Shown: piece by piece, positions 1-64,000 of the stretch
Position numbering within the stretch: position 1 is the first letter of the stretch
Layout: each line of letters starts with the position of its first letter
NCBI GenBank assembly: GCA_014360655.1
Contig: JACIXC010000002.1
Span: forward strand, 203,959-267,958
Source of the DNA: Actinomycetota bacterium
GTDB taxonomy: Bacteria > Actinomycetota > Geothermincolia > Geothermincolales > RBG-13-55-18
Length of the DNA: 64,000 bases
Direction of reading: 5' to 3'
Program-made: the position numbers and the translations under genes
The notes under the pieces: generated by a model
Database searches by the model: none
Told to the model about the DNA's origin: nothing
Seen by the model: the letters and a program-made list of their open reading frames with translations, nothing else

Positions 1-197
1 CCACATCCGCCATACGCAACCTCATCCGCGAGGCGAAGGCGCACCAGATCTACTCCGCCATGCAGGCTGGAGGGCAGTACAAGATGCAGACCATGGACAT
101 GTCCATCGCCGCCCTCTACAAGCGCGGCATCATCTCGTACGAGGTCGCCATGTCCCGCTGCAACAACCGTGACGAGATGGAGAGGCTGATAGGTTGA
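1..197 (+). CDS. pilT: Type IV pilus retraction ATPase PilT, C-terminal fragment (5' end lies outside the window)
   Basis: Frame 3 reads TSAIRNLIREAKAHQIYSAMQAGGQYKMQTMDMSIAALYKRGIISYEVAMSRCNNRDEMERLIG, stop TGA at 195-197. This matches the conserved PilT/PilU C-terminus (IRNLIRE..HQI.S..Q.G...MQT.D). Absent from the ORF track because there is no start codon in the window. Confidence 0.8.
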   Translation, partial: TSAIRNLIREAKAHQIYSAMQAGGQYKMQTMDMSIAALYKRGIISYEVAMSRCNNRDEMERLIG

Positions 198-208
198 CGG
201 TTTGAGCC

Positions 209-1128
<920 letters not shown>

Positions 1129-1138
<10 letters not shown>

Positions 1139-1914
1139 GCAAAACGGCGGCCGTGGCCTGGGGCGTGGTGATGGACGCGCTTCACCGCAAGGTCTTCTAC
1201 GCCGTGCTCGCCTTCACCGCGCTACTCATCCTGCTCGTTCCCATGCTCCCCACGGCGGAGGTCGGGGTACAGCTGGACCTGGCGCGTGAGGCCGCCCTGG
1301 GATTGACCAGCATCATGGCCTTCGTGCTGGCCGTGATCCTGGGAGCGACCATCATCCCGGGGGAGGCGGGGAGGCGCTCCATCTATAACACGCTGTCGCG
1401 CCCCCTGCGTAGGAGGCAGTACTACGTCGGGAAATACCTGGGCGTCCTCGTCGTACTGGCCGCGAGCCTGGCCTTCACCTACCTGGTGGTCCTGGCGTTC
1501 GTGGGGGCGCGCTATCGCGTCCTGAACCCCGGGCTGGCCAAGGCTTTCTTCGCCATCTTCCTGGAGGGCGCCGTCCTGGCCTCGGTGGCCATGCTCGTGT
1601 CCGTGTATATCACTCCCATCCCCGGGGTGCTCCTGACGGGCCTCTTTTACGTTGTGGCGCACGTGAAGGGGGATTTCCTCCACAACGCCATGAGCAACGC
1701 GGAGAACTCCCCGGTGCTGCGCGGGCTCGCGGGCATCTTCTACTACATGTTGCCCAACCTGGAGAGGATGAACATAAACGAGACGGTGGCCCACGGCGAG
1801 AGGATCTTCAGGGTGGGGGCGGTCGAACTCGCCCTCATCTTCGGCTTGGCCGTTTCCTTCATCGTCATCTTTGCCGCGGCGGGAGTCCTCCTCTTCGAGA
1901 GGAAGGACCTGTGA
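1129..1914 (+). CDS. ABC-2 type transporter permease
   Basis: In-frame ATG at 1129 (MEMSKTAAVAW...) inside ORF 967-1914. Multiple hydrophobic spans. The 10-nt overlap with the upstream ATPase gene suggests translational coupling. Confidence 0.7.
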
Positions 1915-2034
1915 GCATGCGCCCCGGGCCGGAACGGTGAAGAGGGGCGCGAGCGGAAAGCATTCTCCCCGGGAGAGGCCTTTTCCGGAAGAGAGGACTT
2001 GTAAGGCGCGGCCGCTGACGGGTAGGAGGGTGCG

Positions 2035-2727
2035 TTGAGAAAGGCGTTGAGAAGCGAGACGCTCGTCCTGGCGGCGGCGCTTCTGCTGCTTGCAACATTC
2101 TTCCAGGCGGCCCTGGACGGGACGCCGGCGGGAACGAAGGGGGACGGGGGCTTCCCCTCCGCAGAAAGCCTCACGCGTTTCCTGGGGGGGATAAGGCAGT
2201 ACCTCGCCTACGTTTACTTCATCAAGGCCGACAAGCTCCATCACACCTACGGCGACGACCGGGAACTCGTGGCGTATTACCTCCTGGTCTCCTATCTCGA
2301 CCCCCATTACGTGGACGCCTATTACGTGGTGAGCGGGCTGATATACGATGCGGGAAGGCACCAGGAGGCGCTGGACTTCGCCCTGCGGGGCGTGGCGGCG
2401 AACCCGGATTCCGCCGACCTCTACGCCGCCCTGGCCGACATATACATGATGGAGGGTCGCAAGGAGGATGCCAGGGAGGCCTTCGAGAAGGCCGCGGCCC
2501 TGCGTGGCAAGTTCGTGGGAAGATATTCCATCCTCAAGGACCTCGCCATAATGTACGGCGCCCTGGGAGACGCGGAGGGCTCGCGGCGGCTCTACCTGGA
2601 GGCGGTTGCGTTCAACATGGTGAGGCTTCTGCGGGAAACGGATACAGAGAAGACGGGAACGCTGGTGAGGCTTATCAACGAGGATTGCGACGTGGCTTTG
2701 CCGGGGGGGTACGAGGGAGGGCTCTGA
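2035..2727 (+). CDS. TPR-repeat protein with N-terminal signal/anchor
   Basis: TTG start 5 nt after SD AGGAGGG. N-terminal hydrophobic segment LVLAAALLLLATFF. TPR-like helical repeats (HQEALDFALRGVAANPDSADLYAALADIYMMEGRKEDAREAFEKAAAL). Confidence 0.6.
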   Translation: MRKALRSETLVLAAALLLLATFFQAALDGTPAGTKGDGGFPSAESLTRFLGGIRQYLAYVYFIKADKLHHTYGDDRELVAYYLLVSYLDPHYVDAYYVVSGLIYDAGRHQEALDFALRGVAANPDSADLYAALADIYMMEGRKEDAREAFEKAAALRGKFVGRYSILKDLAIMYGALGDAEGSRRLYLEAVAFNMVRLLRETDTEKTGTLVRLINEDCDVALPGGYEGGL

Positions 2728-2830
2728 GCCTCCCGGGGCGTTTCCCGTTAAAGGTTGGTGTTGAAATTACGATAAATCAATTGATGGCCTGGCGTAAATG
2801 CTGTAAAGAGCTGTGAACGTCAGGTCAGCA

Positions 2831-2860
2831 TTGACAATATTGTTGAAGATGTTGTATGTG
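2831..2860 (+). promoter_or_regulatory. Candidate sigma70-type promoter upstream of pilC
   Basis: TTGACA (2831-2836), then an 18-nt spacer, then TATGTG (2855-2860), inside an AT-rich island. The perfect 10-bp palindrome ACAATATTGT (2834-2843) overlaps the -35. Confidence 0.35.
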
Positions 2861-2914
2861 TTAATAAAGTAAACGCTTTAGACAGGATGGGCTCGGAAAG
2901 AAGGGGAGGAGATC

Positions 2915-4138
2915 GTGGCGCGCACCTATTCCTACCGGGTGAGGGACCGGCAGGGGAAGATAATTAGCGGCAAGCTGGAGGCCGACAGCGAGCAGGCGGT
3001 ATCCCAGAAACTCCGCGAGATGGGGTATTTCGTCATAGGGGTCGAGGAGGAGAGGGTCCCCATCGCCAAGAAGGAGATACGCATCCTCCAGCCGAAGGTA
3101 AAACCAAAGGACATCACGGTCTTCACGCGCCAGTTCGCGACCATGATCAACGCGGGCCTTCCCCTGGTGAAGTGCCTGAGCATCCTGTCGGAGCAGACGG
3201 AAAGCCCCGTGCTCACGGAGGTGATCGCCGACGTGCAGCACGAGGTGGAGATGGGGAGGTCCCTCTCGGAGGCGCTGTCCAAGCACCCCAAGATCTTCAA
3301 GGACCTTTACACCAGCATGGTAAGGGCCGGGGAGATCGGCGGCGTGCTCGACGACGTGCTGTTGCGTATCGCCACCACGCTCGAGAGCGAGGACGAGATA
3401 AGGAGGCGCATCAAATCGGCCATGACCTACCCGGTCGCCATGTTCGCCATCTCCGTCCTGCTCCTCTTCGTCATGCTCATATTCGTCGTACCCATCTTCG
3501 AGAAGATGTTCCGGGACATGGGCGCCACCCTTCCTTTCCTTACCCGGATCATCGTGGGCATCAGCCATTTCCTGGCAAGCTGGAAGGGAGCGCTGCTCAT
3601 CGTCGCCCTCATCGTGGGTTTCGTCTTCCTGCGCAGGTGGCTCAAGACTCCGGCCGGTCGCCGCAAGCTCGACGCCCTTAAATTGAAGCTCCCCATCTTC
3701 GGGTCGCTGTTCCACAAGATGTCCCTCTCCCGTTTCTCGCGCACGCTGGGGACCCTGGTGGCCAGCGGCGTGCCCATCCTGCAGGCGCTGGAGATAACCT
3801 CCAACACGGTGGGCAACATGCTGGTGGCGGAGGCGGTGGACAACGTTCGCGCCGGCGTCAAGGAAGGGGAATCCATCGCCAGGCCGCTGGGGCAGAGCCC
3901 GCTCTTCCCGCCCATGGTCACCCAGATGCTGGCCATCGGGGAGGAGACGGGAGCCCTGGACACCATGTTGAACAAGGTCTCGGACTTCTATGATTCCGAA
4001 GTGGCGGCGACGGTGGAGGCCCTGACCTCACTGCTCGAGCCCGTACTCATCGTCTTCCTGGGCGTGGTGGTGGGCACCATCGTCATCTCGCTGTACATGC
4101 CCATATTCTCCCTCATATCCCAATTCTCCAAGGGTTGA
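2915..4138 (+). CDS. pilC: Type IV pilus platform protein PilC (GspF/T2SSF family)
   Basis: 407 aa, GTG start after SD GGGGAGGAG. Two T2SSF repeats with GEIGGVLDDVL and GEETGALDTML motifs. Three TM segments in the typical arrangement. Confidence 0.9.
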   Translation: MARTYSYRVRDRQGKIISGKLEADSEQAVSQKLREMGYFVIGVEEERVPIAKKEIRILQPKVKPKDITVFTRQFATMINAGLPLVKCLSILSEQTESPVLTEVIADVQHEVEMGRSLSEALSKHPKIFKDLYTSMVRAGEIGGVLDDVLLRIATTLESEDEIRRRIKSAMTYPVAMFAISVLLLFVMLIFVVPIFEKMFRDMGATLPFLTRIIVGISHFLASWKGALLIVALIVGFVFLRRWLKTPAGRRKLDALKLKLPIFGSLFHKMSLSRFSRTLGTLVASGVPILQALEITSNTVGNMLVAEAVDNVRAGVKEGESIARPLGQSPLFPPMVTQMLAIGEETGALDTMLNKVSDFYDSEVAATVEALTSLLEPVLIVFLGVVVGTIVISLYMPIFSLISQFSKG

Positions 4139-4321
4139 AGAGAAAAGGCCATCGTGGCCGCCACGTACATGCCCTAAGGCTCGGGGGGAAGGCCAGCGCC
4201 AAACGTGCAGGTCCCTGGATAGGCATGGTAAGCGGTTTGCCTTCCCCATGATGGCCGGGGCGGATGGGGCGAAGAGTTGGGCGGTATTGGCGGGGGAGAT
4301 TCCTGTTAATTTTGTCTAATA

Positions 4322-4349
4322 TTGACAACTAGAATTGCTTTTATATATT
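4322..4349 (+). promoter_or_regulatory. Near-consensus sigma70-type promoter ahead of the HTH-pilMNO genes
   Basis: TTGACA (4322-4327), N16, TATATT (4344-4349), inside a strongly AT-rich island (about 4290-4450) in an otherwise ~68% GC context. Confidence 0.45.
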
Positions 4350-4504
4350 CTTTTAATAGTATGTTGGAGATATTAAAAACAGCTAAAGTTTGTTGATGAT
4401 GTTTACGATGAATAATATTGTCTTTTTGCGAGGTGCGCTTTAAGAGGGTATGCGGAAGGAAAGGATGTCGCAAGAGTCGAAGCCAATAAAAGCTTGGAGG
4501 ATAG

Positions 4505-4705
4505 GTGTTGGGGGAGAGTTTCGGCAACAAGTTGTTGACGGTCAACGAAGTGGCTAATATCCTGAGGGTGTCCAACATGACCGTTTACAGGCTGGTGAAG
4601 AGCGGGCAGATACCCGCCATCAGGGTTGGCAAGAATTACCGCATTAAGGAAAGCGACGTGAACGCTTACCTCACCAAGGGAAGCGAGAGGGTGGAGAGAG
4701 GCTGA
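4505..4705 (+). CDS. Small helix-turn-helix DNA-binding protein (excisionase/MerR-like HTH_17 type)
   Basis: 66 aa. LLTVNEVANILRVSNMTVYRLVKSGQIPAIRVGKNYRIKESDVNAYL is the classic excisionase-family HTH signature. SD GGAGGA upstream of the GTG start. Confidence 0.8.
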   Translation: MLGESFGNKLLTVNEVANILRVSNMTVYRLVKSGQIPAIRVGKNYRIKESDVNAYLTKGSERVERG

Positions 4706-4719
4706 TCTCGGGGGGATAA

Positions 4720-5781
4720 ATGAGCCCTAAGAAAGGAAGCGTGGCCGTAGGCCTGGACATCAGCTCCAATTCCGTCAAGGTGGCGGAGGTGACCATCGGG
4801 AAAGGGGAGGCCGTCCTCACCAACCTGGGCATCGTACACATACCCGAGGGAGTGGTGAGAGACGGCGAGGTGGAGGACGGGGTCACCCTGGCGGAGGCGC
4901 TGAAAGAGCTGTGGCCGCTGACGGGGATCAAGAGCAAGTCGGTGACCCTGGGCATCGCCAACCAGAAGGTCATCGTGCGCCCCATCGAGTTGCCTTACAT
5001 GGAGAAGGAGGAGCTGGAAAGCGCCCTCCGCTTCCAGGTTCAGGAATTCATCCCCATACCGGTGGATGACGCCATACTCGACTTCGACATCATCGAGGAG
5101 TTCATGACCGCAGAGGAGGAGCGCATGCTCACGGTGCTCCTGGTGGCCGCCCACAAGGAGATGATACAGAGTTTCATCGAGGTGCTGCGCGCCGCGGGTC
5201 TCTCCATAGCGGCCATAGACCTAAAGGCTTTCGCGCTTCCCCGCTCGCTGATCCCCATGGAGGCGCTGCAGGCCGGTTACGGGGAGGGGGAGGCGCTCTG
5301 CCTCATAAACGTGGGGGCCGGGATAACCAATATAACCATCCTCAAGGAGGGCGCGCCGCGCTTCGCCCGCTTCCTCCTGCGCGGTGGGGATGATTTCGTG
5401 CGCGCCGTCGTCAACAGGCTGGACATGCAGTGGGAGGAGGCGGAGTCGGTGCGCCGGGGCATGATCGTCAATCCCGAAGCCACGGGCGTCCTCGAGCAGG
5501 AGATCGTGAACTTCGTGGGCGAGATACGGCGCTCCATAGATTATTACGTGGCGCAGACGCAGGAAAGGGCCTTCAGCAAGGTGATCCTCTCGGGGAGCGG
5601 GTCGCTCACCGTCAACCTTGCGCAGGAGATGAACAGGGGACTGCGCCTGCCGGTAGAGATAGGGAGGCCTTTCCAGAACGTGCAATTGGGCAAGCTCCCC
5701 TATACACCCGAGGAACTGGCGGAGATAGAGCCCTCGGTGGCCGTGTGCGTGGGCCTGGCGCTTAGGGAGGTGGTTGAATGA
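4720..5781 (+). CDS. pilM: Type IV pilus assembly protein PilM (actin-like ATPase fold)
   Basis: 353 aa. N-terminal GLDISSNSVKVAEV motif, an actin/FtsA-like fold signature, and position directly before pilN. Confidence 0.9.
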   Translation: MSPKKGSVAVGLDISSNSVKVAEVTIGKGEAVLTNLGIVHIPEGVVRDGEVEDGVTLAEALKELWPLTGIKSKSVTLGIANQKVIVRPIELPYMEKEELESALRFQVQEFIPIPVDDAILDFDIIEEFMTAEEERMLTVLLVAAHKEMIQSFIEVLRAAGLSIAAIDLKAFALPRSLIPMEALQAGYGEGEALCLINVGAGITNITILKEGAPRFARFLLRGGDDFVRAVVNRLDMQWEEAESVRRGMIVNPEATGVLEQEIVNFVGEIRRSIDYYVAQTQERAFSKVILSGSGSLTVNLAQEMNRGLRLPVEIGRPFQNVQLGKLPYTPEELAEIEPSVAVCVGLALREVVE

Positions 5782-6614
5782 CCAGGATAAACCTCCTGCC
5801 TCCCGAGATAAAGGAGAAGGTCGAGCAGCCGCGACTGGTCCCCTGGTTCATCCTCATGGGACTGGTGACGCTGGCGATCATCGCCGGGCTCTACTTCCTG
5901 TTCAGCGCGCAGAAGGCGGGCAAGGAGGATACCCTTAAGGAAAAGCGCGCGGAACTCGAGGAACTGCAGAGGCAGACGAAGCCCATAGAGAGGTTCGAGG
6001 CCCAGCAAAGGGAACTGAAGTCGCTGCAGGAACTCTTCATGCAGGCTAACGCGGGCAGGATAGCCTGGGCCCAGATGCTCAACGACCTGGCCATGTACGT
6101 TCCGGAGGGGCTGGCCACCGCCTCCAATCCACGTGCCCCCACCATATGGTTGACCTCGTTGACCATCGACGCGCAGCCGCTGGAGGCCCTCGCGGGAGCC
6201 GCTCCCGGGCAAGCGGCGGCGGGCGGGACGCCCATAGAGATACAGGGTTACGCCACGCCGGCATGGCTGTGCATACAGACCTGGCTGCCCAGGGCCAGCG
6301 ACTTCAAGGCGAAGGGCTTCCTGGACGCCTACCCCTATTATTATTACTTCCGGGGTCACCCCAAGGTGGCGGAGTTTTTCGTGCGACTGCAGAACATGGA
6401 GGAATGGAGCGACCTCTGGATAACGAGCTCCACCCAGACCAATATATCGGAGACGAGGGTGGTGACGGTGGAGACCTCCCCCGGCGTCTTCGAGCGGCAG
6501 GAGGAGTCCTTCTCCGACTGGGCCATACAGTTCACGATAACGGCACGGTGGAACCCCGAGAAGGCCATTTGGGCGGGGGTTTCCGGGAAGGCACCCGAGA
6601 GCACGGGGGGTTAA
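5778..6614 (+). CDS. pilN: Type IV pilus assembly protein PilN (with long C-terminal extension)
   Basis: MTRINLLPPEIKE motif, a single TM (WFILMGLVTLAIIAGLYFLF), then a coiled coil. ATGA overlap with pilM. At 278 aa it is longer than a typical PilN. Confidence 0.85.
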   Translation: MTRINLLPPEIKEKVEQPRLVPWFILMGLVTLAIIAGLYFLFSAQKAGKEDTLKEKRAELEELQRQTKPIERFEAQQRELKSLQELFMQANAGRIAWAQMLNDLAMYVPEGLATASNPRAPTIWLTSLTIDAQPLEALAGAAPGQAAAGGTPIEIQGYATPAWLCIQTWLPRASDFKAKGFLDAYPYYYYFRGHPKVAEFFVRLQNMEEWSDLWITSSTQTNISETRVVTVETSPGVFERQEESFSDWAIQFTITARWNPEKAIWAGVSGKAPESTGG

Positions 6615-6617
6615 GGG

Positions 6618-7202
6618 ATGCGGTTAAGGATCGGCGCCGGTTTGAAGCTGCTGGCAGGAGCGATCGTGTGCGTGATCGTCCTGGTGCTGGGCCTGTTCCT
6701 GATCGTCTTTCCCCAGCGCAACAAGATAAGCGAGGTGGACGCGGAGATAGAGAACATGGAGGCGAGCGTTCAGGCGGAGCAGAACAGGCTCAGCCAGCTG
6801 AAGCAGTACGAAAAGGACCCCGAGCAGTTCACACGGCAGATCGAGGTGATCAAGGAACGCATACCGGAGAACATCGAGCTCGCCGACGTCATCGAGCAGA
6901 TAGATCACGCCGCCGAGGAAGCGGGGCTTGATTTCTACTCCTTCACGCCTTCCATACCCGTGGCGGCGGGCAATTACTACGTGATGACGTGCGAGACCGT
7001 GTTCAACGGAAGGTATTTCAACCTGGTGGAGTTCTTCAACCACATCGAGAGGCTGCCACGCTCGGTGAAGGTGGTGAAGCTGGCCATTAATGAGGCTGAC
7101 GCTGGGCTACCCTACATCCAGGCCACCATCACCATGCGGGTGTTCTTCACCAGCAACCAGGGTATAGAAAAAATCTTGACCACGCCCGGCGCCGGCGGAT
7201 GA
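6618..7202 (+). CDS. pilO: Type IV pilus assembly protein PilO
   Basis: 194 aa. N-terminal TM, a coiled coil (EIENMEASVQAEQNRLSQLKQ), then a ferredoxin-like C-terminal domain. Position after pilN. Confidence 0.8.
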   Translation: MRLRIGAGLKLLAGAIVCVIVLVLGLFLIVFPQRNKISEVDAEIENMEASVQAEQNRLSQLKQYEKDPEQFTRQIEVIKERIPENIELADVIEQIDHAAEEAGLDFYSFTPSIPVAAGNYYVMTCETVFNGRYFNLVEFFNHIERLPRSVKVVKLAINEADAGLPYIQATITMRVFFTSNQGIEKILTTPGAGG

Positions 7203-7229
7203 GCGAAGAGCGGGAAGGGGTTATGTGAG

Positions 7230-7943
7230 ATGGCTGGCACGAAGGAAACGGGTTTCCGCGGGAGCGGAAAAGCCGGCGCCCGTGACGACAGAGAGGGAGC
7301 CATGCACCGGCTGCTGCTGGGGCTTGCGCTTACCCTCATCGTAGTCGTGTCGCTGGTGCTTGCCGCGGAACCGGGCGCGGAGCGCGCGGGCAGGACTACG
7401 CTCTCCCAGGCCATGCTCTCCGGCCGCGGTACGATGGAACTGGACTCGAGCGGCCTGGCCTCGCGCGTGGTGGAGCAGAAGTTCCAGATCCACATGGAGG
7501 AGATGGACCAGCAGATGGGGGAGATCCCCTACGTGGAGGTCTGGGTGCTTAACGACCCCTTCTATCCCCTGATGGGAGAGGTGGGCACCCTGCGCGAGAA
7601 CAGCGGCAACCTCGCCGGCAAGGAATGGCAGATGCTGGGATTCCCCAACTACGAGGAGGGCGGAGGCACCACGACGGGCGCCCCGGTGACATCCGCCCCG
7701 TCCGCGGTGCCGGTGACGACGGACGTGAACCAGAGGGTGGTCATGGTCACGGACATCTACGAGATGAGGGGCATCCGCTACGCGGACATAAAGGTTAACG
7801 ACAACAAGTACCAGAAGCTCAAGGCGGGCAGCGAGTTCGCTGACGTCTTCAAGGTGCAGGAGATAAAGGACACGAGTACGCTCGTCCTGGTCTGTGGAGA
7901 CGAAGCGTACGAGCTGAAGGTGAACCAGCTGCGCAAGATCTGA
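7230..7943 (+). CDS. Membrane-anchored hypothetical protein in the PilP position of the pilMNO operon
   Basis: 237-aa ORF; an alternative start at ATG 7302 gives MHRLLLGLALTLIVVVSLVLA. One TM, a Pro/Thr-rich linker, then a beta-rich C-terminus (VVMVTDIYEMRGIRYADIKVNDNKYQKLKAGSEFADVFKVQEI). Followed by a terminator. Confidence 0.5.
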   Translation: MAGTKETGFRGSGKAGARDDREGAMHRLLLGLALTLIVVVSLVLAAEPGAERAGRTTLSQAMLSGRGTMELDSSGLASRVVEQKFQIHMEEMDQQMGEIPYVEVWVLNDPFYPLMGEVGTLRENSGNLAGKEWQMLGFPNYEEGGGTTTGAPVTSAPSAVPVTTDVNQRVVMVTDIYEMRGIRYADIKVNDNKYQKLKAGSEFADVFKVQEIKDTSTLVLVCGDEAYELKVNQLRKI

Positions 7944-7962
7944 GCGGGAAGAGGGGCGAGGA

Positions 7963-7988
7963 GGGCGGCGCGGAAGCCGCCCTTTTTT
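7963..7988 (+). terminator. Rho-independent terminator ending the pilMNO block
   Basis: GGGCGGC-gcggaa-GCCGCCC followed by TTTTTT. Confidence 0.7.
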
Positions 7989-8104
7989 CATAACGGGAAA
8001 GCCGGAAAACGCTGGAAGGATATGGGAGACGTGGGCCGGCGGAGGATGAAAGCGGTCTGTTATGGTAGATCTCGTATCGTGGTAAGGGAAAGAGGTCGGG
8101 TTCC

Positions 8105-9262
8105 ATGCTGAGGTTTCTCGATGCGGGCGAATCGCACGGACCGGGGATCGTGACCGTCGTCGAGGGGATGCCGTACGGGGTTCCCGTGAGCGGAAAGGCG
8201 ATAGAGGCCGAGCTCGCGAGGAGGCGGCTGGGATATGGTCGAGGCGCCCGCATGGAGCTGGAAGGTGACGAGGTGGAGGTCCTGGGTGGAGTGCGCGGAG
8301 GCAGGACCCTGGGCAGCCCCGTCGCTATGCTGGTGAGAAACGCCGAGTACGAGAAGTGGCGGGAGACCATGCCCGTGGAGGGAGAGGTGATGGCGCGGCC
8401 GCTGACCGCGCCCCGGCCGGGACACGCGGACCTGGCGGGAGCCCTGAAGTACGGGACGCACGATGTGCGGGACGTGCTTGAGCGCTCCTCGGCGCGCGAG
8501 ACGGTGGGGAGGGTATGCGCGGGCGCACTCGCGAAGGCCCTCCTGGCCTGCTTCGACATGAGGCTCTATTCCCACGTCTTGAGGATCGGGACCGTCGCGG
8601 TTCCGGAAGAACGGGGGCTGCCGGCGGAAAGGGAGGTCGCGAAGGCGGACGGGGATCCCGTGCGCTGCTTGGACGGCGAGATTTCGCTGCGCATGCGCGA
8701 GGAGGTGGACCGCGCGAGGGAAGAGGGAGATTCCCTGGGGGGAGTCTTCGAGGTCATCGCCTTCCGGGTTCCCCCTGGGCTGGGCAGCCACGTGCACTGG
8801 GACCGCCGCCTTGACGCACGGCTGGCGGCGGCGATCATGGGCATCCAGGCCATAAAGGGGGTGGAGATCGGAGACGGGTTCCGGCTGGCGGGGATGAGAG
8901 GCAGCGCGGCTGCCGATGCCATAGACCACTCACCCGGACGAGGGTTCCACAGGCTTTCCAACCACGGAGGAGGGCTGGAGGGCGGCATTAGCAACGGGGA
9001 GCCCCTGGTGGTGAGGGCGGCCATGAAGCCCATCCCCACCCTGCGCAGGCCGCTCGCTTCCGTGGACCTGGTGAGCAAGGAGAGGGTGGACGCCGCGGTG
9101 GAAAGGGCGGATGTCTGCGCGGTTCCCGCCGCGGCCGTGGTGGCGGAGTCCGCGGTCGCTCTCGTCCTCGCGGACGCGCTCATGGAGAAGTTGGGCGGCG
9201 ACAGCCTGGAGGAGATGGAAGCGCGCTTCCGGGACCTGCTGGAGCGGCAGAGAGCCTTTTAG
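8105..9262 (+). CDS. aroC: Chorismate synthase
   Basis: 385 aa. MLRFLDAGESHGPG N-terminus and full-length resemblance to AroC. Confidence 0.95.
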   Translation: MLRFLDAGESHGPGIVTVVEGMPYGVPVSGKAIEAELARRRLGYGRGARMELEGDEVEVLGGVRGGRTLGSPVAMLVRNAEYEKWRETMPVEGEVMARPLTAPRPGHADLAGALKYGTHDVRDVLERSSARETVGRVCAGALAKALLACFDMRLYSHVLRIGTVAVPEERGLPAEREVAKADGDPVRCLDGEISLRMREEVDRAREEGDSLGGVFEVIAFRVPPGLGSHVHWDRRLDARLAAAIMGIQAIKGVEIGDGFRLAGMRGSAAADAIDHSPGRGFHRLSNHGGGLEGGISNGEPLVVRAAMKPIPTLRRPLASVDLVSKERVDAAVERADVCAVPAAAVVAESAVALVLADALMEKLGGDSLEEMEARFRDLLERQRAF

Positions 9263-9272
9263 GCATGGAGAA

Positions 9273-9812
9273 ATGTTCATGGAGGGGTCTCGCGGAAGCA
9301 GGCGCAACCTGGCCCTGGTGGGCTTCATGGGCGCGGGTAAGAGCACCGTGGGCCCCTTGCTCGCCTCGCGCCTGGGCTTGACCTTCGTCGACCTCGATGA
9401 GCGCATCGAGGCCGGTGCGGGCATGGACATAGAGGAGATATTCTCGCGCGAGGGAGAGGAGGGTTTCCGCGCGCGGGAGAGCGAGGCGCTGAGACGGGAA
9501 TTACGGGGTCGGGGAAAGGTGATCGCCTGCGGGGGCGGGATAGTCCTCAGGCGGGAGAACGTGGAGCTTCTCAGGGATAGCTGCATGGTCTGCTACCTGG
9601 ATGCGGACATGGAGACACTGCTGCGGAGGCTTGAGGGCGGGGAGGGGCGGCCGCTGCTGCGGGGAGGCGGGCTTTCTCGCAGGGTGGAGGAGCTCATGGA
9701 GGCAAGAAGGGAAAAGTACCGGGAGGCGGCCCATCTCGTGGTGGATGTGGGGGGAAAAAGCGCCGAGGAGATTGCGGGAGAGATAGCGGAGGCATGGAAA
9801 AGATACCGGTAA
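9273..9812 (+). CDS. aroK: Shikimate kinase
   Basis: In-frame ATG at 9273 (alternative at 9279) within ORF 9111-9812. P-loop GFMGAGKSTVG. Confidence 0.9.
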   Translation: MFMEGSRGSRRNLALVGFMGAGKSTVGPLLASRLGLTFVDLDERIEAGAGMDIEEIFSREGEEGFRARESEALRRELRGRGKVIACGGGIVLRRENVELLRDSCMVCYLDADMETLLRRLEGGEGRPLLRGGGLSRRVEELMEARREKYREAAHLVVDVGGKSAEEIAGEIAEAWKRYR

Positions 9813-10903
9813 GGACGGCGGGCGGGGGCTACGAGGTCCACGTGGGGAGGGATATCCTCGCGAGCGTCCTTCCCTCCCTGCTGCGGCGCCTGGCGCCTCG
9901 GCGTGTGGCGGTGGTGAGCCACCCCGAGATCATGGAGCTCCACGGCGAACGGTTGCGGGGCATCCTGCGCGAAGCGGTGCCGGGAGAGGAGGCCACCGCG
10001 TTCTTCCTCTTCCCCGCGGGGGAGGAGGAGAAGAACCTGGGAACCCTCGAGAGGGGATACCGCGCGCTCCTGAAGGCCGACATCACCAGGGAAGACGTGC
10101 TGCTGGCCTTCGGCGGAGGGGTGGTGGGGGACCTCGCCGGCTTCCTGGCCGCCACCTACTTGAGGGGTATCCGCTACCTGCAGGTTCCCACCACCCTCAT
10201 GGCCATGGTGGACTCGAGCATAGGGGGCAAGGTGGGAGTGGACATGCCGGAGGGGAAGAACCTTGTGGGGGCATTCCACCAGCCGGCGGCAGTGCTTGCC
10301 GACGTCGCCCTGCTCGCGACCCTTCCCGGGCGGGAGTTAAGGAGCGGCCTTGCGGAGGTGGCCAAGTACGGCTTTCTCTACGAGGAGGCGATACTGGCTG
10401 AGATGGAGGGATGGAGGGAAGGCATCCCGGGCGAGGATTACGATTTCTCGAGCCTGGTGGCGGCGTGTGCCGCTCACAAAGCGAGGGTGGTCTCCGCGGA
10501 CGAGCGGGACCTCTCGGGAGAGAGGGCCCTGCTCAATTACGGGCACACCTTCGGTCATGCCCTGGAGGCGGCGACGTCCTACCGTGCGTTACGCCACGGT
10601 GAGGCGGTGGCGCTGGGCATGATAATGGCGTCCCGCCTCGCGGAGCTGGCCGGGATGGCCAGGGTGAACCTCATGGAACGGCACCTGCAGGTCCTTTCCC
10701 CGTTGCTCGGGGAGGCGCGCCTTCCCCGGGACCTAGCCGCCGACCACGTGCTGGCCCACATGCAAAGGGACAAGAAGAAAGGCGAGGCGCTGCGCTTCGT
10801 GCTCCTCGAGGAATGGCAGGTGCCCGTGCTGGTGGATTCCCCGCCCCGCGGGCTGGTGGAGCGTGCGGTAGAGGAAGTCCTGGGAGAAACGGCTCCTGCG
10901 TAG
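9794..10903 (+). CDS. aroB: 3-dehydroquinate synthase
   Basis: 369 aa with GGGVVGDLAGF, the GKN..G.FHQP motif and HTFGHALE. Overlaps the end of aroK. Confidence 0.95.
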   Translation: MEKIPVRTAGGGYEVHVGRDILASVLPSLLRRLAPRRVAVVSHPEIMELHGERLRGILREAVPGEEATAFFLFPAGEEEKNLGTLERGYRALLKADITREDVLLAFGGGVVGDLAGFLAATYLRGIRYLQVPTTLMAMVDSSIGGKVGVDMPEGKNLVGAFHQPAAVLADVALLATLPGRELRSGLAEVAKYGFLYEEAILAEMEGWREGIPGEDYDFSSLVAACAAHKARVVSADERDLSGERALLNYGHTFGHALEAATSYRALRHGEAVALGMIMASRLAELAGMARVNLMERHLQVLSPLLGEARLPRDLAADHVLAHMQRDKKKGEALRFVLLEEWQVPVLVDSPPRGLVERAVEEVLGETAPA

Positions 10904-10943
10904 GCCGACGTGGTACGTTAAGAAGAGAAGGAGGTAGCGGCGG

Positions 10944-11387
10944 ATGTCATTGATAGCCGTGGTTAACGGGCCCAACCTCAACCTGCTGGGCAGCCGTGAA
11001 CCGGGGATCTACGGCAGCCGGACCTGGGAGGAGGTGAAAGATGACCTGCAGGGGAAGGCGGAAGAACTGGGGCTCGAGCTGGAGTTCTTCCAGAGCAACC
11101 ACGAGGGCGCCATCATAGACTACCTGCAGACCCTCAAAGGACGCGCCGCGGGCCTGATCATCAATCCCGGCGCCCTAACCCATTACGGTTACTCCCTGAG
11201 GGACGCCCTGGCCGACATGGATATCCCGAAGGTTGAGGTGCATATAAGCAACATCTACGCACGGGAGGAGTGGAGGAAAACCTCGGTGGTCTCGCCCGTG
11301 GTGCGTGGCGTGATAAGCGGCCTGGGCACGCAGGGGTACATGTTGGCCCTGCAGGCCGTGGCGCGATTGCTACGATGCGTGGAGTGA
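10944..11387 (+). CDS. aroQ: Type II 3-dehydroquinate dehydratase
   Basis: 147 aa with VVNGPNLNLLGSREPGIYG, INPGALTHY and EVHISNI motifs. Confidence 0.95.
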   Translation: MSLIAVVNGPNLNLLGSREPGIYGSRTWEEVKDDLQGKAEELGLELEFFQSNHEGAIIDYLQTLKGRAAGLIINPGALTHYGYSLRDALADMDIPKVEVHISNIYAREEWRKTSVVSPVVRGVISGLGTQGYMLALQAVARLLRCVE

Positions 11388-11545
11388 CATGGGGAGGCGG
11401 CGAAGACGGGGGACAGGACAGGCGGTTTCATCGGTCCCCCGCCTATCGACGTTCGTATCGCGGGAGTGGAGAGCGCTCTCCGGAAAAGGCATTTTCCCAG
11501 GTAATCGTGTTTCGTAACATTATCGTAACATGGTTAACGGCTATT

Positions 11546-11574
11546 TTGCCGCGGGATGTACTTTTTTGTATTAA
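11546..11574 (+). promoter_or_regulatory. Candidate promoter of the minor-pilin operon
   Basis: TTGCCG (11546-11551), N17, TATTAA (11569-11574), in an AT-rich intergenic region. Direct repeat TCGTAACAT x2 lies just upstream (11512-11531). Confidence 0.3.
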
Positions 11575-11726
11575 GCTGGGGTAAAGGAAGTTCGATTAAA
11601 CGATTAACGAGGTGAAACGCAATTCGCGATGAAAGCATGTCGTAAGGCGGCGCAGGCGGACGAAAGAGGGTTGCAGGGGCATAAAGGCGGTCGCATATGA
11701 AAGGCGATTGTGCGGAAAGACGCAAA

Positions 11727-12254
11727 ATGAGCAGGGAAGATGGCTTCTCCCTCCTGGAACTGGTGGCGGTGGTGATGATATTGGGTATCTTCCTTCTCGT
11801 GGCCACGGTAAATTACGCCAATTCACGCAAGGGATTGGCGTTGAGAAGCGGAGTTGAGGAGGTCGAGAGGGCGATAACCCGATGCCGCAATATTGCCCTT
11901 CAGGAAGGCGTTGACGTTTACCTCGAGTTCTGGGATGCAGCCGGAGAACACCCCAATCAATACGCCATCTACCGGGCGTATCCGAACGGAAGCAACGAAT
12001 ACAACGATAAGGCTCCCACCGAGACCCCGACCGCAGCCTCCTCTTACACCACGGACGGCATGGGGCATTACTGGTTCAAGATAGCGGAGGGCGCCGTGGA
12101 GGTGGTGACGCCCTCCGTCTTCCTGTTCCAGAGAAGGGGGACGGCTGTGACGGTGAGCGTTGTGAGTCCCGCGGGAGGTAGTTTCCAAGTGACCTTGAGA
12201 AAGGCTGACCTGACGGGGACGGTCACCTTCAACGACCTGGGGGAGATCATCTGA
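11727..12254 (+). CDS. Prepilin-type minor pilin, GspH/FimT(FimU)-like
   Basis: Class III signal MSREDG|FSLLELVAVVMILG with Glu at +5 (the ORF-track start at 11697 is an alternative). About 170-aa mature protein with an ...NYANSRKGLALRSGVEEVERAITRCRNIALQ segment resembling the GspH/FimT family. Confidence 0.8.
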   Translation: MSREDGFSLLELVAVVMILGIFLLVATVNYANSRKGLALRSGVEEVERAITRCRNIALQEGVDVYLEFWDAAGEHPNQYAIYRAYPNGSNEYNDKAPTETPTAASSYTTDGMGHYWFKIAEGAVEVVTPSVFLFQRRGTAVTVSVVSPAGGSFQVTLRKADLTGTVTFNDLGEII

Positions 12255-12324
12255 ACATGTGGCGGGCGAAAAGGAGAGAGCGAGATACGAGAGAATACCG
12301 CACGGCGTGCAGGAGGAGGCGAGC

Positions 12325-15030
12325 ATGATGCGGCGGCTTGGGAGGGTTTTCAAAAATCTCGGTGACGACGCCGGTTTCTCCGTGGCGGAAGTCATGGTGG
12401 CCTTCATCATCCTGGCCTTGGCCCTCATACCCATGGTGAACATGTTCGATTCCGCCTTCCAGGTTTCCGCGGCGGCCACGGACATGAACCTGGCCCAGGA
12501 ATGCTTGCGGCTCTACAGCGAGCGGGTGAAGAACATCCCCTTCTATTATGCCCATTCCGCCGAGGACCAGAGCGTCAAAAAGGACGTAGACGATTTTTAC
12601 TGGGGCTCACGCTCGCCCGTCTACGACAACGGTTTCAGCGATGCGCCCTACGTGGAGATGAAGAGCAGCACGGTGGAGCCTTACAAGGGCATGAAGGTGG
12701 AGATACGCATGGCCTACCTGGACGAGGAACTGGTGAGCGGGAGGACTCTGCAGGAGGCGGCCGACCTCACTGTCCTGGACGAAAACTGGGGCCCCATGAA
12801 GATCTACGGCTACGACCGGCCCATTACCGATACGGGGAAAGCGTTGAACCTGATCCTCTACGAGGTGAGGGTGACGGTGGGCAGCGGCAGACAGTTCACC
12901 TCGACCAACCTTTACGCCTCGCCCACCGACGTGCTTGCCAACGTCTTCATAGACAAGGTGGTGAACGTGGACACGGACGCGAACAAAAAGGGGACGCGTT
13001 ACAACACCTACGGCGACTGCATCAGTGCCCCCCACACGCAGAGCAATATCAAGTTGCGCTTCTACGGCGAGGGCTTTAAGGCGCCGGATCTCGCCTCGGG
13101 GCTGGTGTCGGTGAAGCTGGTGCGCGTGGACGACAACGACATCACCCCGAGCAGCCTGGTGTACGGGGAGGATGCCTGGGGCAGATACCTCGAAGGAACG
13201 GTAACCCTCAACAGCGGGGGGGCCTCCCTGGCGCACAACCCCTGGTCGCCACGGAGGGTCGTCGGAGAATGGGATGCCTTCCTGGTGGTAAACCACGTCA
13301 TCTCCGTGCGCAACAAGGCGTTTGTGGTCGAATACCCCCTGCCGATATTCGGCGGGACCTCCGGTTTTTACGACAGCGACGGGGATCGAAAGGGATTCGA
13401 GAGAACCACCAACGAGGCGCTGTACTTCACGAACGTGGGTTATTTCACCCACATCAAGGCGCCGGAGGGACAGAACCCGGGCATCGGTGCAACCATCCAG
13501 CTCATACACACGCAACTTAATCCACAGACCAATCAGCCTGCGGACATCATCACGGGCACCAATTTCACGTTGACCACGTATACCGACCCCAAGGGCTATC
13601 AGGCATCCGGCCTCGCGGCCAGATGCAACTTCAATTTCGTAGGCCACATCGGCGGATGGTACAAGGTGCGTGTCATCAACTGCATAGACCGTGCCACGCC
13701 GAGCACGGAAGTGAAGGGCAATACCTATATCGATCTCCCCGAGAGCTTCAATTATTACCTCGAGGGACCGCCGGCTATATACGATGCCTATGTGCTGGGT
13801 TACGTGGAAGCCGATGGTTCGTTCACTCCCGTGGCGACATCGCAAAAACGCAATTTCGTATACGATGACCGGCCTTATATGTACAGGATCCGTATCATCG
13901 GCCTGAACTTCGACGAACAGGTCGCCGTCTATTTGGGAGCCGGTTCCGCCGATCCGCCGAACGGGGACAACGTGTTCGAAGCATATGACCGATACCATGT
14001 TGACGAATACACGCTGGACGTCGATTTCAATATCGCTCCAAGTGTGGCTGATGACCAGCGCGGCCTCTACTGGTTATACGCGAAAAACGCCAACGGGTTG
14101 GGAGCGGCCATGAACCCGGCATTCGATATCCGTCGCCCGGCGCCCATCATCTACGGTTACTCGGTCAACACCTACGGGCTGTGGCAGAACTACTACGATG
14201 TGCGGATGACCCTGGAGGGAGAGTGTTTCGACGACAATCCCCTCACTCCGCAAACCGATTTCGAGCTGCGCCTGAGGAAGAACACGGAACCGGCCCCCAC
14301 GGATTACCTGGTGGCCAGTGAGGCCATGGACGAGCCGGTGTCCTCGCTGTCTGGAAGGCGGGTGTCGGCCTCGCTGAACTTCATCGATTGCGACCTGGCG
14401 GAATGGGAACTCTACGGGGTCAATAGTGGCGGCGGGACGGACTCGCGCTACCAGGACGCCATACGCGGGTATGAATACCGTGCCGCTTTTGAAATAAAGC
14501 TGGGTGTTCCCGTGCTCCGAACGGCGGATGTCCCCTCCACGTCGGACCTGTATTCCTTGAAGATCAAAAGCCGTTACCAAGGTTGCGATACAGGGGGTGT
14601 GTGGACGGATTGGAGCGCATGGGACCTGAGCACGGAGGGCGAGCTGACCTATATAGATCCTATGGGACCGGTTCGCAACGCCTGGGCCTGGGAGAACGAC
14701 CCCGATCACGGAACCGTCAACCTTAGAACCAGGGGCGAGATGTATTTCGTGGAAGTCAGGGGCATGGGATTCGAAAAGGGAGGCACACTGAGCGTGCATG
14801 TGAAGAACGACAACGCACCGCCCCATACCGGCATTGACAAGCAGTGGACGGGCTTGCAGGTGAAGGCTAACCGTTCCCAGGCCAGGGTGTGGGTGGAGAT
14901 GGACGAGAGCATGAAATCTGCGAGCGGTCCGGACGAGGGCGGATTTGCGGAGATCAGGTTGCGAAACGACAGCACCGGGACCTGGCAGCCCTGGTACGTT
15001 GATCGCATAGTGTTCAAGAGGGAAGGGTAA
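12325..15030 (+). CDS. Giant modular pseudopilin (PilV/GspI position) with about 860-aa C-terminal extension
   Basis: ATG at 12325 after SD AGGAGGAGG. Prepilin motif DDAG|FSVAEVMVAFIILALAL with Glu+5. Four IPT/TIG-like strand signatures further on: IKLRFYGEGF, YRIRIIGLNF, VRMTLEGECF, YFVEVRGMGF. Confidence 0.8.
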   Translation: MMRRLGRVFKNLGDDAGFSVAEVMVAFIILALALIPMVNMFDSAFQVSAAATDMNLAQECLRLYSERVKNIPFYYAHSAEDQSVKKDVDDFYWGSRSPVYDNGFSDAPYVEMKSSTVEPYKGMKVEIRMAYLDEELVSGRTLQEAADLTVLDENWGPMKIYGYDRPITDTGKALNLILYEVRVTVGSGRQFTSTNLYASPTDVLANVFIDKVVNVDTDANKKGTRYNTYGDCISAPHTQSNIKLRFYGEGFKAPDLASGLVSVKLVRVDDNDITPSSLVYGEDAWGRYLEGTVTLNSGGASLAHNPWSPRRVVGEWDAFLVVNHVISVRNKAFVVEYPLPIFGGTSGFYDSDGDRKGFERTTNEALYFTNVGYFTHIKAPEGQNPGIGATIQLIHTQLNPQTNQPADIITGTNFTLTTYTDPKGYQASGLAARCNFNFVGHIGGWYKVRVINCIDRATPSTEVKGNTYIDLPESFNYYLEGPPAIYDAYVLGYVEADGSFTPVATSQKRNFVYDDRPYMYRIRIIGLNFDEQVAVYLGAGSADPPNGDNVFEAYDRYHVDEYTLDVDFNIAPSVADDQRGLYWLYAKNANGLGAAMNPAFDIRRPAPIIYGYSVNTYGLWQNYYDVRMTLEGECFDDNPLTPQTDFELRLRKNTEPAPTDYLVASEAMDEPVSSLSGRRVSASLNFIDCDLAEWELYGVNSGGGTDSRYQDAIRGYEYRAAFEIKLGVPVLRTADVPSTSDLYSLKIKSRYQGCDTGGVWTDWSAWDLSTEGELTYIDPMGPVRNAWAWENDPDHGTVNLRTRGEMYFVEVRGMGFEKGGTLSVHVKNDNAPPHTGIDKQWTGLQVKANRSQARVWVEMDESMKSASGPDEGGFAEIRLRNDSTGTWQPWYVDRIVFKREG

Positions 15031-15032
15031 AC

Positions 15033-15614
15033 ATGAGGCTAGTCGACTTGCCGGCACGCTGCAGCCGAATCGGTTCATGCGGGACCCACTCCGGCGAAGA
15101 GGGCTTCACCCTCGTCGAGCTCATCGTGGCCTTTTTCATCCTCTCCCTGCTGGTCTTCGCCACCTTCAACCTCCTGGACGCTCACCTGAGCGAGGGGGAG
15201 GTTGTGGTATCGAGTTCGGATATCGCGGAGGAGCTGCGCATGGCCATGGACAACATGGTGGACCAGCTGCGCACGGCAAGGACCTTTACGAGGGCCAGGA
15301 GCAGCGACCTCACCTTTCAAGGGTACGTGCTGGGGAGCAATGACCTTCAGACCGTGCGCTTTTTCCTCGACGGAGATAAGCTCAAGATGACCTGCACCGC
15401 TCTCTTCGCGGGCGATAAGGTCATAGCGAGCGGGGTGAAAAGCCTGGCTTTCGCCTATTACGACAAGGCGGATACCCAGTTGACGAACCCCGACGGCAGC
15501 CAGGCTATACGAGACAGCATAACCCAGGTGGAAATAGTGCTCACCCTGGCCAGGAGCGGCGGTGGCGTCGCGGTGGAGAAGACCGCCACCACCAGGGTGA
15601 GGATCAAGAAGTGA
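15033..15614 (+). CDS. Prepilin-type minor pilin, PilW/GspJ-like
   Basis: EEG|FTLVELIVAFFILSLLV with Glu+5. 193 aa. Starts 3 nt after the preceding stop. Confidence 0.8.
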   Translation: MRLVDLPARCSRIGSCGTHSGEEGFTLVELIVAFFILSLLVFATFNLLDAHLSEGEVVVSSSDIAEELRMAMDNMVDQLRTARTFTRARSSDLTFQGYVLGSNDLQTVRFFLDGDKLKMTCTALFAGDKVIASGVKSLAFAYYDKADTQLTNPDGSQAIRDSITQVEIVLTLARSGGGVAVEKTATTRVRIKK

Positions 15615-15670
15615 GGCGGCAAGCCGTCATGTGCCTGCGCAACGAGACGAGGAGACGGGAGTGAGGGGCC

Positions 15671-17941
15671 ATGGCTGAGAGGAAGAAAACGAAAGAGAGT
15701 CACGCGAACGTATGGCGGGGACACGGCCCTGCAGTTTCGCGGGGCGGGGACGAAGGCGGTTTCGCCATGCTCTTCGTCGTGTTCGCCATCATGGTCATCG
15801 GCATCCTCGGGGCTCTGCTCCTGCTCTACACCTCGGTGGCCCTGAGGAACGCGGTGGGCGTTACGCCCGCCTCCCGCGCGCTGGCCGCAGCGGAGACCGG
15901 GCTGGACGTGGCGCATGCGCGCCTGGCGGGGGGGAGCATCGAGGACAGCACGACCATCCCCACCTCCTACCTCTGGGACGGCAAGGGCTCCTACACGGTG
16001 ACGGTCACCAGGAACCCCGACTTCGGCGACGGGGACCCTTATGACTGGAAGATAACCTCGTACGGCGAGTACCGCGCCAACGTGGAGGGGGTGGAGAGGA
16101 CCTATTACCGCACCGTGGAGGAGGTGATCAGCTTCGCGGGCGGCAAGTATTACAACGCCCTGGATTACGTGCTGTTCTCCAAGGAGGGCAAGATAGACAT
16201 GAACATGGACGGGGATCTCAGGGCATTAAACATCACAACTTGCTCCATAAACGGTGATATCTATGCCGGGAAGGACGTGATCGTCTCCAATTCATCTTCT
16301 CTGGTGGGATCGAACAGCTTCAACCTGAACGGCGATATAATAACCGAAAAGGGTGACGTGATCATCAAAAAACGTGCCCGCTTCATAAGCAGCTCGAGCT
16401 TGAACATAAACGGCGACATATACAGCGGCGCAATGGCCTCTTCCGACAGCGATAACGGCGGTGTCCTCATCGAAAACAGGGCTTCCGCGGCGAGCGACGC
16501 AACGACGAACTTGGTAGGCAACATTCATTCGAGAGGGAAGTTAAGCGCAATATGGAACGATTCAAGCTTCACACATGGTGGAAGGGGCGTGAGCCTGTGC
16601 AACGAGATGTCGACTGGAGGCATTTTCTTTAGCCATAGCCTGAAGATCGGCATCACGGGGAACGTCTATTCGATAAGCGATGTAGTCGGAGAAAACAACA
16701 TCAGTGCGAGCCTCAGTTCGTGCAACGTCACCACCGATATCAAGGGTTCGGTCAGCAGCAAGGCGAACGTCACCCTTGACGGGAGCAGCCGGACCGGTAA
16801 TGTCGTAACCTCCCACAATATCAACGGGAGCATTTATTCAGGTAAGGACGTTACGCTTAACGTGAATGCCCATTACGGGGGCGCAGATGGTGGTATCACC
16901 GTGGGGGGGAGCGTTTATTGTGCCGGGAGATTCCAGGCATTGGCTGACAGTAATGCGGCTCTTGGTTCCTCCCGAGCCGCTGTGACAATCGACGGCAGCC
17001 TTTACGCACTGGGTAACGTGAACGTAAATTGTGATGCAGTGGGCTTAATTATTTCTAAAGCACGGTCCCATTTTTACGTGAAAGGTGGAGGCAGCGTCAT
17101 CAATCCTCCAAACCTCGCGGGGGGTTTCTCGTCCGGAGGGGAGATGACCTTACGTGCTTCGGAGTATCTTAACGCCGAGGCCATCCTGTACATGAAGCCG
17201 AACGCCAGGGACAAGACCGCAGACGGCCCGACGATACAGGAGGTGGGCGGAGGTGATGTGCAGGAAGGCACGAAGACGCCGCCGGTCTCCTTCAGCGACT
17301 CCTTGCCCGAGCCGATAGAGCCCCTTTCCTACAACGAAGTGTTGATGCCGCAGTGTGACTTCGCCTACTACGCGGAGGAGGCCAAGGCACAGATGGAGGT
17401 TGACAAAGATCCCCGCCACTATGTCACGGCGCCTCCGGGGGGCGAGTACTCGTTGACCCTCGGGGCGGACGACGTGAAATCGAGTGTATACGTCGTTTTC
17501 TGCAATGGCAACCTACTCATAAACTCGGTGACCGTTCCTGTAAACACCAAGGCCGTGTTGGTGGCAACCGGCAATATCAGGTTAAGGGAACTGTCGAGGC
17601 AGGGAGCCGGCGACGCCGAGTTCCAGATAATCGCCAAGAACAAGTTTTACTATGACGCAAGCGGCAACATGAAGATCGACGACAATGACCGGGTTTTCAT
17701 CTATGCCGCTCATGAGACCTATGACCCGACTACCGACCCGGTCAGCGTGGTCTACGAGATGGGGTGGTTCAAGAACATATACGGGCAGATCACGGCAAGG
17801 GGCGATATAGTACTCAACTCGAGCGGGTCCGCCTTCTCCTGGTTCCCGCTTGCGAATTACTCGATAACATATCGTAACCCGTCGGTGCTGGGTGAGGCGT
17901 TCCGCATCCCCTTCAAGGTGAAATCCTGGAAGGAACTGTGA
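15671..17941 (+). CDS. PilX/GspK-like pseudopilin with large beta-helix-like repeat domain
   Basis: N-terminus DEGGFAMLFVVFAIMVIGILGALLLLY resembles the PilX_N type and lacks Glu+5. About 9 repeats of (I/L)NG(D/S)IY.GKDV-type units. 756 aa. Confidence 0.7.
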   Translation: MAERKKTKESHANVWRGHGPAVSRGGDEGGFAMLFVVFAIMVIGILGALLLLYTSVALRNAVGVTPASRALAAAETGLDVAHARLAGGSIEDSTTIPTSYLWDGKGSYTVTVTRNPDFGDGDPYDWKITSYGEYRANVEGVERTYYRTVEEVISFAGGKYYNALDYVLFSKEGKIDMNMDGDLRALNITTCSINGDIYAGKDVIVSNSSSLVGSNSFNLNGDIITEKGDVIIKKRARFISSSSLNINGDIYSGAMASSDSDNGGVLIENRASAASDATTNLVGNIHSRGKLSAIWNDSSFTHGGRGVSLCNEMSTGGIFFSHSLKIGITGNVYSISDVVGENNISASLSSCNVTTDIKGSVSSKANVTLDGSSRTGNVVTSHNINGSIYSGKDVTLNVNAHYGGADGGITVGGSVYCAGRFQALADSNAALGSSRAAVTIDGSLYALGNVNVNCDAVGLIISKARSHFYVKGGGSVINPPNLAGGFSSGGEMTLRASEYLNAEAILYMKPNARDKTADGPTIQEVGGGDVQEGTKTPPVSFSDSLPEPIEPLSYNEVLMPQCDFAYYAEEAKAQMEVDKDPRHYVTAPPGGEYSLTLGADDVKSSVYVVFCNGNLLINSVTVPVNTKAVLVATGNIRLRELSRQGAGDAEFQIIAKNKFYYDASGNMKIDDNDRVFIYAAHETYDPTTDPVSVVYEMGWFKNIYGQITARGDIVLNSSGSAFSWFPLANYSITYRNPSVLGEAFRIPFKVKSWKEL

Positions 17942-17956
17942 AGAAGGACGGCGATA

Positions 17957-17989
17957 GGGGCGGCGGATGACCGCCGCCCCATATTTTTA
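17957..17989 (+). terminator. Rho-independent terminator of the minor-pilin operon
   Basis: GGGGCGGCGG-atga-CCGCCGCCCC followed by ATATTTTTA. A second hairpin, GGAGGC-ttcg-GCCTCC, follows at 17992-18007. Confidence 0.8.
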
Positions 17990-18309
17990 CGGGAGGCTTC
18001 GGCCTCCGTCTTAAACGCACTTTACGCCTGTCTTGATCCTTGCCTGGGATGCGATGGGGCTTTGAGCATTCTCGCCGGAGTTACGGTGTCGTCGTGTTCC
18101 TTGCATGATGGCGCAAGGAACGCTGCAAGAGGTACTCGCCGCCACCCGCACCCTGCATGGGCGAGAAGGATCGATCGCGAGCCGGAGAGGCGATGGGACG
18201 GCAAAACGCTCGAAAAGGCGGAAAAGAGGGAGTAGTGCAGGAGAAAGGGGGCGCGCAGAAAATATTCTATATAGGAGTCTGCAGGTATTAGCGGAAGGAG
18301 AAAGGCCGC

Positions 18310-18951
18310 ATGTTGAGAAGGGAATACGCGGGAAAGGGCGGTAAGGAGCCGGCGAAGAAGGATTTTTTCTGGTTCCTCGCGCTGGCCGGCCTCATTCTGG
18401 TAGCCTATTTCACGTTGAATCTCGCCATAAACATGGTCTACGGGGTCGACCTGGCGGGGAAGGGTGCGGTCATAGTCGTCCGGGAGCCACGCTACCAGGG
18501 AGACCAGCTCGTCGACGAGGGGGAAAGCGTGGTGCTGCACGGGGTATCCGGCTGGGTGGCGGCCTTCTCGCCCTGGCTGGCGGTGAACGCCAACCTGCTC
18601 GCCCTGGGGGTGATGCTCTTCGGGATAGGCTTCGCCCTCACGGGGAGGGACCCGGAAAAGCTGGCCGTTACGCTCTTCAAGCTGCGCATCCTCGCCTGTT
18701 ACCTGCTCGCGGTGGTGCTGCTCATGCTGGTGCTGGGCATAGACCGGGTATATTTCCTCCCCCGTGCCGAGACCGGCGGGGTCCTGGGCTGGATAGACTG
18801 GTACATCTTCGAGTTCCTGGCCCACATCGTCTGGGCCGCGATCATCGCCGCCCTTGCCGTCTTCTTCCTCCGTTACGCGGAGAAAGGGCAGGGAAAAGAC
18901 GCCAATGGCCCTCGCGCGCTGGAAGGTGACGGTCGAGAGCCTCCCGACTGA
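18310..18951 (+). CDS. Hypothetical integral membrane protein
   Basis: 213 aa, SD GGAAGGAGAAAGG upstream of the ATG, about 4 hydrophobic spans. No recognisable family. Confidence 0.55.
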   Translation: MLRREYAGKGGKEPAKKDFFWFLALAGLILVAYFTLNLAINMVYGVDLAGKGAVIVVREPRYQGDQLVDEGESVVLHGVSGWVAAFSPWLAVNANLLALGVMLFGIGFALTGRDPEKLAVTLFKLRILACYLLAVVLLMLVLGIDRVYFLPRAETGGVLGWIDWYIFEFLAHIVWAAIIAALAVFFLRYAEKGQGKDANGPRALEGDGREPPD

Positions 18952-19019
18952 GGGGGAGCGATCGGCGGCCGGCGTGGAGCAGTCGATGTGCCGGAGGAAG
19001 ATCCCGTTCGGGAGCGGTT

Positions 19020-20129
19020 ATGGCCTTCAAGGATGAAGAATATCGCAGGCGCATGAGCCGCTTGCGGGCCGTAATGTCGAGGGAGAGGCTGGACGGCCTG
19101 CTGTTGAGCGGCCCGGCGGACGTACGTTACCTCTGCGGTTTCAGCGGCTCCAGCGGCATGGTGCTCCTCCTCGGAAGGTCGGGATACTTTATCACCGACT
19201 TCCGCTACCGGGAGCAGGCAGCCCTCGAGGTGGCGGGCTTGCGTGTCGTGATCTGCGAGGACGGATTCGGACAGGCCCTGCGGGAGGTGCTGTCCCGGCG
19301 CACGGCGAAGGGCGCCCCGGGGGTGATGAGGATAGGTTTCGATCCGGGTACGGTGACCTACGCGGAACTCTTAAGGCTGCGAAGACAGTTGCGGGGAGTG
19401 GCCTCGCTGGTCGCGATGGGGGCGGAGACGCAGGCGCTGAGGGCACGCAAGAGCCGGAGCGAGGTGGAGGTTCTAAAAAAGGGGCTGAGGGTGGCGGAGG
19501 AGGCCTTCCGGGAGGCCCTGGGACGGGTGGATAAGCGCACCACGGAGTGGGAACTCGCCATGGAGGTGGACTTCGCGGCACGCAGGCGGGGTGCCGAGAC
19601 CACTGCCTTCGAGACCATCGTGGCTTCGGGGAGCAGGGGGGCCCTGGTGCACGCCAAGCCGTCCCGGAAAGGGCTGGCGGGGGCGGCGGTAATCGACTGG
19701 GGCGTGGTGTACGGGGGGTATAACACGGACTGCACGCGCACCCTCGCCTTCGGAAGGGTGCCTGCCGAGCTCGTGAAGGCGCACCGCCTGGTCATGGAAG
19801 CGCGGGAGCGTGCACTGGCGGCGGTGAGGGCGGGCGTAAGGGCCCGCGAGGTTGACAGGGCGGCACGGGAGGTTATCGAAAAAGCGGGGTACGGGGAGGC
19901 TTTCGGCCACGGACTGGGTCACGGGGTGGGGCTGGAGGTGCACGAAAGGCCGCACGTGGGGCCGAAGAGCCGGGACTTGCTGGAGGAGGGCATGGTCTTC
20001 ACCGTGGAGCCGGGCATATACCTTCCGGGGGTGGGGGGAGTGAGGGTGGAGGACATGGTTTTGGTCACCGCCCACGGGATGGAGGTGCTCGCGTCGTTCC
20101 CGCATTCCCTCGACCCCTCAGATTACTGA
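19020..20129 (+). CDS. pepP: Xaa-Pro aminopeptidase (M24B family)
   Basis: 369 aa. Creatinase-like N-domain plus M24 metal ligands (DWG..YGGY.TD, HGLGHGVGLEVHE, EPGIY, VEDMV). Conserved position between aroQ and efp. Confidence 0.9.
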   Translation: MAFKDEEYRRRMSRLRAVMSRERLDGLLLSGPADVRYLCGFSGSSGMVLLLGRSGYFITDFRYREQAALEVAGLRVVICEDGFGQALREVLSRRTAKGAPGVMRIGFDPGTVTYAELLRLRRQLRGVASLVAMGAETQALRARKSRSEVEVLKKGLRVAEEAFREALGRVDKRTTEWELAMEVDFAARRRGAETTAFETIVASGSRGALVHAKPSRKGLAGAAVIDWGVVYGGYNTDCTRTLAFGRVPAELVKAHRLVMEARERALAAVRAGVRAREVDRAAREVIEKAGYGEAFGHGLGHGVGLEVHERPHVGPKSRDLLEEGMVFTVEPGIYLPGVGGVRVEDMVLVTAHGMEVLASFPHSLDPSDY

Positions 20130-20130
20130 A

Positions 20131-20512
20131 CTTACCCGGCGGCCGGGCCGCCGGGTAACGGTCTCGCTCGCAGGCTCGCTGCGACCGACCCTGTAATTCC
20201 CCGGGCTTGCTGGGTGCGTATATGTACTTCTTCCGGCCCGGGGCCTCGGGGTAATGGTCTCGCTCGGCGCCGCGCGCCTTTCCTTCTTCCGGCGGCCGGG
20301 CCGCCGGGTAACGGTCTCGCTCGCAGGCTCGCTGCGACCGACCCGGTCGTTCCCGGCCTTGGTGGTTGCGTATATGTCGTTCTTCCGGCCCGGGGCCTCA
20401 GGGTAACGGTCTCGCTCGGCGCCGCGCGCCTTTCCTTCTTCCGGCGGCCGGGCCGCCGGGTAACGGTCTCGCTCGCAGGCTCGCTGCGACCGACCCGGTC
20501 GTTCCCGGCCTC
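20131..20512. repeat. Tandem GC-rich intergenic repeat, about 2.5 copies of a 152-bp unit
   Basis: Copies begin near 20131, 20286 and 20438. 20286-20358 and 20438-20510 are identical over 73 nt. The 18-nt core GGGTAA(C/T)GGTCTCGCTCG occurs 5 times (20153, 20249, 20306, 20401, 20458). Contains the CGGCGG-ccggg-CCGCCG hairpin. Confidence 0.9.
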
Positions 20513-20589
20513 AGTTGTGTGGAAATAAGGGATGTTCTCCTGTGTTAAAATGGGACGCGTAGGCAGGAGCAACAAGGGAGAAAGGCGAC

Positions 20590-21150
20590 ATGATAACCAC
20601 GGCGGATTTCAGGAACGGCATCACCATCGAACTGGACGGCACGCTGTACAACCTGGTCTATTTTCAACACGTGAAGCCGGGCAAGGGAGGCGCCTTCGTG
20701 CGAACCCGCTTAAAGAACCTCAAGACGGGAGCGGTGATCGAGAAGACCTTCCGGGCCGGGGAGCGTGTGGAGCTGGCCGTCCTGGACAAGCGGCGCATGC
20801 AGTATCTCTATCGTGACGGAGACAACTACCTCTTCATGGACCTTGATAGCTACGAGCAGATGCCCATATCGGGCGAAGAAGTGGGGGAGACCGCGAAGTA
20901 CCTGGTTGAGGGGATAACGGTGGAGGTTCCGCTCTACGAAGGTAAGCCGGTGGGCGTGGAGCCGCCCGTCTTCGTGGAGATGGAGGTGGTGGAGACGGCG
21001 CCCGGCGTGAAGGGCGACACCGCCAGCGGGGGAAGCAAGCCGGCCACCCTGGAGACGGGTCTCGTGGTGAACGTCCCCTTCTTCATAGAGGCGGGGAACA
21101 GGGTGAAGATCGATACACGCAGCGGCGAGTACGTGGAGCGGGTCGAGTAG
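20590..21150 (+). CDS. efp: Elongation factor P
   Basis: 186 aa. [17 protein letters not shown]...[16 protein letters not shown]. Full-length EF-P. Confidence 0.97.
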
Positions 21151-21169
21151 CTCGGGAGGCAGGGCGAGC

Positions 21170-21502
21170 ATGATTGACGCGGGGGATTACAGGCTGCGAC
21201 ATGGGATGCTCGAGCTCATGGCGGGCATAGCCCTCTCGCGCGTGGAGGGGGCCTCGGGGGTGGCCATGCGCGGCGAGGTCGCGGACGAGGGAAGGAAGCG
21301 GAAGAACCTCGCAAAGGGCATAAAGGCGGAAGCGAACGAGGGCGCCGTGACCTTCGAGGTCGAGGTGCACATGGATTACGGCAGGGACTTCCACGAAGTG
21401 GGGAGAGAGGTGCAGCGTGCTGTGAAGGAGGCGGTGGAGTCCATGACCGGATGGCGGGTGGATGCGGTTGACGTCAACGTCACGGGGGTGAACGCCGTCT
21501 AG
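21170..21502 (+). CDS. Asp23/Gls24-family envelope stress protein (YqhY-like)
   Basis: 110 aa with typical Asp23 features (GVAMRGEV..., VEVHMDYG, VDVNVTGV). Located immediately before nusB, as in Firmicutes. Confidence 0.85.
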   Translation: MIDAGDYRLRHGMLELMAGIALSRVEGASGVAMRGEVADEGRKRKNLAKGIKAEANEGAVTFEVEVHMDYGRDFHEVGREVQRAVKEAVESMTGWRVDAVDVNVTGVNAV

Positions 21503-22057
21503 GTGAGCGAATCCCATCCCTTCGGCAGGCGTACGCTGGCCAGGAAGCTGGCCTGCGATATCCTTTACCAGGCGGACCTTACCGGGGAAGACCTTGACTC
21601 CGTGGTGGAGGGTTTCCGGCGCATGCTGGAAGAGGGGATAGAGGAGAACCCGACCCCTCCCGACGGCATCCCCGACATATCCATGGAGAGGGTGCACCTC
21701 CTTCTCGGCGACGAGGCGCGGATAGAGGAACTGTCCTCCTTCGGCTCGGAGAGCCTGCTCTACCCGCCTGAGATCCCCGTTTTCTCCCTGGACCTCGTGG
21801 ATCTTTACCTCGAGCACCGTGAGGAGATAGACGGGCTTATCGACTCCTACGCGGACCGCTGGTCGCTGGAACGCATGCCCATGGTCGACCGCAACCTCCT
21901 GCGCCTGGGGTTCGCGGAGCTCCTCTACCGTGAGGACATCCCCACCAACGTCACTATCAACGAGTACGTGGAGCTGGCCAAGGCCTTCTCGACCGAGGAT
22001 TCCGGTAAGTTCGTCAACGGGGTGCTGGGGAGGCTTTACCGGGACCGCCTGGCTTAG
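21503..22057 (+). CDS. nusB: Transcription antitermination factor NusB (with internal insertion)
   Basis: GTG start abutting the asp23 stop. ARKLACDILYQ... and ...DRNLLRLGFAELLY..IP..V.INEYVELAK.F....SGKFVNGVLG. At 184 aa it is longer than the usual ~140 aa. Confidence 0.9.
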   Translation: MSESHPFGRRTLARKLACDILYQADLTGEDLDSVVEGFRRMLEEGIEENPTPPDGIPDISMERVHLLLGDEARIEELSSFGSESLLYPPEIPVFSLDLVDLYLEHREEIDGLIDSYADRWSLERMPMVDRNLLRLGFAELLYREDIPTNVTINEYVELAKAFSTEDSGKFVNGVLGRLYRDRLA

Positions 22058-22106
22058 ATACACAAGGGTCGGGGCACGCCTTATGGCTGATGGGCGCGTG
22101 TCTTTG

Positions 22107-22432
22107 CTTCTTGCGGCGGCCGGGCCGCCGGGTAACGGTCTCGCTCGCAAGCTCGCTGCGACCGGCCCTGTGGTTCCCCGGGATGGGTGGTTGCATAAAG
22201 AGGCCGGGCCGGGGGCTCGTGCTCACTCCGCGACGCGCGGCCTCGTGATGGGTAATTCCCTTCCTCCGGGTAATCCCTCACTTTAAAGGGGACACTTCGC
22301 CAGGGCCATGATGGAGGCCGCTTGCGATGTCGTTCGCCCGACCCCCGGACCCGGCCTGGGTGGGTGGTTCAGTAAAGGCTCGCTGCGACCGGCCCTGTGG
22401 TTCCCCGGGCTTGGTGGGTGGAAATAAGGAGG
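22107..22432. repeat. Dispersed, diverged copies of the same repeat family as 20131-20512
   Basis: 22107-22202 carries CTTCTTGCGGCGGCCGGGCCGCCGGGTAACGGTCTCGCTCGCAAGCTCGCTGCGACCGGCCCTGTGGTTCCCCGGG. The core GGCTCGCTGCGACCGGCCCTGTGGTTCCCCGGG recurs at about 22375-22410. Both clusters end with GGAAATAAGG(G/A). Confidence 0.75.
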
Positions 22433-22566
22433 CCTCTTATGATATCGCTCGAAAGGGCCCCGGCGATGCTCGTATGACAACATGAAGGAAAAAGAAACGC
22501 AAAAAGGATCATTCGGAGAGGAAAGGATAAGTGATCACGGAAGAAGAACTATGTGTATGGATAGCG

Positions 22567-22595
22567 TTGCCCGGGGACCGGTGCGATGCTATTAT
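22567..22595 (+). promoter_or_regulatory. Candidate pyr operon promoter
   Basis: TTGCCC (22567-22572), N17, TATTAT (22590-22595). This places a transcription start just before the PyrR-binding loop. Confidence 0.45.
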
Positions 22596-22603
22596 GGGAT
22601 AGA

Positions 22604-22635
22604 CCTTTAAACCAGTCCCGTGAGGCTGGCAAGGG
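22604..22635 (+). promoter_or_regulatory. PyrR-binding RNA loop (pyr attenuator)
   Basis: CCTTTAAACCAGTCCCGTGAGGCTGGCAAGGG resembles, as recalled, the PyrR binding-loop pattern (CCUUUAA..CAGUCC.GAGAGGCUG..AAGG), with stem CCUUU/AAGGG and inner stem CCAG/CUGG. Confidence 0.75.
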
Positions 22636-22661
22636 AAAAAGGAGAATAAGCGTGAAAGGAG

Positions 22662-22693
22662 ACCTTCCTGCGCCGGCCGCAGGAAGGTTTTTT
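22662..22693 (+). terminator. Attenuator terminator of the pyr leader
   Basis: ACCTTCCTGCG-ccggc-CGCAGGAAGGT followed by TTTTT, 9 nt before the pyrR start. Confidence 0.85.
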
Positions 22694-22695
22694 AA

Positions 22696-23253
<558 letters not shown>

Positions 23254-23258
23254 GGCCC

Positions 23259-23280
23259 GGTCCCGCAACGGGACCCTTTT
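23259..23280 (+). terminator. Hairpin/terminator immediately after pyrR
   Basis: GGTCCCG-caa-CGGGACC followed by CTTTT. Confidence 0.55.
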
Positions 23281-23469
23281 CGGGAGGCCGGGGCATGCGT
23301 GAGAGCGGGAAGACGGGAGCGGTATGGAGATGCAGCGAGAGGAAGGCGGACGGGAGCATGAGCGGGTGGTGTGCGGGAGGAGGCCCGGCATATCCGCCGG
23401 CCGGGGCGGAGAAGGGCGCGGGACGGCCGGTGCCGTCGCCCGGGGTGAGCGGTGACACGGAGGTATCCC

Positions 23470-24405
23470 ATGGCCGTTAGGGGCCATCTACTGGACGTGG
23501 ACGACCTGGATAAGGAGGACCTGGAACGGATTCTGGAGATGGCCCACTCCTTTTCCGAGGTTCTGCGCAGGCCCATCAAGAAGGTCCCCGCCCTGCGGGG
23601 CAAGACGGTGGTCAACCTGTTCTACGAACCATCCACCCGCACCCGACTCTCCTTCGAGGTGGCCGCGAAGAGCCTGAGCGCCGACGTGCTGAACTTCACC
23701 GCCTCCGCCTCAAGCGTGGAGAAGGGCGAGAGCCTGAAGGACACCGCCCTCACCCTGCGTGCCATGGGGGTGGATGCCGTGATCGTGCGCCATCCCGTGG
23801 CGGGAGCCCCCTGGCTGCTGAGGAAGTGGCTTGACGTGACGGTGATCAACGCCGGGGACGGCATGCACGCACACCCCACCCAGGCGCTGCTCGACATCTT
23901 CACCATGCGGGAACGGCTGGGAGACCTGGAAGGACTTACCATCGCCTACGTGGGGGACATCCTGCATTCCCGCGTGGCGCGCTCGGGCATGAAAGCCTGC
24001 AGGGCGGCGGGCATGCGGGTCTTGGCGGTGGCGCCTCCCACCCTGCTGCCGCCCTCCATGCCCGGCGACGTCGAGGTGTCGCATTCCTTCGACGAGGTGA
24101 TACCACGTTGCGACGTGCTCTACATGCTGCGCATACAGAAGGAGAGACAGCAGGAGGCGAGGTTCCCCAGCCTGGAAGAATATGCCAGATGTTACCAGTT
24201 GAACATGGAGCGCATGCGCAGGGCGAAGCCGGGGGTGGTGGTGATGCACCCCGGACCGGTGAACCGGGGGGTGGAGATCTCCTCCGAGGTGGCTGACGCG
24301 CCGCACGCGGCGATAAACTCGCAGGTGTCCTCCGGGGTGGCGGTGCGCATGGCCGTTCTCTTCCTGCTCCTGGGGGGAGCGGAAGGAGGTGGCGCCCTTG
24401 CCTGA
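23470..24405 (+). CDS. pyrB: Aspartate carbamoyltransferase catalytic subunit
   Basis: ATG at 23470 after SD GGAGG (the ORF-track start at 23452 is an alternative). STRTR, HPTQ and the HPGP-type C-terminus. Confidence 0.95.
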   Translation: MAVRGHLLDVDDLDKEDLERILEMAHSFSEVLRRPIKKVPALRGKTVVNLFYEPSTRTRLSFEVAAKSLSADVLNFTASASSVEKGESLKDTALTLRAMGVDAVIVRHPVAGAPWLLRKWLDVTVINAGDGMHAHPTQALLDIFTMRERLGDLEGLTIAYVGDILHSRVARSGMKACRAAGMRVLAVAPPTLLPPSMPGDVEVSHSFDEVIPRCDVLYMLRIQKERQQEARFPSLEEYARCYQLNMERMRRAKPGVVVMHPGPVNRGVEISSEVADAPHAAINSQVSSGVAVRMAVLFLLLGGAEGGGALA

Positions 24406-25720
24406 CATACTCATAAGGGGCGCGCGGCTCATGGACCCCTTCCTCGGGAGGGACGAGACCCTTGATGTTCTTGTCTCCAGGGGGCGCGTGGCCGAGATGG
24501 GGAAGGGCATCCCCGCGGAGGGGCGCGAGGTGATAGGCGCGGAGGGCATGATACTGGCTCCGGGTTTCCTGGACATACACGTGCACCTGCGGGAGCCGGG
24601 AAGGGAGGACGAGGAGACGCTGGAGAGCGGGCTGGCCGCGGCGCTGCGGGGAGGCTTCACGGCCGTCTGTTGCATGCCGAACACGGAACCGCCCCTGGAC
24701 AATGCCGCGCTGGTGGAGGAGCTGGCGCTCAAGGCCGTGAAACTGGGCCTCGCGGACCTTTTCCCCGTGGGCTGCGTCACGCGGGGAAGGGAGGGCCGCG
24801 AGCTGGCAGAGATGGGGTTGATGCACCTCAGCAGGGCGCGGGTGAGGGCCTTCTCCGACGACGGCGACGGCATCGAGGACGCCGGGCTCATGAGGCGCGC
24901 GCTGGAGTACGTAAAGGGCTTCGACGGGATCATAGTATCCCATCCCGAGGACCGCGGGCTTTCGCGGGGCGGCCAGGTGAACGAGGGAGAGGTCTCCTTC
25001 GCCCTCGGACTGCGCGGCATGCCCGCACTCGCGGAGGAGGTCATGGTGGCGCGTGACCTGCTGCTGGCCGAGGAAACGGGGGCACGTCTCCACCTCGCCC
25101 ACGTCAGCACCGCCAGGTCGCTGCGCATGGTAAGGGATGCCAAGGCGCGCGGAGTGAGGGTGACTGCGGAGGTGACCCCGCATCACCTGGTGCTCAGCGA
25201 GATGGACATAAGGGATTACGATACCGTGTTCAAGGTGAACCCACCCCTGCGCACCCCTGAAGACGTGAAGGAGCTGCGCCGCGCCCTGCTGGATGGAACG
25301 GTGGACGCTGTTGCGAGCGACCACGCTCCCCATGCCCCGCAGGAGAAGGAACGCGAATTCGAGTACGCTCCCTTCGGTGTGGTGGGGATGGAGAGCGCCT
25401 TCCCCGTGCTCCACACCGAGCTGGTAGAGAGCGGCGAGCTGCCGCTCATGAGGTTGCTGGAACTCCTCACCCGGGGGCCGGCGGAGGTCATGGGCCTGCA
25501 CGCGCCGGAATACGGGGGAGGGATAGAGGTGGGGAGCCGTGCCGACCTGGTGCTCATCGATACGGAGCGGGAGTGGGTCCTGGACGCGACGGTCTTCGTG
25601 TCCAAGGGGAGGAACTGCCCCTTCCACGGCCGCAGGGTTAAGGGCAGGGTGGTGTTGACGCTGAAGAACGGCAAGGTGGCGTATGCCGTTCCCGATATGG
25701 GGGGTGGCGCCGGTGGTTAG
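24389..25720 (+). CDS. pyrC: Dihydroorotase
   Basis: 443 aa with DIHVHLREPG, ...ASDHAPH... and the amidohydrolase fold. Overlaps pyrB by 17 nt. Confidence 0.95.
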   Translation: MAPLPDILIRGARLMDPFLGRDETLDVLVSRGRVAEMGKGIPAEGREVIGAEGMILAPGFLDIHVHLREPGREDEETLESGLAAALRGGFTAVCCMPNTEPPLDNAALVEELALKAVKLGLADLFPVGCVTRGREGRELAEMGLMHLSRARVRAFSDDGDGIEDAGLMRRALEYVKGFDGIIVSHPEDRGLSRGGQVNEGEVSFALGLRGMPALAEEVMVARDLLLAEETGARLHLAHVSTARSLRMVRDAKARGVRVTAEVTPHHLVLSEMDIRDYDTVFKVNPPLRTPEDVKELRRALLDGTVDAVASDHAPHAPQEKEREFEYAPFGVVGMESAFPVLHTELVESGELPLMRLLELLTRGPAEVMGLHAPEYGGGIEVGSRADLVLIDTEREWVLDATVFVSKGRNCPFHGRRVKGRVVLTLKNGKVAYAVPDMGGGAGG

Positions 25721-28700
25721 GGATCGTGTGGCGCTGGTGGTGGGCCCCGGGCCCGTCACCCTGCAGGAGGGCACGTGCGTGCAGTACATGGCGGCGAGGT
25801 TATGCCGCTACCTGCACGAAAGGGGCTACCGCGTGGTGGTGCTCGAGGATAACCCGGCTACCCTCATGGATGCCTGGGAGGAGGTGGAGGGTATCTACGT
25901 GGAGCCGCCCCTTCCGGAGGTTGTCTTGCAGGCGGCGGAGAAAGCGGGGGCCGCATCCGTGTGGCTGGGCATGGCGGGGAGAAGGGGATGGGAGCTTTTC
26001 AAGGCGTTGGCGGCGGAGGGGGCGCCGGAAAGGCTCGGCATCTCCGTGCCCGATGTTGATGACCGTGTCCTCTGGCTCTGCGGAGACCGGGGGCTGCTGC
26101 GCGAGACGCTGGAAGAGAGGGGTTTCTCGAACCCCGCCTTTCGCTCCGTGGACAGCGTGCACGAGGGGCAGAGGGCGGCGGCGGAGCTGTCCTTTCCTCT
26201 TGTTGTGAGACCCCATTTCTCCTGTGGAGGATGGGGAGCCGGTATCGCCTACAACGGCGAGGAACTGCCGGCCGTGCTGGAAGAGGCCCTCAGGGAGAGC
26301 CCCGCCGGCGAGGCGCTCGTGGAGGAGTCCCTTGCGGGGTACCGTAAATACGTGGTGGTACTTCTGCGCGACGCGGACGGTGAGTGCCGGGTCGCCGGCA
26401 CTTGCGAGCAGCTCGAGCCCCTTCCCCTGCACGAGGAGGACGCCGTGCTGGTCGTGCCGCCCGCGACCGCTGACGAGGGGGTCTACGCGCTGCACGAGGC
26501 GGCGCGTGAGGCGGCGGATGCCCTCGGTCTGGTAGGGGTCGCGGAGGTGAAGATCGCGGTATCGGCCGGGTGGGAGGACCTATATGTCCTGGACGTCAAT
26601 CCGCGCCCCTGGCGCACAACGCCCCTCGTCGAGGTGGCTCTGGGGAGGGACCTGTTGAGGACGCATCTCGACCTGTTGCTCGGCGGAGGGCACGCGGCAG
26701 GGTCGCTCGCATCGCCGCAGGGGCCGAGAGGGGTCATCGTCTCCCTGCCCCGCTTCTTCTACGCCGAGGAAGAGGGGGAAGGGTGTATACATCTGCGTTG
26801 CCGGGCGGTCGGCAGGACCATCCTCGCGGGGAAGACGACGGAGGAAGCCGCCGCCGCGGCGCTCCGCTATCTCGTCCTGGAGGGGCGTGGCAAGGGATGG
26901 GGGGAAGGATGGTTGCGGAGCACGGAAGGGCTCCTGTCGGCGCTTTTGCATCGACCTGCCGCGTACCGGCGGAGGTCTGGCGGCACGGTGGCGGGCGGCG
27001 GTTTTCTGCCGCCCCGTGCGGGTGCGCCTGACGTCCCGGAGGAAGCACCGGCAGCAGGCGGGGTTACGGGAGGCCGTTACGAAGGTACGGTAGAAGGGTG
27101 CGGCGACACCGGACCCGGCACGGTAGGCGGAGCTCAGGTAGAAAGTCGCATGGAAGCTCTTTCCGGCAGCCCCCCATCGCGCGGTTATCCCCTGTGCCTG
27201 GTCCGCAGGCCGGCGGGCGCTCCCGGCGAGGGGAAAAGGGGGATCATGGTCCTGGGTGGGGACAACGGCGTTCCCGGGGGAGGACACGAAAGAAACTTCG
27301 CCGCCCTGCGGGCGGCGCTGACGGCGGCAAGGAACGGGATAGCGGCTTCTCTCTATGCTTGTGATGCCTCCTTCGCGCTGCTGGCGGTGGAGGCGGTGGA
27401 CGCGGTTTTCCTGGGGCCCCTTTCGCCTGGAGGGGTCGTGGAGGCCGTGAGAGGGGCGGCAGCGGACGCCCTCTGCTGCCAGTTCGCGGGAGAGGAAGGC
27501 CTGCGCTGCGGCGTGGCCGTCCGGGAGGGAGGCGAGGGGGTCGCCCTCCTCGAGCAGGAGGTCGCCGCTCCCGAAGACACGGGCCTCGCACAGTGGGCGC
27601 ACCGGGGGGTGAGGACGGTGCCCTTCGCCGCGGGCCGCGGTGAGGCGCGCGCTTTTCTGAAAAGGTGCGCGTTCCCGGTGCTCGCGGACGCGGCGCCGCC
27701 CGGCGGACCGGCGCGCCGCCGCATCATCTTCAGCGAGGAGGAGGGGGAGGGATTCCTCTCGCGGTGCGGCGATGACCGCGTTCTCCTGCGGCAGCTCAGC
27801 GAGGAGGCGCAGGAGGTGCTGGTGGAGGCGGTGGCCGCGCACGGGGAGGCGCGGGCCCTACTGATATGGGAAAAGCTGGAAGATAAGGGGACGGCTTCCA
27901 GTGAAGGCCTTGCCGTCTTTCCGCCCCTTCACCTGACCTCGCACCAGGCGGAAGCGGCGGAAAGACTCGCGCGCGAGGTGATCTCGCGCCTTCCCTGGAG
28001 GGGCAACCTCTCCATGCGCATGCTGATTGCAGACGGCGACGCTCTCCTCCTGGATATCACGCCGGGCGCATCGCGCGAGACGCCCTTCCTCGCGCGCGCG
28101 TCCGGTCTGCCGCTGCCGGAGATGGGGATGGAGGCATTGCTCGGAAAGGGGGAGGCGCGACTGCCTGCGCGCGAGGATGCATGCGCCTGGAGATGCCCGG
28201 AAACGCCGCTGGGCATCATCGCAGCAGAGGATATCATTCCCGAGGCGGGGGAACGTTCCACGGGCTCCCGCGTGGTTATGGCGAAGAATATCTCGCTGGC
28301 GCTGGCGAAGTTGCACGTGGCGCAGGGGATACTGCCGCGACCCGGTGGAAGGGTCTTCCTGAGCGTCGCCGACCGCGAGAAGAGGCGCGTGGTCCTCCTG
28401 GCACGCGAGCTCCGCGAGGCGGGCTACCGCCTGGCCGCGACGAGGGGGACGGCACGGACCCTGAAGGCGGCGGGTATGCCGGTCAAGGTGGTCAACAAGC
28501 TGCAGGAGGGACGGCCCAACGCGCTGGACCTCATGCGCAACGGCGAGATACAGCTGGTGATAAACGTGCCGCGCGGGAGGAAGCCCAAGAGCGACGGGTT
28601 CTATATCAGGGAGGACGCCGCGCGCCATGGCATCCCCTGCATTACCGACATGGAGGTCGCCATGGCCCTGGTGCGTGGGCTGCGTGTCTGCGGTGCAGCG

Positions 28701-28772
28701 GGGTGGGACATGGACATGTGCGGTACGCTCCTTCCGGGAACCTGCCTGGCGGAGGGGGCGGGAGGGAAGTGA
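25683..28772 (+). CDS. Carbamoyl-phosphate synthase large-subunit homolog with degenerate ATP-grasp motifs (possible pseudoenzyme); exact start uncertain
   Basis: 1029-aa intact ORF in the carB/pyrAB position. Recognisable CarB architecture (RPHFSCGGWGAGIAYN, LDVNPRPWRTTP, second half IMVLGG...DITPGASRETPF). Well-conserved C-terminal MGS-like domain (VFLSVADREKRRVVLLARELREAGYRLAATRGTARTLKAAGMPVKVVNKLQEGRPN). Confidence 0.75.
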   Translation: MPFPIWGVAPVVRDRVALVVGPGPVTLQEGTCVQYMAARLCRYLHERGYRVVVLEDNPATLMDAWEEVEGIYVEPPLPEVVLQAAEKAGAASVWLGMAGRRGWELFKALAAEGAPERLGISVPDVDDRVLWLCGDRGLLRETLEERGFSNPAFRSVDSVHEGQRAAAELSFPLVVRPHFSCGGWGAGIAYNGEELPAVLEEALRESPAGEALVEESLAGYRKYVVVLLRDADGECRVAGTCEQLEPLPLHEEDAVLVVPPATADEGVYALHEAAREAADALGLVGVAEVKIAVSAGWEDLYVLDVNPRPWRTTPLVEVALGRDLLRTHLDLLLGGGHAAGSLASPQGPRGVIVSLPRFFYAEEEGEGCIHLRCRAVGRTILAGKTTEEAAAAALRYLVLEGRGKGWGEGWLRSTEGLLSALLHRPAAYRRRSGGTVAGGGFLPPRAGAPDVPEEAPAAGGVTGGRYEGTVEGCGDTGPGTVGGAQVESRMEALSGSPPSRGYPLCLVRRPAGAPGEGKRGIMVLGGDNGVPGGGHERNFAALRAALTAARNGIAASLYACDASFALLAVEAVDAVFLGPLSPGGVVEAVRGAAADALCCQFAGEEGLRCGVAVREGGEGVALLEQEVAAPEDTGLAQWAHRGVRTVPFAAGRGEARAFLKRCAFPVLADAAPPGGPARRRIIFSEEEGEGFLSRCGDDRVLLRQLSEEAQEVLVEAVAAHGEARALLIWEKLEDKGTASSEGLAVFPPLHLTSHQAEAAERLAREVISRLPWRGNLSMRMLIADGDALLLDITPGASRETPFLARASGLPLPEMGMEALLGKGEARLPAREDACAWRCPETPLGIIAAEDIIPEAGERSTGSRVVMAKNISLALAKLHVAQGILPRPGGRVFLSVADREKRRVVLLARELREAGYRLAATRGTARTLKAAGMPVKVVNKLQEGRPNALDLMRNGEIQLVINVPRGRKPKSDGFYIREDAARHGIPCITDMEVAMALVRGLRVCGAAGWDMDMCGTLLPGTCLAEGAGGK

Positions 28773-29569
28773 GCCTGCCGGCGCGATACATTGCAACCGT
28801 TCTGGAGAGAAGGGATTACGGTTGCGCCAGCGAGCTGGTGTTCGCTGTCCCCGGGGATTTCGATCCGCAGCCCGGACAGTTCGTGCACGTATTGTGCGGG
28901 GACCGCGGGCGCATACTGAGGAGGCCCTTCAGTGTCTTCGACCGCGGGGAGGGAACGGCCTCCATCCTGGTGAGGGAGGCGGGAGCCGGCTCGTCGTGGT
29001 TGCGGGGCAGGGCGGAAGGGGAACGCCTGGACCTGCTGGGGCCCCTGGGGAGGGGCTTCTACACGGCGAAGCAGGAAATGAGCCTACTGGTGGCAGGAGG
29101 CGTGGGGATAGCGCCGCTCCATTTCCTTGCGAGGCGCCTGCGGCGGGCGGGAAAGCCCTTCCTGGTGGCCTGGGGGATGGAAAGTGCGGAGGAATTCGCG
29201 GGGCTTCCCGGCATCCTCGCGCGGGAGTTCGATCTGCGCATCGCATGCATGGACGGAGGAGCGGGGCCGGCGCGCTCCGCGGTTGATCTCGCATGTGGGA
29301 TGCATGACTGGCTCGAGGCGACGGTATACGCCTGCGGGCCGCGGGCCATGCTCGTAGCGCTGGCCGCCAGGGTGGCGGACGCGCAGGAGGGGGGGCTGGC
29401 GCGCCTGCAGGTGAGCGTGGAGGAGAGGATGGCCTGCGGGCTGGGGGTATGCCGTGGCTGTGCCGTTCCGGCCGCACGGCCGCCGGGCTCTTACCTGGCC
29501 GCGTGCAGCGACGGGCCCGTGTTCGGGGGAGATGAGCTGGATTGGGAGCGCATGGCGGCGTTGACCTGA
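28769..29569 (+). CDS. pyrK: Dihydroorotate dehydrogenase (class 1B) electron-transfer subunit PyrK
   Basis: GTG at 28769 in a GTGA overlap with the carB-like stop (the long upstream in-frame extension from 28181 is rejected). RRPFS FAD motif, GGVGIAP, and the C-terminal 2Fe-2S Cys cluster CGLGVCRGCAV...C. Confidence 0.85.
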   Translation: MSLPARYIATVLERRDYGCASELVFAVPGDFDPQPGQFVHVLCGDRGRILRRPFSVFDRGEGTASILVREAGAGSSWLRGRAEGERLDLLGPLGRGFYTAKQEMSLLVAGGVGIAPLHFLARRLRRAGKPFLVAWGMESAEEFAGLPGILAREFDLRIACMDGGAGPARSAVDLACGMHDWLEATVYACGPRAMLVALAARVADAQEGGLARLQVSVEERMACGLGVCRGCAVPAARPPGSYLAACSDGPVFGGDELDWERMAALT

Positions 29570-30483
29570 GGGTGGAACTGGGCGGGATCACCCTGCGGAA
29601 CCCCGTGCTGGTGTGCTCGGGCACCTTCGGGAACGGCAGGGAGATGGCTGCGTGGATGGACGTGAAGGAGCTGGGCGGGGTGATGACCAAGGCGGTGACC
29701 CTCGCTCCCTGCGCGGGGAACCCGCCGCCACGCGTCTGGGAGACGCCCTCGGGCATGCTCAACGCCATCGGGCTTGAGAACAAGGGGCTGGAGAGGTTCC
29801 TCGCCGAGGACCTCCCCTGGCTGAACGCCATGCAGGTGCCGGTGTGGGTGAACGTGGCGGGCTTCACGCGGGAGGAGTACGTGGAGGTGTCGCGCGAGGT
29901 GTCCCGCTCCGGGTTGGCCTCCGCCCTGGAACTGAACATATCCTGCCCCAACGTGAAAAAGGGAGGATTGCACTTCTCGGCCGAAAAGGGCGAGGCGGCG
30001 CGCCTGGTGAGCGAGGTTAAGGAGGTGTCCGAGATACCCGTGTACGTGAAGCTATCGCCGAACACGGGCGATATCGCGGGGTTCGCCGGGGCCATGGTGC
30101 GGGCGGGGGCTGACGGCATAAGCCTCATCAACACCATCCCGGCCATGGCCGTCGACGTGGAGACGGCGCGCCCGCGCCTGGGGAACGTCACCGGGGGACT
30201 GTCAGGGCCCGCCGTGCACCCGGTGGCCGTGCGCATGGTGTGGGAGGTGGCTCAGGCGGTCGACGTGCCCATCATAGGCATGGGCGGTATCTGGAGCTGG
30301 ATGGACGCGGCCGAGATGCTCATGGTAGGGGCGGACGCGGTTGCCGTCGGCACCCTCAACTTCAGGGACCCGGCGGCCGCCCTGGGCGTGGTGGAGGGAC
30401 TGGCGTCTTTCATGCTCAGGAAGGGATACCGCAGGGTGGGCGACATGGTGGACCTCGTGCATCGCGGGCGGGACATGCCGTGA
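29542..30483 (+). CDS. pyrD: Dihydroorotate dehydrogenase, class 1B catalytic subunit
   Basis: 313 aa with LRNPV..CSGTFG, GLENKG, NISCPNV (catalytic Cys) and GGI motifs. Confidence 0.95.
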   Translation: MGAHGGVDLRVELGGITLRNPVLVCSGTFGNGREMAAWMDVKELGGVMTKAVTLAPCAGNPPPRVWETPSGMLNAIGLENKGLERFLAEDLPWLNAMQVPVWVNVAGFTREEYVEVSREVSRSGLASALELNISCPNVKKGGLHFSAEKGEAARLVSEVKEVSEIPVYVKLSPNTGDIAGFAGAMVRAGADGISLINTIPAMAVDVETARPRLGNVTGGLSGPAVHPVAVRMVWEVAQAVDVPIIGMGGIWSWMDAAEMLMVGADAVAVGTLNFRDPAAALGVVEGLASFMLRKGYRRVGDMVDLVHRGRDMP

Positions 30484-30604
30484 CGCCGGGGGGAAGGCGC
30501 GGAGCGCAGGGTCTTTCCGCCGCCGCGTCGCGTGGGGAGGGCATGGTTTCGCCGCTTGTGAGCGGGGACCCGGCGGAGACGTCGATTTGCAGGAAGGTGC
30601 AAGG

Positions 30605-31321
30605 ATGGCAAGGGTTGAAGACCCCTTCATACTGGCCCTGGATACCGGAGACAGGGAGCGGCTGCTGAGCCTGGCGCGCATCATGCGGGGCGAGGTGGCG
30701 ACGGTGAAGGTAGGCCTGGAGGCCTACACGCGCTGCGGGCCGGAGATACTTGTCGCGATGAAAGGAGCCGGTTACCGCGTCTTCGCCGACCTGAAGCTGC
30801 ACGACATCCCCAACACGGTGCGGGGTGCGGCGGCCGCGCTTGCCGAACTCGAGGTGGACATGTTCACCGTGCACGTGTGCGGCGGCAGGAAGATGCTGGA
30901 AGGGGCCGTGGAGGCCGCGCGGAAGGCGGCGCGGAAAAGAGGAACGGGAAAACCGCTTGTCCTCGGGGTGACGGTGCTCACCAGCCTGGATGAGGCGGGG
31001 CTGCGCGAGGCGGGCTGGGCGGGAGGCATGGAGGAAACGGTCCTGCGCATGGCCACCCTGGGATGGGAGTGCGGCCTGGACGGCTTCGTGTGCTCACCCC
31101 TCGAGTTGCGGGCGTTGCGCGAGGCGCTAGGCGGTGAGCCCCTCCTCGTGGCCCCGGGCATCAGGTTGCCGGGAGCGGAGAAACATGACCAGGCGCGCAC
31201 GGCGACGCCGCGGGAAGCCATGGAGGCCGGAGCGGATTACCTGGTGGTGGGGAGGTCGGTCACCTCGCATGCCGACCCGAGGGAGGCCATGAGGTCGCTG
31301 CGGCGCGCCGCAGGGACGTGA
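30605..31321 (+). CDS. pyrF: Orotidine 5'-phosphate decarboxylase
   Basis: ATG at 30605 (MARVEDPFILALD...) within ORF 30341-31321. DLKLHDIPNT motif, and PGIRL...DQ.R at the C-terminus. Confidence 0.9.
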   Translation: MARVEDPFILALDTGDRERLLSLARIMRGEVATVKVGLEAYTRCGPEILVAMKGAGYRVFADLKLHDIPNTVRGAAAALAELEVDMFTVHVCGGRKMLEGAVEAARKAARKRGTGKPLVLGVTVLTSLDEAGLREAGWAGGMEETVLRMATLGWECGLDGFVCSPLELRALREALGGEPLLVAPGIRLPGAEKHDQARTATPREAMEAGADYLVVGRSVTSHADPREAMRSLRRAAGT

Positions 31322-31436
31322 CGACGATGGGGAGGGAGGTTTATGAGGGGGCCGCAGCCGGGCATATAGAACATGTCGGGGCGGCCTGCGGGACGCATGA
31401 CGCCGCACGCGAGCGGAAGGAAGGGAGGAGCGGGCG

Positions 31437-32009
31437 ATGAACCAGTGGGAGGTGCTGGAGATACTGGAGCGAGAGGGCGCCGTGCAGAAGGGGCATTTCC
31501 TCCTCTCCTCGGGGCTGCACAGCGATACCTACGTGCAGTGCGCGAAGGTCCTGCAGTTCCCGAACCTTGCGGAGAGCCTGGCGAGGGAGATGGCGGGCGA
31601 GGCGGAGGAGCTCCGGCCGGAGCTGGTGATAAGTCCCGCCATGGGAGGCATCATCATCGGGTACATGGTGGCGCTGGCCCTGCGCAAGCGCATGGTTTTC
31701 GCCGAGAGGCAGGAGGGGCGCCTGACCCTGCGCCGCGGTCAGCAGGTGCACGAGGGGGAGAGGGCGATCATAGTGGAGGACGTCATAACGACCGGAGGCT
31801 CTGTGCTGGAGATCATGGAGCTGGTGCGGGAGCAGGGGGGCGAGGTGGTGGGCCTGGAGGCGATCATAGAGCGCGGAGACGACCGCGATTTCGGCGTGCC
31901 CAAGAAGGTGCTCCTGAGGCTGGATGCCCCGGTGTGGGAGGCGGCGGAGTGCCCCCTGTGCGCCCGGGGGTTGCAGTTGGAAATACCTGGCAGCAGGAGG
32001 CTGGAGTGA
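31437..32009 (+). CDS. pyrE: Orotate phosphoribosyltransferase
   Basis: 190 aa. GHFLLSSGLHS and the PRPP motif AIIVEDVITTGGS. Confidence 0.95.
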   Translation: MNQWEVLEILEREGAVQKGHFLLSSGLHSDTYVQCAKVLQFPNLAESLAREMAGEAEELRPELVISPAMGGIIIGYMVALALRKRMVFAERQEGRLTLRRGQQVHEGERAIIVEDVITTGGSVLEIMELVREQGGEVVGLEAIIERGDDRDFGVPKKVLLRLDAPVWEAAECPLCARGLQLEIPGSRRLE

Positions 32010-32119
32010 AAGGGGCGGCACGCCGCGAGCGCCTGGCTCGATGGCTTGTTTGCAGGTAAAAGGCGGTTTATACTTGTATGGACCATTGAGGTTAGGGTTT
32101 CGAACGGAGGAGGGATGAA

Positions 32120-32437
32120 ATGGCCAAGCAGAAGCTTCCGGAACTGACGCCCGAACAGCGCAAGTTGGCTCTGGAAAAGGCGGCCAAGGTCCGCAAGGAG
32201 AGAGCTGAGATAAAGAAGAAGCTGAAGGCGGGAAAACTCAAGGTAAGCGACGTGCTGAAACGAGTCGACGATGAGATATACGGCAAGATGACCGTCAAAT
32301 CGGTAATCGAGTCGCTGCCTGGCGTGGGGAAGCTGCGCGCGGCGAAGATCATGGAGGAGATCGGCATCAGCGAGACGCGGCGCGTCAAGGGGTTGGGACC
32401 CAAGCAGATCAGCGCCCTGAAGGACAAGTTCTCCTGA
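32120..32437 (+). CDS. mihF: Actinobacterial-type integration host factor (mIHF/sIHF)
   Basis: 105 aa. LTPEQRKLALEKAAKVRKERAEIKKKLK...SLPGVGKLRAAKIMEEIGISETRRVKGLG closely parallels Streptomyces/Mycobacterium IHF. Position before gmk. Confidence 0.9.
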   Translation: MAKQKLPELTPEQRKLALEKAAKVRKERAEIKKKLKAGKLKVSDVLKRVDDEIYGKMTVKSVIESLPGVGKLRAAKIMEEIGISETRRVKGLGPKQISALKDKFS

Positions 32438-32512
32438 GGATAACCTCGAGCAACGACTTTCCTCGAACAGGGAACCGCGAGAGTCGCACTGCGGTCTGAA
32501 AACACGGGAGAC

Positions 32513-33079
32513 ATGATGCGGCGTGGGCGCCTTTTCGTCGTGGCCGGGCCTTCCGGTGCGGGGAAAGGTACCTTGATAGCGGAGCTCCTTCGCCGTTACC
32601 CGCGGACGTGGCTCTCCGTTTCCGCCACCACGCGCCGGCCCCGTCCGGGAGAAAGGGAAGGAGTGGACTATTTTTTCCTGGAAGAGGAAGAGTTCGCGCG
32701 CAGAGCGGATGCGGGGGAATTCCTGGAATGGGCCGAGGTGCACGGAAAGCGCTACGGCACTCCCCGCACGCGGGTGTTGGATAAGATGCGGGAAGGATAC
32801 GACGTGCTGCTGGAGATAGACGTGCAGGGCGCCAGGCAGGTGAGGGAGAAGATGCCGGAAGCCGTGGCCGTTTTCGTGCGCACCCCCACCCTCCGGGAGC
32901 TGGAGAGGAGGTTGCGGGAAAGGGGGACTGAGAGCGAGGAGGAGATCGCGGAGAGGATGAGAAACGCCCGACGGGAGAACCGGGAGGCGGGGAACTTCGA
33001 CTACGTGATCACGAATGACGAGCTGTCTCGCGCGGTGGACGAGCTCTGTGCTATATATGAGAAGGAAAGCCGGTCCTGA
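32513..33079 (+). CDS. gmk: Guanylate kinase
   Basis: 188 aa. P-loop GPSGAGKGT, and SATTR.PR.GE..G.DYFF. Confidence 0.95.
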   Translation: MMRRGRLFVVAGPSGAGKGTLIAELLRRYPRTWLSVSATTRRPRPGEREGVDYFFLEEEEFARRADAGEFLEWAEVHGKRYGTPRTRVLDKMREGYDVLLEIDVQGARQVREKMPEAVAVFVRTPTLRELERRLRERGTESEEEIAERMRNARRENREAGNFDYVITNDELSRAVDELCAIYEKESRS

Positions 33080-33122
33080 AGGGATGGTTAATAAAGGAAA
33101 CGGAGGTTCTGGACAGGTGTTG

Positions 33123-33362
33123 ATGAAGACGAAGATCGACGATCTGCTGCAGGTGATGAACAATTCAAGGTTCGGTCTGACCATCGCGGCGGCAAAGAGG
33201 GCGCGCCAGATCAATAATTACTTCCGCCACCTGGGGGAAGGCCTGGGAAGCGAGGCGGGCCCGCAGGTTAGGTCCGCTTCCAACAAGGCCCTTTCCCTGG
33301 CCCTGGAGGAGATAGCCGAGGAGAAGCTCGAATTCGAGATGCCGGAGGACGGGGTAAAGTAG
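33123..33362 (+). CDS. rpoZ: DNA-directed RNA polymerase subunit omega
   Basis: ATG at 33123 within ORF 33015-33362. NSRFGLTIAAAKRARQIN motif. Position gmk-rpoZ-coaBC. Confidence 0.85.
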   Translation: MKTKIDDLLQVMNNSRFGLTIAAAKRARQINNYFRHLGEGLGSEAGPQVRSASNKALSLALEEIAEEKLEFEMPEDGVK

Positions 33363-33375
33363 AGCGGGTCTTCCC

Positions 33376-34575
33376 ATGAACCGCATAGTTTTCGGTGTCA
33401 CCGGAGGGATAGCCGCCTACAAGGCGGTGGATGCGGTGCGCCAGCTGGTGCTGCGGGGCTGCGACGTGAGGGTGATCATGACCGAGCATGCCACGCGGCT
33501 GGTGGGGCCGGAGACCTTCCGGGCGGTGAGCGGAAACCCCGTCGCGGTCAGCCTCTTCGATGCCGAGGGCAAACCCATCGAGCATATCTACCTGGCCAGG
33601 AACGCGGACCTGGTCATAGTGGCCCCCGCCACCGCCAACCTGCTGGCCAAGATGGCTCACGGTATCGCGGACGACCTCCTCTCCACCACGCTCCTGGCGA
33701 CGCGTGCACCGGTGCTCGTGGCTCCCGCCATGAACACCGCCATGTACCGCCACCCGGCCACGCAGGAGAACCTGAGGAAGCTGAGGGAGAGAGGGGTGCG
33801 CGTGGTGGGGCCGGAGAGCGGCGACCTGGCCTGCGGGGAGGAGGGGGAGGGGAGGATGGCCGAGCCCGCGCGCATAGTGGAGGCCGCCATGGAGGTCTTC
33901 GCGCTTGCGGGAGACCTGGCGGGAAGGCGCGTGCTGGTGACCGCGGGCGGCACGCGTGAGCCCCTGGACCCGGTGCGCTTCATCGGCAACCGGTCCAGCG
34001 GCAAGATGGGATACGCCCTGGCCGCGGCGGCGAAGCGCATGGGGGCGGAGGTGGTGCTGGTGAGCGGCCCCACGTACCTGGAACCCCCCGTCGGCGTTGA
34101 AGTGGTGAGGGTGGAGACGGCGGCGGACATGAGGGACGCGGTGATGTCCCGGGCGGCGGCGTGCCACGCGGTTGTCATGGCGGCGGCGGTGGCCGATTTC
34201 ACGCCCCGGGAACGCAGCGGGGAAAAGATCAAGCGCGGAGGAAAGAATTCCCTTACGCTGGAGCTGGTGCGTACCCCCGATATCCTGGGGGAGCTGAGCG
34301 AGAGCAGGAGTGCGGGGCAGGTGCTGGTGGGCTTCGCGGCGGAAACGGGAGACCTGCTCGAGCACGCGCGGCGTAAGCTGCGCGAGAAGCACGTGGACAT
34401 ATTGGTCGCGAACGACGTCTCGCTGCCGGGTTCGGGTTTTGACGAGGACCGCAACATGGCGGTGCTCCTTTTCCGCGACGGCGAAGAGAGGGCCCTTGAC
34501 CTCATGCCCAAGACCGAGCTGGCCGCCCTGATCATGAAGGAGGTTGCCGAGCTGCTGCGGGCGCAAAGGGAGTAG
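33376..34575 (+). CDS. coaBC: Bifunctional phosphopantothenoylcysteine decarboxylase / phosphopantothenate-cysteine ligase
   Basis: 399 aa with GVTGGIAAYKA (flavoprotein domain), PAMN..M and GNRSSGKMG (CoaB domain). Confidence 0.95.
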   Translation: MNRIVFGVTGGIAAYKAVDAVRQLVLRGCDVRVIMTEHATRLVGPETFRAVSGNPVAVSLFDAEGKPIEHIYLARNADLVIVAPATANLLAKMAHGIADDLLSTTLLATRAPVLVAPAMNTAMYRHPATQENLRKLRERGVRVVGPESGDLACGEEGEGRMAEPARIVEAAMEVFALAGDLAGRRVLVTAGGTREPLDPVRFIGNRSSGKMGYALAAAAKRMGAEVVLVSGPTYLEPPVGVEVVRVETAADMRDAVMSRAAACHAVVMAAAVADFTPRERSGEKIKRGGKNSLTLELVRTPDILGELSESRSAGQVLVGFAAETGDLLEHARRKLREKHVDILVANDVSLPGSGFDEDRNMAVLLFRDGEERALDLMPKTELAALIMKEVAELLRAQRE

Positions 34576-34624
34576 CCTTCTCAAGGAGTGGCTTTCCCGT
34601 GACGATAAAAATCTAGCCATCCTT

Positions 34625-35002
34625 ATGAGGGTCGCGCTGGCGTTGGAGGAGCGAGAAGTGGCAAAGCTGGTAAAGAGGGGCATCATCCTCAACGTCTCCA
34701 CGTACCCTTTGCCCACACTTCTGCCCAAGAAGGCCAACCACAGGTCGAAGACCCTCACCTTCGACATCAATTTCGACCTGGTCGAGGAGGAGGGGCACAG
34801 CGTCAAGGTCTGGTTCTACCGCGGGTTCCGCTTCCCGCCTCCCCTGGAGGACGGGGACAAGGTGGAGGTCATCGGCAAGTACGGTCGCGTTTCCAAGGAC
34901 ATATTCTACGCGTCGAAGATAATAGACCGCCGGCGAAAGAGAATATATACTGGTTTTCGGAACCGCAGGCTGAAGGAGGGCGAGGAGCCCGAGGAGAAGT
35001 GA
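34625..35002 (+). CDS. Hypothetical small basic protein (possible OB-fold)
   Basis: ATG at 34625 within ORF 34544-35002; 125 aa. Lower GC than its neighbours. GDKVEVIGKYGRVSKDIFYASKI segment. No family recognised. Confidence 0.4.
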   Translation: MRVALALEEREVAKLVKRGIILNVSTYPLPTLLPKKANHRSKTLTFDINFDLVEEEGHSVKVWFYRGFRFPPPLEDGDKVEVIGKYGRVSKDIFYASKIIDRRRKRIYTGFRNRRLKEGEEPEEK

Positions 35003-35029
35003 CCCCCCGCGCGGCGGGCCTGAGATTGC

Positions 35030-35117
35030 GTCGGAGTGGCGGAATCGGTAGACGCGCTAGGTTGAGGGCCTAGTGAGGAGCTTCCTCATGGGGGTTCAAG
35101 TCCCCCCTCCGACACCA
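35030..35117 (+). tRNA. tRNA-Leu (anticodon GAG), type II with long variable arm, CCA encoded
   Basis: Acceptor stem GTCGGAG/CTCCGAC. Anticodon arm CTAGG-TTGAGGG-CCTAG. Variable arm GAGGA-GCTT-TCCTC. T arm GGGGG-TTCAAGT-CCCCC. Discriminator A plus CCA. Confidence 0.95.
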
Positions 35118-35122
35118 GGATG

Positions 35123-35148
35123 AAACCCCGGCCGAGGCCGGGGTTTTA
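35123..35148. terminator. Hairpin terminator between tRNA-Leu and the convergent hydrolase gene
   Basis: AAACCCCGGCC-gag-GGCCGGGGTTT followed by T/A. Confidence 0.75.
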
Positions 35149-35159
35149 ACATGCCGCGT

Positions 35160-36047
35160 CTACGCGTGATCGGAGAGGAAATCCATGATGAGCGAGTTGA
35201 CCTCCTGCGGCCTCTCCTGCTGCACCCAGTGGCTGCACCCCGGTATGTACCTTATCTCTAACGGTCCCTCCACGGCGGTATGGAAGTCGTAGGTCAGCTC
35301 CTTCCCGAGCGCCCGGTCTTCCTCCGCCCAGATGACCAGGGTGGGGCACTTGACCTTGGGGGCGTTTTGCGACTGTCCCCGCGGGGAGCGCAGGAACTGC
35401 CGGAAGGCCGCACGGTAGTAGTTGATGCCCCCCGTGAGCGCCCCCGGCTTTGCGGCGGCCTCCTTGAACATGTCGATGTCGTGGGGCGTGAGGGCGCTCT
35501 TGTCGAGCAGCCATCCACGGAACAATCTCTTCACCATCAGGTAGTCGCGGCGGCGCATGAGGAGTTCCGGTAGGAAGGGGACCTGGAAGAGGAACATGTA
35601 ATAGGAGCGCCGCCTCTGCGCGGGGTTCTTCATGAGGTGGTCGATGAGCACTTCGGGAGGCGGGCAGTTGAGGATGATCAGGCGTTCGACCATGTGGTGA
35701 TAGTGGGCGGCGAAGGGCCAGGCCACACCCCCTCCCCAGTCGTGGGCCACCAGGACGGCACTCTCCTCGCCCAGGTGGCGGATGAGGCCGGCGACGTCCT
35801 CCATGAGCGCCCTTACCCGGTACCGGTGCACCCCCACCGGCTTTTCCGACTGGTTGTACCCCCTCATGTCGGGGGCCACCACGCGGAAGCGCTCCGCCAG
35901 CACGGGGATCTGGTGGCGCCAGGAGTACCAGAACTCCGGGAAGCCGTGGAGCAGGACCACCAGCGGCCCCTCACCCGCGCTGACGTAATGGAGCCGTATG
36001 TTGTTCACGTGGGCGTAATGATGTTCCCATCCGGGCGCGATCTCCAT
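35160..36047 (-). CDS. Alpha/beta hydrolase (epoxide hydrolase/haloalkane dehalogenase-like)
   Basis: 295 aa. LLHGFPEFWYSWRHQ, nucleophile elbow VAHDWGG, C-terminal His (GCSHWVQQE). Confidence 0.9.
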   Translation of the reverse strand: MEIAPGWEHHYAHVNNIRLHYVSAGEGPLVVLLHGFPEFWYSWRHQIPVLAERFRVVAPDMRGYNQSEKPVGVHRYRVRALMEDVAGLIRHLGEESAVLVAHDWGGGVAWPFAAHYHHMVERLIILNCPPPEVLIDHLMKNPAQRRRSYYMFLFQVPFLPELLMRRRDYLMVKRLFRGWLLDKSALTPHDIDMFKEAAAKPGALTGGINYYRAAFRQFLRSPRGQSQNAPKVKCPTLVIWAEEDRALGKELTYDFHTAVEGPLEIRYIPGCSHWVQQERPQEVNSLIMDFLSDHA

Positions 36048-36160
36048 GTCGACTACCCCCTTTCGCGAATCATGCCTTGTCGCAATTGTAACGCATGGAG
36101 GCCCCGGCGCGCCGTCCCGACCGTGTTGTGCGCGACAGGCCGGGGGTTTATAAAGATGGC

Positions 36161-37435
36161 ATGGAGACGATGGAGGTGAGCGTTACCGCCAGGGGGACCT
36201 TTTCCTCGTTCCGCTACCGTGATTTCCGGATCCTGTGGACGGGAGCCTTCGTATCCAACGTGGGGACCTGGATACACAACACCGCGCTGCTCTGGTTCGT
36301 GAGGGAGACGACGGGTTCGAACTCCTGGGTCGGGGCGGTGAACATGGCCTCGTTCCTGCCTGTCCTGCTCCTCGTGCTATGGTCCGGTTCGCTGGCGGAC
36401 AGGCTCGACCGGCGGCGGCTCATACTGGTCACCCAGGCTGTTATGATGCTGGGAGCCTTCGCGCTGGCCCTAAGCCTGCGGCTGGGGACCACCTCCATGG
36501 CGGTGATCGTCCCCCTCACCGCCGTCATGGGCATGGCCTTCGTTTTCAATTTCCCCGCCTGGCGGGCCCTCATCCCCGACCTGGTGCCACGCGAGCACAT
36601 GCTCAACGGGATCGCCCTGGACGCGGCGCAGTTCAACCTGGCGCGCTCGGTGGGACCCCTGCTGGGCGCGCTCATCCTCAACGCCTGGGGGGCGGAAGCG
36701 GCCTTCCACATAAACGCCGCCAGCTTCCTCGCCGTAATCCTGGCCCTGCTCGCGATGCGCACAAGGACGCCGGCAGCGGCGGTTTCCGGGCGCACGGGCA
36801 GGCATATCGTTGAGGGGGTGCGCACGGCCTTCGGGGAAAGCTGGTCACGCAACCTCCTCGCTCTTCTGGCCGTCTTCTCCTTCTTCGGGCTATCCTTCCT
36901 GGTGCTTCTGCCCGGCATGTCGAGGGAGGTCCTGGGAAGGGGTTCGGGGGGTTACGGTGCGATGCTGAGCCTCATCGGGGTGGGGGCGGTGGCCGGCGCG
37001 CCGCTGGTGAGCGCCCTGCGCCGGCTGCTGCCGGAGAAAACGCTCATAAAGGCCACCGCTCTCATCTTCGGTTTGAGCCTGACGGCGACCGCATTCTGCA
37101 GGGATCTCTGGATCTGCCTGCTCCTGGCGTTCTGCATCGGGGCTTCCTCGCTCATGCTGAGCGCCGTCATCAATACCGTGCTGCAGGCGAGGGTGGAAAG
37201 GGAGATGCGCGGGCGCATCATGAGCCTGTACATCCTCGTCTTCCAGGGCATCTATCCACTGGGGGGCATGTTCCTGGCCTATCTCGCGGACGCGACCTCC
37301 ATTCCCGTGACGCTCGTGGCGGGTGGGAGTGTGTGCACGGCGGCCGGCCTGGCGGTGACGGCCTTCCCGTCCCTGCTGCGCGGGGTCTTTTCGGGGCGGG
37401 TGGATGATGCCGGTGAGAAGGGAGGGCCGGCGTGA
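36161..37435 (+). CDS. MFS transporter (MFS_3/EntS-like family)
   Basis: ATG at 36161 within ORF 36095-37435. FRYRDFRILWTGAFVSNVGTWI N-terminus, about 12 hydrophobic spans, DR.DRRR loop. Confidence 0.85.
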   Translation: METMEVSVTARGTFSSFRYRDFRILWTGAFVSNVGTWIHNTALLWFVRETTGSNSWVGAVNMASFLPVLLLVLWSGSLADRLDRRRLILVTQAVMMLGAFALALSLRLGTTSMAVIVPLTAVMGMAFVFNFPAWRALIPDLVPREHMLNGIALDAAQFNLARSVGPLLGALILNAWGAEAAFHINAASFLAVILALLAMRTRTPAAAVSGRTGRHIVEGVRTAFGESWSRNLLALLAVFSFFGLSFLVLLPGMSREVLGRGSGGYGAMLSLIGVGAVAGAPLVSALRRLLPEKTLIKATALIFGLSLTATAFCRDLWICLLLAFCIGASSLMLSAVINTVLQARVEREMRGRIMSLYILVFQGIYPLGGMFLAYLADATSIPVTLVAGGSVCTAAGLAVTAFPSLLRGVFSGRVDDAGEKGGPA

Positions 37436-37602
37436 AGGTCCGCATGGGAATCCATGCCATGTGAGGCGTGGAGAGCGTGAACGACCGTTCGCCGGGGGCA
37501 CTTGCGCCGTCATGCGCATCAGCCCTGTGCTATCATAACGGAGGTTCTGCTCAGGTCGATTTACGGCGCGGGGGTGGCGGAATATTGCGTAGCCTGCTCG
37601 GC

Positions 37603-38220
37603 ATGGTGTGGGTCCTGGCCTCGTATCTCCTGGGAAGCGTCAACCTCTCGCACATCGTGGCCAGGCGGCGTCTGGGTATGGACCTGCGCAGGGTGGGCAG
37701 CGGAAACCTGGGCGCGTCCAACCTTGCATTGCATGCGGGCAAGGGGCCTGCCGCCGTCGCCTTTTTCGCCGACTGCGCGGAGGAAGCGGCGGCGATCCTG
37801 CTGCTGCGGGCCACGGGGTTTTCGCTCGCCTGGCAGGCGGCCGCGGGGCTGGCGGCCATCGCCGGCCACAACTGGCCTTTCTACCTGCGTTTTCAGGGAG
37901 GGAGGGGCATGGCCATGGCCCTGACAGGCACCCTCATCCTTCTCCCTTACGAGGGCGCCATGCTGGTGGCCTTCCTGGCGCTGGGAGTGTTCACGCACCA
38001 TACGGCGGAGTTGAACCTCGTGGGCGTCATGCTCGTACCCGTGGTGTCCTGGCGCCTGGGAAGGGCTCCCGCGCTGGTGTCGTATGCGCTGGTAGTGTTG
38101 CTCATCACCGTGGCGCGGCGCCTGCAGGGAAGTCCGGGCCTGGGGAAGAAGAAGGTGGGGGAGGACCCCCTGGCGGTACTGTGGAGCAGGCTGGTTTACG
38201 ACAGGGAGGCGGAGAGGTAG
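37603..38220 (+). CDS. plsY: Glycerol-3-phosphate acyltransferase PlsY (acyl-phosphate dependent)
   Basis: ATG at 37603 (alternative TTG at 37585) within ORF 37468-38220. GSGNLGASN and AGHNWPFYLRFQGGRG motifs. Confidence 0.85.
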   Translation: MVWVLASYLLGSVNLSHIVARRRLGMDLRRVGSGNLGASNLALHAGKGPAAVAFFADCAEEAAAILLLRATGFSLAWQAAAGLAAIAGHNWPFYLRFQGGRGMAMALTGTLILLPYEGAMLVAFLALGVFTHHTAELNLVGVMLVPVVSWRLGRAPALVSYALVVLLITVARRLQGSPGLGKKKVGEDPLAVLWSRLVYDREAER

Positions 38221-38287
38221 GCGGCGGCCGGGGCACTGCGGCTCCAAGGGGGTAGGCGCGGCGGACCCGGCGAGGCTCGGAAAGGGA

Positions 38288-39703
38288 ATGCAGGTAGTGG
38301 CAGCGGGACGGGAGGAGACGGTGGAGGGGGAGCGCCAGGCGGCGGAGCTCGCGAGCGGAGTGCTCGCGGACCTGAAGGCCCTGTGGAGAAACGGCGATTT
38401 CCGCCGCCTCTGGGTGGGGCAGTCCGTGTCCTCCATCGGCGACTGGCTGGCGACCTTCGCGCTGTTGGCCCTGGTCTGGAACCGCAGCAGGTCAGCGGCG
38501 GCGGTGGCCGGGCTGCTGGTGCTGCGCGTCGTCCCCTCCGCCTTCTCGGGGGCCGTCGCCACCTGGATAAGCGACCGCTGGGACCGCAAGAAGATACTCA
38601 TATACTGCGATATTCTGCGCGGTTTTCTCATCCTCTGGGTTGCCGTGCTGGATTCACTGGCCTACCTTTACGTGCTCATCTTCTTGATGGAGTTCCTCTC
38701 CGTCCTCTACCTGGCGGCCAGGGACGCCAGCCTGCCCAACCTGGTGGAGGGCGGCAACCTCCTGACCATGGCGAACTCCATGACCATGGGAAGCGCCTAC
38801 GGTTCCATACCACTGGCCGCGGCCGTCTTCGCCTTACTGGTGGTGGGGACATCGCCCCTTTTCGGCTGGCTGGAGGGGGCGGCCTTCTTCTCGGACCACC
38901 CTTACCTCTTCTCCTTCATCGCCGACGCGCTCACCTTCTTCTTCTCTGCGCTCATGGTAGCCCGCATCGGCAGGCCGCTCAGCCTCGCGAGGGGAGTGGA
39001 AGGGGGAGAGGAACGACAGCGGCACGTGGGGATCGGCTCCTCCTTCTCCTTCGCCTTCCGTAACCGCTTCATGCGTACCCTTACCGCGGCGCTGGCCACG
39101 GGTACCCTGGGAGGGGGAGCCCTCTTTGCCGTGGGCGTGGTCTACGTGCACGATGTGCTGGGGGGGAACGACACCCAGTTCGGCTTCCTCATGGCCCTTT
39201 TCGGCCTGGGAATGCTCGCGGGCATCGTGGGGCTGCAGTTCATCTCCCGCGTGCGGGCCAAGTGGTTCATCTTCAAGGTGGGACTGTTATGCGCAGGCGG
39301 CACCCTCATCTGGATGTCGCTGATCACGGTGATGTTCATGGCTTACCTGGCAGCCCTGGTGTTCGGAGCCGCCTTCTCGGCCATTTTCCTCACCGGCATC
39401 ACCATGGTCCAGGAGATGGTCGAGGACGAGAACCGCGGCAAGGCCTTTGCGGTCTTCCACGCCGTTTCGCGCATATTCCTGCTCGTCGGGGCGGCGATAG
39501 CGGCCGCGCTGGCCGGTGCCGTCGACGATTTCCACCTCCACCTGGGCTTCTACAGGCTGCACGTATGGGGCGTGACCATCGCCATGTTCGCTGCCGGCGT
39601 GCTTATAGGCTCGGTGGCTTTCCTGCCCCTGCGGGAGAGGGTGGAGGAAAGGGAGGAGGCCACGGGCGAAGTCGAAACGGAGGGGACGACAAACGCCGGG
39701 TAG
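38288..39703 (+). CDS. MFS transporter (paralog of 36161-37435)
   Basis: 471 aa. FRRLWVGQSVSSIGDWL, DRWDRKK loop, multiple TM spans. Confidence 0.85.
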   Translation: MQVVAAGREETVEGERQAAELASGVLADLKALWRNGDFRRLWVGQSVSSIGDWLATFALLALVWNRSRSAAAVAGLLVLRVVPSAFSGAVATWISDRWDRKKILIYCDILRGFLILWVAVLDSLAYLYVLIFLMEFLSVLYLAARDASLPNLVEGGNLLTMANSMTMGSAYGSIPLAAAVFALLVVGTSPLFGWLEGAAFFSDHPYLFSFIADALTFFFSALMVARIGRPLSLARGVEGGEERQRHVGIGSSFSFAFRNRFMRTLTAALATGTLGGGALFAVGVVYVHDVLGGNDTQFGFLMALFGLGMLAGIVGLQFISRVRAKWFIFKVGLLCAGGTLIWMSLITVMFMAYLAALVFGAAFSAIFLTGITMVQEMVEDENRGKAFAVFHAVSRIFLLVGAAIAAALAGAVDDFHLHLGFYRLHVWGVTIAMFAAGVLIGSVAFLPLRERVEEREEATGEVETEGTTNAG

Positions 39704-39728
39704 GGCGGGCGGACGCGCGCAACGGCCG

Positions 39729-40568
39729 CTAAAGAAAGGCGACGCCGACCACGCCGGGCCCTGTATGACAACCCATCACCGGCGTGAACTCGGTGAGCAA
39801 CATCTCGCCTCTCAGGGCCACCTTTGCGGCGATGAGCGAGGACAGTCTCTCAGCGTTATCCCTGTCGTTGGCGTGAAATACGGCCACTCGCAGGGGACCC
39901 CTCTCCCGCCCGCAGGCGGCCGCATGGGCGGAGATGAGGCGCTGCGCGGCGGCGGGAGACCGTTTCCTGGAGACGAGCATCGCGCTCCCGTCCTTGAAGC
40001 GGAACACGGGCTTTATGGAAAGGGCTTCCCCGGCGAAGGCGGTGACCGCGTTCACCCTGCCGCTCTTCTTCAGGTATTCGAAGGTGGATATGTAGGCGAA
40101 GAGCTCCGCCTTCTGCGATAGGGCAAGGGCCAGCTCCCGGCAATCGCGAAGTGGAGAACCGCGGGAGGCGGCATCCGCCACCTCCAGCACCACCAGGCCC
40201 TGGGCCATGGCCGCGGTGCCGGAATCGATCACCTCCACGGGGACCTCCGTGAAGGAATCAGCGGCAAGGCGGGCATTGGCGTAGGTGGCGCTCATGGTGC
40301 TCGCGATGGTGATGACGAGGATGGCGTCGTGCTCCTGCGCGAGGTCGGTATACGATTCCATGAATGCGCCCGGCGGGATGGCGGAGGTGGTGGCGGGTTG
40401 CGAAAGGGTGGGGAGCAGCTCGTAGAACTCCTTCGGAGTGATGTCGATGCCGTCCCGGTATACCCGGTCATCCAGCTGAAGGGAGTAAGGGAGGACGGTG
40501 ACGCCCAGCTCCGCCGCAAGTTGCGCCGGTATGCAGGTCTGGCTGTCCGTTACTACGGCCACTCCCAT
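39729..40568 (-). CDS. DegV-family fatty-acid-binding protein (FakB-like)
   Basis: ATG at 40568 (MGVAVVTDSQTCIP...) within ORF 39729-40757; 280 aa with a typical DegV N-terminus. Confidence 0.9.
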   Translation of the reverse strand: MGVAVVTDSQTCIPAQLAAELGVTVLPYSLQLDDRVYRDGIDITPKEFYELLPTLSQPATTSAIPPGAFMESYTDLAQEHDAILVITIASTMSATYANARLAADSFTEVPVEVIDSGTAAMAQGLVVLEVADAASRGSPLRDCRELALALSQKAELFAYISTFEYLKKSGRVNAVTAFAGEALSIKPVFRFKDGSAMLVSRKRSPAAAQRLISAHAAACGRERGPLRVAVFHANDRDNAERLSSLIAAKVALRGEMLLTEFTPVMGCHTGPGVVGVAFL

Positions 40569-40767
40569 CAGATGACCCCGTCGTTGTCGCGTGAACGGTA
40601 CCTCAAACGGATGTCCATAAGATACCAGACGAAAGCATGTTGCGACACCGGCGGCAGGCACAGGGGTCGTACTACGTCTTGGACGTGATGCGTGCGTATA
40701 GGTTCTTCTTCCTCGTTTATGGCGAAAAACGCGACTATGCCAGAACAAGGACAGCAAGGTCGATGAC

Positions 40768-42321
40768 TCAGGCCCCGAACTGCGACTTGAGCTCCTTCTT
40801 CAGGATCTTCCCGGTGGCGGTGCGGGGAAGGGATTCAGCGAATACCACCTTCTTGGGGATCTTGTACTTGGCAAGTTTCCCCCTGCAGAACTGGATGACC
40901 TCCTCCTCGCTCAGTTCAACGCCGGGTTTGGGGACCACCACCGCCATCCCCACTTCACCCCATTTCTCGTCGGGGATGCCGATGACCCCGGCGTCGGCTA
41001 TCTTCTCAAAGGACATGAGGACGTCCTCCACCTCGGCGGGATAGACGTTCTCACCGCCGCTTATGTACATGTCCTTCTTGCGGTCGACGAGGTAGAGGTA
41101 ACCCTCGTCGTCGATGTAACCCATGTCCCCGGTGTGCAGCCAGCCGTCGGTTATGGACTCCGCGGTGGCCTCCGGCAACCTCCAGTATTCGCGGATGACG
41201 TTGGGCCCCTTGACCCATACCTCGCCCATCTCCCCGCGGGGGAGGTCATTGCCCTCCGCGTCCACCACGCGGATGTCGGTGTGGAAGACGGGCTTGCCGC
41301 AGGACCCCAGCTTGCGCAGGGCATCCTCGGTGCGCAGGGCGGTGATGGCCGTCGCCGTCTCCGTCATCCCGTATCCCTGGTTGAAGGTTATGCCGTGCTT
41401 GAGCCAGGTCTCTATGAGGGAACGGGGGCAGGGGGCTCCCCCGGCTATGAAGAAGCGCACGCTGGAATAATCGGTTGTCTCGAACTCCGGCACCTGGGTC
41501 ATGAGCAGGAACATCACGGGGATGCCGAACATGAAGGTCACCCTCTCCTTCTCGATGAGTTGGAGGGTCTCCACCGGGTTGTAAAAGCGTTGGACGACCA
41601 CGGTGGCCCCCACGTAGAGGGAGGGGAAGGCGGATACGGCCAGCCCGCCGATGTGGAAGAGGGGAGCGCAGGCGATGCTCACGTCGCCGGAATCGAAGGC
41701 GTACATGTTGATGGAGTTGATGGCGTTCCACTGCGTGTTGCCGTGGAGGATGGCCGCTCCCTTGGGCTTCCCCGTGGTGCCCGAGGTGTACATTATGAAC
41801 TGCACGTCGTCCAGCGTGACCTCCGCGTCGGGAACCGGTTCCTCCTCCGGCTTCCCCGCGATGAGGTCCTCGTAGAGGGGATCGGATTCTTCCCCTCCCT
41901 CCAGCTCGCGCACGAAGTGCGACATCCCGGCCACCTTGCCCTTGAGCGCCTGAGCCGCTTCCGCGAACTCGGGAGAGTAGATCAACCCTATGGGCTCGGA
42001 ATCCCCGAGGATGTATTCCAGCTCCGGGACGGCGAGGCGGAAATTGAGGGGGACCATGATCCCTCCCAGCTTGCTGAGGGCCATGAGCACCTCCAGGAAA
42101 ACGTGGCTGTTTGCCATGAGGGCCGCGAAGCGGGTCCCCTTCTTCACTCCCATTTCCTGGAAGGCGTGGGACAGGCGGTTTATCCTGCGGTTGAACTCCG
42201 CCTTGGTGAGGGTGAGGTCGCCGTACCTGATGGCGGGCTCGTCCGGGTAACGCGCCGCCCAGCGTACCGGCCACTCGCCGACGTTCATCCTCCCCCAACG
42301 CTTACCGTTATCACCGTTCAT
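40768..42321 (-). CDS. Long-chain fatty acid-CoA ligase / AMP-dependent synthetase
   Basis: ATG at 42321 after SD GGGAGGGAGAAGG. AMP-binding motifs YTSGTTGKPKG, GYGMTE and TGD; C-terminal GKILK. Confidence 0.9.
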   Translation of the reverse strand: MNGDNGKRWGRMNVGEWPVRWAARYPDEPAIRYGDLTLTKAEFNRRINRLSHAFQEMGVKKGTRFAALMANSHVFLEVLMALSKLGGIMVPLNFRLAVPELEYILGDSEPIGLIYSPEFAEAAQALKGKVAGMSHFVRELEGGEESDPLYEDLIAGKPEEEPVPDAEVTLDDVQFIMYTSGTTGKPKGAAILHGNTQWNAINSINMYAFDSGDVSIACAPLFHIGGLAVSAFPSLYVGATVVVQRFYNPVETLQLIEKERVTFMFGIPVMFLLMTQVPEFETTDYSSVRFFIAGGAPCPRSLIETWLKHGITFNQGYGMTETATAITALRTEDALRKLGSCGKPVFHTDIRVVDAEGNDLPRGEMGEVWVKGPNVIREYWRLPEATAESITDGWLHTGDMGYIDDEGYLYLVDRKKDMYISGGENVYPAEVEDVLMSFEKIADAGVIGIPDEKWGEVGMAVVVPKPGVELSEEEVIQFCRGKLAKYKIPKKVVFAESLPRTATGKILKKELKSQFGA

Positions 42322-42612
42322 CCTTCTCCCTCCCTTTGCTGTCGCCCGACATTCCTCTGCGGCTGGCGTCTGCGACCCTCCAGGCGATCGCATCCTTGCG
42401 AGCTGGATGGTTGCGGGCCTTTCGCCCGGATCAAGGCGCACCTGGCGACCATGCCGCCGGTGCGCGAGCCTTCAAGGCATCAGTGCATAGTGACCTTTAA
42501 CGGAAAGAATCGCTTCCCGGAAGAGGAACCTCTCCGCCGATTCCGTGATGCCGGACGTTCCCGCCGACGCATGCCGGCTCATGGATTGTCCTGCCGCGCC
42601 CCCTTTCCCGGA

Positions 42613-43017
42613 CTATGATGTATCCGTTCTCCCCTCCAGCTCTCGCACGAGTTCCCCCACCCTCCTGCGAATCTCGTCCCTGACCGTGCGCATGGTCTCC
42701 AGGTCTCCCTTGCCCGGGTCGGGGAGGGGCCATTCCTCCAGGCGTTCGCGGGCGGGGAAGACGCTCTTGACGATGCATCCGAAGGATATGATGCGCGCGA
42801 ACTCGTCCAGGCGGTCGAGGTCGAGGGGCTTGGGTTGCGCGTGCGAGATGTCCAGGCCCATCTCCGACATGGCCTCAACGGCCAGCGGATTGACCCCCTT
42901 GCCGGGAGCGGTGCCGGCGCTCTCCGCACTCCATGTCGTGGCCACGTGGTTGAAAAAGGCCTCCGCCATCTGGCTGCGCGCCGCGTTTTCGCTGCATACG
43001 AATAGTATCTTGGGCAT
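42613..43017 (-). CDS. LMW-PTP-fold protein, arsenate reductase (ArsC)-like
   Basis: MPKILFVCSENAARSQMAE has a CX5R(S) P-loop. About 134 aa. Only one of the two downstream ArsC cysteines is evident, so the substrate is uncertain. Confidence 0.75.
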   Translation of the reverse strand: MPKILFVCSENAARSQMAEAFFNHVATTWSAESAGTAPGKGVNPLAVEAMSEMGLDISHAQPKPLDLDRLDEFARIISFGCIVKSVFPARERLEEWPLPDPGKGDLETMRTVRDEIRRRVGELVRELEGRTDTS

Positions 43018-43166
43018 AAAGCGCCGTTCCCTCATCCGCAGTTCCGGGCCTTGACATACGTATTCTTGCCCTGCACGGGGATCCTTAAACGTCCCCGCGC
43101 CCTGCCCGGGGCTGACGGCCGAAGTCGGCGTGTTCCCCGACCGTGGCGGCGCGCCCGCGGTGGTTA

Positions 43167-43172
43167 TATAAT
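43167..43172 (+). promoter_or_regulatory. -10 element (TATAAT) for a probable leaderless transcript of the His-rich gene
   Basis: TATAAT ends 6 nt before ATG 43179. No SD in between. Confidence 0.35.
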
Positions 43173-43178
43173 ACGCTC

Positions 43179-43574
43179 ATGAGCGCACACGAGGACCGTT
43201 CGCCCTTGATCATGAAGATCTCGCTGCGCCAGGCGCGCGGGCGGCTGGAGGCGGAGTCGGTGACCCTTTCCCAGCTGGAAGCACTGGCCTCCCACCTGGG
43301 CTGGGAGGAGATGTCGTCGGACATCGCCGCCGCCCGGGAGGGCCTGGAGCGCGCCGCGCGGAAACTGGACGACGCGGTGGAAAAGGCGGTGAGGGAGCAG
43401 GCGGAGGCGGCGCACGCGCACGCCCACAGCCACGAGCACGCCCACGCGCACAGTCATCCCCATACCCATCCCCATGACCACGAGCACCCGGGAGAGAAGG
43501 ACGCGGAACACGACCACGAGCACACCCACGTGCACGAGCACCTGCACGAGCACCCCCACGACCACGAGCACTGA
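43179..43574 (+). CDS. Histidine-rich protein (putative metal-binding)
   Basis: ATG at 43179 within ORF 43143-43574. Helical N-terminal part, then AHAHAHSHEHAHAHSHPHTHPHDHEHPGEKDAEHDHEHTHVHEHLHEHPHDHEH, which is about half His. Confidence 0.6.
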   Translation: MSAHEDRSPLIMKISLRQARGRLEAESVTLSQLEALASHLGWEEMSSDIAAAREGLERAARKLDDAVEKAVREQAEAAHAHAHSHEHAHAHSHPHTHPHDHEHPGEKDAEHDHEHTHVHEHLHEHPHDHEH

Positions 43575-43799
43575 GACGCGTTTCGGCGCGCCGCGTATCG
43601 GCGGCCTGGACGATCCCGTAGCCCCGCTACCCGCGAGGGCGTGAGCCCGTTTTTTCGCGCGCTCGGTTCCCGGGGACAGCGCGCTCCCCATGTGTTCCGG
43701 TCCGCGCCCGGACCGCAAGGTGAATGCCCGATGACCTGGGAGGCGGGCGGAGCCGGGCGTACGTGAAGAAGGGCATGGTGGCTCGCATGAGAGCGCGTA

Positions 43800-46184
43800 T
43801 CAGCCTGCCGAGGAACCGCCTCCCCCGAAGCCGCCCCCGGAGAAACCGCCGCCGAAGCCTCCCCCCGAGCCGGAAGACCCGGACGACCCAGGGGTGGAGG
43901 TCAGGGTGCGCCCAAGGCTGCCCTCCATGGAGCGCAGGGAGGATGCGAACGCTGCGAAGCCGAGCGCCGTTCCCCCGCCCTCGTACCATGAGGGGGGCGT
44001 CCTGTATATGTCGCGGAACTTGCTCAACCACGCCTCGCTGACGCCCAGCACCATGGCGTAGGGAAGGTTGCGCTCGAAGTTTTCGGGGGTCATGCTCTCG
44101 AGCTCCTCCCTTTCCGCCGTGACCAGGTATTCCTTGAACCCCATGGCATGCTCGTAGGCCTCGGAACCCTTGCGCGTGCGGCGGGGCATGAACCATCCCA
44201 CGGCGGCGACCAGGATGCCCGCCGGCAGCGGGGCCGCCGCCGCGACGCTGAACCATCCCAGGTCGAACCAGCGGGGTAGCAGCAACAGGAAGGCGGCGGA
44301 GATGGCGCACATGACGAAGCCCCCGGCCAGGTAAGCGGCGCGTATCCTGGCCGGGTCCCTGTCGAAGAGCCCGTTCTTGAGGACTTCCTTGCGCACCCCG
44401 TCGAGGATGGGCTTGACGTGGATATGGAACGCGTTCGCCAGGTCGTCCTCGGTGACGTCGTCGCCGGCGATGAAGAGGGAATCCAGCAGCTTGCGCTCGT
44501 AGGGCAGCAGGGAGGAGGTGTCGGCCTGGAGGCGGCGGAAGCCGAACACCCTGCGCCTTATCACCCCGCGCCTCTCCTCCTCGCGCAGGGCGAGGAAGCC
44601 GCGGCGCGCGAGGTCGACGATGGTGGCGGTGATGGCGGGGACGCGCGTGCTCTCGCGCACCAGCATGTCCGTCATGGCCGGCGTGAGACCCTGCGGCGGG
44701 TCGTAGCGCACCACGCGCATGCCGCGGCGGCCGATGTCGCGGCCCTTGCGCCACCAGAGCAGGAGCATGAGGGCGAGGACGAGGGCGATGAAGGCGCCCG
44801 AGGCGGATATGGCGGCGGCCCCGCAGGCGCGGCCGTACTGCCAGGGCACCCTCACCGCCTCGCGGGGAAAGGCCACGTCGATGGTGAAGGTGCTGTAGGG
44901 GTCGACGTCCTCGACGGACCACCAGAGCAGGTCCCCCTCGCGCCCGCTCTCGTGGCGGGAGGGGGGCGAGATGAGGTCGAAGTAGTATTTCGTGCGCACC
45001 GCCGACATGTCGGTGCCCGGGGGGAGGGAGACGGTGATGCGCGAGGACTTGATGTTCACGGGGCGGTCGGAGGAGACGGCGTCCCAGTAGAGGCGCGCGT
45101 GGTCCGGGGCGAAGATGAGGGCGCCCGTCATGCGGTACTCGATGACCCAGCCCATCGTCTCGTCGCTCGCCTGGAAGTCTATGTGCACCCGCTTTCCGCT
45201 GGAAAGCTTTTCCACGGACCACAGGCCCTCGTCATAGGGATCGCCATGCAGGTCGTAGACGGCTATGTCGCGGATGCGCACCTTTCCGTAGGTCCTCCCC
45301 TCCTCGAAGCTGGCGCCGGCGTCGCTCAGGTCCCGGTTGAGGAAGGAGAAGTCGCCCCGGAAGTTGATCACCTGGGTCTCGCGCACGGTGAAGGAGGCGT
45401 CGGGTTCGACGGTGATGTCCACGTCGAAGCGCTCGAACTCCCATTCCTTCATGCCTTCCGCCGGGACCTCCTCGCCCGGCTGCAGGAAGCCCCTTCCCGC
45501 GAGGTCCATGATGGAAACCGGCCACGAACAGCGGAACTCGTAGTCGGCCTCGCTTCCCAGCGAGTGCAGCTCGGCGACGGCCTGCCTGTCCCCCACCAGG
45601 CGCTTCTCCACCTTCCCGGCGTACCTTTCCGTTTTCACCTCGAAACGAAAGACGGCGGGGTCGACGGGTGCGGGGAGCTCCACGGTGAGCGAGCTCTCCT
45701 CTATGGGCGAGGTACGACCGGTGGGAGTTCCCGTCCAGCTCAGCTCCACGCTGTCCCCCGAGACCTTCAGGGCCCCGATCACGGTGTACTCGTAGACGAC
45801 GGTGGTGACGGGCTCGGCGTCCGCGCAGTGGAACCAGAGGGTGAAGTACTCTTCCCCGCGCTCGCTCTCCCAGGTACCTTGCGGCAACGGTTCCCCGTTC
45901 GCGTCCAGGAGCCTGCCTTCCTCCACGTACCCGTAACTGGAGGGCACGGTGATGCCCACCCAGCCCGAGGGGTCCGTGAAGTTGTAGGTGACGAGGTGGC
46001 GGACCAGCAAGGTGCCGTCGGAGTTCACGGTGAAGCGCGAGTGAAAGGCCTGGTAGGAATAGGAAGGCTGCGCCGTGGCGGCCGCGGGAAACGCGCACAC
46101 GGCGAGGGTTATGACGATCAGGGCGAGGAGAACGCGACGCGGAACACCCGCGCGCATCGCAGCCGTGGCAGAACCTTTCATCAT
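43800..46184 (-). CDS. DUF2207-family membrane protein
   Basis: 794 aa. Signal peptide, large extracytoplasmic domain, TM cluster, and a Gly/Ser/Phe-rich C-terminal tail (GSGGGFGGGFSGGGFGGGG) typical of DUF2207. Confidence 0.8.
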   Translation of the reverse strand: MMKGSATAAMRAGVPRRVLLALIVITLAVCAFPAAATAQPSYSYQAFHSRFTVNSDGTLLVRHLVTYNFTDPSGWVGITVPSSYGYVEEGRLLDANGEPLPQGTWESERGEEYFTLWFHCADAEPVTTVVYEYTVIGALKVSGDSVELSWTGTPTGRTSPIEESSLTVELPAPVDPAVFRFEVKTERYAGKVEKRLVGDRQAVAELHSLGSEADYEFRCSWPVSIMDLAGRGFLQPGEEVPAEGMKEWEFERFDVDITVEPDASFTVRETQVINFRGDFSFLNRDLSDAGASFEEGRTYGKVRIRDIAVYDLHGDPYDEGLWSVEKLSSGKRVHIDFQASDETMGWVIEYRMTGALIFAPDHARLYWDAVSSDRPVNIKSSRITVSLPPGTDMSAVRTKYYFDLISPPSRHESGREGDLLWWSVEDVDPYSTFTIDVAFPREAVRVPWQYGRACGAAAISASGAFIALVLALMLLLWWRKGRDIGRRGMRVVRYDPPQGLTPAMTDMLVRESTRVPAITATIVDLARRGFLALREEERRGVIRRRVFGFRRLQADTSSLLPYERKLLDSLFIAGDDVTEDDLANAFHIHVKPILDGVRKEVLKNGLFDRDPARIRAAYLAGGFVMCAISAAFLLLLPRWFDLGWFSVAAAAPLPAGILVAAVGWFMPRRTRKGSEAYEHAMGFKEYLVTAEREELESMTPENFERNLPYAMVLGVSEAWLSKFRDIYRTPPSWYEGGGTALGFAAFASSLRSMEGSLGRTLTSTPGSSGSSGSGGGFGGGFSGGGFGGGGSSAG

Positions 46185-46812
46185 GGCACCTTGTCGCGAA
46201 CTCGCTTCCGTTTAGGTCATTTAACCACATGGAGAGCTTCCTTAACCAGCTCTGATCTTCCAGCTTAAGAGGCCGGACGCAGAGCCATGTCACCCCGTTC
46301 GGACAACCGGGAGATCGCTCCCTTCCTCCTGTCGGAGCAACTTGCTTTGCCAGGATGATGGGGTGCCCTCCCAACCACTCGAAAGACGTAAAACGCCTGC
46401 CGGGACGATACGGCACCACCGGTTCCGGTTGGCGGGTTTCCGTGAAAGCGCTGTCCGGAAAGGCGCGGGCGGCCCGAAAGGCCTTCCGGCTACCCGGCCG
46501 CGTGCTCGCCTGACCTTGAACGCATGTCCCGCAGGGGTGGAACGCACGCGGGAGTTGAACGGCGGTAGCGGCAAAACGGTAAACACTGGCTCTTGCCCCG
46601 AGGAAAGCTCATGCCCCGAACCGCGGCGCGCTCGCAGCGCTCAAGGGATGGTTCGGGCGAAAGGCGGAGTGGCCATGCGGGTTCCCGCACGCGGTCCCCG
46701 GAACCCGGCATATGCTTATAATGGTATGATGTGCTGGGACCCGCGGCGCAGGGCGGGGACGGGTCTCGCCCGCGTGGACGGGTGGCGCTTGCGAGGAAAA
46801 GGAGGGTAAGCC

Positions 46813-47661
46813 ATGCGCGAGGTGAAGATCTGGGTTCTCAGCGACAACACCGCGGCGCCGCCGGTTTTCCTGGCGGAACACGGGCTGTCGCTGCTCCTGG
46901 AGGTGGAGGGCAGGAGGTACCTGCTGGACTGCGGGCAGGGCGAGGTGGCCACGATCAACGCGGCGCGCATGGGCCTCGATCTGCGTGGCGTGGAGGCCAT
47001 CGTCCTCTCCCACGGGCATTATGACCACACGGCGGGGCTGCCGCGCATGCTGCAGGCCACGGGTCCCTGCAGGGTGATCTGCCACCCTTCAGCATTTCAT
47101 GCCAAGTATTACCAGTTGGGGGACGTGAGGCGTTACATCGGCATGCCGTGGCGCAGGGATTTCCTCGCCGCATCCGGAGCGTCCTTCGAGGAGAACGAGG
47201 GAGTGGCGGAGCTGGCCGAGGGGGTCTGGGTCACGGGCGCCATCCCTCGCCGCACGGACTTCGAGCCGGGCGATCCCAACCTGAAGCGCGAGGTTGACGG
47301 GGTTCTCGAGGTGGACCCCTTCCTGGACGACCAGGCGATGGTGGTGGACACCGGGGAGGGCCTGGTGGTGGTGCTGGGGTGTGCCCACGCGGGGGCCATG
47401 AACACGTGCCTTTACGCGCGAGAGCTCACCGGGGTGGAGCGCATACTGGCCGTGGTGGGCGGGTCGCACCTGGCCTTCCTGGGAAGGGAGCAGCTGTTGC
47501 GGACCATCGATGAACTGCGGAAAATGGACCCGGCCAGGCTGGCCTTCTCCCACTGCACCGGGCAGACGGCGGCGCGCGAGCTGGCCGCGGCCTTCGGGGA
47601 GCGTTTCGTCTTCAACCAGACCGGCACGTGCCTTGTCATCAACGAATCCTTGCTCGCCTGA
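46813..47661 (+). CDS. MBL-fold metallo-hydrolase
   Basis: 282 aa, SD AAGGAGGG. HxHxDH motif SHGHYDHTAG. Confidence 0.85.
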   Translation: MREVKIWVLSDNTAAPPVFLAEHGLSLLLEVEGRRYLLDCGQGEVATINAARMGLDLRGVEAIVLSHGHYDHTAGLPRMLQATGPCRVICHPSAFHAKYYQLGDVRRYIGMPWRRDFLAASGASFEENEGVAELAEGVWVTGAIPRRTDFEPGDPNLKREVDGVLEVDPFLDDQAMVVDTGEGLVVVLGCAHAGAMNTCLYARELTGVERILAVVGGSHLAFLGREQLLRTIDELRKMDPARLAFSHCTGQTAARELAAAFGERFVFNQTGTCLVINESLLA

Positions 47662-47783
47662 GCGCTGGGATCCCGGGGCGGAAAAGGCGGGAAAGGGCAC
47701 GCGAGTAGCGGGATAGTATACTATTGCCGTGAACGTGTGAGCCGTGGGTCGCGCGCGCCGAGGCTTGACAGCGAAGGAGGTCG

Positions 47784-48560
47784 ATGGAGTTGTACAAGGA
47801 GAGATTCTCCCTGCAGGACAAGGTGGCCATAATCACCGGCGGCAGCCGGGGGATAGGGAAGGCCATAGCGGAGGGCTTCGCCGAGATGGGCGCCAGGGTG
47901 GTGCTCGCCAGCCGCAAGGCGGAGGCCCTGGAGGAAGTGAGAAAGTCCATAGAGGAGAGGGGAGGAGAGGCCTACGTCATACCCACCCACATGGGCGACA
48001 TGGAGGGCATAGAGAGGCTGGTGCAGGGGGCCTTGGAAAAATATGGCACGATAGACATCCTGGTCAACAACGCCGCCACCAACCCCGTCTTCTGCGGCAC
48101 GGCGGAGATAGAGGAGGCCGCCTGGAACAAGATCATGGACGTGAACGTGAAGGGGGTCTTCTTCCTCACCCAGAAGGTGGGGAAGGTGATGTGCGAGAAG
48201 GGGGCGGGATCGGTCATCAACATATCGTCGGAAGCCGGGTTCTGCCCGACGCCCATGCTGGGCGTCTATTCCGTATCCAAGGCGGCGGTCAACATGCTCA
48301 CCAAGGTCTTCGCGCAGGAATGGGGCTCGCGCGGGGTAAGGGTGAACGCCATAGCGCCCGGCCTGGTGCGCACGCATTTCAGCCAGGCGCTGTGGGGCAA
48401 CGAGGCCATCCTGAACGCGGCCCTCACCTCCATACCGCTGGGGAGGATTGCGGAGCCGGAGGAGATGGTGGGGTTGGCCATCTACCTCGCGTCGGACGCC
48501 TCGTCGTACGTCACGGGCCAGATCTTCCTCGTGGACGGCGGCAGGGACGTTGCCCCGTGA
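47784..48560 (+). CDS. Short-chain dehydrogenase/reductase (SDR)
   Basis: TGGSRGIGKAIA, NNAA, and the catalytic YSVSKAAV. Confidence 0.9.
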   Translation: MELYKERFSLQDKVAIITGGSRGIGKAIAEGFAEMGARVVLASRKAEALEEVRKSIEERGGEAYVIPTHMGDMEGIERLVQGALEKYGTIDILVNNAATNPVFCGTAEIEEAAWNKIMDVNVKGVFFLTQKVGKVMCEKGAGSVINISSEAGFCPTPMLGVYSVSKAAVNMLTKVFAQEWGSRGVRVNAIAPGLVRTHFSQALWGNEAILNAALTSIPLGRIAEPEEMVGLAIYLASDASSYVTGQIFLVDGGRDVAP

Positions 48561-48612
48561 GCGCGCGGAAGGGGTCGCCCATCCCGGGACGACGGAGGGA
48601 AGGTGTAGGCGC

Positions 48613-50565
48613 TTGACGACCGGCGCAGGCCTCTGGGATCCCGTGCGCCTGGGGGGGATCAAGTTGCGCAACCGTGCGGTGATGCCCGCCATGGGCACCG
48701 CGTACGGCTCGCGCGAGGGCGAGGTCACGCCACGGCTGCTGGCCTACCTGGGGAGGCGCGCGGAAGGGGGCGTGGGCCTGGTGATAAGCGAGGTCCTGGC
48801 GGTACACCCCACGGGCAGGGCCTTCCCGTACGAGCTGGGCATATACGACGACTCCTTCCTTACCGGCCTGGCGCGCCTGGCGTCGACGGTGAAGGAGGCG
48901 GGCGCGGCGGTCGCGGCACAGCTCCACCACGCGGGGCGGGAGACCTTCCCCCAGGTCATCGGGTGCCAGCCCGTCGCCCCCTCGCCGCTTGCGAGCAGGG
49001 CCACTGGCCAGGTGCCGCGCGAGCTCTCGCGCGAGGAGATAGCGGAACTCCTGGGATGCTACGCCGCGGCCGCCGTGAGGGCGCGCGAGGCCGGCTTCGA
49101 CGCCGTCGAGGTGCACGGCGCCCACGGTTACCTCGTAAACCAGTTCATCTCCCCCTACTCCAACCGGAGGGAGGATGAATACGGCGGGGACGACGAGGGG
49201 CGCTTCCGCTTCGCGCGCGAGGTCGTCAGGGAGATAAAGCTCGCCGCGGGGAGGGATTTCCCGGTGATCTTCCGCTTCTCTTCCTGCGAGGACGTGAGGG
49301 GAGGGTACGATCTTGATTACATCCTCCCCCTGCTCCCCCTGCTGGAGGCGGAGGGGGTGGATGCATTTCACGTATCGCGTGGGGTGTACGATTCACCCGG
49401 CAACCCGACCTCTCCCGGCATGCACTTCCCCGCCGGGATCAACGTGGCGAACGCCGCCAGGGTGAAGGAGGAGGCGGGCGTGCCCGTCATAGTGGTGGGC
49501 AAGCTGCACGACCCGCGCATGGCGGACGAGGTGATAAGGGAAGGAAAGGCGGACCTGGTCGCCTTCGGACGGCAGCACCTCGCCGACCCGCATTTCCTCG
49601 CCAAGGCGGCGGAGGGGAGGTTCCGGGACATTCGCTTCTGCATATCGTGCAACCAGGGGTGCATAGAACGCCTTTCCTTTGAGCTCAAGCCGGTGACGTG
49701 TTCCATCAATCCCGATTGCGGCAACGAGTGGCGGGGGGAGGAGCGGCCGGCCCGCCGTGGTCCCTTCCTCGTGCTCGGGGCGGGCCCCGCGGGACTGCAG
49801 GCGGCGCTGACCATGGGAGAAGCCGGCGCGGAGGTCCTGGTGGTGGAGAAGGAGCCCGAACCGGGAGGCCAGTTGAGGGCGGCTTCCCGTCCCCCGCACA
49901 AGGAGAGCCTGGCATCCTGGGTGGAATGGGCGTGCGGCCGCCTCGCGGCGCTGGGGGTGGAGATGCGCACACGCTGCGCCGACTGGCGGCGCGTCCTGGA
50001 GGAGAGGGGCTGGAAGGGAGTGGTGGGAGCCTGCGGTTCCCGCCCCCTTATACCGCAGGTGCCCGGCTGCGAGCTGGATATCAATGCGGAGGCACGGGAG
50101 GTCCTCCTGGGGGACCGCGAGGTGGGCGAGAGGGTGGTGATCGTGGGGGCCGGCCCGGTGGGCATGGAGACGGCGCATCTCCTGCTGGAAAAAGGGCATA
50201 TCGTCACCGTCGTGGAGGAGGCGGAAAGCCCTCCCCTCTCTCCCTTGACCTCGCACGGTTATTTCCTGCACCGCTTGTTGAGGAAGAAGGGCAGGCTCAT
50301 CCTGGGGGCGCGCGTGTGCGAGGTCGGGCCTCGAGGCGTGGCGGTAATGCAGAGGGGCGAAAAGGGGGAGCTGCCGGCGGACAGCGTGGTATGGGCGGCG
50401 GGGGCGGTACCCGAGAGGGAGCCCCTGGAGGCGGCGGCGGGCCTGGGTCTGCGCGTGCTGGAAGCCGGGGACGCGGTTGCGCCGCGCCGCATCCTGGAGG
50501 CAGTGCACGAGGGAAACGAGGCCGCCCGCGAGCTCCTCTTCGGGGTTGAAGGGTCGGGTGAGTGA
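48613..50565 (+). CDS. NADH:flavin oxidoreductase (OYE-like) fused to an FAD/NAD(P)-binding domain, 2,4-dienoyl-CoA reductase (FadH)-like
   Basis: TTG at 48613 after SD GGAGGGAAGG, within ORF 48448-50565. HGAHGYLVNQFISP, CISCNQGC (Fe-S), GAGPAGL and GAGPVGME dinucleotide folds. Confidence 0.9.
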   Translation: MTTGAGLWDPVRLGGIKLRNRAVMPAMGTAYGSREGEVTPRLLAYLGRRAEGGVGLVISEVLAVHPTGRAFPYELGIYDDSFLTGLARLASTVKEAGAAVAAQLHHAGRETFPQVIGCQPVAPSPLASRATGQVPRELSREEIAELLGCYAAAAVRAREAGFDAVEVHGAHGYLVNQFISPYSNRREDEYGGDDEGRFRFAREVVREIKLAAGRDFPVIFRFSSCEDVRGGYDLDYILPLLPLLEAEGVDAFHVSRGVYDSPGNPTSPGMHFPAGINVANAARVKEEAGVPVIVVGKLHDPRMADEVIREGKADLVAFGRQHLADPHFLAKAAEGRFRDIRFCISCNQGCIERLSFELKPVTCSINPDCGNEWRGEERPARRGPFLVLGAGPAGLQAALTMGEAGAEVLVVEKEPEPGGQLRAASRPPHKESLASWVEWACGRLAALGVEMRTRCADWRRVLEERGWKGVVGACGSRPLIPQVPGCELDINAEAREVLLGDREVGERVVIVGAGPVGMETAHLLLEKGHIVTVVEEAESPPLSPLTSHGYFLHRLLRKKGRLILGARVCEVGPRGVAVMQRGEKGELPADSVVWAAGAVPEREPLEAAAGLGLRVLEAGDAVAPRRILEAVHEGNEAARELLFGVEGSGE

Positions 50566-50789
50566 TGGTGGCGGGCGACGGGCTTGCGCCGGTGAGAGGA
50601 GACCGCGCCCCGGCCCTCGTCAAAGCGCATCGTCTCCCGAGTCACGGGAAAGTCGCGGCAAGACGGCTCGCGCGGAGGAGGGGCGAGGGCCGATGTTAGA
50701 ATACGGTAGTGGTTAGGCGGTAGTGGTTCGGCGGGGAGCGGAGGAAGGACGGCGATCTGGAGAAGGGGGTGAGGAGCTTGCAGGAGTTC

Positions 50790-51314
50790 ATGGACGGCAG
50801 GGTGATCATCACCAAGGGAGACATAACCGCCTTCGACGTGGACGCCATCGTGAACGCGGCCAACAAGACCCTGCTGGGAGGAGGAGGCGTGGACGGGGCC
50901 ATACACCGGGCGGCCGGACCCCAGCTGCTGGAGGAATGCCGCACCCTGGGCGGCTGCGAGACGGGGGAGGCCAAGATCACCCGCGGATACCGGCTTCCCG
51001 CGCGCCACGTCATCCACACCGTGGGGCCGGTCTGGCACGGGGGGAAGAGCGGCGAGGACGACCTCCTGGCCTCCTGCTACCGCAACAGCCTCTCGCTTGC
51101 GGTGGAGAACGGCCTCGCCACGGTGGCCTTCCCGTCCATCTCCACCGGGGCCTACGGATTCCCCATCAGGCGTGCGGCTCCCATTGCCCTGCGCACGGTC
51201 AAGGAGGTCCTGGAGGCGAACCCGTCCCTGCGCGTGGTCTATTTCGTCTGCTTCAGCGACGGCGACCTGGAGGTATACCTGGAAGCGGCGAGGGACCTCT
51301 TCGGGCAGGAGTAG
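50790..51314 (+). CDS. Macro-domain protein (O-acetyl-ADP-ribose deacetylase, YmdB-like)
   Basis: [41 protein letters not shown]. The ORF-track GTG start at 50769 is an alternative. Confidence 0.9.
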
Positions 51315-51458
51315 GTGGCGGGTCTTGAGGTACATGTCAGGTGGCGGGCCGGCAGGCAAATGTCCTTCACTGCGCTTGGGCGCAGCGGATGGCCCTTCGC
51401 GCGCGGGCGCGAGCGGCGGGAGAGGAAGGCGCGGACGCTTGCCGTGCGGGAGGCGGCG

Positions 51459-52088
51459 GTGAGGATCCTCTTCGTCTGCACGGGAAACGTGTGCCGCAGC
51501 GTTATGGCCGAGGCCTTCCTGCGGCAGGCCCTGCAGGGCCGTGCGAGGGACGGCCTGGTTGAGGCGGTGTCCGCCGGCACGGACGCGCGTGAGGGAGAGA
51601 AGGCGCCCCCGGAGGTGGTGGAGGTGATGCGCGGCTTCGACCTCGACGTGTCGGGACATCGCGCCCGCCTCCTTACCGGCGCCGACGTGGAGGGGTCCGA
51701 CCTCATCCTCACCATGGCCATGCACAACAGCCAGCGCCTTCTGACCATGTACCAGGACGCGGTGGACAGGGTCTTCACGCTCAAGGAATTCGTCATACAG
51801 GGAAAGGAGAAGGGAAGGCGGCTCTCATCGCGTGATCCCGAGACACGCCTGAGGGAACTGAAGGGATGGATACGGCACGTGGAGGGGCTGGAAAAGGGGC
51901 CGGGGGAGGGGAACCTCAACGAGAAGCTGCGCCTCTTCTTCCTGCACTATTTTTACCTCTACGACCACAGCTTCACCATAGACGACCCCCTGGGACAATC
52001 GGTGGAGTTCATGCGGCGCACGGCGCTGGAGATCCGGGATTGCGTGCGGGAGATGGCGGGGCGTGAACTTCTCGGGTTACTCCCGTGA
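51459..52088 (+). CDS. Low-molecular-weight protein tyrosine phosphatase with internal insertion
   Basis: GTG at 51459 after SD GGGAGG. VRILFVCTGNVCRSVMAE has the CX5R(S) motif. The DP general-acid motif (IDDPLGQ) is displaced by an insert of about 55 aa. Confidence 0.8.
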   Translation: MRILFVCTGNVCRSVMAEAFLRQALQGRARDGLVEAVSAGTDAREGEKAPPEVVEVMRGFDLDVSGHRARLLTGADVEGSDLILTMAMHNSQRLLTMYQDAVDRVFTLKEFVIQGKEKGRRLSSRDPETRLRELKGWIRHVEGLEKGPGEGNLNEKLRLFFLHYFYLYDHSFTIDDPLGQSVEFMRRTALEIRDCVREMAGRELLGLLP

Positions 52089-52249
52089 GGGATCATCGCG
52101 CACGCGGGATGGGGGCGGAGGGGGGAGCGGCGGGACGAGGAAGGGGCGACGGGTTGAGGCCGCGGCCGCACCGAGGGGCGGCGCGCGAGGCGGTTGAAGC
52201 AGGTAGGGCCCGTGCCTGTGCGCGCGGCCCCCACGAAGAGGAGGGAAGC

Positions 52250-53035
52250 ATGGAGGAGGTGATCTTCCGGCGCGAGGGCGCGGTGGAGGTAATAACCCTC
52301 AACCGCCCCGAGGTACTCAACGCCTTCACCCTGGGCATGCTGCAGGCCATGGCGCGCAGGTTCGAGGAGCTGGAACAGGACGACACGGCGAGGGCGGTGG
52401 TGATCACCGGCGCGGGCAGGGCGTTCTGCGCCGGGGCCGACCTGGCGGGAGGAGGCTCGCGCAGCGACGGACATACCCCCGCCGGCATGCGCCTTTCCGC
52501 CGGAATATACGCGCGACTGGTGAGGAACATGGTGGAGATGGAGAAGCCGGTGGTGGGAGCCATCAACGGAGACGCGGCGGGAGCGGGATGCAGCTTCGCG
52601 CTGGCCTGCGACCTGCTCGTGGCGTCCGAAGAGGCCCGCTTCATACAGGTGTTCGTGCGCCGTGGGCTGGTGGCCGACGCCGGGGGAACCTTTTTCCTGC
52701 CCCGCCTGGTGGGGCTGGCGAGGGCCAAGGAGATGATGTTCTTCGGCGAGCCGGTGGACGCCCACCGGGCTTACGAGCTGGGCCTCGTGAACAGGGTGGT
52801 GCCGCCGCAGCGTCTCATGGAGGAGGCCATGGAGCTGGCGAGGCGCCTGGCCGCGGGGCCCACGCGGGCCATAGGCATGATGAAACGCATGCTCAACCGC
52901 TCCTTCGAGAACGACCTGGGCACATGCATGGACCTCGAGGCCACCTACCAGGGGATAGCGGTGAGCACCGAGGACGTCATGGAGGGGGTCACCTCCTTCC
53001 TCCAGAAGAGGGAACCGCGCTTCAAGGGAAAGTAG
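52250..53035 (+). CDS. Enoyl-CoA hydratase/isomerase (crotonase family)
   Basis: ATG at 52250 within ORF 52085-53035. LNRPEVLNAF and ITGAGRAFCAGADL. Confidence 0.9.
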   Translation: MEEVIFRREGAVEVITLNRPEVLNAFTLGMLQAMARRFEELEQDDTARAVVITGAGRAFCAGADLAGGGSRSDGHTPAGMRLSAGIYARLVRNMVEMEKPVVGAINGDAAGAGCSFALACDLLVASEEARFIQVFVRRGLVADAGGTFFLPRLVGLARAKEMMFFGEPVDAHRAYELGLVNRVVPPQRLMEEAMELARRLAAGPTRAIGMMKRMLNRSFENDLGTCMDLEATYQGIAVSTEDVMEGVTSFLQKREPRFKGK

Positions 53036-53118
53036 CATGCACGTGGCGTGTCCGTGGCCGCCAGGGGCATCAACGGTAGCCGGGCGGCACGGCGGCGGCG
53101 ACGGGAGGAGGAACGGCA

Positions 53119-53865
53119 ATGGCCGATGCTGGAAGACATATCGCCTTCTTCGACCTGGACCACACCCTGCTTGACGGAGCTAACGGGAACCTGGTGGTCA
53201 AGTACATGGTAAGGAAGGGCCTCCTGGGATGGGAGGCGGTGTGGAAGGCCCTGAAGTTCACCGCGCTCTACCGTCTCAACCGCCTGCCGCGCGAGGAGGT
53301 CTATCGCTGGACATTCCGGGAATGCGGCAAGTATCCCATCGACGAGCTCATACGCATGCTCGACGAGGCCTACGAGGCCTGCATCATGCCCCGCCTCTTC
53401 CGGGAGGGCGAGGAGTGCATAGGCGAGCACAGGGCACGGGGGCACCTCACGGTCATCGCCACCGCGGCGGGAGAGTATGTCTCCGAGAAGGTGCGCGTGC
53501 AGCTGGGGGCGGACGACAAGATAGCCGCCGTGGCCCCGGTGCGCGACGGCTACCTCACCGATGAGCTGGAGCGCCCCCTGCCGTACGGCGAAGGCAAGGA
53601 GCAGTTGGCGCGCGCTTACGCGGCGGCGCGTGGGGTTGACCTGGCGGATTGCTGGTTCTACTCCGACAGCCTGGCCGACCTGCCCCTGCTCGAGGCCGTC
53701 GGCCACCCCGTGGCCGTGAACCCGCAGCGCGGACTGCGCCGCCTGGCCGAGGAGAGAGGGTGGCCCGTCCGGCAATGGCGCACGAGGGCGGGGTACACGC
53801 AGCCCAGCCGCGCCGAGCGCCTTTCCTTCGATCCCTCACGCGGAGCTGTATCCTCGGGGGAGTGA
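53119..53865 (+). CDS. HAD-IB family hydrolase
   Basis: AFFDLDHTLL (DxDxT), and a C-terminal YSDSLADLPLL motif. Confidence 0.85.
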   Translation: MADAGRHIAFFDLDHTLLDGANGNLVVKYMVRKGLLGWEAVWKALKFTALYRLNRLPREEVYRWTFRECGKYPIDELIRMLDEAYEACIMPRLFREGEECIGEHRARGHLTVIATAAGEYVSEKVRVQLGADDKIAAVAPVRDGYLTDELERPLPYGEGKEQLARAYAAARGVDLADCWFYSDSLADLPLLEAVGHPVAVNPQRGLRRLAEERGWPVRQWRTRAGYTQPSRAERLSFDPSRGAVSSGE

Positions 53866-54191
53866 GGCCGGATGCGGCGGCGGCATGCGCGCGGGGGGAC
53901 GAGCCCTTTTCCGGCGGGAGACGGGATGCGCTTTCTACCGGTTGGTAAATATTACCTATAGCGGGAGGACGTGGCATGCGTGATGGGCGGTGGGTGCTCG
54001 CGATCACCTGCCCTCCTGTTGGGACGTGAAAGCGCGCCAACTCAGAGAGGCATGTCCATAAACGCGTTTTCGGGCCAGGAACTAAGGATAGCTGTTTCAT
54101 ACGCGGCTGAACGATCGGGCGAGATATATCTCGAACCGCGTGGTGCCGGCGACAGGGCCGCGGGGTTGCCGCGGTGGACCGGTACACGCGA

Positions 54192-54219
54192 TTGACTTAC
54201 GGAAGCGTAGTCCTATAAT
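54192..54219 (+). promoter_or_regulatory. Consensus-like promoter giving a leaderless TetR mRNA
   Basis: TTGACT (54192-54197), N16, TATAAT (54214-54219). The ATG of the TetR gene at 54228 lies only 8 nt past the -10, with no SD. Confidence 0.55.
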
Positions 54220-54227
54220 GTAATGAC

Positions 54228-54890
54228 ATGTCAGTACCAAAAAAGAGGATGCCGGCTCCCGAGAGGAGAGAACATATACTGCGCAGCGCCAGCAAGGTGT
54301 TCTCCAGGAAAGGATACCGTCTCACCTCCGTCTCGGATATCGTGCAGGAGGCATCGATAGGGCGCGGCACCTTCTACCTGTACTTTGAGTCCAAGCGTGA
54401 CATCTTCCGCGAGCTCATCGAGTCGTACTTCGAGGATTACACGAGGATACTGCAGGAGAACCACCGGAGACTCATCGACGCGTTCCGGGAGCCCTCAAGG
54501 ATCCTCGGGACCTGGAGGGAGAACATGCTGCGCGTGCTGCGCTACGCGGCCGAGAACCCCGACCTCACCCACATAGTCTACAGGGAGGCATTGGGAAAGG
54601 ACGAGGACTTCTCGGACCGCGTGGAGGAACTCTCCAGGCTGGCGCGGGAGATGCTCAAGGAGGAGTTCCAGATCATGTACGACCGCGGCATGATGCGAGC
54701 TTGCGACATTGAGGTGGTGACCTCGATCATCATGGGTTCCACCGTCTATCTCGTGATGGAACAGCTCCTGGCTGGCAACGAGGATGTGGAAAGGCTCACC
54801 GATGACATGGTCGAATACCATATCCGTGCCCTCATACCCGACGAGGGCGACGTGAAACGGGCGTTGAGAAGCGCGCTCGGCGGAAGCTGA
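54228..54890 (+). CDS. TetR/AcrR-family transcriptional regulator
   Basis: 220 aa. ILRSASKVFSRKGYRLTSVSDIVQEASIGRGTFYLYFESK HTH signature. Confidence 0.9.
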   Translation: MSVPKKRMPAPERREHILRSASKVFSRKGYRLTSVSDIVQEASIGRGTFYLYFESKRDIFRELIESYFEDYTRILQENHRRLIDAFREPSRILGTWRENMLRVLRYAAENPDLTHIVYREALGKDEDFSDRVEELSRLAREMLKEEFQIMYDRGMMRACDIEVVTSIIMGSTVYLVMEQLLAGNEDVERLTDDMVEYHIRALIPDEGDVKRALRSALGGS

Positions 54891-55067
54891 GACGAGGCCC
54901 CTGGCGGAGATCTGCACGGAGAAGGGAGGAGGTGGACGCAGCACAGGAAGAGTAGACCATGCGGTTTTTGCCCGGTCCGGATCCTCTCGGGGACTGGTGC
55001 GGAGACGGCAACGCTCCGCGCGAGCGGGAAAGGCAGTAAGAAGCGGTAGCATTAAGGGGTGAAGCTT

Positions 55068-56177
55068 ATGGTTTCGTTTGAGCTGGACGACGAACAGAAA
55101 CTTGTCCAGGAGACCGTCGCCTCCTTCGCGGCGGACCTCATGGAGCCCGCCATGCGGGAAAGCGACGAGAAGGGGGAGGTGCCGGAGGAAGTCATCGCAA
55201 AGGGATGGGAGCTCGGCCTCCTGGGGGGATGCATCCCAGAGGAATACGAGGGGTTCGGCGAGGAGCTTTCCGCGCTGACCGGGGTCATCGCCCTCGAGGA
55301 GCTCGGATGGGGTGACCTTTCCATAGCCATGCATCTCATGGCCCCCTCGGTGATGGCCATCTCCGTGCTCGACCAGGGGACCGAGGAGCAGAAGAAGGAG
55401 ATCCTCCCCGCCTTCTGCGGCGAGGGTTACAAGGCCGCGTCCTGCGCCCTCGTGGAGCCCTACTACAACTTCTGCCCATCCTCGCTGCGGGCCGTGGCGG
55501 AGCAGGACGGCGAGGAATACGTCATCAACGGCAGGAAGTGCCTGGCATCCCTGGCCAGGGAATCCGACAGCATGCTCGTGTTCGCCGCCACCTCGCCGGG
55601 CATGGGCTTTTCCGGCGTGGACGCCTTCATCATACCCACCGGCGCCAAGGGCGTGGAGATAGGCGAGAGGGAGAAGAACATGGGCATCAAGGCCCTGGCC
55701 ACCTATCCCGTGACGTTAAAGGACTGCCGCGTGCCCGTGTCCGCCCGCCTGGGCGGGGAGAAGGGATGCGATTTCCTGCGCCTGCTCTCGCGCTCGCGCC
55801 TGGCCCTGGCGGCGCTCGCGGTGGGCATGAGCCGCAGGGCGCTGGAGCACTCGCGCGATTACGCCACCCAGAGGGTGGCCTTCGGCGAGCCCATCGGGTC
55901 TCGGCAGGCCATCGCCTTCATGATCGCGGAGATGGCCATAGAGGTCGACGCGACGCGCCTGCTTGTGTGGGAGGCCGCCTGGCGCTGCGACAGGAACATG
56001 GACTTCGAGAAGGAAGCGGCCCTGGCCAAGAACTACGCGGCGGACATGGCCATGATGGTATGCGACCGCGGGGTGCAGATCATGGGCGGGCACGGCTACG
56101 TGAGGGACAACCCCGTGGAGCTGTGGTTCCGCAACGCGCGCGGGTTCGCCACCTTCGAGGGAATGGTCATGGTTTAA
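55068..56177 (+). CDS. Acyl-CoA dehydrogenase
   Basis: ATG at 55068. ACAD N/M/C domains and a C-terminal ...GGHGYVRDNPVELWFRNARGFATFEG. Confidence 0.9.
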   Translation: MVSFELDDEQKLVQETVASFAADLMEPAMRESDEKGEVPEEVIAKGWELGLLGGCIPEEYEGFGEELSALTGVIALEELGWGDLSIAMHLMAPSVMAISVLDQGTEEQKKEILPAFCGEGYKAASCALVEPYYNFCPSSLRAVAEQDGEEYVINGRKCLASLARESDSMLVFAATSPGMGFSGVDAFIIPTGAKGVEIGEREKNMGIKALATYPVTLKDCRVPVSARLGGEKGCDFLRLLSRSRLALAALAVGMSRRALEHSRDYATQRVAFGEPIGSRQAIAFMIAEMAIEVDATRLLVWEAAWRCDRNMDFEKEAALAKNYAADMAMMVCDRGVQIMGGHGYVRDNPVELWFRNARGFATFEGMVMV

Positions 56178-56189
56178 GGAGGTGGGAAG

Positions 56190-57443
56190 ATGACCATAGA
56201 TTTCGAGCTCTCTCCGCGCATCAAGGCGACCAAGAACATGATCCACATGTTCGCCGAATCGGCCGTGCGCCCCATCGCCCGCCAGTACGACGAGAACGAG
56301 CACGAGAAACCGTGGGACCTCCTCAACATGGTGCAGAAGTTCATGGGAGGGGGCGTGGCGGGCGCCTTCGGCACCGAGAAGAAGGACAAGGGGGAGGAGA
56401 AGGAGCCCAAGGAGAAGAAGCCCCGCGAGACGAACCTTGCGGGAGCGGTGACCATCGAGGAGATCTTCTGGGGGGATGCCGGTATAGCCCTGGCCTTCCC
56501 GGGACCCGGCCTGGGTGGCGCCGCGGTGCAGGCGAGCGGCACCCCCGAGCAGAAGGAGAAATTCCTCGCGCGCTTCTCGGGCGAGAAGCCGGTATGGGGC
56601 GCCATGGCCATCACGGAGCCCGAGGCGGGGTCCGACACCGCCAACATCAAGACCACCGCGGTGCTCGACGGCGACGAATGGGTGCTCAACGGGGAGAAGA
56701 TCTTCGTCACCTCCGGGAAGAGCGCCCTGGAGGACTCCGAGGGCTTCGTGGTGGTGTGGGCCACCGTGGACCGCAAGGCGGGACGCGCCGGCATCAAGCC
56801 CTTCATAGTGGAACACGGGACGCCCGGCATGCAGATAACGAAGATCGAGGACAAGCTGGGCATCCGCTGCTCGGACACCGTCTCCATCTCCTTCATGGAC
56901 TGCCGCATCCCCAAGGAGAACATCCTGGGAAGCCCCGAGGTGGTGGACAAGACGAAGACGGAGGGGTTCAAGAAGGTGATGGCCACCTTCGACGCCACGC
57001 GGCCGCTGGTCGCCGCAATGGCCATCGGCGTGGGCAGGGCGGCCCTCGACTTCATCAAGCAGACCCTGAAGGAGGAAGGGGTTGAGCTGCGCTACGGCAT
57101 CAACCCCCACCGCATGAGCTCCCTGGAGAGGGACATCATGCAGATGGAGGCGGATCTGAAGGCGGCGCGCCTGCTCACCTGGAGGGCCGTCTGGATGCTG
57201 GACAACGGCCTCCGCAACGACCTGCAGGCCTCCATGGCCAAGGCGAAAGCCGGCCTCGCGGTGACCCGCATCACCCAGAAGGCGGTGGAGATCATGGGGC
57301 CCATCGGTTATTCCCGCGAGTACCTCCTCGAGAAGTGGATGCGGGACTCGAAGATCAACGACATCTTCGAGGGCACGGGCCAGATACAGCTGCTGGTGAC
57401 CGCAAGGCGCGTGCTGGGATTCACGCGCGAGCAGTTGAAGTAG
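56190..57443 (+). CDS. Acyl-CoA dehydrogenase (paralog, with K/E-rich N-terminal insert)
   Basis: 417 aa, SD AAGGAGGTGGGAAG. ...AITEPEAGSD..., and the ...DSKINDIFEGTGQIQ catalytic region. Confidence 0.9.
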   Translation: MTIDFELSPRIKATKNMIHMFAESAVRPIARQYDENEHEKPWDLLNMVQKFMGGGVAGAFGTEKKDKGEEKEPKEKKPRETNLAGAVTIEEIFWGDAGIALAFPGPGLGGAAVQASGTPEQKEKFLARFSGEKPVWGAMAITEPEAGSDTANIKTTAVLDGDEWVLNGEKIFVTSGKSALEDSEGFVVVWATVDRKAGRAGIKPFIVEHGTPGMQITKIEDKLGIRCSDTVSISFMDCRIPKENILGSPEVVDKTKTEGFKKVMATFDATRPLVAAMAIGVGRAALDFIKQTLKEEGVELRYGINPHRMSSLERDIMQMEADLKAARLLTWRAVWMLDNGLRNDLQASMAKAKAGLAVTRITQKAVEIMGPIGYSREYLLEKWMRDSKINDIFEGTGQIQLLVTARRVLGFTREQLK

Positions 57444-57461
57444 GCACGGGGAAGAATGGGC

Positions 57462-57492
57462 GGGAGGCCGCAAGGCCTCCCGTTTCCCTTTT
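57462..57492 (+). terminator. Rho-independent terminator after the ACAD pair
   Basis: GGGAGGCC-gcaa-GGCCTCCC followed by GTTTCCCTTTT. Confidence 0.75.
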
Positions 57493-57587
57493 GCGCACGG
57501 GAAAGGCGACGTGTCCGGCGACACCCTTTATCATCTGCGTGCGATCGCGCGTGGCGCCGAGGCTCGGGTGGGACGTCGGATGCGCGT

Positions 57588-57977
57588 TCAGCAGGTCTCC
57601 CTGCGGTCGAAAAGCTCGCCCCACTCCTCCCTGAGGCGGTCGAAGATCTCGCGCACCTCACCGCGTATGTCCGCCTTGCGCTCCTCCTCCTTGATGCGCC
57701 GGCGCGTCTTGAAGGCGGGATCATGGAACACCCTGTGGATGAGCTCGCCGGCGTCCTCCCCGGCGAAATCGGGGGTGAGGAAGAGGGCCTGGCGGCTCTC
57801 CTCGCCGTCGCGGTGCCACTTCTCGACCGCGATGCCGTAGAAGCGGCAGAGGATGTTCTTGGCCTTGATGATCTCGAAATCGTCGACGGCGAACTCGCAG
57901 GCGATGTCCTCGTCGTAGAGGTGGCCTCTTTCCAGGAGGAGCATGGCGATCTTCTCGGCGAGTTCACGCTCGTCCAA
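57588..57977 (-). CDS. Hypothetical small acidic protein
   Basis: Minus-strand ORF. Start at ATG 57944 (118 aa) or TTG 57977 (after AAGGGG). Sequence ...LLERGHLYDEDIACEFAVDDFEIIKAKNILCRFYGIAVEKWH... The remainder of the 286-aa track ORF lies antisense to the acylase gene and is rejected. Confidence 0.5.
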   Translation of the reverse strand: MDERELAEKIAMLLLERGHLYDEDIACEFAVDDFEIIKAKNILCRFYGIAVEKWHRDGEESRQALFLTPDFAGEDAGELIHRVFHDPAFKTRRRIKEEERKADIRGEVREIFDRLREEWGELFDRRETC

Positions 57978-58103
57978 GTCGTGACACCCCTTTTGTCGGC
58001 AGCTGCGAACGATTATTATTCGGTTATATATATCGGAGGAAGGTCCGCGGGAGTTGACATCCCATACCCGTTTGAGAGGAGCAAGGAGGTCGTTCTGGGT
58101 CTC

Positions 58104-60557
58104 TTGCGAGGGACGGCAGGGAAGATTCTGCCGGGTCTGGCGGGCGTAGCCATGGCGGCCCTCTTCATGTCGCGCCGCGCCGCGCCCCTTTACGAGGGAG
58201 AGGCGGTGGTGCCGGGACTGGAGGGCGACGTGGAGGTACGCTTCGATCGCTGGGGCGTGCCGCACGTTCGCGCTCGGAGCCTCGCGGACCTCGTGAGGGC
58301 GCAGGGTTACCTGGTGGCGCAGGAACGCATGGCACAGCTCGAGATGTTGCGCAGGGCCGCGCGCGGCACCCTTGCCGAGGTCGCGGGGGAAAGGGCCCTG
58401 CGGAGCGACGTCTTCATGCGCGCCCTCGCGCTGGCGGAAAGGGCGCACAGGATGTCGTCAGGCCTGCCGAGGCGCTCCCTCGACTGCCTGCATTGCTACG
58501 CGGAAGGGGTGAACGCGTACCTGGGGCGTTTCGGCAAGGGGAGGCACGCGGGCCCGGCGTTATCGCCATCGCGGCTCTTGCGGCCGTGGACGGCGGAGGA
58601 CTCCCTCCTCTGCCACCTCCTCTTCGCCTGGAACGCCGACGCCGCCTGGATGGAAGCGCTGGTGAGAGGGCGCATCACGCGCCTTCTTGGACACGAGGCG
58701 GCGCTTGCCCTGTATCCCGGTGGGGAGGGGGAGGCTGAGGAAGGCGCCCGGGAGACCGGGCGCGAGGGCTCCTTGCCCCCGGAGGGGTGCGAGCGGGAAT
58801 TCCTGCGCGGTGAAGGAGAGGAACCGCCGTGGTGGACGCCCGCCCTGCAGGCGCGGGTCGCGGGATGCAACGGCATCGCCCTGGGCGGCTCGCGCGTGGA
58901 GCGGGGAACGCCACTCCTGGCCAACGACCTGCACCTTCCGCACGCGGAACCCACCTTCTTCTACCTCATCCACCTCGCCTGCGACGAGGGGTCGTACGAT
59001 GCGGCGGGGGCCGCGCTTCCAGGGATGCCCGGCATTTATGTGGGCAGAAACCGCCGCATCGCTTGGGGTGCCGTGTCCATGTCCTGCGCTGCCGCCGACG
59101 TCTTCGTGGAGAAGCTGGACGGGGACGGAGGGAGCCTCTTCCTCGCGGAGGGGATATGGAAGAAGCTGGAATGTAGGGAAGAGGAGATAAGTGTGTTCCC
59201 GTCGCGCGTCCACGAGGCCCGCGTGGAGCTCACCGACCGCGGCCCCCTCATAGCGAGGGACGGCGACGCGGGCCTCTCGCTCAAGTGGGTGGATCACGCG
59301 GCGGAGGGCAGGGACGTCGTGGGCAGCCTGCTGGACCTGAACATGGCCGGGGACTGGGAGGGGTTCCGCCGCGCGCTGCGCGCCTACCCGGGCCCGGCGA
59401 CCTTCTTCCTCTACGCAGACGCGGAAGGGCGCGTAGCGTACCAGGCCGCCGGACTGATCCCGCAGCGCGAGGGACACGACGGGAGCCTGCCCCTGCCGGG
59501 ATGGGAAGGGGGATACGGCTGGAGGGGTTGCCTGCGCTACGAGGACATGCCGTATTGTCCCCGTGCGCCGCGAGGCACGGTGGTGGCGACGGAGGGACGC
59601 TGCGAAGTGGAGGCAGCTTACGGGAGCGAGGAGGCGAGGAGGGCTTGGCGACGGAATGCCAGGATCTGGGAGCTCCTGGGAGAGGGGCGCGGCCTTGCGG
59701 TGGAGGACCTCGTGCGCGTTCAGGCGGACCGCTACGACGCGGGAGGGGACTTCATGCGCCGCGAGATACTGCGCGCGGCCCGCATGATCGGCGACCTCGG
59801 CGAGGCGGTGCGCCAGGCACTCCCCCTCCTCGAGGTATGGGACGGCACGGCGCAGGAGGAAAGCGCGGCGCCATCCATCTGTCACCTCACGCGCAGGGTG
59901 CTCTCGGAAAGGTTGCTGCGACACCGCCTCGGTTACCGGCTGCAATACGATTACGCGACCACCTGCCGCGCGGCGGACGCCGCGCTTGAGGGTATCCTGG
60001 TAGACAGGAAGGGTTGGTGGCTGCCCCCCACCGCCGGCAGCTTCGAGGAGCTCGTGGTGCAGTGCCTGGAGGAGGCGCTGGTTCGCCTCGAGATGCGCTT
60101 CGGCTCACGGCGCATGCGGGAGTGGGAATGGGGGCGCCTGCACCACCTGCGCTTTCCGCATTACCTGCCAGTGCCGCGGGTCCTGCGCGGGCGGCTGTGC
60201 CGGCGGTCCTTACCGCGCGGCGGGGTCGCGGATAGCGTCGACCGCTCTCCGCACGTCGATCACCCGTTCGTGCAACTGCCCTGGAGGTCGGGGCGGGGTT
60301 TGCCTCCCCTGGCCGACCGCGAGGGTTTCGGGGACGGGGCGGGCGCGGGACCCGTCTTGCGCATGATCGCGGACCTCTCCGCGGCGGGAGGATCATGCTG
60401 GTGCATCGACCTGGGACAGTCTGCGCATCCCCGCAGCCCCTACCTGCGCAACTTCCTGCCGCTGTGGAGAAAGGGCGAGTATGCCCCCATGCTCATGGAA
60501 GAGGGCGAGATCGCGGAGCACACGGCGAGCACGCTGAAGCTGAGGCCGCGGCGATGA
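58104..60557 (+). CDS. Penicillin amidase/acylase family (S45 Ntn-hydrolase) protein; start uncertain (TTG 58104 or ATG 58152)
   Basis: RFDRWGVPHVRA, LVAQERMAQLEMLRR, GCNGIALGGSRVERGTPLLANDLHL (beta-chain N-terminus region) and GRNRRIAWGAVS. The upstream part of track ORF 57456-60557 overlaps a terminator and a minus-strand gene. Confidence 0.85.
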   Translation: MRGTAGKILPGLAGVAMAALFMSRRAAPLYEGEAVVPGLEGDVEVRFDRWGVPHVRARSLADLVRAQGYLVAQERMAQLEMLRRAARGTLAEVAGERALRSDVFMRALALAERAHRMSSGLPRRSLDCLHCYAEGVNAYLGRFGKGRHAGPALSPSRLLRPWTAEDSLLCHLLFAWNADAAWMEALVRGRITRLLGHEAALALYPGGEGEAEEGARETGREGSLPPEGCEREFLRGEGEEPPWWTPALQARVAGCNGIALGGSRVERGTPLLANDLHLPHAEPTFFYLIHLACDEGSYDAAGAALPGMPGIYVGRNRRIAWGAVSMSCAAADVFVEKLDGDGGSLFLAEGIWKKLECREEEISVFPSRVHEARVELTDRGPLIARDGDAGLSLKWVDHAAEGRDVVGSLLDLNMAGDWEGFRRALRAYPGPATFFLYADAEGRVAYQAAGLIPQREGHDGSLPLPGWEGGYGWRGCLRYEDMPYCPRAPRGTVVATEGRCEVEAAYGSEEARRAWRRNARIWELLGEGRGLAVEDLVRVQADRYDAGGDFMRREILRAARMIGDLGEAVRQALPLLEVWDGTAQEESAAPSICHLTRRVLSERLLRHRLGYRLQYDYATTCRAADAALEGILVDRKGWWLPPTAGSFEELVVQCLEEALVRLEMRFGSRRMREWEWGRLHHLRFPHYLPVPRVLRGRLCRRSLPRGGVADSVDRSPHVDHPFVQLPWRSGRGLPPLADREGFGDGAGAGPVLRMIADLSAAGGSCWCIDLGQSAHPRSPYLRNFLPLWRKGEYAPMLMEEGEIAEHTASTLKLRPRR

Positions 60558-60752
60558 CCCGACTCCCCGACACGGTCCTTCCCGGATACGAACAGGTGGC
60601 CTTCCATGATGACCGTGAGGTGGGGCCGGAAACGCGACCTAGCAGGGCTGGTCCGGCGGTTCGCGCGTGGCGCGGAAAGGGGCGGATGTCGTGGGGAGGG
60701 GGACTTGTGAAGCGGGTAAGGTGGACCCGGGAGTCGCGGGGATCGGACGGGG

Positions 60753-61157
60753 TCACCGGGCCTGGGAGGAAAGATTGGTGATGAAGGAGCGGCTACCCGT
60801 CTCCTCGCGCAGGAACTCGTCGAATTCCTCCTCGCTCACCTTGACCCCCGAGTGCAGGAAGAGGGTGTACAGGTAATAGCTCATGTAGGTCCATTCCCGG
60901 CGCACCTCCTCCATCACCTTCTCCCGCTTGCTCTTCACCGGGATGAGCCTCTCGCCCTCGTATTCCAGCTCGTTCATCTTCCTGCGCAGGTCTCGGCAGC
61001 TGCGTATGGCGTCCCTGGTCTCGTACTCAAGGTCCGTCTTGCTCATGTTGTTTATGTTGCGGATCCAGGGGGGGATGTTGTCCGAGGCCTCGCCGTGCTT
61101 GAACAGGTTGTAGTACCTGGCCAGCTTGCGCAATATCTCCTCCGGAACCTCTTCCAT
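60753..61157 (-). CDS. Hypothetical protein, last gene of the aminotransferase/HCS-like operon
   Basis: ATG at 61157, 5 nt after SD GGAGGGG and 9 nt after the upstream stop; 134 aa (MEEVPEEILRKLARYYNLFKHGE...). The rest of the 283-aa track ORF is rejected. No family recognised. Confidence 0.55.
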   Translation of the reverse strand: MEEVPEEILRKLARYYNLFKHGEASDNIPPWIRNINNMSKTDLEYETRDAIRSCRDLRRKMNELEYEGERLIPVKSKREKVMEEVRREWTYMSYYLYTLFLHSGVKVSEEEFDEFLREETGSRSFITNLSSQAR

Positions 61158-61165
61158 GTCCCCTC

Positions 61166-62476
61166 CTATACGGCGCCCTTTATCTTGATATGCGAGAGGT
61201 CGAGGGTGAGTATCTTGCGCGCCAGCTCCGGGTAGCGGGCGATGAAGAGGAGCTCGTCCTCGACCAGCGGCTTCTGGGTGGTGACGTTGGCGTAGCGCAC
61301 CAGCTCGAGGATGTCCCTTGCCTCTTCCTCGGACTGGAACTCCACCTCCAGCTTCTCGTAGACGTTGCGGAAACCCTTGATGCCGGAGTATTCCCCCAGG
61401 GTGATGTTGCGGCCCGTCTCGATGACTTCCGGCTCGCCGCGGCCCAGTTCCTCGTAGTCGTACAGCTCGTAATTGCGCCGGCTCTTCAACGCGCCGTCGG
61501 CGTGAATGCCGGATTCGTGGGCGAAGGCGTTCTCGCCCACGCCGGGCTGGTTCACAGGTATGGGCACCCCGAAGGCGTAGGAAGCGTACTTGGCGGTCTT
61601 CCATGCCGCCATGAGGTTGACGGAATCGTCCAGTATGTCCTCGCCGTCGAAGAGAGAGGACTTCTTGATGGCCAGGATGGTGGAGACCAGGTCGGTGTTC
61701 CCCGCCCTCTCTCCCATGCCGTTGATGGTGGTGTTTATATAGGCGTTCACCCCGCCCTCAAGGGCCCCCTTGGCTCCCGCTACCGAGCAGGCCACCGCCA
61801 TCCCCAGGTCGTTGTGGCAGTGCAGCTCGATATCGATGCCCGTCTCGCGCGCCAGCATCCTTATGCGCTCGTAGATGGTGAAGGGATCGTTGTATCCCAG
61901 GGTATCGCAATAACGCAGGCGCTCCGCCCCGTGTTCCCTGGCGGCCAGCGTGAACTCCACCAGGTGTTCGTCGCTGGTGCGGGAGGCGTCCTCGGCGTTC
62001 ACCCCGATGGAGGTGAAGCCCAGCTCGTGGGCGCGGTCGAGGGCGCTGCACATCAGCCTCACGATGTCCTTGAAGCTGTAGCGGTCGTTCCACTTCCCCT
62101 TTATCATCTGCTCCGAGACGGAGATGGAGATGTTGATGTGGCGGAGCTTGGGCACCAGTTCCCTGGCCAGCTCCACGTCCGCAGGTATGGCCCGCACCCA
62201 ACCGGAGAGGCGCGTGTGGTGTATGGCCCCCATCTCGGCGAGTTCCAGGTTGGCCTGCAGGTAATTGGTCTCGTGCCTGGTGGTGGGGAAGCCGAACTCG
62301 CTCTGCCATATGCCCATCTCGTCCAGGAGGAGGTTGATGATGGTCTTCTGCAGCTTGGCCAGCCCCAGGCGGGAGGTCTGCACGCCGTCGCGGTTGGTGA
62401 CGTCGATTATGTATATGCGTTTGCCGCCGTCCCCGCCGGACGGCTTTCCCTCGGCATTAAATGCGGGCTCCTTCAT
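61166..62476 (-). CDS. Homocitrate/citramalate/2-isopropylmalate synthase-family enzyme (DRE-TIM metallolyase)
   Basis: 436 aa with LHCHNDLGMAVA, GMGERAGNTDL and HESGIHADG motifs. The N-terminal substrate motif reads IIDVTNRDGVQT instead of the usual DTTLRDGEQ. Confidence 0.85.
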   Translation of the reverse strand: MKEPAFNAEGKPSGGDGGKRIYIIDVTNRDGVQTSRLGLAKLQKTIINLLLDEMGIWQSEFGFPTTRHETNYLQANLELAEMGAIHHTRLSGWVRAIPADVELARELVPKLRHINISISVSEQMIKGKWNDRYSFKDIVRLMCSALDRAHELGFTSIGVNAEDASRTSDEHLVEFTLAAREHGAERLRYCDTLGYNDPFTIYERIRMLARETGIDIELHCHNDLGMAVACSVAGAKGALEGGVNAYINTTINGMGERAGNTDLVSTILAIKKSSLFDGEDILDDSVNLMAAWKTAKYASYAFGVPIPVNQPGVGENAFAHESGIHADGALKSRRNYELYDYEELGRGEPEVIETGRNITLGEYSGIKGFRNVYEKLEVEFQSEEEARDILELVRYANVTTQKPLVEDELLFIARYPELARKILTLDLSHIKIKGAV

Positions 62477-63815
62477 TCGTCTCCTCGCTCGATGCGTTCT
62501 CTTTCCTCATCTCCTCAACGGCCGTATAAAGTATATCAAAGAGGTCGCTTATCTGTTCCTTTTCGAGGCATGAATAGGCTATGCGCAGGTCCGTCTCGCC
62601 GGTGGAGATGACTCCCACCCCGTACGAATCGAGCAGGCGCCGGCGCAGCTCTTCCGCGTCGACGCCGTGCACCCTGAGGCAGAGGAAATAGCCGGAATTG
62701 AAGGGGTAGGGCGAGAAGGCGTCCGCGAAGCGGCTCTGCGAGAGCACCCGCTTGACCTCCTCGTACCTGTCGCGCAGGAGCTGGTAGTTCTCGGCCTTCT
62801 CGTCATGGTAACCGACCGCCCTTATGGCCTTGACCAGGAGCGACTGGGAGGGGGTGGAGCTCTTGGAGATCGTCCCCCGGATGAGGCCGCCCACCTTCTT
62901 TTCCAGGGCGGTGTAGACCGCCTGGCGGTCGCCCCCCTCGTCGTGGGAGAAGGTGATGAACCCGAGTCTGAACCCCCAAACGTAGTCCTCCTTGGTGGGG
63001 CCGTCGATCTTGATGGCCAGCACGCGGGGATGGCAGTCGGCCAGGAGGGAGAAGAGGGACTCGGGGTAGAGGTCGTTCTCGTAGAGAAGGCCGGCGTAGG
63101 CGTCGTCAACGCCCACCACGAGGTTCGCCCCCGTCTCGGCCACCTCGATGATGGCGTCACGTATGTAGGCGGCCTCAGCCGGGTAGGGAGAATAGCCGGT
63201 GGGGTTGTGGGGGAAGTTGAGCAGCACGAGCACCTTACCCGTGCGCGAGGAATCGAGGAGCTTCCGGTAGAAGCCCTTCACGTTAAAGCGCCCGGCCTCG
63301 TCGTAGAAGGGGTAGGTGACCAGCTCCGCCCCGCGCCTGGTACCGAAGATCATGCGGTAGTTGCCCCACATCATCTCCGGCAGCAAGAGGCGGTCGCCGG
63401 CGTCGCAGAACATGTCGGCCATGATGCTCAGGCCGTGGGTGAGGCCGTTGGTGACGATGGGCAAGGACGAGCTCTTTCCCTCCAGCCCCGGGTTGGTCAT
63501 GCGCTGGTGCTCCCTCCAGAGCTGCCGCAGCTCCATGATGCCCGTTGTGGGGGCGTAGGGAAAGGTCTCCTCCGGCTTGAGGTGCTTTATGTACTTGCGC
63601 AGGCTGCGAAGGTAGAGGGGTCTTCCGCGCGCGGTGGCGATGCCGATGGTCGCGTTGAACCGGTGTGCCTTCTGCTTGGCCTCGGCCGTCTGGGTGAGGA
63701 TCCCCCGCGGAAAGAAAAGCTCCCTTCCCAACGCGGAAAGCGTTTGGAAAAGATTGGGAGCATGGTCGCGGATGATCTCGTTCAGCTCGACCGCAAGGGG
63801 ATCGATGGGTTTCAC
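62457..63815 (-). CDS. Class I/II PLP-dependent aminotransferase
   Basis: 452 aa. NFPHNPTGYSP, and a probable PLP-Lys region IDGPTKEDYVWGFRLGF. Overlaps the next gene by 20 nt. Confidence 0.9.
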   Translation of the reverse strand: MKPIDPLAVELNEIIRDHAPNLFQTLSALGRELFFPRGILTQTAEAKQKAHRFNATIGIATARGRPLYLRSLRKYIKHLKPEETFPYAPTTGIMELRQLWREHQRMTNPGLEGKSSSLPIVTNGLTHGLSIMADMFCDAGDRLLLPEMMWGNYRMIFGTRRGAELVTYPFYDEAGRFNVKGFYRKLLDSSRTGKVLVLLNFPHNPTGYSPYPAEAAYIRDAIIEVAETGANLVVGVDDAYAGLLYENDLYPESLFSLLADCHPRVLAIKIDGPTKEDYVWGFRLGFITFSHDEGGDRQAVYTALEKKVGGLIRGTISKSSTPSQSLLVKAIRAVGYHDEKAENYQLLRDRYEEVKRVLSQSRFADAFSPYPFNSGYFLCLRVHGVDAEELRRRLLDSYGVGVISTGETDLRIAYSCLEKEQISDLFDILYTAVEEMRKENASSEETNEGARI

Positions 63816-64000
63816 CTCCAGTCAGACGACGCCGCGAGCATGGACTCCGCTGCCTGCGTCCTGCGTTTATTAGTGTGCGGTTACCGCTTTGCATCATTAT
63901 AAACGAAGTGTTGCCGGGAGTATATAGAAATCGCGGGAGAATTTCACGGGAATTGGCAAATATTAACTCCCGGTTTACATGGCGGAAAAGCGCGTGATAT

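Follow-up and report, generated by a model that had tools for sequence, protein, structure and literature searches.

Minor pilins determine both the binding targets of a type IV pilus and the way its assembly begins. In the stretch of DNA analysed here (64,000 nucleotides, hereafter the window), a gene that occupies the position of a PilV/GspI-type minor pilin encodes a product of about 900 residues. This raises the question of whether the ORF is a genuine pilin gene, what its long body is made of and where such a protein might act.

The gene, its leader and its homologues

Two starts are possible on the + strand, GTG at 12259 (923 aa) and ATG at 12325 (901 aa), with a single stop at 15030. 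Upstream of ATG 12325 we found AGGAGGAGG, and the N-termini of homologues align to the same ATG. The gene and its leader are defined as follows.

12325 to 15030, + strand: modular minor pilin gene, 901 aa (ORF, RBS, homologue alignment A1)
12325 to 12375, + strand: leader peptide, aa 1-17, ending in G17, the predicted prepilin-peptidase site (weak N_methyl and TIGR02523 matches)

The N-terminal sequence reads MMRRLGRVFKNLGDDAG before the predicted cleavage point and FSVAEVMVAFIILALALIPMV after it, with Gly at -1, Phe at +1 and Glu at +5. The leader, whose last residues are DDAG, ends in Gly and is followed by a hydrophobic +1 residue and Glu at +5, as in type IV pilin signals. G17, F18, S19 and E22 were invariant in all 20 aligned sequences, and Pfam N_methyl scored 14.4 bits on the 901-aa pilin against a cut-off of 21.2. 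The original prediction, a canonical prepilin N-terminus that continues for some 860 aa, was borne out by this class III signal (cleavage between G17 and F18, with E22). The predicted mature protein has 884 aa, 98.7 kDa and a pI of 4.8.

We identified 19 homologues of 885-922 aa, which shared 33-71% identity with the query and covered 79-100% of it; coverage was below 98% only for P0020, the most distant of the 19. One further copy is identical and was called from the GTG (923 aa). Some 25 clusters of more remote relatives (780-930 aa) likewise keep the pilin N-terminus. A fusion or assembly artefact, in which a short pilin gene and a separate gene for a secreted Ig-domain protein had been joined, was one of two outcomes that would have spoken against the original prediction. 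In its favour, the gene is in pieces at two related loci, L012 (360 + 531 aa) and L015 (three frames), which are the only split copies. However, the breaks of L015 fall exactly at N runs, and that of L012 is a single frameshift within the first Ig-like domain (D1), at a point where the frame stays open in the orthologue P0028. Moreover, the ORF with its pilin N-terminus is uninterrupted in the 19 homologues, the distant clusters and ten further loci; relatives always have the pilin N-terminus attached to the long body and are not split into a pilin and a secreted protein. With its breaks explained and its homologues intact, the artefact explanation is refuted, and we consider its probability negligible. 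The ORF at 12325-15030 is a genuine gene, conserved among relatives, and encodes a probable type IV minor pilin of about 900 residues.

Pilin module and predicted Ig-like chain

In the full-length AlphaFold2 (AF2) model (pLDDT 77.8), aa 18-204 form a 50-residue alpha1 and a head with a beta-sheet, and five beta-sandwich domains come after them. The regions and their motifs, all on the + strand, are listed below.

12376 to 12531, +: alpha1 helix, aa 18-69, with a hydrophobic N-terminal half and then an amphipathic half (AF2 helix 20-69 in both models)
12532 to 12936, +: globular head, aa 70-204, alpha-beta loop and four strands (AF2)
12937 to 13338, +: D1, Ig-like, aa 205-338 (AF2 all-beta, Foldseek Ig chains); motif IKLRFYGEGF at aa 242, nt 13048-13077
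13339 to 13770, +: D2, Ig-like, aa 339-482 (AF2, alignment), found in distant relatives; degenerate motif ALYFTNVGYF
13771 to 14139, +: D3, Ig-like, aa 483-605 (AF2); motif YRIRIIGLNF at aa 520, nt 13882-13911
14140 to 14472, +: D4, Ig-like, aa 606-716 (AF2); motif VRMTLEGECF at aa 626, nt 14200-14229; G632, E633 and C634 invariant
14473 to 15027, +: D5, C-terminal beta region, aa 717-901 (AF2); motif YFVEVRGMGF at aa 807, nt 14743-14772

When the pilin module was modelled alone (pLDDT 81.5), helix 20-69 and four strands (110-113, 124-132, 176-184 and 190-198) were predicted; the lollipop fold of type IV pilins has an alpha1 of about 50 residues packed against an antiparallel beta-sheet. Foldseek comparison of this module with the PDB gave no significant match to a solved pilin, GspI or PilV; the top pilin, the Thermus competence pilin 6qvf, reached only E ~0.6 (TM 0.29-0.34). 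Profile searches indicated that the module (aa 1-185) is common to many long pilins, and aa 17-130 aligned with a canonical 129-aa pilin of the ComGE/XpsI/PilV/GspI type (E 1e-9), the closest small relative, whose own top HMM match was ComGE. TIGR02523 (PilV) scored 17.1 bits, over aa 16-59 only, against a curated cut-off of 52.2. None of the PilV/GspI scores reached the curated cut-offs of the I-type HMMs (TIGR02523, TIGR01707 and NF047828), and the matches lay mostly inside alpha1. The best family among the 20 homologues was TIGR02523 PilV for 15 and XpsI for the other five, all below threshold (best E 6.5e-8). The predicted architecture is not that of a small single-domain GspI: the 901 aa are divided between a head of some 185 aa and five additional domains, and GspI was absent from the Foldseek matches. 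Judged from sequence, the N-terminus appears to be of the PilV/GspI/ComGE ('I') type and may be described as PilV/GspI-like. The same head was also observed on long proteins whose C-terminal regions escape the Ig-domain profiles of the 901-aa family, and Pfam scans of the long relatives sharing the head alone revealed no known effector domains.

Four spaced IPT/TIG-like motifs had been reported in the body, and all of them were recovered at exactly those positions. The pattern h-x-h-x-h-x-G-x-[GNC]-F was observed four times, compared with 0.017 expected (5000 shuffles), and was kept in the 20 homologues, across all of which the G-x-G/N/C-F cores were invariant or nearly so. Their description as a 'first-strand' signature did not hold in the AF2 model, which places the motif in the second strand of D1 and D4 and in a later strand of D3 and D5. 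The chain of Ig-like sandwiches deduced from them was upheld by AF2 and Foldseek, while the count of 'at least four' had overlooked a fifth domain, D2, in which the motif is degenerate (LTFTNVDY (ALYFTNVGYF)).

Structure prediction, one of the checks proposed for this ORF, thus returned Ig-like domains rather than none. Only Ig-domain chains matched the model in Foldseek (Haloferax S-layer at 1e-10, complement MG domains and SGBP-B), and the top match in the viral library BFVD was an IPT/TIG-domain protein (E 3.4e-12). The D3/D4 profile matched repeats in TIG-containing proteins and overlapped the Pfam TIG coordinates in P0055 and P0057. An E-set beta-sandwich with a strand ending in G-x-N/G-F was also seen in the predicted structure. 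The other proposed check, by domain HMMs, gave no match to Pfam TIG, Big or CARDB: TIG (PF01833) was found neither in the 901-aa pilin at E up to 1 nor in the 20 homologues at E up to 0.1, and Pfam/NCBIfam scans of the pilin and all 20 homologues returned nothing but weak N-terminal pilin matches. No Pfam adhesin or lectin domain was found in these proteins, and a profile search of PDB sequences yielded zero relatives. On the basis of the structural model, the body (aa 205-901) is predicted to consist of five tandem Ig-like (IPT/TIG-like) beta-sandwich domains.

Mean identity decreased from 0.59-0.65 in the head and D1 to 0.48 in D5, D1 being the most conserved domain (0.65) and D5 the least conserved part. 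D5, which may represent two sub-domains, holds a Trp-rich segment (aa 760-766) and retains its R-G-x-G-F motif in distant relatives. Pairwise hhalign comparison among six segments detected no significant internal homology (all probabilities <8%), and therefore a recent tandem duplication of the Ig-like domains could be ruled out.

The minor-pilin cassette and the proposed role

The gene belongs to a four-gene cassette downstream of pilus machinery genes.

2915 to 4138, + strand: pilC (Pfam T2SSF)
4720 to 5781, + strand: pilM (Pfam PilM_2)
5778 to 6614, + strand: pilN-like ORF (orthologue named PilN domain protein)
6618 to 7202, + strand: pilO (Pfam PilO)
11697 to 12254, + strand: cassette gene 1, 185-aa FimT/GspH/ComGD-like minor pilin (N_methyl, GspH and ComGD matches)
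15033 to 15614, + strand: cassette gene 3, 193-aa GspJ/ComGF-like minor pilin (HMM matches)
15671 to 17941, + strand: cassette gene 4, K slot, 756 aa, N-terminal hydrophobic segment without Glu5, NGDIY-type repeats
17957 to 17980, + strand: terminator-like hairpin (10 G-C pairs, T tail) that closes the cassette

The giant pilin is second in the H-I-J-K minor-pilin order, between genes best matched by GspH/ComGD and GspJ/ComGF, and only 2 nt separate its stop codon from the start of gene 3. In the orthologous cassette, the NCBI names are FimT family protein, PilV, PulJ/GspJ family protein and hypothetical protein. The proposed PilV/GspI slot was therefore confirmed as the second of four genes, with FimT/GspH-like and GspJ-like flanks. 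Synteny of the cassette (four genes of about 185, 900, 190 and 500-970 aa) extends over Actinomycetota MAGs, among them Candidatus Solincola and Candidatus Geothermincola, and was seen at loci L001, L003-L009, L011 and L013, where protein identity can be as low as 26%; a K-slot protein (498-971 aa) is present in all related cassettes. The machinery (pilC, pilM, pilN-like and pilO) lies 5-9 kb upstream, three pilin-like genes are adjacent and this arrangement is kept in relatives, one of which has a PilT-sized T2SSE gene beside pilC. The host system is of the monoderm type, from Geothermincolia-like Actinomycetota. A six-frame prepilin-signal scan of the window detected only three cassette genes and no major pilin. 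Pfam analysis of about 30 larger ORFs in the window revealed housekeeping genes and no pilB, pilT, pilD (prepilin peptidase) or PilY1. An intergenic repeat of 152 nt neither matched Rfam nor gave a significant fold.

We consider it fairly likely that the protein is a modular type IV minor pilin in the tip priming complex, where it displays an Ig-like stalk or adhesin. Prepilin peptidase would cut after G17, and the pilin module would then assemble with the J-like subunit to which it is translationally coupled, and with the K-like protein, into a priming complex that ends at the pilus tip. The chain of about 700 Ig-like residues would project from the tip as a stalk, perhaps some 20 nm long by our estimate, and its more variable distal part could bind a surface, cell or polymer ligand on which pilus retraction can pull. 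Modular pilins are known to act as tip adhesins (PMC8179133, PMC9934059), and by analogy a tip-adhesin role appears plausible; the protein is probably a stalk or an adhesin at the pilus tip of uncultured Actinomycetota.

Two other readings were weighed against this tip role. The protein might stay in the membrane as an anchored surface protein and never polymerise, so that the class III signal and alpha1 would do no more than provide a cleavable anchor. A precedent exists in archaeal substrate-binding proteins with class III signals. The Ig-like chain would in that case either span the wall, with the distal domain displayed outside, or build a surface layer. An archaeal S-layer glycoprotein of Ig-like domains is indeed the best fold match in the PDB, but such a match is generic to any Ig-domain chain; the lack of a significant match of the head to solved pilins, and of a major pilin or assembly ATPase in the window, also speaks for an anchor. 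However, the gene is always found between H-like and J/K-like pilin genes near pilC and pilMNO, I-J coupling is tight, and neither E5 nor the features of alpha1 on which filament packing depends show any variation. We regard a mere anchor as improbable.

A short pseudopilus of type II secretion or competence, with the Ig-like chain as piston head, as spacer across the wall or as receptor for DNA or substrate, seems equally unlikely. GspH, GspJ, ComGD and ComGF are among the best HMM matches of the neighbouring genes and ComGE is the best match of the closest small relative, but all these matches are below threshold and do not discriminate. On the other hand, pilM, pilN and pilO, together with the PilT-sized T2SSE in a relative, are typical of type IVa-like pili that retract and not of Com or T2SS systems.

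If the tip role is correct, an I-type priming subunit with a five-Ig stalk would extend the modular-pilin idea to the only tip subunit regarded as purely structural. A wider reading, which we advance only tentatively, is that the Geothermincolia-like pilus tip is unlike all studied systems and combines this I-type subunit, a class whose members usually act as small structural adaptors, with a very large K-slot subunit in place of a PilY1-type adhesin. The K-slot subunit would here be a repeat-rich protein of 500-970 aa, and the tip organelle would be wholly pilin-borne. The locus supplies a candidate adhesin for a deep-branching lineage of actinobacteria that is uncultured and was sampled from hot springs and the subsurface. 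It also delimits some 700 conserved residues that have neither a Pfam family nor a solved relative. Searches of the literature yielded no description of the 901-aa pilin family or of pili in Geothermincolia.

Comparison with known systems

The giant pilin shares with canonical PilV/GspI/ComGE proteins (about 100-190 aa) the type of N-terminus, the H-I-J-K position and the alignment over aa 17-130. It differs in being 5-7 times longer, in HMM scores under the family cut-offs and in having no GspI fold match.

PilY1/PilC tip adhesins of type IVa pili are likely functional analogues, as a large adhesin is carried on a minor-pilin priming complex (PMC13533445, PMC7541494). PilY1 is a non-pilin protein with a C-terminal beta-propeller and docks by beta-strand donation to the K subunit (PMC13533445, PMC7541494), whereas the large body examined here is covalently part of the pilin. 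No Pfam match to the PilY1 beta-propeller was found in the pilin or the 20 homologues, and the predicted model shows beta-sandwiches and a pilin N-terminus. In the thin pilus of plasmid R64, which is conjugative and of type IVb, the tip adhesin PilV is also a minor pilin; its enlarged C-terminal part, varied by a shufflon, sets what the pilus binds. R64 PilV is about half the size of the 901-aa pilin.

Among other large minor pilins, CofB of the ETEC type IVb pilus consists of a pilin, a beta-repeat and a beta-sandwich, and ComZ of Thermus is a pilin with a beta-solenoid; both sit at the pilus tip and take part in binding a ligand or an adaptor (PMC8179133). They resemble the giant pilin in their size and in beta-rich extras invisible to sequence signatures, but belong to other pilus classes, have other types and numbers of domains and showed no sequence or significant fold relation to it.

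The best-studied monoderm system is that of Streptococcus sanguinis, in which PilA, the GspI-like subunit, is a simple pilin of 17 kDa and other subunits are modular (PMC8179133, PMC9934059). PilB (pilin and vWA) and PilC (pilin, Ig-like and lectin) likewise have a class III signal, a pilin module and grafted modules, belong to a monoderm type IV pilus and have a predicted tip position with other minor pilins; a further shared trait is that an Ig-like module follows the pilin portion immediately (PMC8179133, PMC9934059). In contrast with PilB and PilC, the giant pilin has five Ig-like modules, no recognisable effector (vWA, lectin) and about twice the length, and the modular subunit is of the I type. 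The small I-like PilA of S. sanguinis counts against a modular I-type reading.

With a pilin module (aa 1-204) followed by five predicted Ig-like domains, the protein is a modular pilin in the sense of Raynaud et al. (2021). The InterPro catalogue lists five proteins of the pilin-IPT architecture (IPR012902-IPR002909) and a Candidatus Falkowbacteria pilin of 860 residues with 12 repeats (PMC8179133, Dataset S1). A multi-domain stalk of this size is accordingly less unusual than had been suggested, since modular pilins with several extra domains are already on record up to that length (PMC8179133). The catalogued proteins are alike in having a pilin N-terminus followed by Ig-like, IPT or repeat domains and in their size range. 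Unlike them, the 901-aa family has mutually divergent domains and no InterPro/Pfam match beyond weak N_methyl, and for the latter reason it would have been missed by the survey count. Because multi-domain modular pilins are already recognised, current models are not overturned; the 901-aa protein and its homologues are a new family inside the known class of modular pilins.

One long gene within a minor-pilin cassette

The giant pilin, a candidate modular type IV minor pilin with an N-terminal pilin module including the alpha1 helix (head) followed by five predicted Ig-like domains (D1-D5), is encoded by the second of four co-directional genes. This cassette has positions resembling GspH, GspI, GspJ and GspK (H, I, J and K slots).

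Features of the cassette (window coordinates)
11697-12254, +: first gene; 185 aa; prepilin signal; best sub-threshold matches include GspH and ComGD
12259 (GTG) or 12325 (ATG) to 15030, +: giant pilin gene (ORF call)
15033-15614, +: third gene; 193 aa; prepilin signal; best matches GspJ and ComGF
15671-17941, +: fourth gene, K slot; 756 aa; N-terminal hydrophobic segment without Glu5; NGDIY-like repeats
17957-17980: strong terminator-like hairpin, 3' of the fourth gene

Since AGGAGGAGG stands upstream of ATG 12325 and the N-termini of homologues line up with this codon in a 20-sequence alignment, the product was taken as 901 aa (computed mature mass, 98.7 kDa). As in the original prediction, the long ORF begins with a canonical prepilin N-terminus: MMRRLGRVFKNLGDDAG/FSVAEVMVAFIILALALIPMV is a class III (prepilin) signal, in which G17, F18, S19 and E22 were invariant in all 20 aligned sequences.

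A fusion or assembly artefact is extremely improbable as an explanation of this gene. The homologue search returned 19 proteins of 885-922 aa (33-71% identity), 18 of which spanned 98-100% of the query, and one further entry, 100% identical, whose 923 aa start at the upstream GTG. The homologues were all from Actinomycetota MAGs, and NCBI assigns one of them to the PilV family. An exhaustive profile search with the family recovered 268 proteins at E ≤ 0.001 (27 at E ≤ 1e-30), including ∼25 clusters of 780-930 aa with a class III signal and the same order from the head through D1 to D5; whole-neighbourhood synteny held at loci whose pilin was merely 26-57% identical, including Candidatus Solincola and Candidatus Geothermincola MAGs. 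The gene was broken at two related loci, L015 and L012, but the breaks in L015 fall exactly on N runs and L012 has a single frameshift within D1, where the orthologue reads through. The pilin N-terminus was attached in one long ORF throughout the 19 homologues and the distant clusters, which argues against a fusion or assembly error.

Predicted architecture

AlphaFold2, run on the 20-sequence alignment (mean pLDDT 77.8, pTM 0.53), predicted a helix at aa 20-69, head strands at 110-113, 124-132, 176-184 and 190-198, and five all-beta domains, whose limits were drawn by us.

All-beta domains of the giant pilin (aa, AlphaFold2)
D1, 205-338
D2, 339-482
D3, 483-605
D4, 606-716
D5, 717-901

Foldseek against the PDB gave 68 matches at E ≤ 0.001, and nearly all of the best 50 consisted of Ig-like beta-sandwich domains arranged in a chain; the matches included a Haloferax S-layer protein (1e-10), complement C5 MG domains, VEGFR and Bacteroides SGBP-B. 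Against BFVD, an IPT/TIG-domain protein ranked first (3.4e-12), followed by Big-1, DUF11, FN3 and IPT_PCSR proteins. The family profile weakly matched repeat units of large Pfam TIG-bearing proteins, with coordinates overlapping TIG. Pfam TIG, Big and CARDB had no match in the giant pilin or any close homologue, no sequence relative was found among PDB sequences and no significant similarity was observed among D1-D5. Therefore, the expected chain of Ig-like, IPT/TIG-like domains is supported at the level of the predicted fold, whereas Pfam membership is unsupported.

The four IPT/TIG-like motifs from which this chain had been proposed were located at aa 242, 520, 626 and 807 (nt 13048, 13882, 14200 and 14743). 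The pattern h-x-h-x-h-x-G-x-[GNC]-F was observed 4 times vs 0.017 expected (5000 shuffles), and its core was kept in all homologues. However, the motif had been taken for the first strand of each sandwich, and in the model D1 and D4 carry it on their second strand, D3 and D5 on a later one. Mean identity drops along the protein, from 0.59-0.65 in the head and D1 to 0.48 in D5.

Pilin type, head and gene neighbourhood

The giant pilin gene sits in the I slot with an I-type N-terminus, on the basis of three observations. The best HMM for the N-terminus among 20 homologues was PilV in 15 and XpsI (GspI) in 5, all under curated cut-offs and mostly confined to alpha1. In the canonical three-gene set of a Thermoanaerobaculia MAG, a 129-aa pilin matching ComGE, XpsI, PilV and GspI aligned with aa 17-130 of the giant pilin (27% identity, E 1e-9). 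NCBI names along the orthologous cassette were FimT, PilV, PulJ-GspJ and hypothetical. Modelled alone (pLDDT 81.5), the head gave no significant Foldseek match to a solved pilin and no GspI hit, and it is not demonstrably homologous to GspI or PilV.

Many other long proteins (480-1322 aa) with class III signals also carry the head (1-185), and their C-terminal regions did not match the D1-D5 profiles; a carrier module that can take different cargoes would be expected to show this pattern. One of these proteins, a pilin of 918 aa, fills the same slot at L014 (5947-12256), a locus from an Actinomycetota MAG; it shares the head only, at 28% identity over aa 3-183. The next genes there encode a pilin of 207 aa and a K-slot protein of 971 aa. 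This locus suggests that cargo is exchanged while the carrier module stays the same.

The K-slot gene is very large itself (relatives, 498-971 aa). Absence of Glu5 is expected for a K-type subunit, and the repeats suggest a beta-helix. No Pfam family matched this protein, and the orthologue is named hypothetical by NCBI.

Upstream of the cassette lie, in order, pilC, a small ORF, pilM, a pilN-like ORF, pilO, one further ORF and the shikimate genes aroC, aroK, aroB and aroQ, which thus separate pilMNO from the cassette; downstream are a 213-aa membrane protein, pepP, efp and nusB. The order from pilC through pilO, aro and the cassette to pepP-efp (2915-21150) is kept in two related loci, L001 and L003 (giant pilins 56% and 33% identical), as are two ORFs without a Pfam family: 7230-7943 (237 aa, directly 3' of pilO) and 18310-18951 (the membrane protein, beyond the terminator). 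A six-frame scan of the window found no prepilin signal outside the cassette and hence no major pilin, and pilB, pilT and prepilin peptidase families were absent among the ∼30 larger ORFs scanned. L003 has a PilT-sized T2SSE gene 5' of pilC; in the window, the region 5' of pilC (1-2915) encodes a TPR protein and a pair of ABC transporter proteins instead, and the genes for the pilus ATPases must therefore be located at another place in the genome.

A GC-rich intergenic repeat of ∼152 nt (20137-20525, 22114-22197 and 22341-22424) occurs as three tandem copies in the pepP-efp gap and one or two more 3' of nusB, just 5' of a PyrR leader (22600-22696); it had no Rfam match and folded no better than shuffles (z = -1.3). 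A small ORF at 43143-43574 (+, 143 aa), whose C-terminal half is extremely histidine-rich (AHAHAHSHEHAHAHSHPHTHPHDHEH...), may encode a metal-binding protein.

Proposed function and comparison with known systems

From the sequence features, conservation, predicted fold and gene context, we infer the following course. Prepilin peptidase would cut after G17, and alpha1 would hold the mature protein in the membrane. The head might then pair with the J-like subunit, whose gene starts 2 nt after the giant gene stop and appears translationally coupled, and then with the K-like subunit, following the current model, whereby recognition of PilK by a PilI-PilJ dimer licenses assembly (PMC13533445). The I-J-K complex would prime the fibre and remain at its tip, with the five Ig-like domains as a projecting stalk whose more variable distal part could bind ligand. 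It is unlikely that the giant pilin is instead a non-polymerised, pilin-anchored surface protein, and an equally low probability is given to a role as pseudopilus subunit in a system of the secretion or competence type.

Precedents for such a tip-borne modular pilin are PilB (vWA) and PilC (Ig-like and lectin) of S. sanguinis, both adhesins located at the tip (PMC8179133, PMC9934059). As a recognised class, modular pilins comprise >1200 proteins with 264 architectures, in which multi-domain members reach 860 aa and five pilin-IPT proteins are catalogued in Dataset S1 (PMC8179133); thus, the earlier view that only single grafted domains were known was too strong. What is new is an undescribed conserved family with ∼700 residues lacking a signature or a solved relative, the pairing of a giant I-slot pilin with an equally oversized K-slot protein and no PilY1 among the ORFs scanned, and an extension borne by the I-type subunit, a small protein in all systems studied, the monoderm model among them.

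Follow-up and report, generated by a model that had tools for sequence, protein, structure and literature searches.

The window analysed here, a stretch of 64,000 nucleotides from an actinobacterium of the class Geothermincolia, contains a pyrimidine biosynthesis operon on its forward strand, whose gene order we assigned using Pfam and Rfam. A PyrR-binding leader RNA (Rfam RF00515, 22600..22696, scoring 56.5 bits where the gathering cut-off is 54) lies upstream of the operon, which begins with pyrR (22702..23253; Pribosyltran and UPRTase), encoding a protein 76-94% identical to its copies in relatives. This is followed by pyrB, encoding aspartate carbamoyltransferase (23452..24405; OTCace_N and OTCace), in which the carbamoyl-phosphate motifs STRTR and HPTQ are intact, and by pyrC, encoding a type I dihydroorotase (24389..25720; Amidohydro_1 and DHOase) with the DIHVH metal motif. 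A gene for a putative CarB-derived pseudoenzyme (25713..28772, longest form from 25683), hereafter the carB relic, lies between pyrC and pyrK (28769..29569; DHODB_Fe-S_bind), and pyrD (29542..30483; DHO_dh, 1.5e-77) and pyrF (30341..31321; OMPdecase, 1.9e-53) complete the series. The start of pyrF is probably downstream of 30341, as the OMPdecase domain begins only at residue 95 of the open reading frame. An earlier note on this DNA had described a Bacillus-like order that includes pyrE, but pyrE is absent.

The carB relic encodes 1029 aa if translated from ATG 25683 and 1019 aa from GTG 25713 (VVRDRVALVV...); comparison with relatives and the database gene call both indicate the GTG. As the note had proposed, the relic overlaps pyrC, and its stop codon overlaps the pyrK start in a GTGA junction; the overlap with the pyrC stop codon (25718-25720) holds for either start. 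Downstream of the PyrR-controlled leader, the relic shares a transcript and translational coupling with pyrC and pyrK, and the known behaviour of this leader family places the whole operon, relic included, under pyrimidine-responsive PyrR control. The 3-kb frame, reported earlier as intact, is open throughout with a GC3 of 0.80 versus a GC2 of 0.53, values like those of the neighbouring genes; no indels were found in the gene across four runs, and metatranscriptome contigs cover it at a depth resembling that of its neighbours.

The relic is recognisably related to E. coli CarB (phmmer, 5.6e-91), yet it scores below the cut-offs of the NCBIfam CarB models (324 versus 599 and 310 versus 1027). 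Pfam detects a single CPSase_L_D2 domain (100 bits) and an MGS domain (80 bits, 1.6e-22); neither D3 nor a second D2 was found. Formal alignment with E. coli CarB bore out every motif replacement listed in the earlier note. To locate the changes, we used site tables comparing the relic family with 12 canonical CarBs (sites in E. coli numbering), with a list of tunnel and ligand residues that we take from the E. coli literature and that is supported here only by invariance in the 12 canonical sequences.

In the N-terminal pre-ATP-grasp and ATP-grasp unit (aa 1-400, 25713..26912), conservation is 0.65-0.86 with its peak at the Gly-rich lid, and pLDDT is mainly >85. R129, R169, the Gly loop (G175/176/178), E208, H243, D246, N301 and R306 are kept in the relic, whereas the metal and K+ ligands carry substitutions (E215K, N283E, Q285K and E299D, in 46-47 of 47 family members). 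The nucleotide contacts remain, and this unit is better called altered than merely eroded. R303 varies among the Solincola-type proteins (R in 21, G in 11, W in 7), and the pocket of Geothermincola-type proteins is built differently (E215, E283, E/G285, E/G299, F/H/L/V301, G303 and Q306) without N301, R303 or R306. Residues of both tunnels are also replaced: E217, E219, C232, T249, A251 and A311 of the ammonia tunnel, several by bulky residues, and E25, E383, E604, E916 and R848 of the carbamate tunnel.

The remainder of the protein has diverged unevenly. A disordered Gly/Ala/Pro/Arg-rich linker (aa 417-489, 26961..27179, pLDDT <50) replaces most of the oligomerisation domain, for which PF02787 gave no match, in agreement with the low-complexity linker noted before; two thirds of the domain are gone and the remaining third or so is disordered. 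This region of the family alignment is gappy and weakly conserved, with a median length of 56 aa (range 22-121 aa) versus 155 aa in canonical CarB. The second ATP-grasp unit (aa 494-860, 27192..28292) has kept a confidently modelled fold but lost its ATP site, with replacement of all C-site ATP residues (R571, R675, R715, the Gly loop, H788, N827, Q829, N843, R845 and R848). The most conserved part of the relic is the MGS-like allosteric domain (aa 875-1000, 28335..28712), in which the seven residues of the UMP/IMP pocket (S948, K954, T974, T977, K993, N1015 and T1042) are invariant in 51 of 51 family sequences. The predicted model has a pTM of 0.85 and a TM-score of 0.80 to E. coli CarB (PDB 1JDB), and by this prediction the relic retains the entire CarB fold apart from the oligomerisation domain.

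The relic is neither recent nor confined to one genome. About 20 GTDB species (Ca. Solincola, Ca. Geothermincola and unnamed relatives) carry the same shortened, carA-less gene in the arrangement pyrC-[carB-like]-pyrK, a slot at which other Actinomycetota carry pyrC-carA-carB-pyrK, and copies of the degenerate gene, 29-68% identical, occur throughout the class Geothermincolia. The reading frame is intact in ~50 clusters and no frameshifts were seen in the relatives' copies. Overall dN/dS is 0.15-0.24, comparable to that of pyrK, with values of 0.15-0.25 even in the second ATP-grasp unit and 0.03-0.16 in the allosteric domain (pyrB, 0.06-0.10); dS is close to saturation (0.9-1.3) for most pairs. 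These values, together with the Pfam match and the invariant pocket, uphold the earlier view of the MGS domain as well conserved. Relative to PyrC, the relic diverges ~1.7x faster than canonical CarB. Very recent pseudogenisation, which the note had offered as an alternative, can be rejected because the gene is syntenic in ~20 species, is under purifying selection, is represented in a metatranscriptome and is predicted to match the CarB fold.

The note had also described the gene as an orphan without carA. This is correct for the operon, for the 64 kb window, where E. coli CarA and CarB queries gave no tblastn match to a carA or a second carB, and for ~20 relatives, in which no carA lies within +/-10 kb. 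It probably does not extend to the genome, as depth-matched metagenome contigs carry a canonical carA followed directly by a canonical carB, both transcribed. Their depth follows that of the organism represented by the window in each of two DNA samples (2059-2292 versus 1711-2463 in run X2; 4242-4806 versus 3534-5354 in run X3) and one RNA sample (28-73 versus 18-160 in run X4). GICLGHQ, MPKRTDIRK and a further 24 residues of motif sequence are intact on these contigs, and their carB keeps an 11-residue motif. The canonical pair very probably belongs to the same genome as the relic, an assignment based on depth co-variation and codon bias rather than physical linkage. With canonical carAB at matching depth, the organism is therefore not dependent on the relic for carbamoyl phosphate, and the most fitting view of the relic is that of a resident copy displaced in a two-copy situation.

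Because a disabled CarB has been kept intact under purifying selection with its allosteric domain conserved, the most reasonable role for it is regulation or scaffolding. The earlier note's picture of a dead synthetase stands as regards its replaced catalytic residues, intact frame and conserved allosteric domain; the role itself we infer, and we give slightly better than an even chance to a pseudoenzyme that derives from CarB, is controlled by PyrR and has been kept as a scaffold or as a regulator that senses nucleotides. The relic would be the positional descendant of an actinobacterial pyr-operon carB that, in the lineage to Geothermincolia, lost its partner carA by deletion and its carbamoyl-phosphate synthetase (CPS) catalysis, carbamoyl phosphate then being supplied by the separate canonical pair. 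The pseudoenzyme would be produced only under pyrimidine scarcity, its allosteric pocket may bind a pyrimidine or purine nucleotide and its N-terminal site perhaps ATP or ADP. Its output would pass through protein-protein contacts, either with the active CPS, a frequent behaviour of dead paralogs, or with a PyrB-PyrC complex, so as to regulate the flow of heat-labile carbamoyl phosphate to pyrimidines or to channel it there. Ligand binding, partner and regulatory output are all inferred here.

The conserved N-terminal half, peaking at its lid and retaining its ATP contacts, also raises the possibility of a neo-functionalised enzyme, with a different ATP-dependent, or a nucleotide-dependent but metal-independent, activity regulated by the allosteric domain and a purely structural C-terminal unit. 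Near-invariance of K215, E283, K285 and D299 in Solincola-type proteins is expected of a working pocket and could mean that the site has been remade for catalysis instead of being filled in. However, the different Geothermincola-type pocket means that no single new chemistry is conserved family-wide, R303 varies even within the Solincola type, and neither a new domain nor a new neighbouring gene hints at a substrate; we regard this as unlikely, although a serious minority view.

Considerably less probable is a residual or unorthodox, pyrimidine-specific CPS using free ammonia or CarA in trans, with the N-terminal unit of an oligomer performing both phosphorylations. The relic stands where carB would be, in an operon with a pyrB that continues to require carbamoyl phosphate, its N-site ATP contacts are retained, the genome has a carA by the depth-based assignment, and isolated CPS halves reportedly perform the whole reaction (Guy and Evans, 1996). 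Yet such an enzyme would have to work with its metal and K+ ligands replaced, with R303 variable or lost (and N301 and R306 also missing in Geothermincola-type proteins), without the invariant lining of either tunnel and without C-site ATP-binding residues, and the carA that was found has its own canonical carB directly 3'. Strongly disfavoured, and the least probable of all, is slow decay of a functionless gene kept only since its removal would disturb translational coupling: its faster evolution relative to neighbours, variable low-complexity linker and start and stop codons overlapping the adjoining genes would fit, but not the intact frame across ~50 divergent clusters, the low dN/dS in all structured parts, the seven invariant pocket residues or the confident fold prediction.

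Like E. coli CarB (PDB 1JDB, 1BXR and 1CE8), the carB relic has two pre-ATP-grasp/ATP-grasp units and an MGS-like domain in the same order, with identical UMP/IMP-pocket residues, and it occupies the same operon slot as other actinobacterial carB genes. It differs in lacking an adjacent carA, the C-site ATP residues, the N-site ion ligands, the tunnel linings and most of the oligomerisation domain, and in falling below the NCBIfam cut-offs. Bacillus subtilis likewise has a CPS large-subunit gene within its PyrR-controlled pyr operon (pyrAA/pyrAB), and its arg operon contains a second carAB; there both copies are active, each with a small subunit of its own, whereas the copy in the present pyr operon is without carA and catalytic function.

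Dozens of further stand-alone degenerate CarB-like lineages turned up. Such proteins (e.g. P0192, P0214 and P0199), none with an adjacent carA, have similarly lost N-site and/or C-site catalytic residues and kept an SKTTKNT or TKTTKNT pocket. Unlike the relic, they have an oligomerisation domain and match Pfam D2 twice, are nearer to canonical CarB (35-48% identity) than to the relic family, and are encoded outside pyr operons in unrelated contexts, in unassigned taxa.

The dihydroorotase-like subunit PyrC' of Pseudomonas aspartate transcarbamoylase (ATCase) and the dihydroorotase-like domain of yeast Ura2 are inactive homologs kept as structural or regulatory partners of a neighbouring pathway enzyme, and catalysis is left to a separate active copy. 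The relic resembles them as a pyrimidine-pathway homolog retained after loss of catalysis beside an active copy, but it belongs to a different protein family and its partner is hypothesised, whereas the partner of PyrC', ATCase, and its requirement were shown by experiment. Prozymes, such as that of trypanosomatid AdoMetDC, are dead paralogs that regulate active counterparts. Human CPS1 keeps an inactive glutaminase-like domain (PMC4655335). Unlike in prozymes, a heteromer of the relic with active CPS is hypothetical, and the relic lacks the oligomerisation domain, which in E. coli CPS makes up one of the tetramer's two interfaces; like prozymes and the CPS1 domain, it has lost catalytic residues, has kept its fold and its ligand or interaction surfaces under selection, and coexists with an active unit.

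The CarB-like ORF studied here (25713-28772, + strand; hereafter the relic) sits in a typical actinobacterial pyrimidine operon. A PyrR-binding leader (Rfam RF00515, 22600-22696) is followed by pyrR, pyrB, pyrC, the 3-kb carB-like ORF, pyrK, pyrD and pyrF, as assigned with Pfam, and gmk bounds the region. Upstream lie aroC/B/Q, pepQ, efp and nusB, downstream mIHF, gmk and coaBC, and together they form the conserved actinobacterial neighbourhood that normally houses carA-carB. The frame is open from an ATG at 25683, and the GTG at 25713 is the start used in relatives and in the database gene call. As the earlier note had claimed, the start of the relic lies over the pyrC stop, and at its other end stop and pyrK start share the bases GTGA. 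Frame-specific composition, a check proposed with that claim, is coding-like (GC3 0.80 vs GC2 0.53) and similar to that of the neighbouring genes. The relic is expressed from this PyrR-controlled operon and is translationally coupled to pyrC and pyrK. A tblastn search with E. coli CarA and CarB recovered neither a carA nor a second carB from the 64-kb window, and arcC, arg genes and carA were likewise missing from the remainder of the window. The carbamoyl-phosphate motifs of pyrB, STRTR and HPTQ, are intact, and a source of carbamoyl phosphate is therefore needed.

We evaluated the catalytic residues of the relic by phmmer alignment to E. coli CarB, whose numbering from Met1 agrees with that of the literature, and by MAFFT alignments that brought in 47 members of its family and 12 canonical CarBs. 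The motif replacements listed by the earlier note are all borne out by these alignments. The relic falls short of the NCBIfam CarB equivalog cut-offs, scoring about half of the cut-off or less (324.5 bits vs 599 for NF003671, 310.5 vs 1027 for TIGR01369), and NCBI names its relatives "ATP-binding protein" or "ATP-grasp domain-containing protein". Pfam matches one CPSase_L_D2 and a good MGS domain (1.6e-22), with no match in the relic to a second CPSase_L_D2 or to D3, and residue-by-residue scoring confirms the catalytic losses. At the carboxyphosphate N-site, the nine residues R129, R169, E215, N283, Q285, E299, N301, R303 and R306 are invariant in 12/12 canonical CarBs and are not retained as a set in the relic family: the metal and K+ ligands are swapped for other fixed residues (E215K in 46/47 members; N283E, Q285K and E299D in 47/47 each), and R303 is variable. 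The nucleotide contacts of the N-terminal unit (R129, R169, G175/176/178, E208, H243, D246) are kept, and the hallmarks of the ATP-grasp superfamily (R129, R169, GGxG, E208, H243) occur in this unit only, which is also the one matched by Pfam CPSase_L_D2 and ATP-grasp. The carbamate C-site is lost, with R571, R675, R715, the Gly loop, H788, N827, Q829, N843, R845 and R848 all replaced, E761 kept and E841 partly kept. Many of these positions vary among family members, and only the ATP-grasp fold of the C-terminal unit is retained in the structural model. The tunnels are altered as well. Residues described in the literature as lining the carbamate tunnel (E25, E383, E604, E916, R848) and the ammonia tunnel (E217, E219, C232, T249, A251, A311) are invariant in the 12 canonical CarBs and replaced in the relic, several by bulky hydrophobic or aromatic side chains; of nine sampled tunnel residues, the window protein keeps none, vs 8-9/9 in most canonical sequences. 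On every sequence criterion applied, the relic fails as a carbamoyl-phosphate synthetase (CPS).

The remainder of the protein is conserved unevenly. The oligomerisation domain PF02787 has no Pfam match in the relic, the linker has a family median of 56 aa vs about 155 aa in canonical CarB, and residues 417-489 are disordered in an AlphaFold2 model derived from the aligned family members (pTM 0.85, mean pLDDT 79.6), all of which agrees with the suggestion that the oligomerisation linker had been replaced. The MGS-like allosteric domain is well conserved, as had also been proposed: the UMP/IMP pocket (S948, K954, T974, T977, K993, N1015, T1042) is invariant at 7/7 positions across the relic family. 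Over its whole length the model is matched by Foldseek to E. coli CarB (1JDB; TM 0.80, 21% identity), followed by human CPS1, and biotin carboxylases match only one unit. The predicted overall fold and the MGS domain with its UMP/IMP pocket are the CarB features that the relic retains.

The relic is not an isolated oddity. A protein search brought up 47 clusters at 42-68% identity, with lengths of 917-1020 aa, the named members being Ca. Solincola or unclassified Actinomycetota. A synteny scan with one genome per GTDB species found pyrC-[carB-like, ~950-1000 aa]-pyrK in ~20 species, including four Ca. Solincola and Ca. Geothermincola primus and secundus; none of the ~20 carries carA within ±10 kb. 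At the same place, other Actinomycetota have pyrC-carA-carB(1100 aa)-pyrK with catalytic residues at 14/14 and 12/12. Solincola and Geothermincola both belong to the class Geothermincolia, and the Geothermincola-type proteins, sisters that share 29-35% identity with the window protein, have a different pocket in which E215 is kept and N301, R303 and R306 are lost. Since the two types degenerate differently, catalysis was probably lost before they split, each group then fixing its own pocket.

The earlier note had offered very recent pseudogenisation as an alternative. We reject this reading, and functionless decay as well. Besides the presence of the relic across the clade, dN/dS is 0.15-0.24 for the closest pairs, vs 0.18-0.28 for pyrK and 0.06-0.10 for pyrB, a sign of purifying selection, with dS near saturation for most pairs. 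By part, dN/dS is 0.03-0.16 in the allosteric domain and 0.15-0.25 in the degenerate C-unit. Relative to PyrC, the relic has diverged ~1.7x faster than canonical CarB. Conservation peaks in the Gly-rich lid of the N-unit and in the allosteric domain and is lowest in the linker. The 3-kb frame is intact as first read, and none of four sequencing runs contains an indel or frame-breaking variant in the relic. Lost catalytic residues, an intact frame, purifying selection and deep-clade conservation are together what characterizes a pseudoenzyme.

The window organism dominates two DNA metagenomes from an oil-production facility, with word depths of ~1700-2460 (X2) and ~3500-5350 (X3), and is present in X4, the metatranscriptome of the X2 sample, where the contigs over the relic have a depth of 18-50, in line with those over pyrC and pyrD, with DNA carry-over in the RNA library possible. 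Comparison of run contigs with canonical carA-carB loci at 80% likeness located a likely source of carbamoyl phosphate. Actinobacterial references (L018, L015) caught depth-matched carA pieces without carB. In X2 these were two contigs, of 6907 nt at depth 2292 and of 5842 nt at depth 2059; X3 gave one of 2349 nt at depth 4242, and the RNA gave contigs with depths of 28-38. The pieces translate to bona fide CarA (...FNTGMTGYQEILTDPSY...YPLIGNYGVN and ...FGICLGHQLLGLALGG...GHRG.NQPVKDL...). With an Anaerolineales reference (L042), the 5842-nt contig was seen to run directly into a canonical carB, starting MPKRTDIRK and giving three further matches; E299, N301, R303 and R306 are intact in it (one match reconstructed, 44 residues), and the same carB sequence occurs at depth 4806 in X3 and 73 in the RNA. 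We assign this carA-carB to the window organism because the X3/X2 ratio of its contigs, 2.1-2.3, equals that of the organism, whereas another canonical carB at depth ~1300-1800 in X3 but ~12 in X2 must belong to a different one. Depth co-variation and GC3-rich codons make it very probable that a transcribed carA-carB of canonical type lies elsewhere in the genome of the window organism, and the better fit to Anaerolineales than to actinobacterial references is only a weak hint that the pair may have a foreign source.

The relic is accordingly dispensable as a source of carbamoyl phosphate. The absence of carA asserted by the earlier note stands for the operon, the 64-kb window and the ±10 kb around the locus in ~20 relatives, and probably gives way at the level of the genome, given the depth-matched pair. 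An arrangement in which the relic partners a CarA lacking a canonical carB was dropped once the 5842-nt contig proved to bear that carB too. For the same reason there is no need to invoke, as the only source, carbamate kinase or arginine catabolism, alternative supply routes in Thermococcus (PMC13260591). The matches listed by a CarA protein search aimed at a Geothermincolia carA were all close relatives of the query, and literature searches on Geothermincolia and Solincola metabolism turned up nothing on carAB, one paper going no further than to state the presence of arginine biosynthesis genes.

To place the relic among CarB proteins at large, we searched 1.84 billion cluster representatives with a profile and then mapped residues. 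About 60 of the 129 top hits outside the relic family (50%-identity clusters), a count that gives no frequency as cluster representatives over-sample divergent lineages, have a degenerate N-site, C-site or both and an intact allosteric pocket, SKTTKNT or TKTTKNT (representatives P0189-P0326). These proteins, with lengths of 1000-1075 aa and an oligomerisation domain still present, fall into one loose group of 40 and smaller groups. Misalignment is unlikely to explain the degenerate sites since the same mapping gives 13-14/14 and 12/12 residues on canonical loci. A profile of 40 of the degenerate proteins has a consensus reverted to canonical CarB, its matches being Desulfobacterales CarBs. Three inspected genes (among loci L053, L054, L055 and L056) stand alone, without carA or pyr neighbours; one inspected gene lies in a CtsR-ClpC context. 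The mapped residues suggest that catalysis has been lost repeatedly in CarB duplicates with the allosteric domain kept.

Several other features of the window merit description. A short GC-rich intergenic repeat, GCTGCGACCGGCCCTGTGGTTCCCCGGG, occurs in three copies (20178-20205, 22155-22182 and 22382-22409) vs 0 expected by chance. In the metagenomes, word depth in the bin 22000-22383 is ~50x that of the flanks (in X2, 114,889 vs about 2,300), and several contig joints fall in the repeat-bearing region 22100-22430, which has the look of a small element present in very many copies. A conserved ORF of ~190-228 aa (31373-32059, + strand) separates pyrF from the actinobacterial IHF gene; it has no Pfam or NCBIfam match and has counterparts of 39-58% identity at the same place in many relatives. 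A metatranscriptome contig of depth 337 joins opposite strands at 31989-32052, between this unfamilied ORF and the IHF gene; the joint could be a hairpin, a terminator or an assembly artefact. Four large ORFs with coding-like GC3 belong to no NCBIfam family: 923 aa (12259-15030, +) and 756 aa (15671-17941, +), both in a type IV pilus cluster, 794 aa (43800-46184, -) and 1033 aa (57456-60557, +), the last with a weak local match to PvdQ acylase only. Finally, a tRNA (Rfam RF00005, 55 bits) lies at 35030-35114 (+) downstream of coaBC.

The earlier note had read the protein as a catalytically dead CPS kept for a regulatory or scaffolding role; the loss of sites and the selection bear out its first half, and the role is one that we infer. 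The best-supported reading is that the relic is a pseudoenzyme in pyrimidine synthesis with a sensing, regulatory or scaffolding function. Constraint on it is strongest at a nucleotide pocket and, in one of the ATP-grasp sites, at the lid and the contact residues. The N-unit might instead have gained a new enzymatic activity, for which the fixed K/E/K/D constellation speaks, though the different pocket of the Geothermincola-type proteins weakens the case. That the relic is a residual, unorthodox CPS is unlikely with both sites and the tunnel residues replaced. If the relic is a pseudoenzyme, its candidate partner would be an active CPS, in the manner of dead paralogs, which usually act on their active counterpart, or the PyrB-PyrC complex. 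In thermophiles, the channelling of carbamoyl phosphate, a heat-labile compound, is a familiar theme (reviewed in PMC6022934). A fuller proposal, which we hold to be doubtful as a whole, is that the relic would be a PyrR-induced adaptor on the single active CPS and/or PyrB-PyrC that reads UMP/IMP through its allosteric pocket and so divides heat-labile carbamoyl phosphate between the arginine and pyrimidine pathways of a thermophile; it would then exemplify a class of CarB-derived pseudoenzymes that is widespread but has been overlooked.

CPS is a textbook case of channelling and allostery, and a conserved dead large subunit, of which full-text literature searches found no description, would surprise CPS specialists. 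Should regulation or scaffolding of pyrimidine synthesis prove to be its role, the relic would represent a new control of how carbamoyl phosphate is shared between pathways, and CPS would join the enzymes that have spawned regulatory pseudoenzymes. Some relic-type proteins are auto-annotated "carbamoyl-phosphate synthase large subunit", which would mislead metabolic reconstruction of Geothermincolia, and other lineages with degenerate CarB-like genes run the same risk. Among known systems, the relic is close in spirit to PyrC', the inactive dihydroorotase of Pseudomonas ATCase, likewise a metabolic pseudoenzyme.
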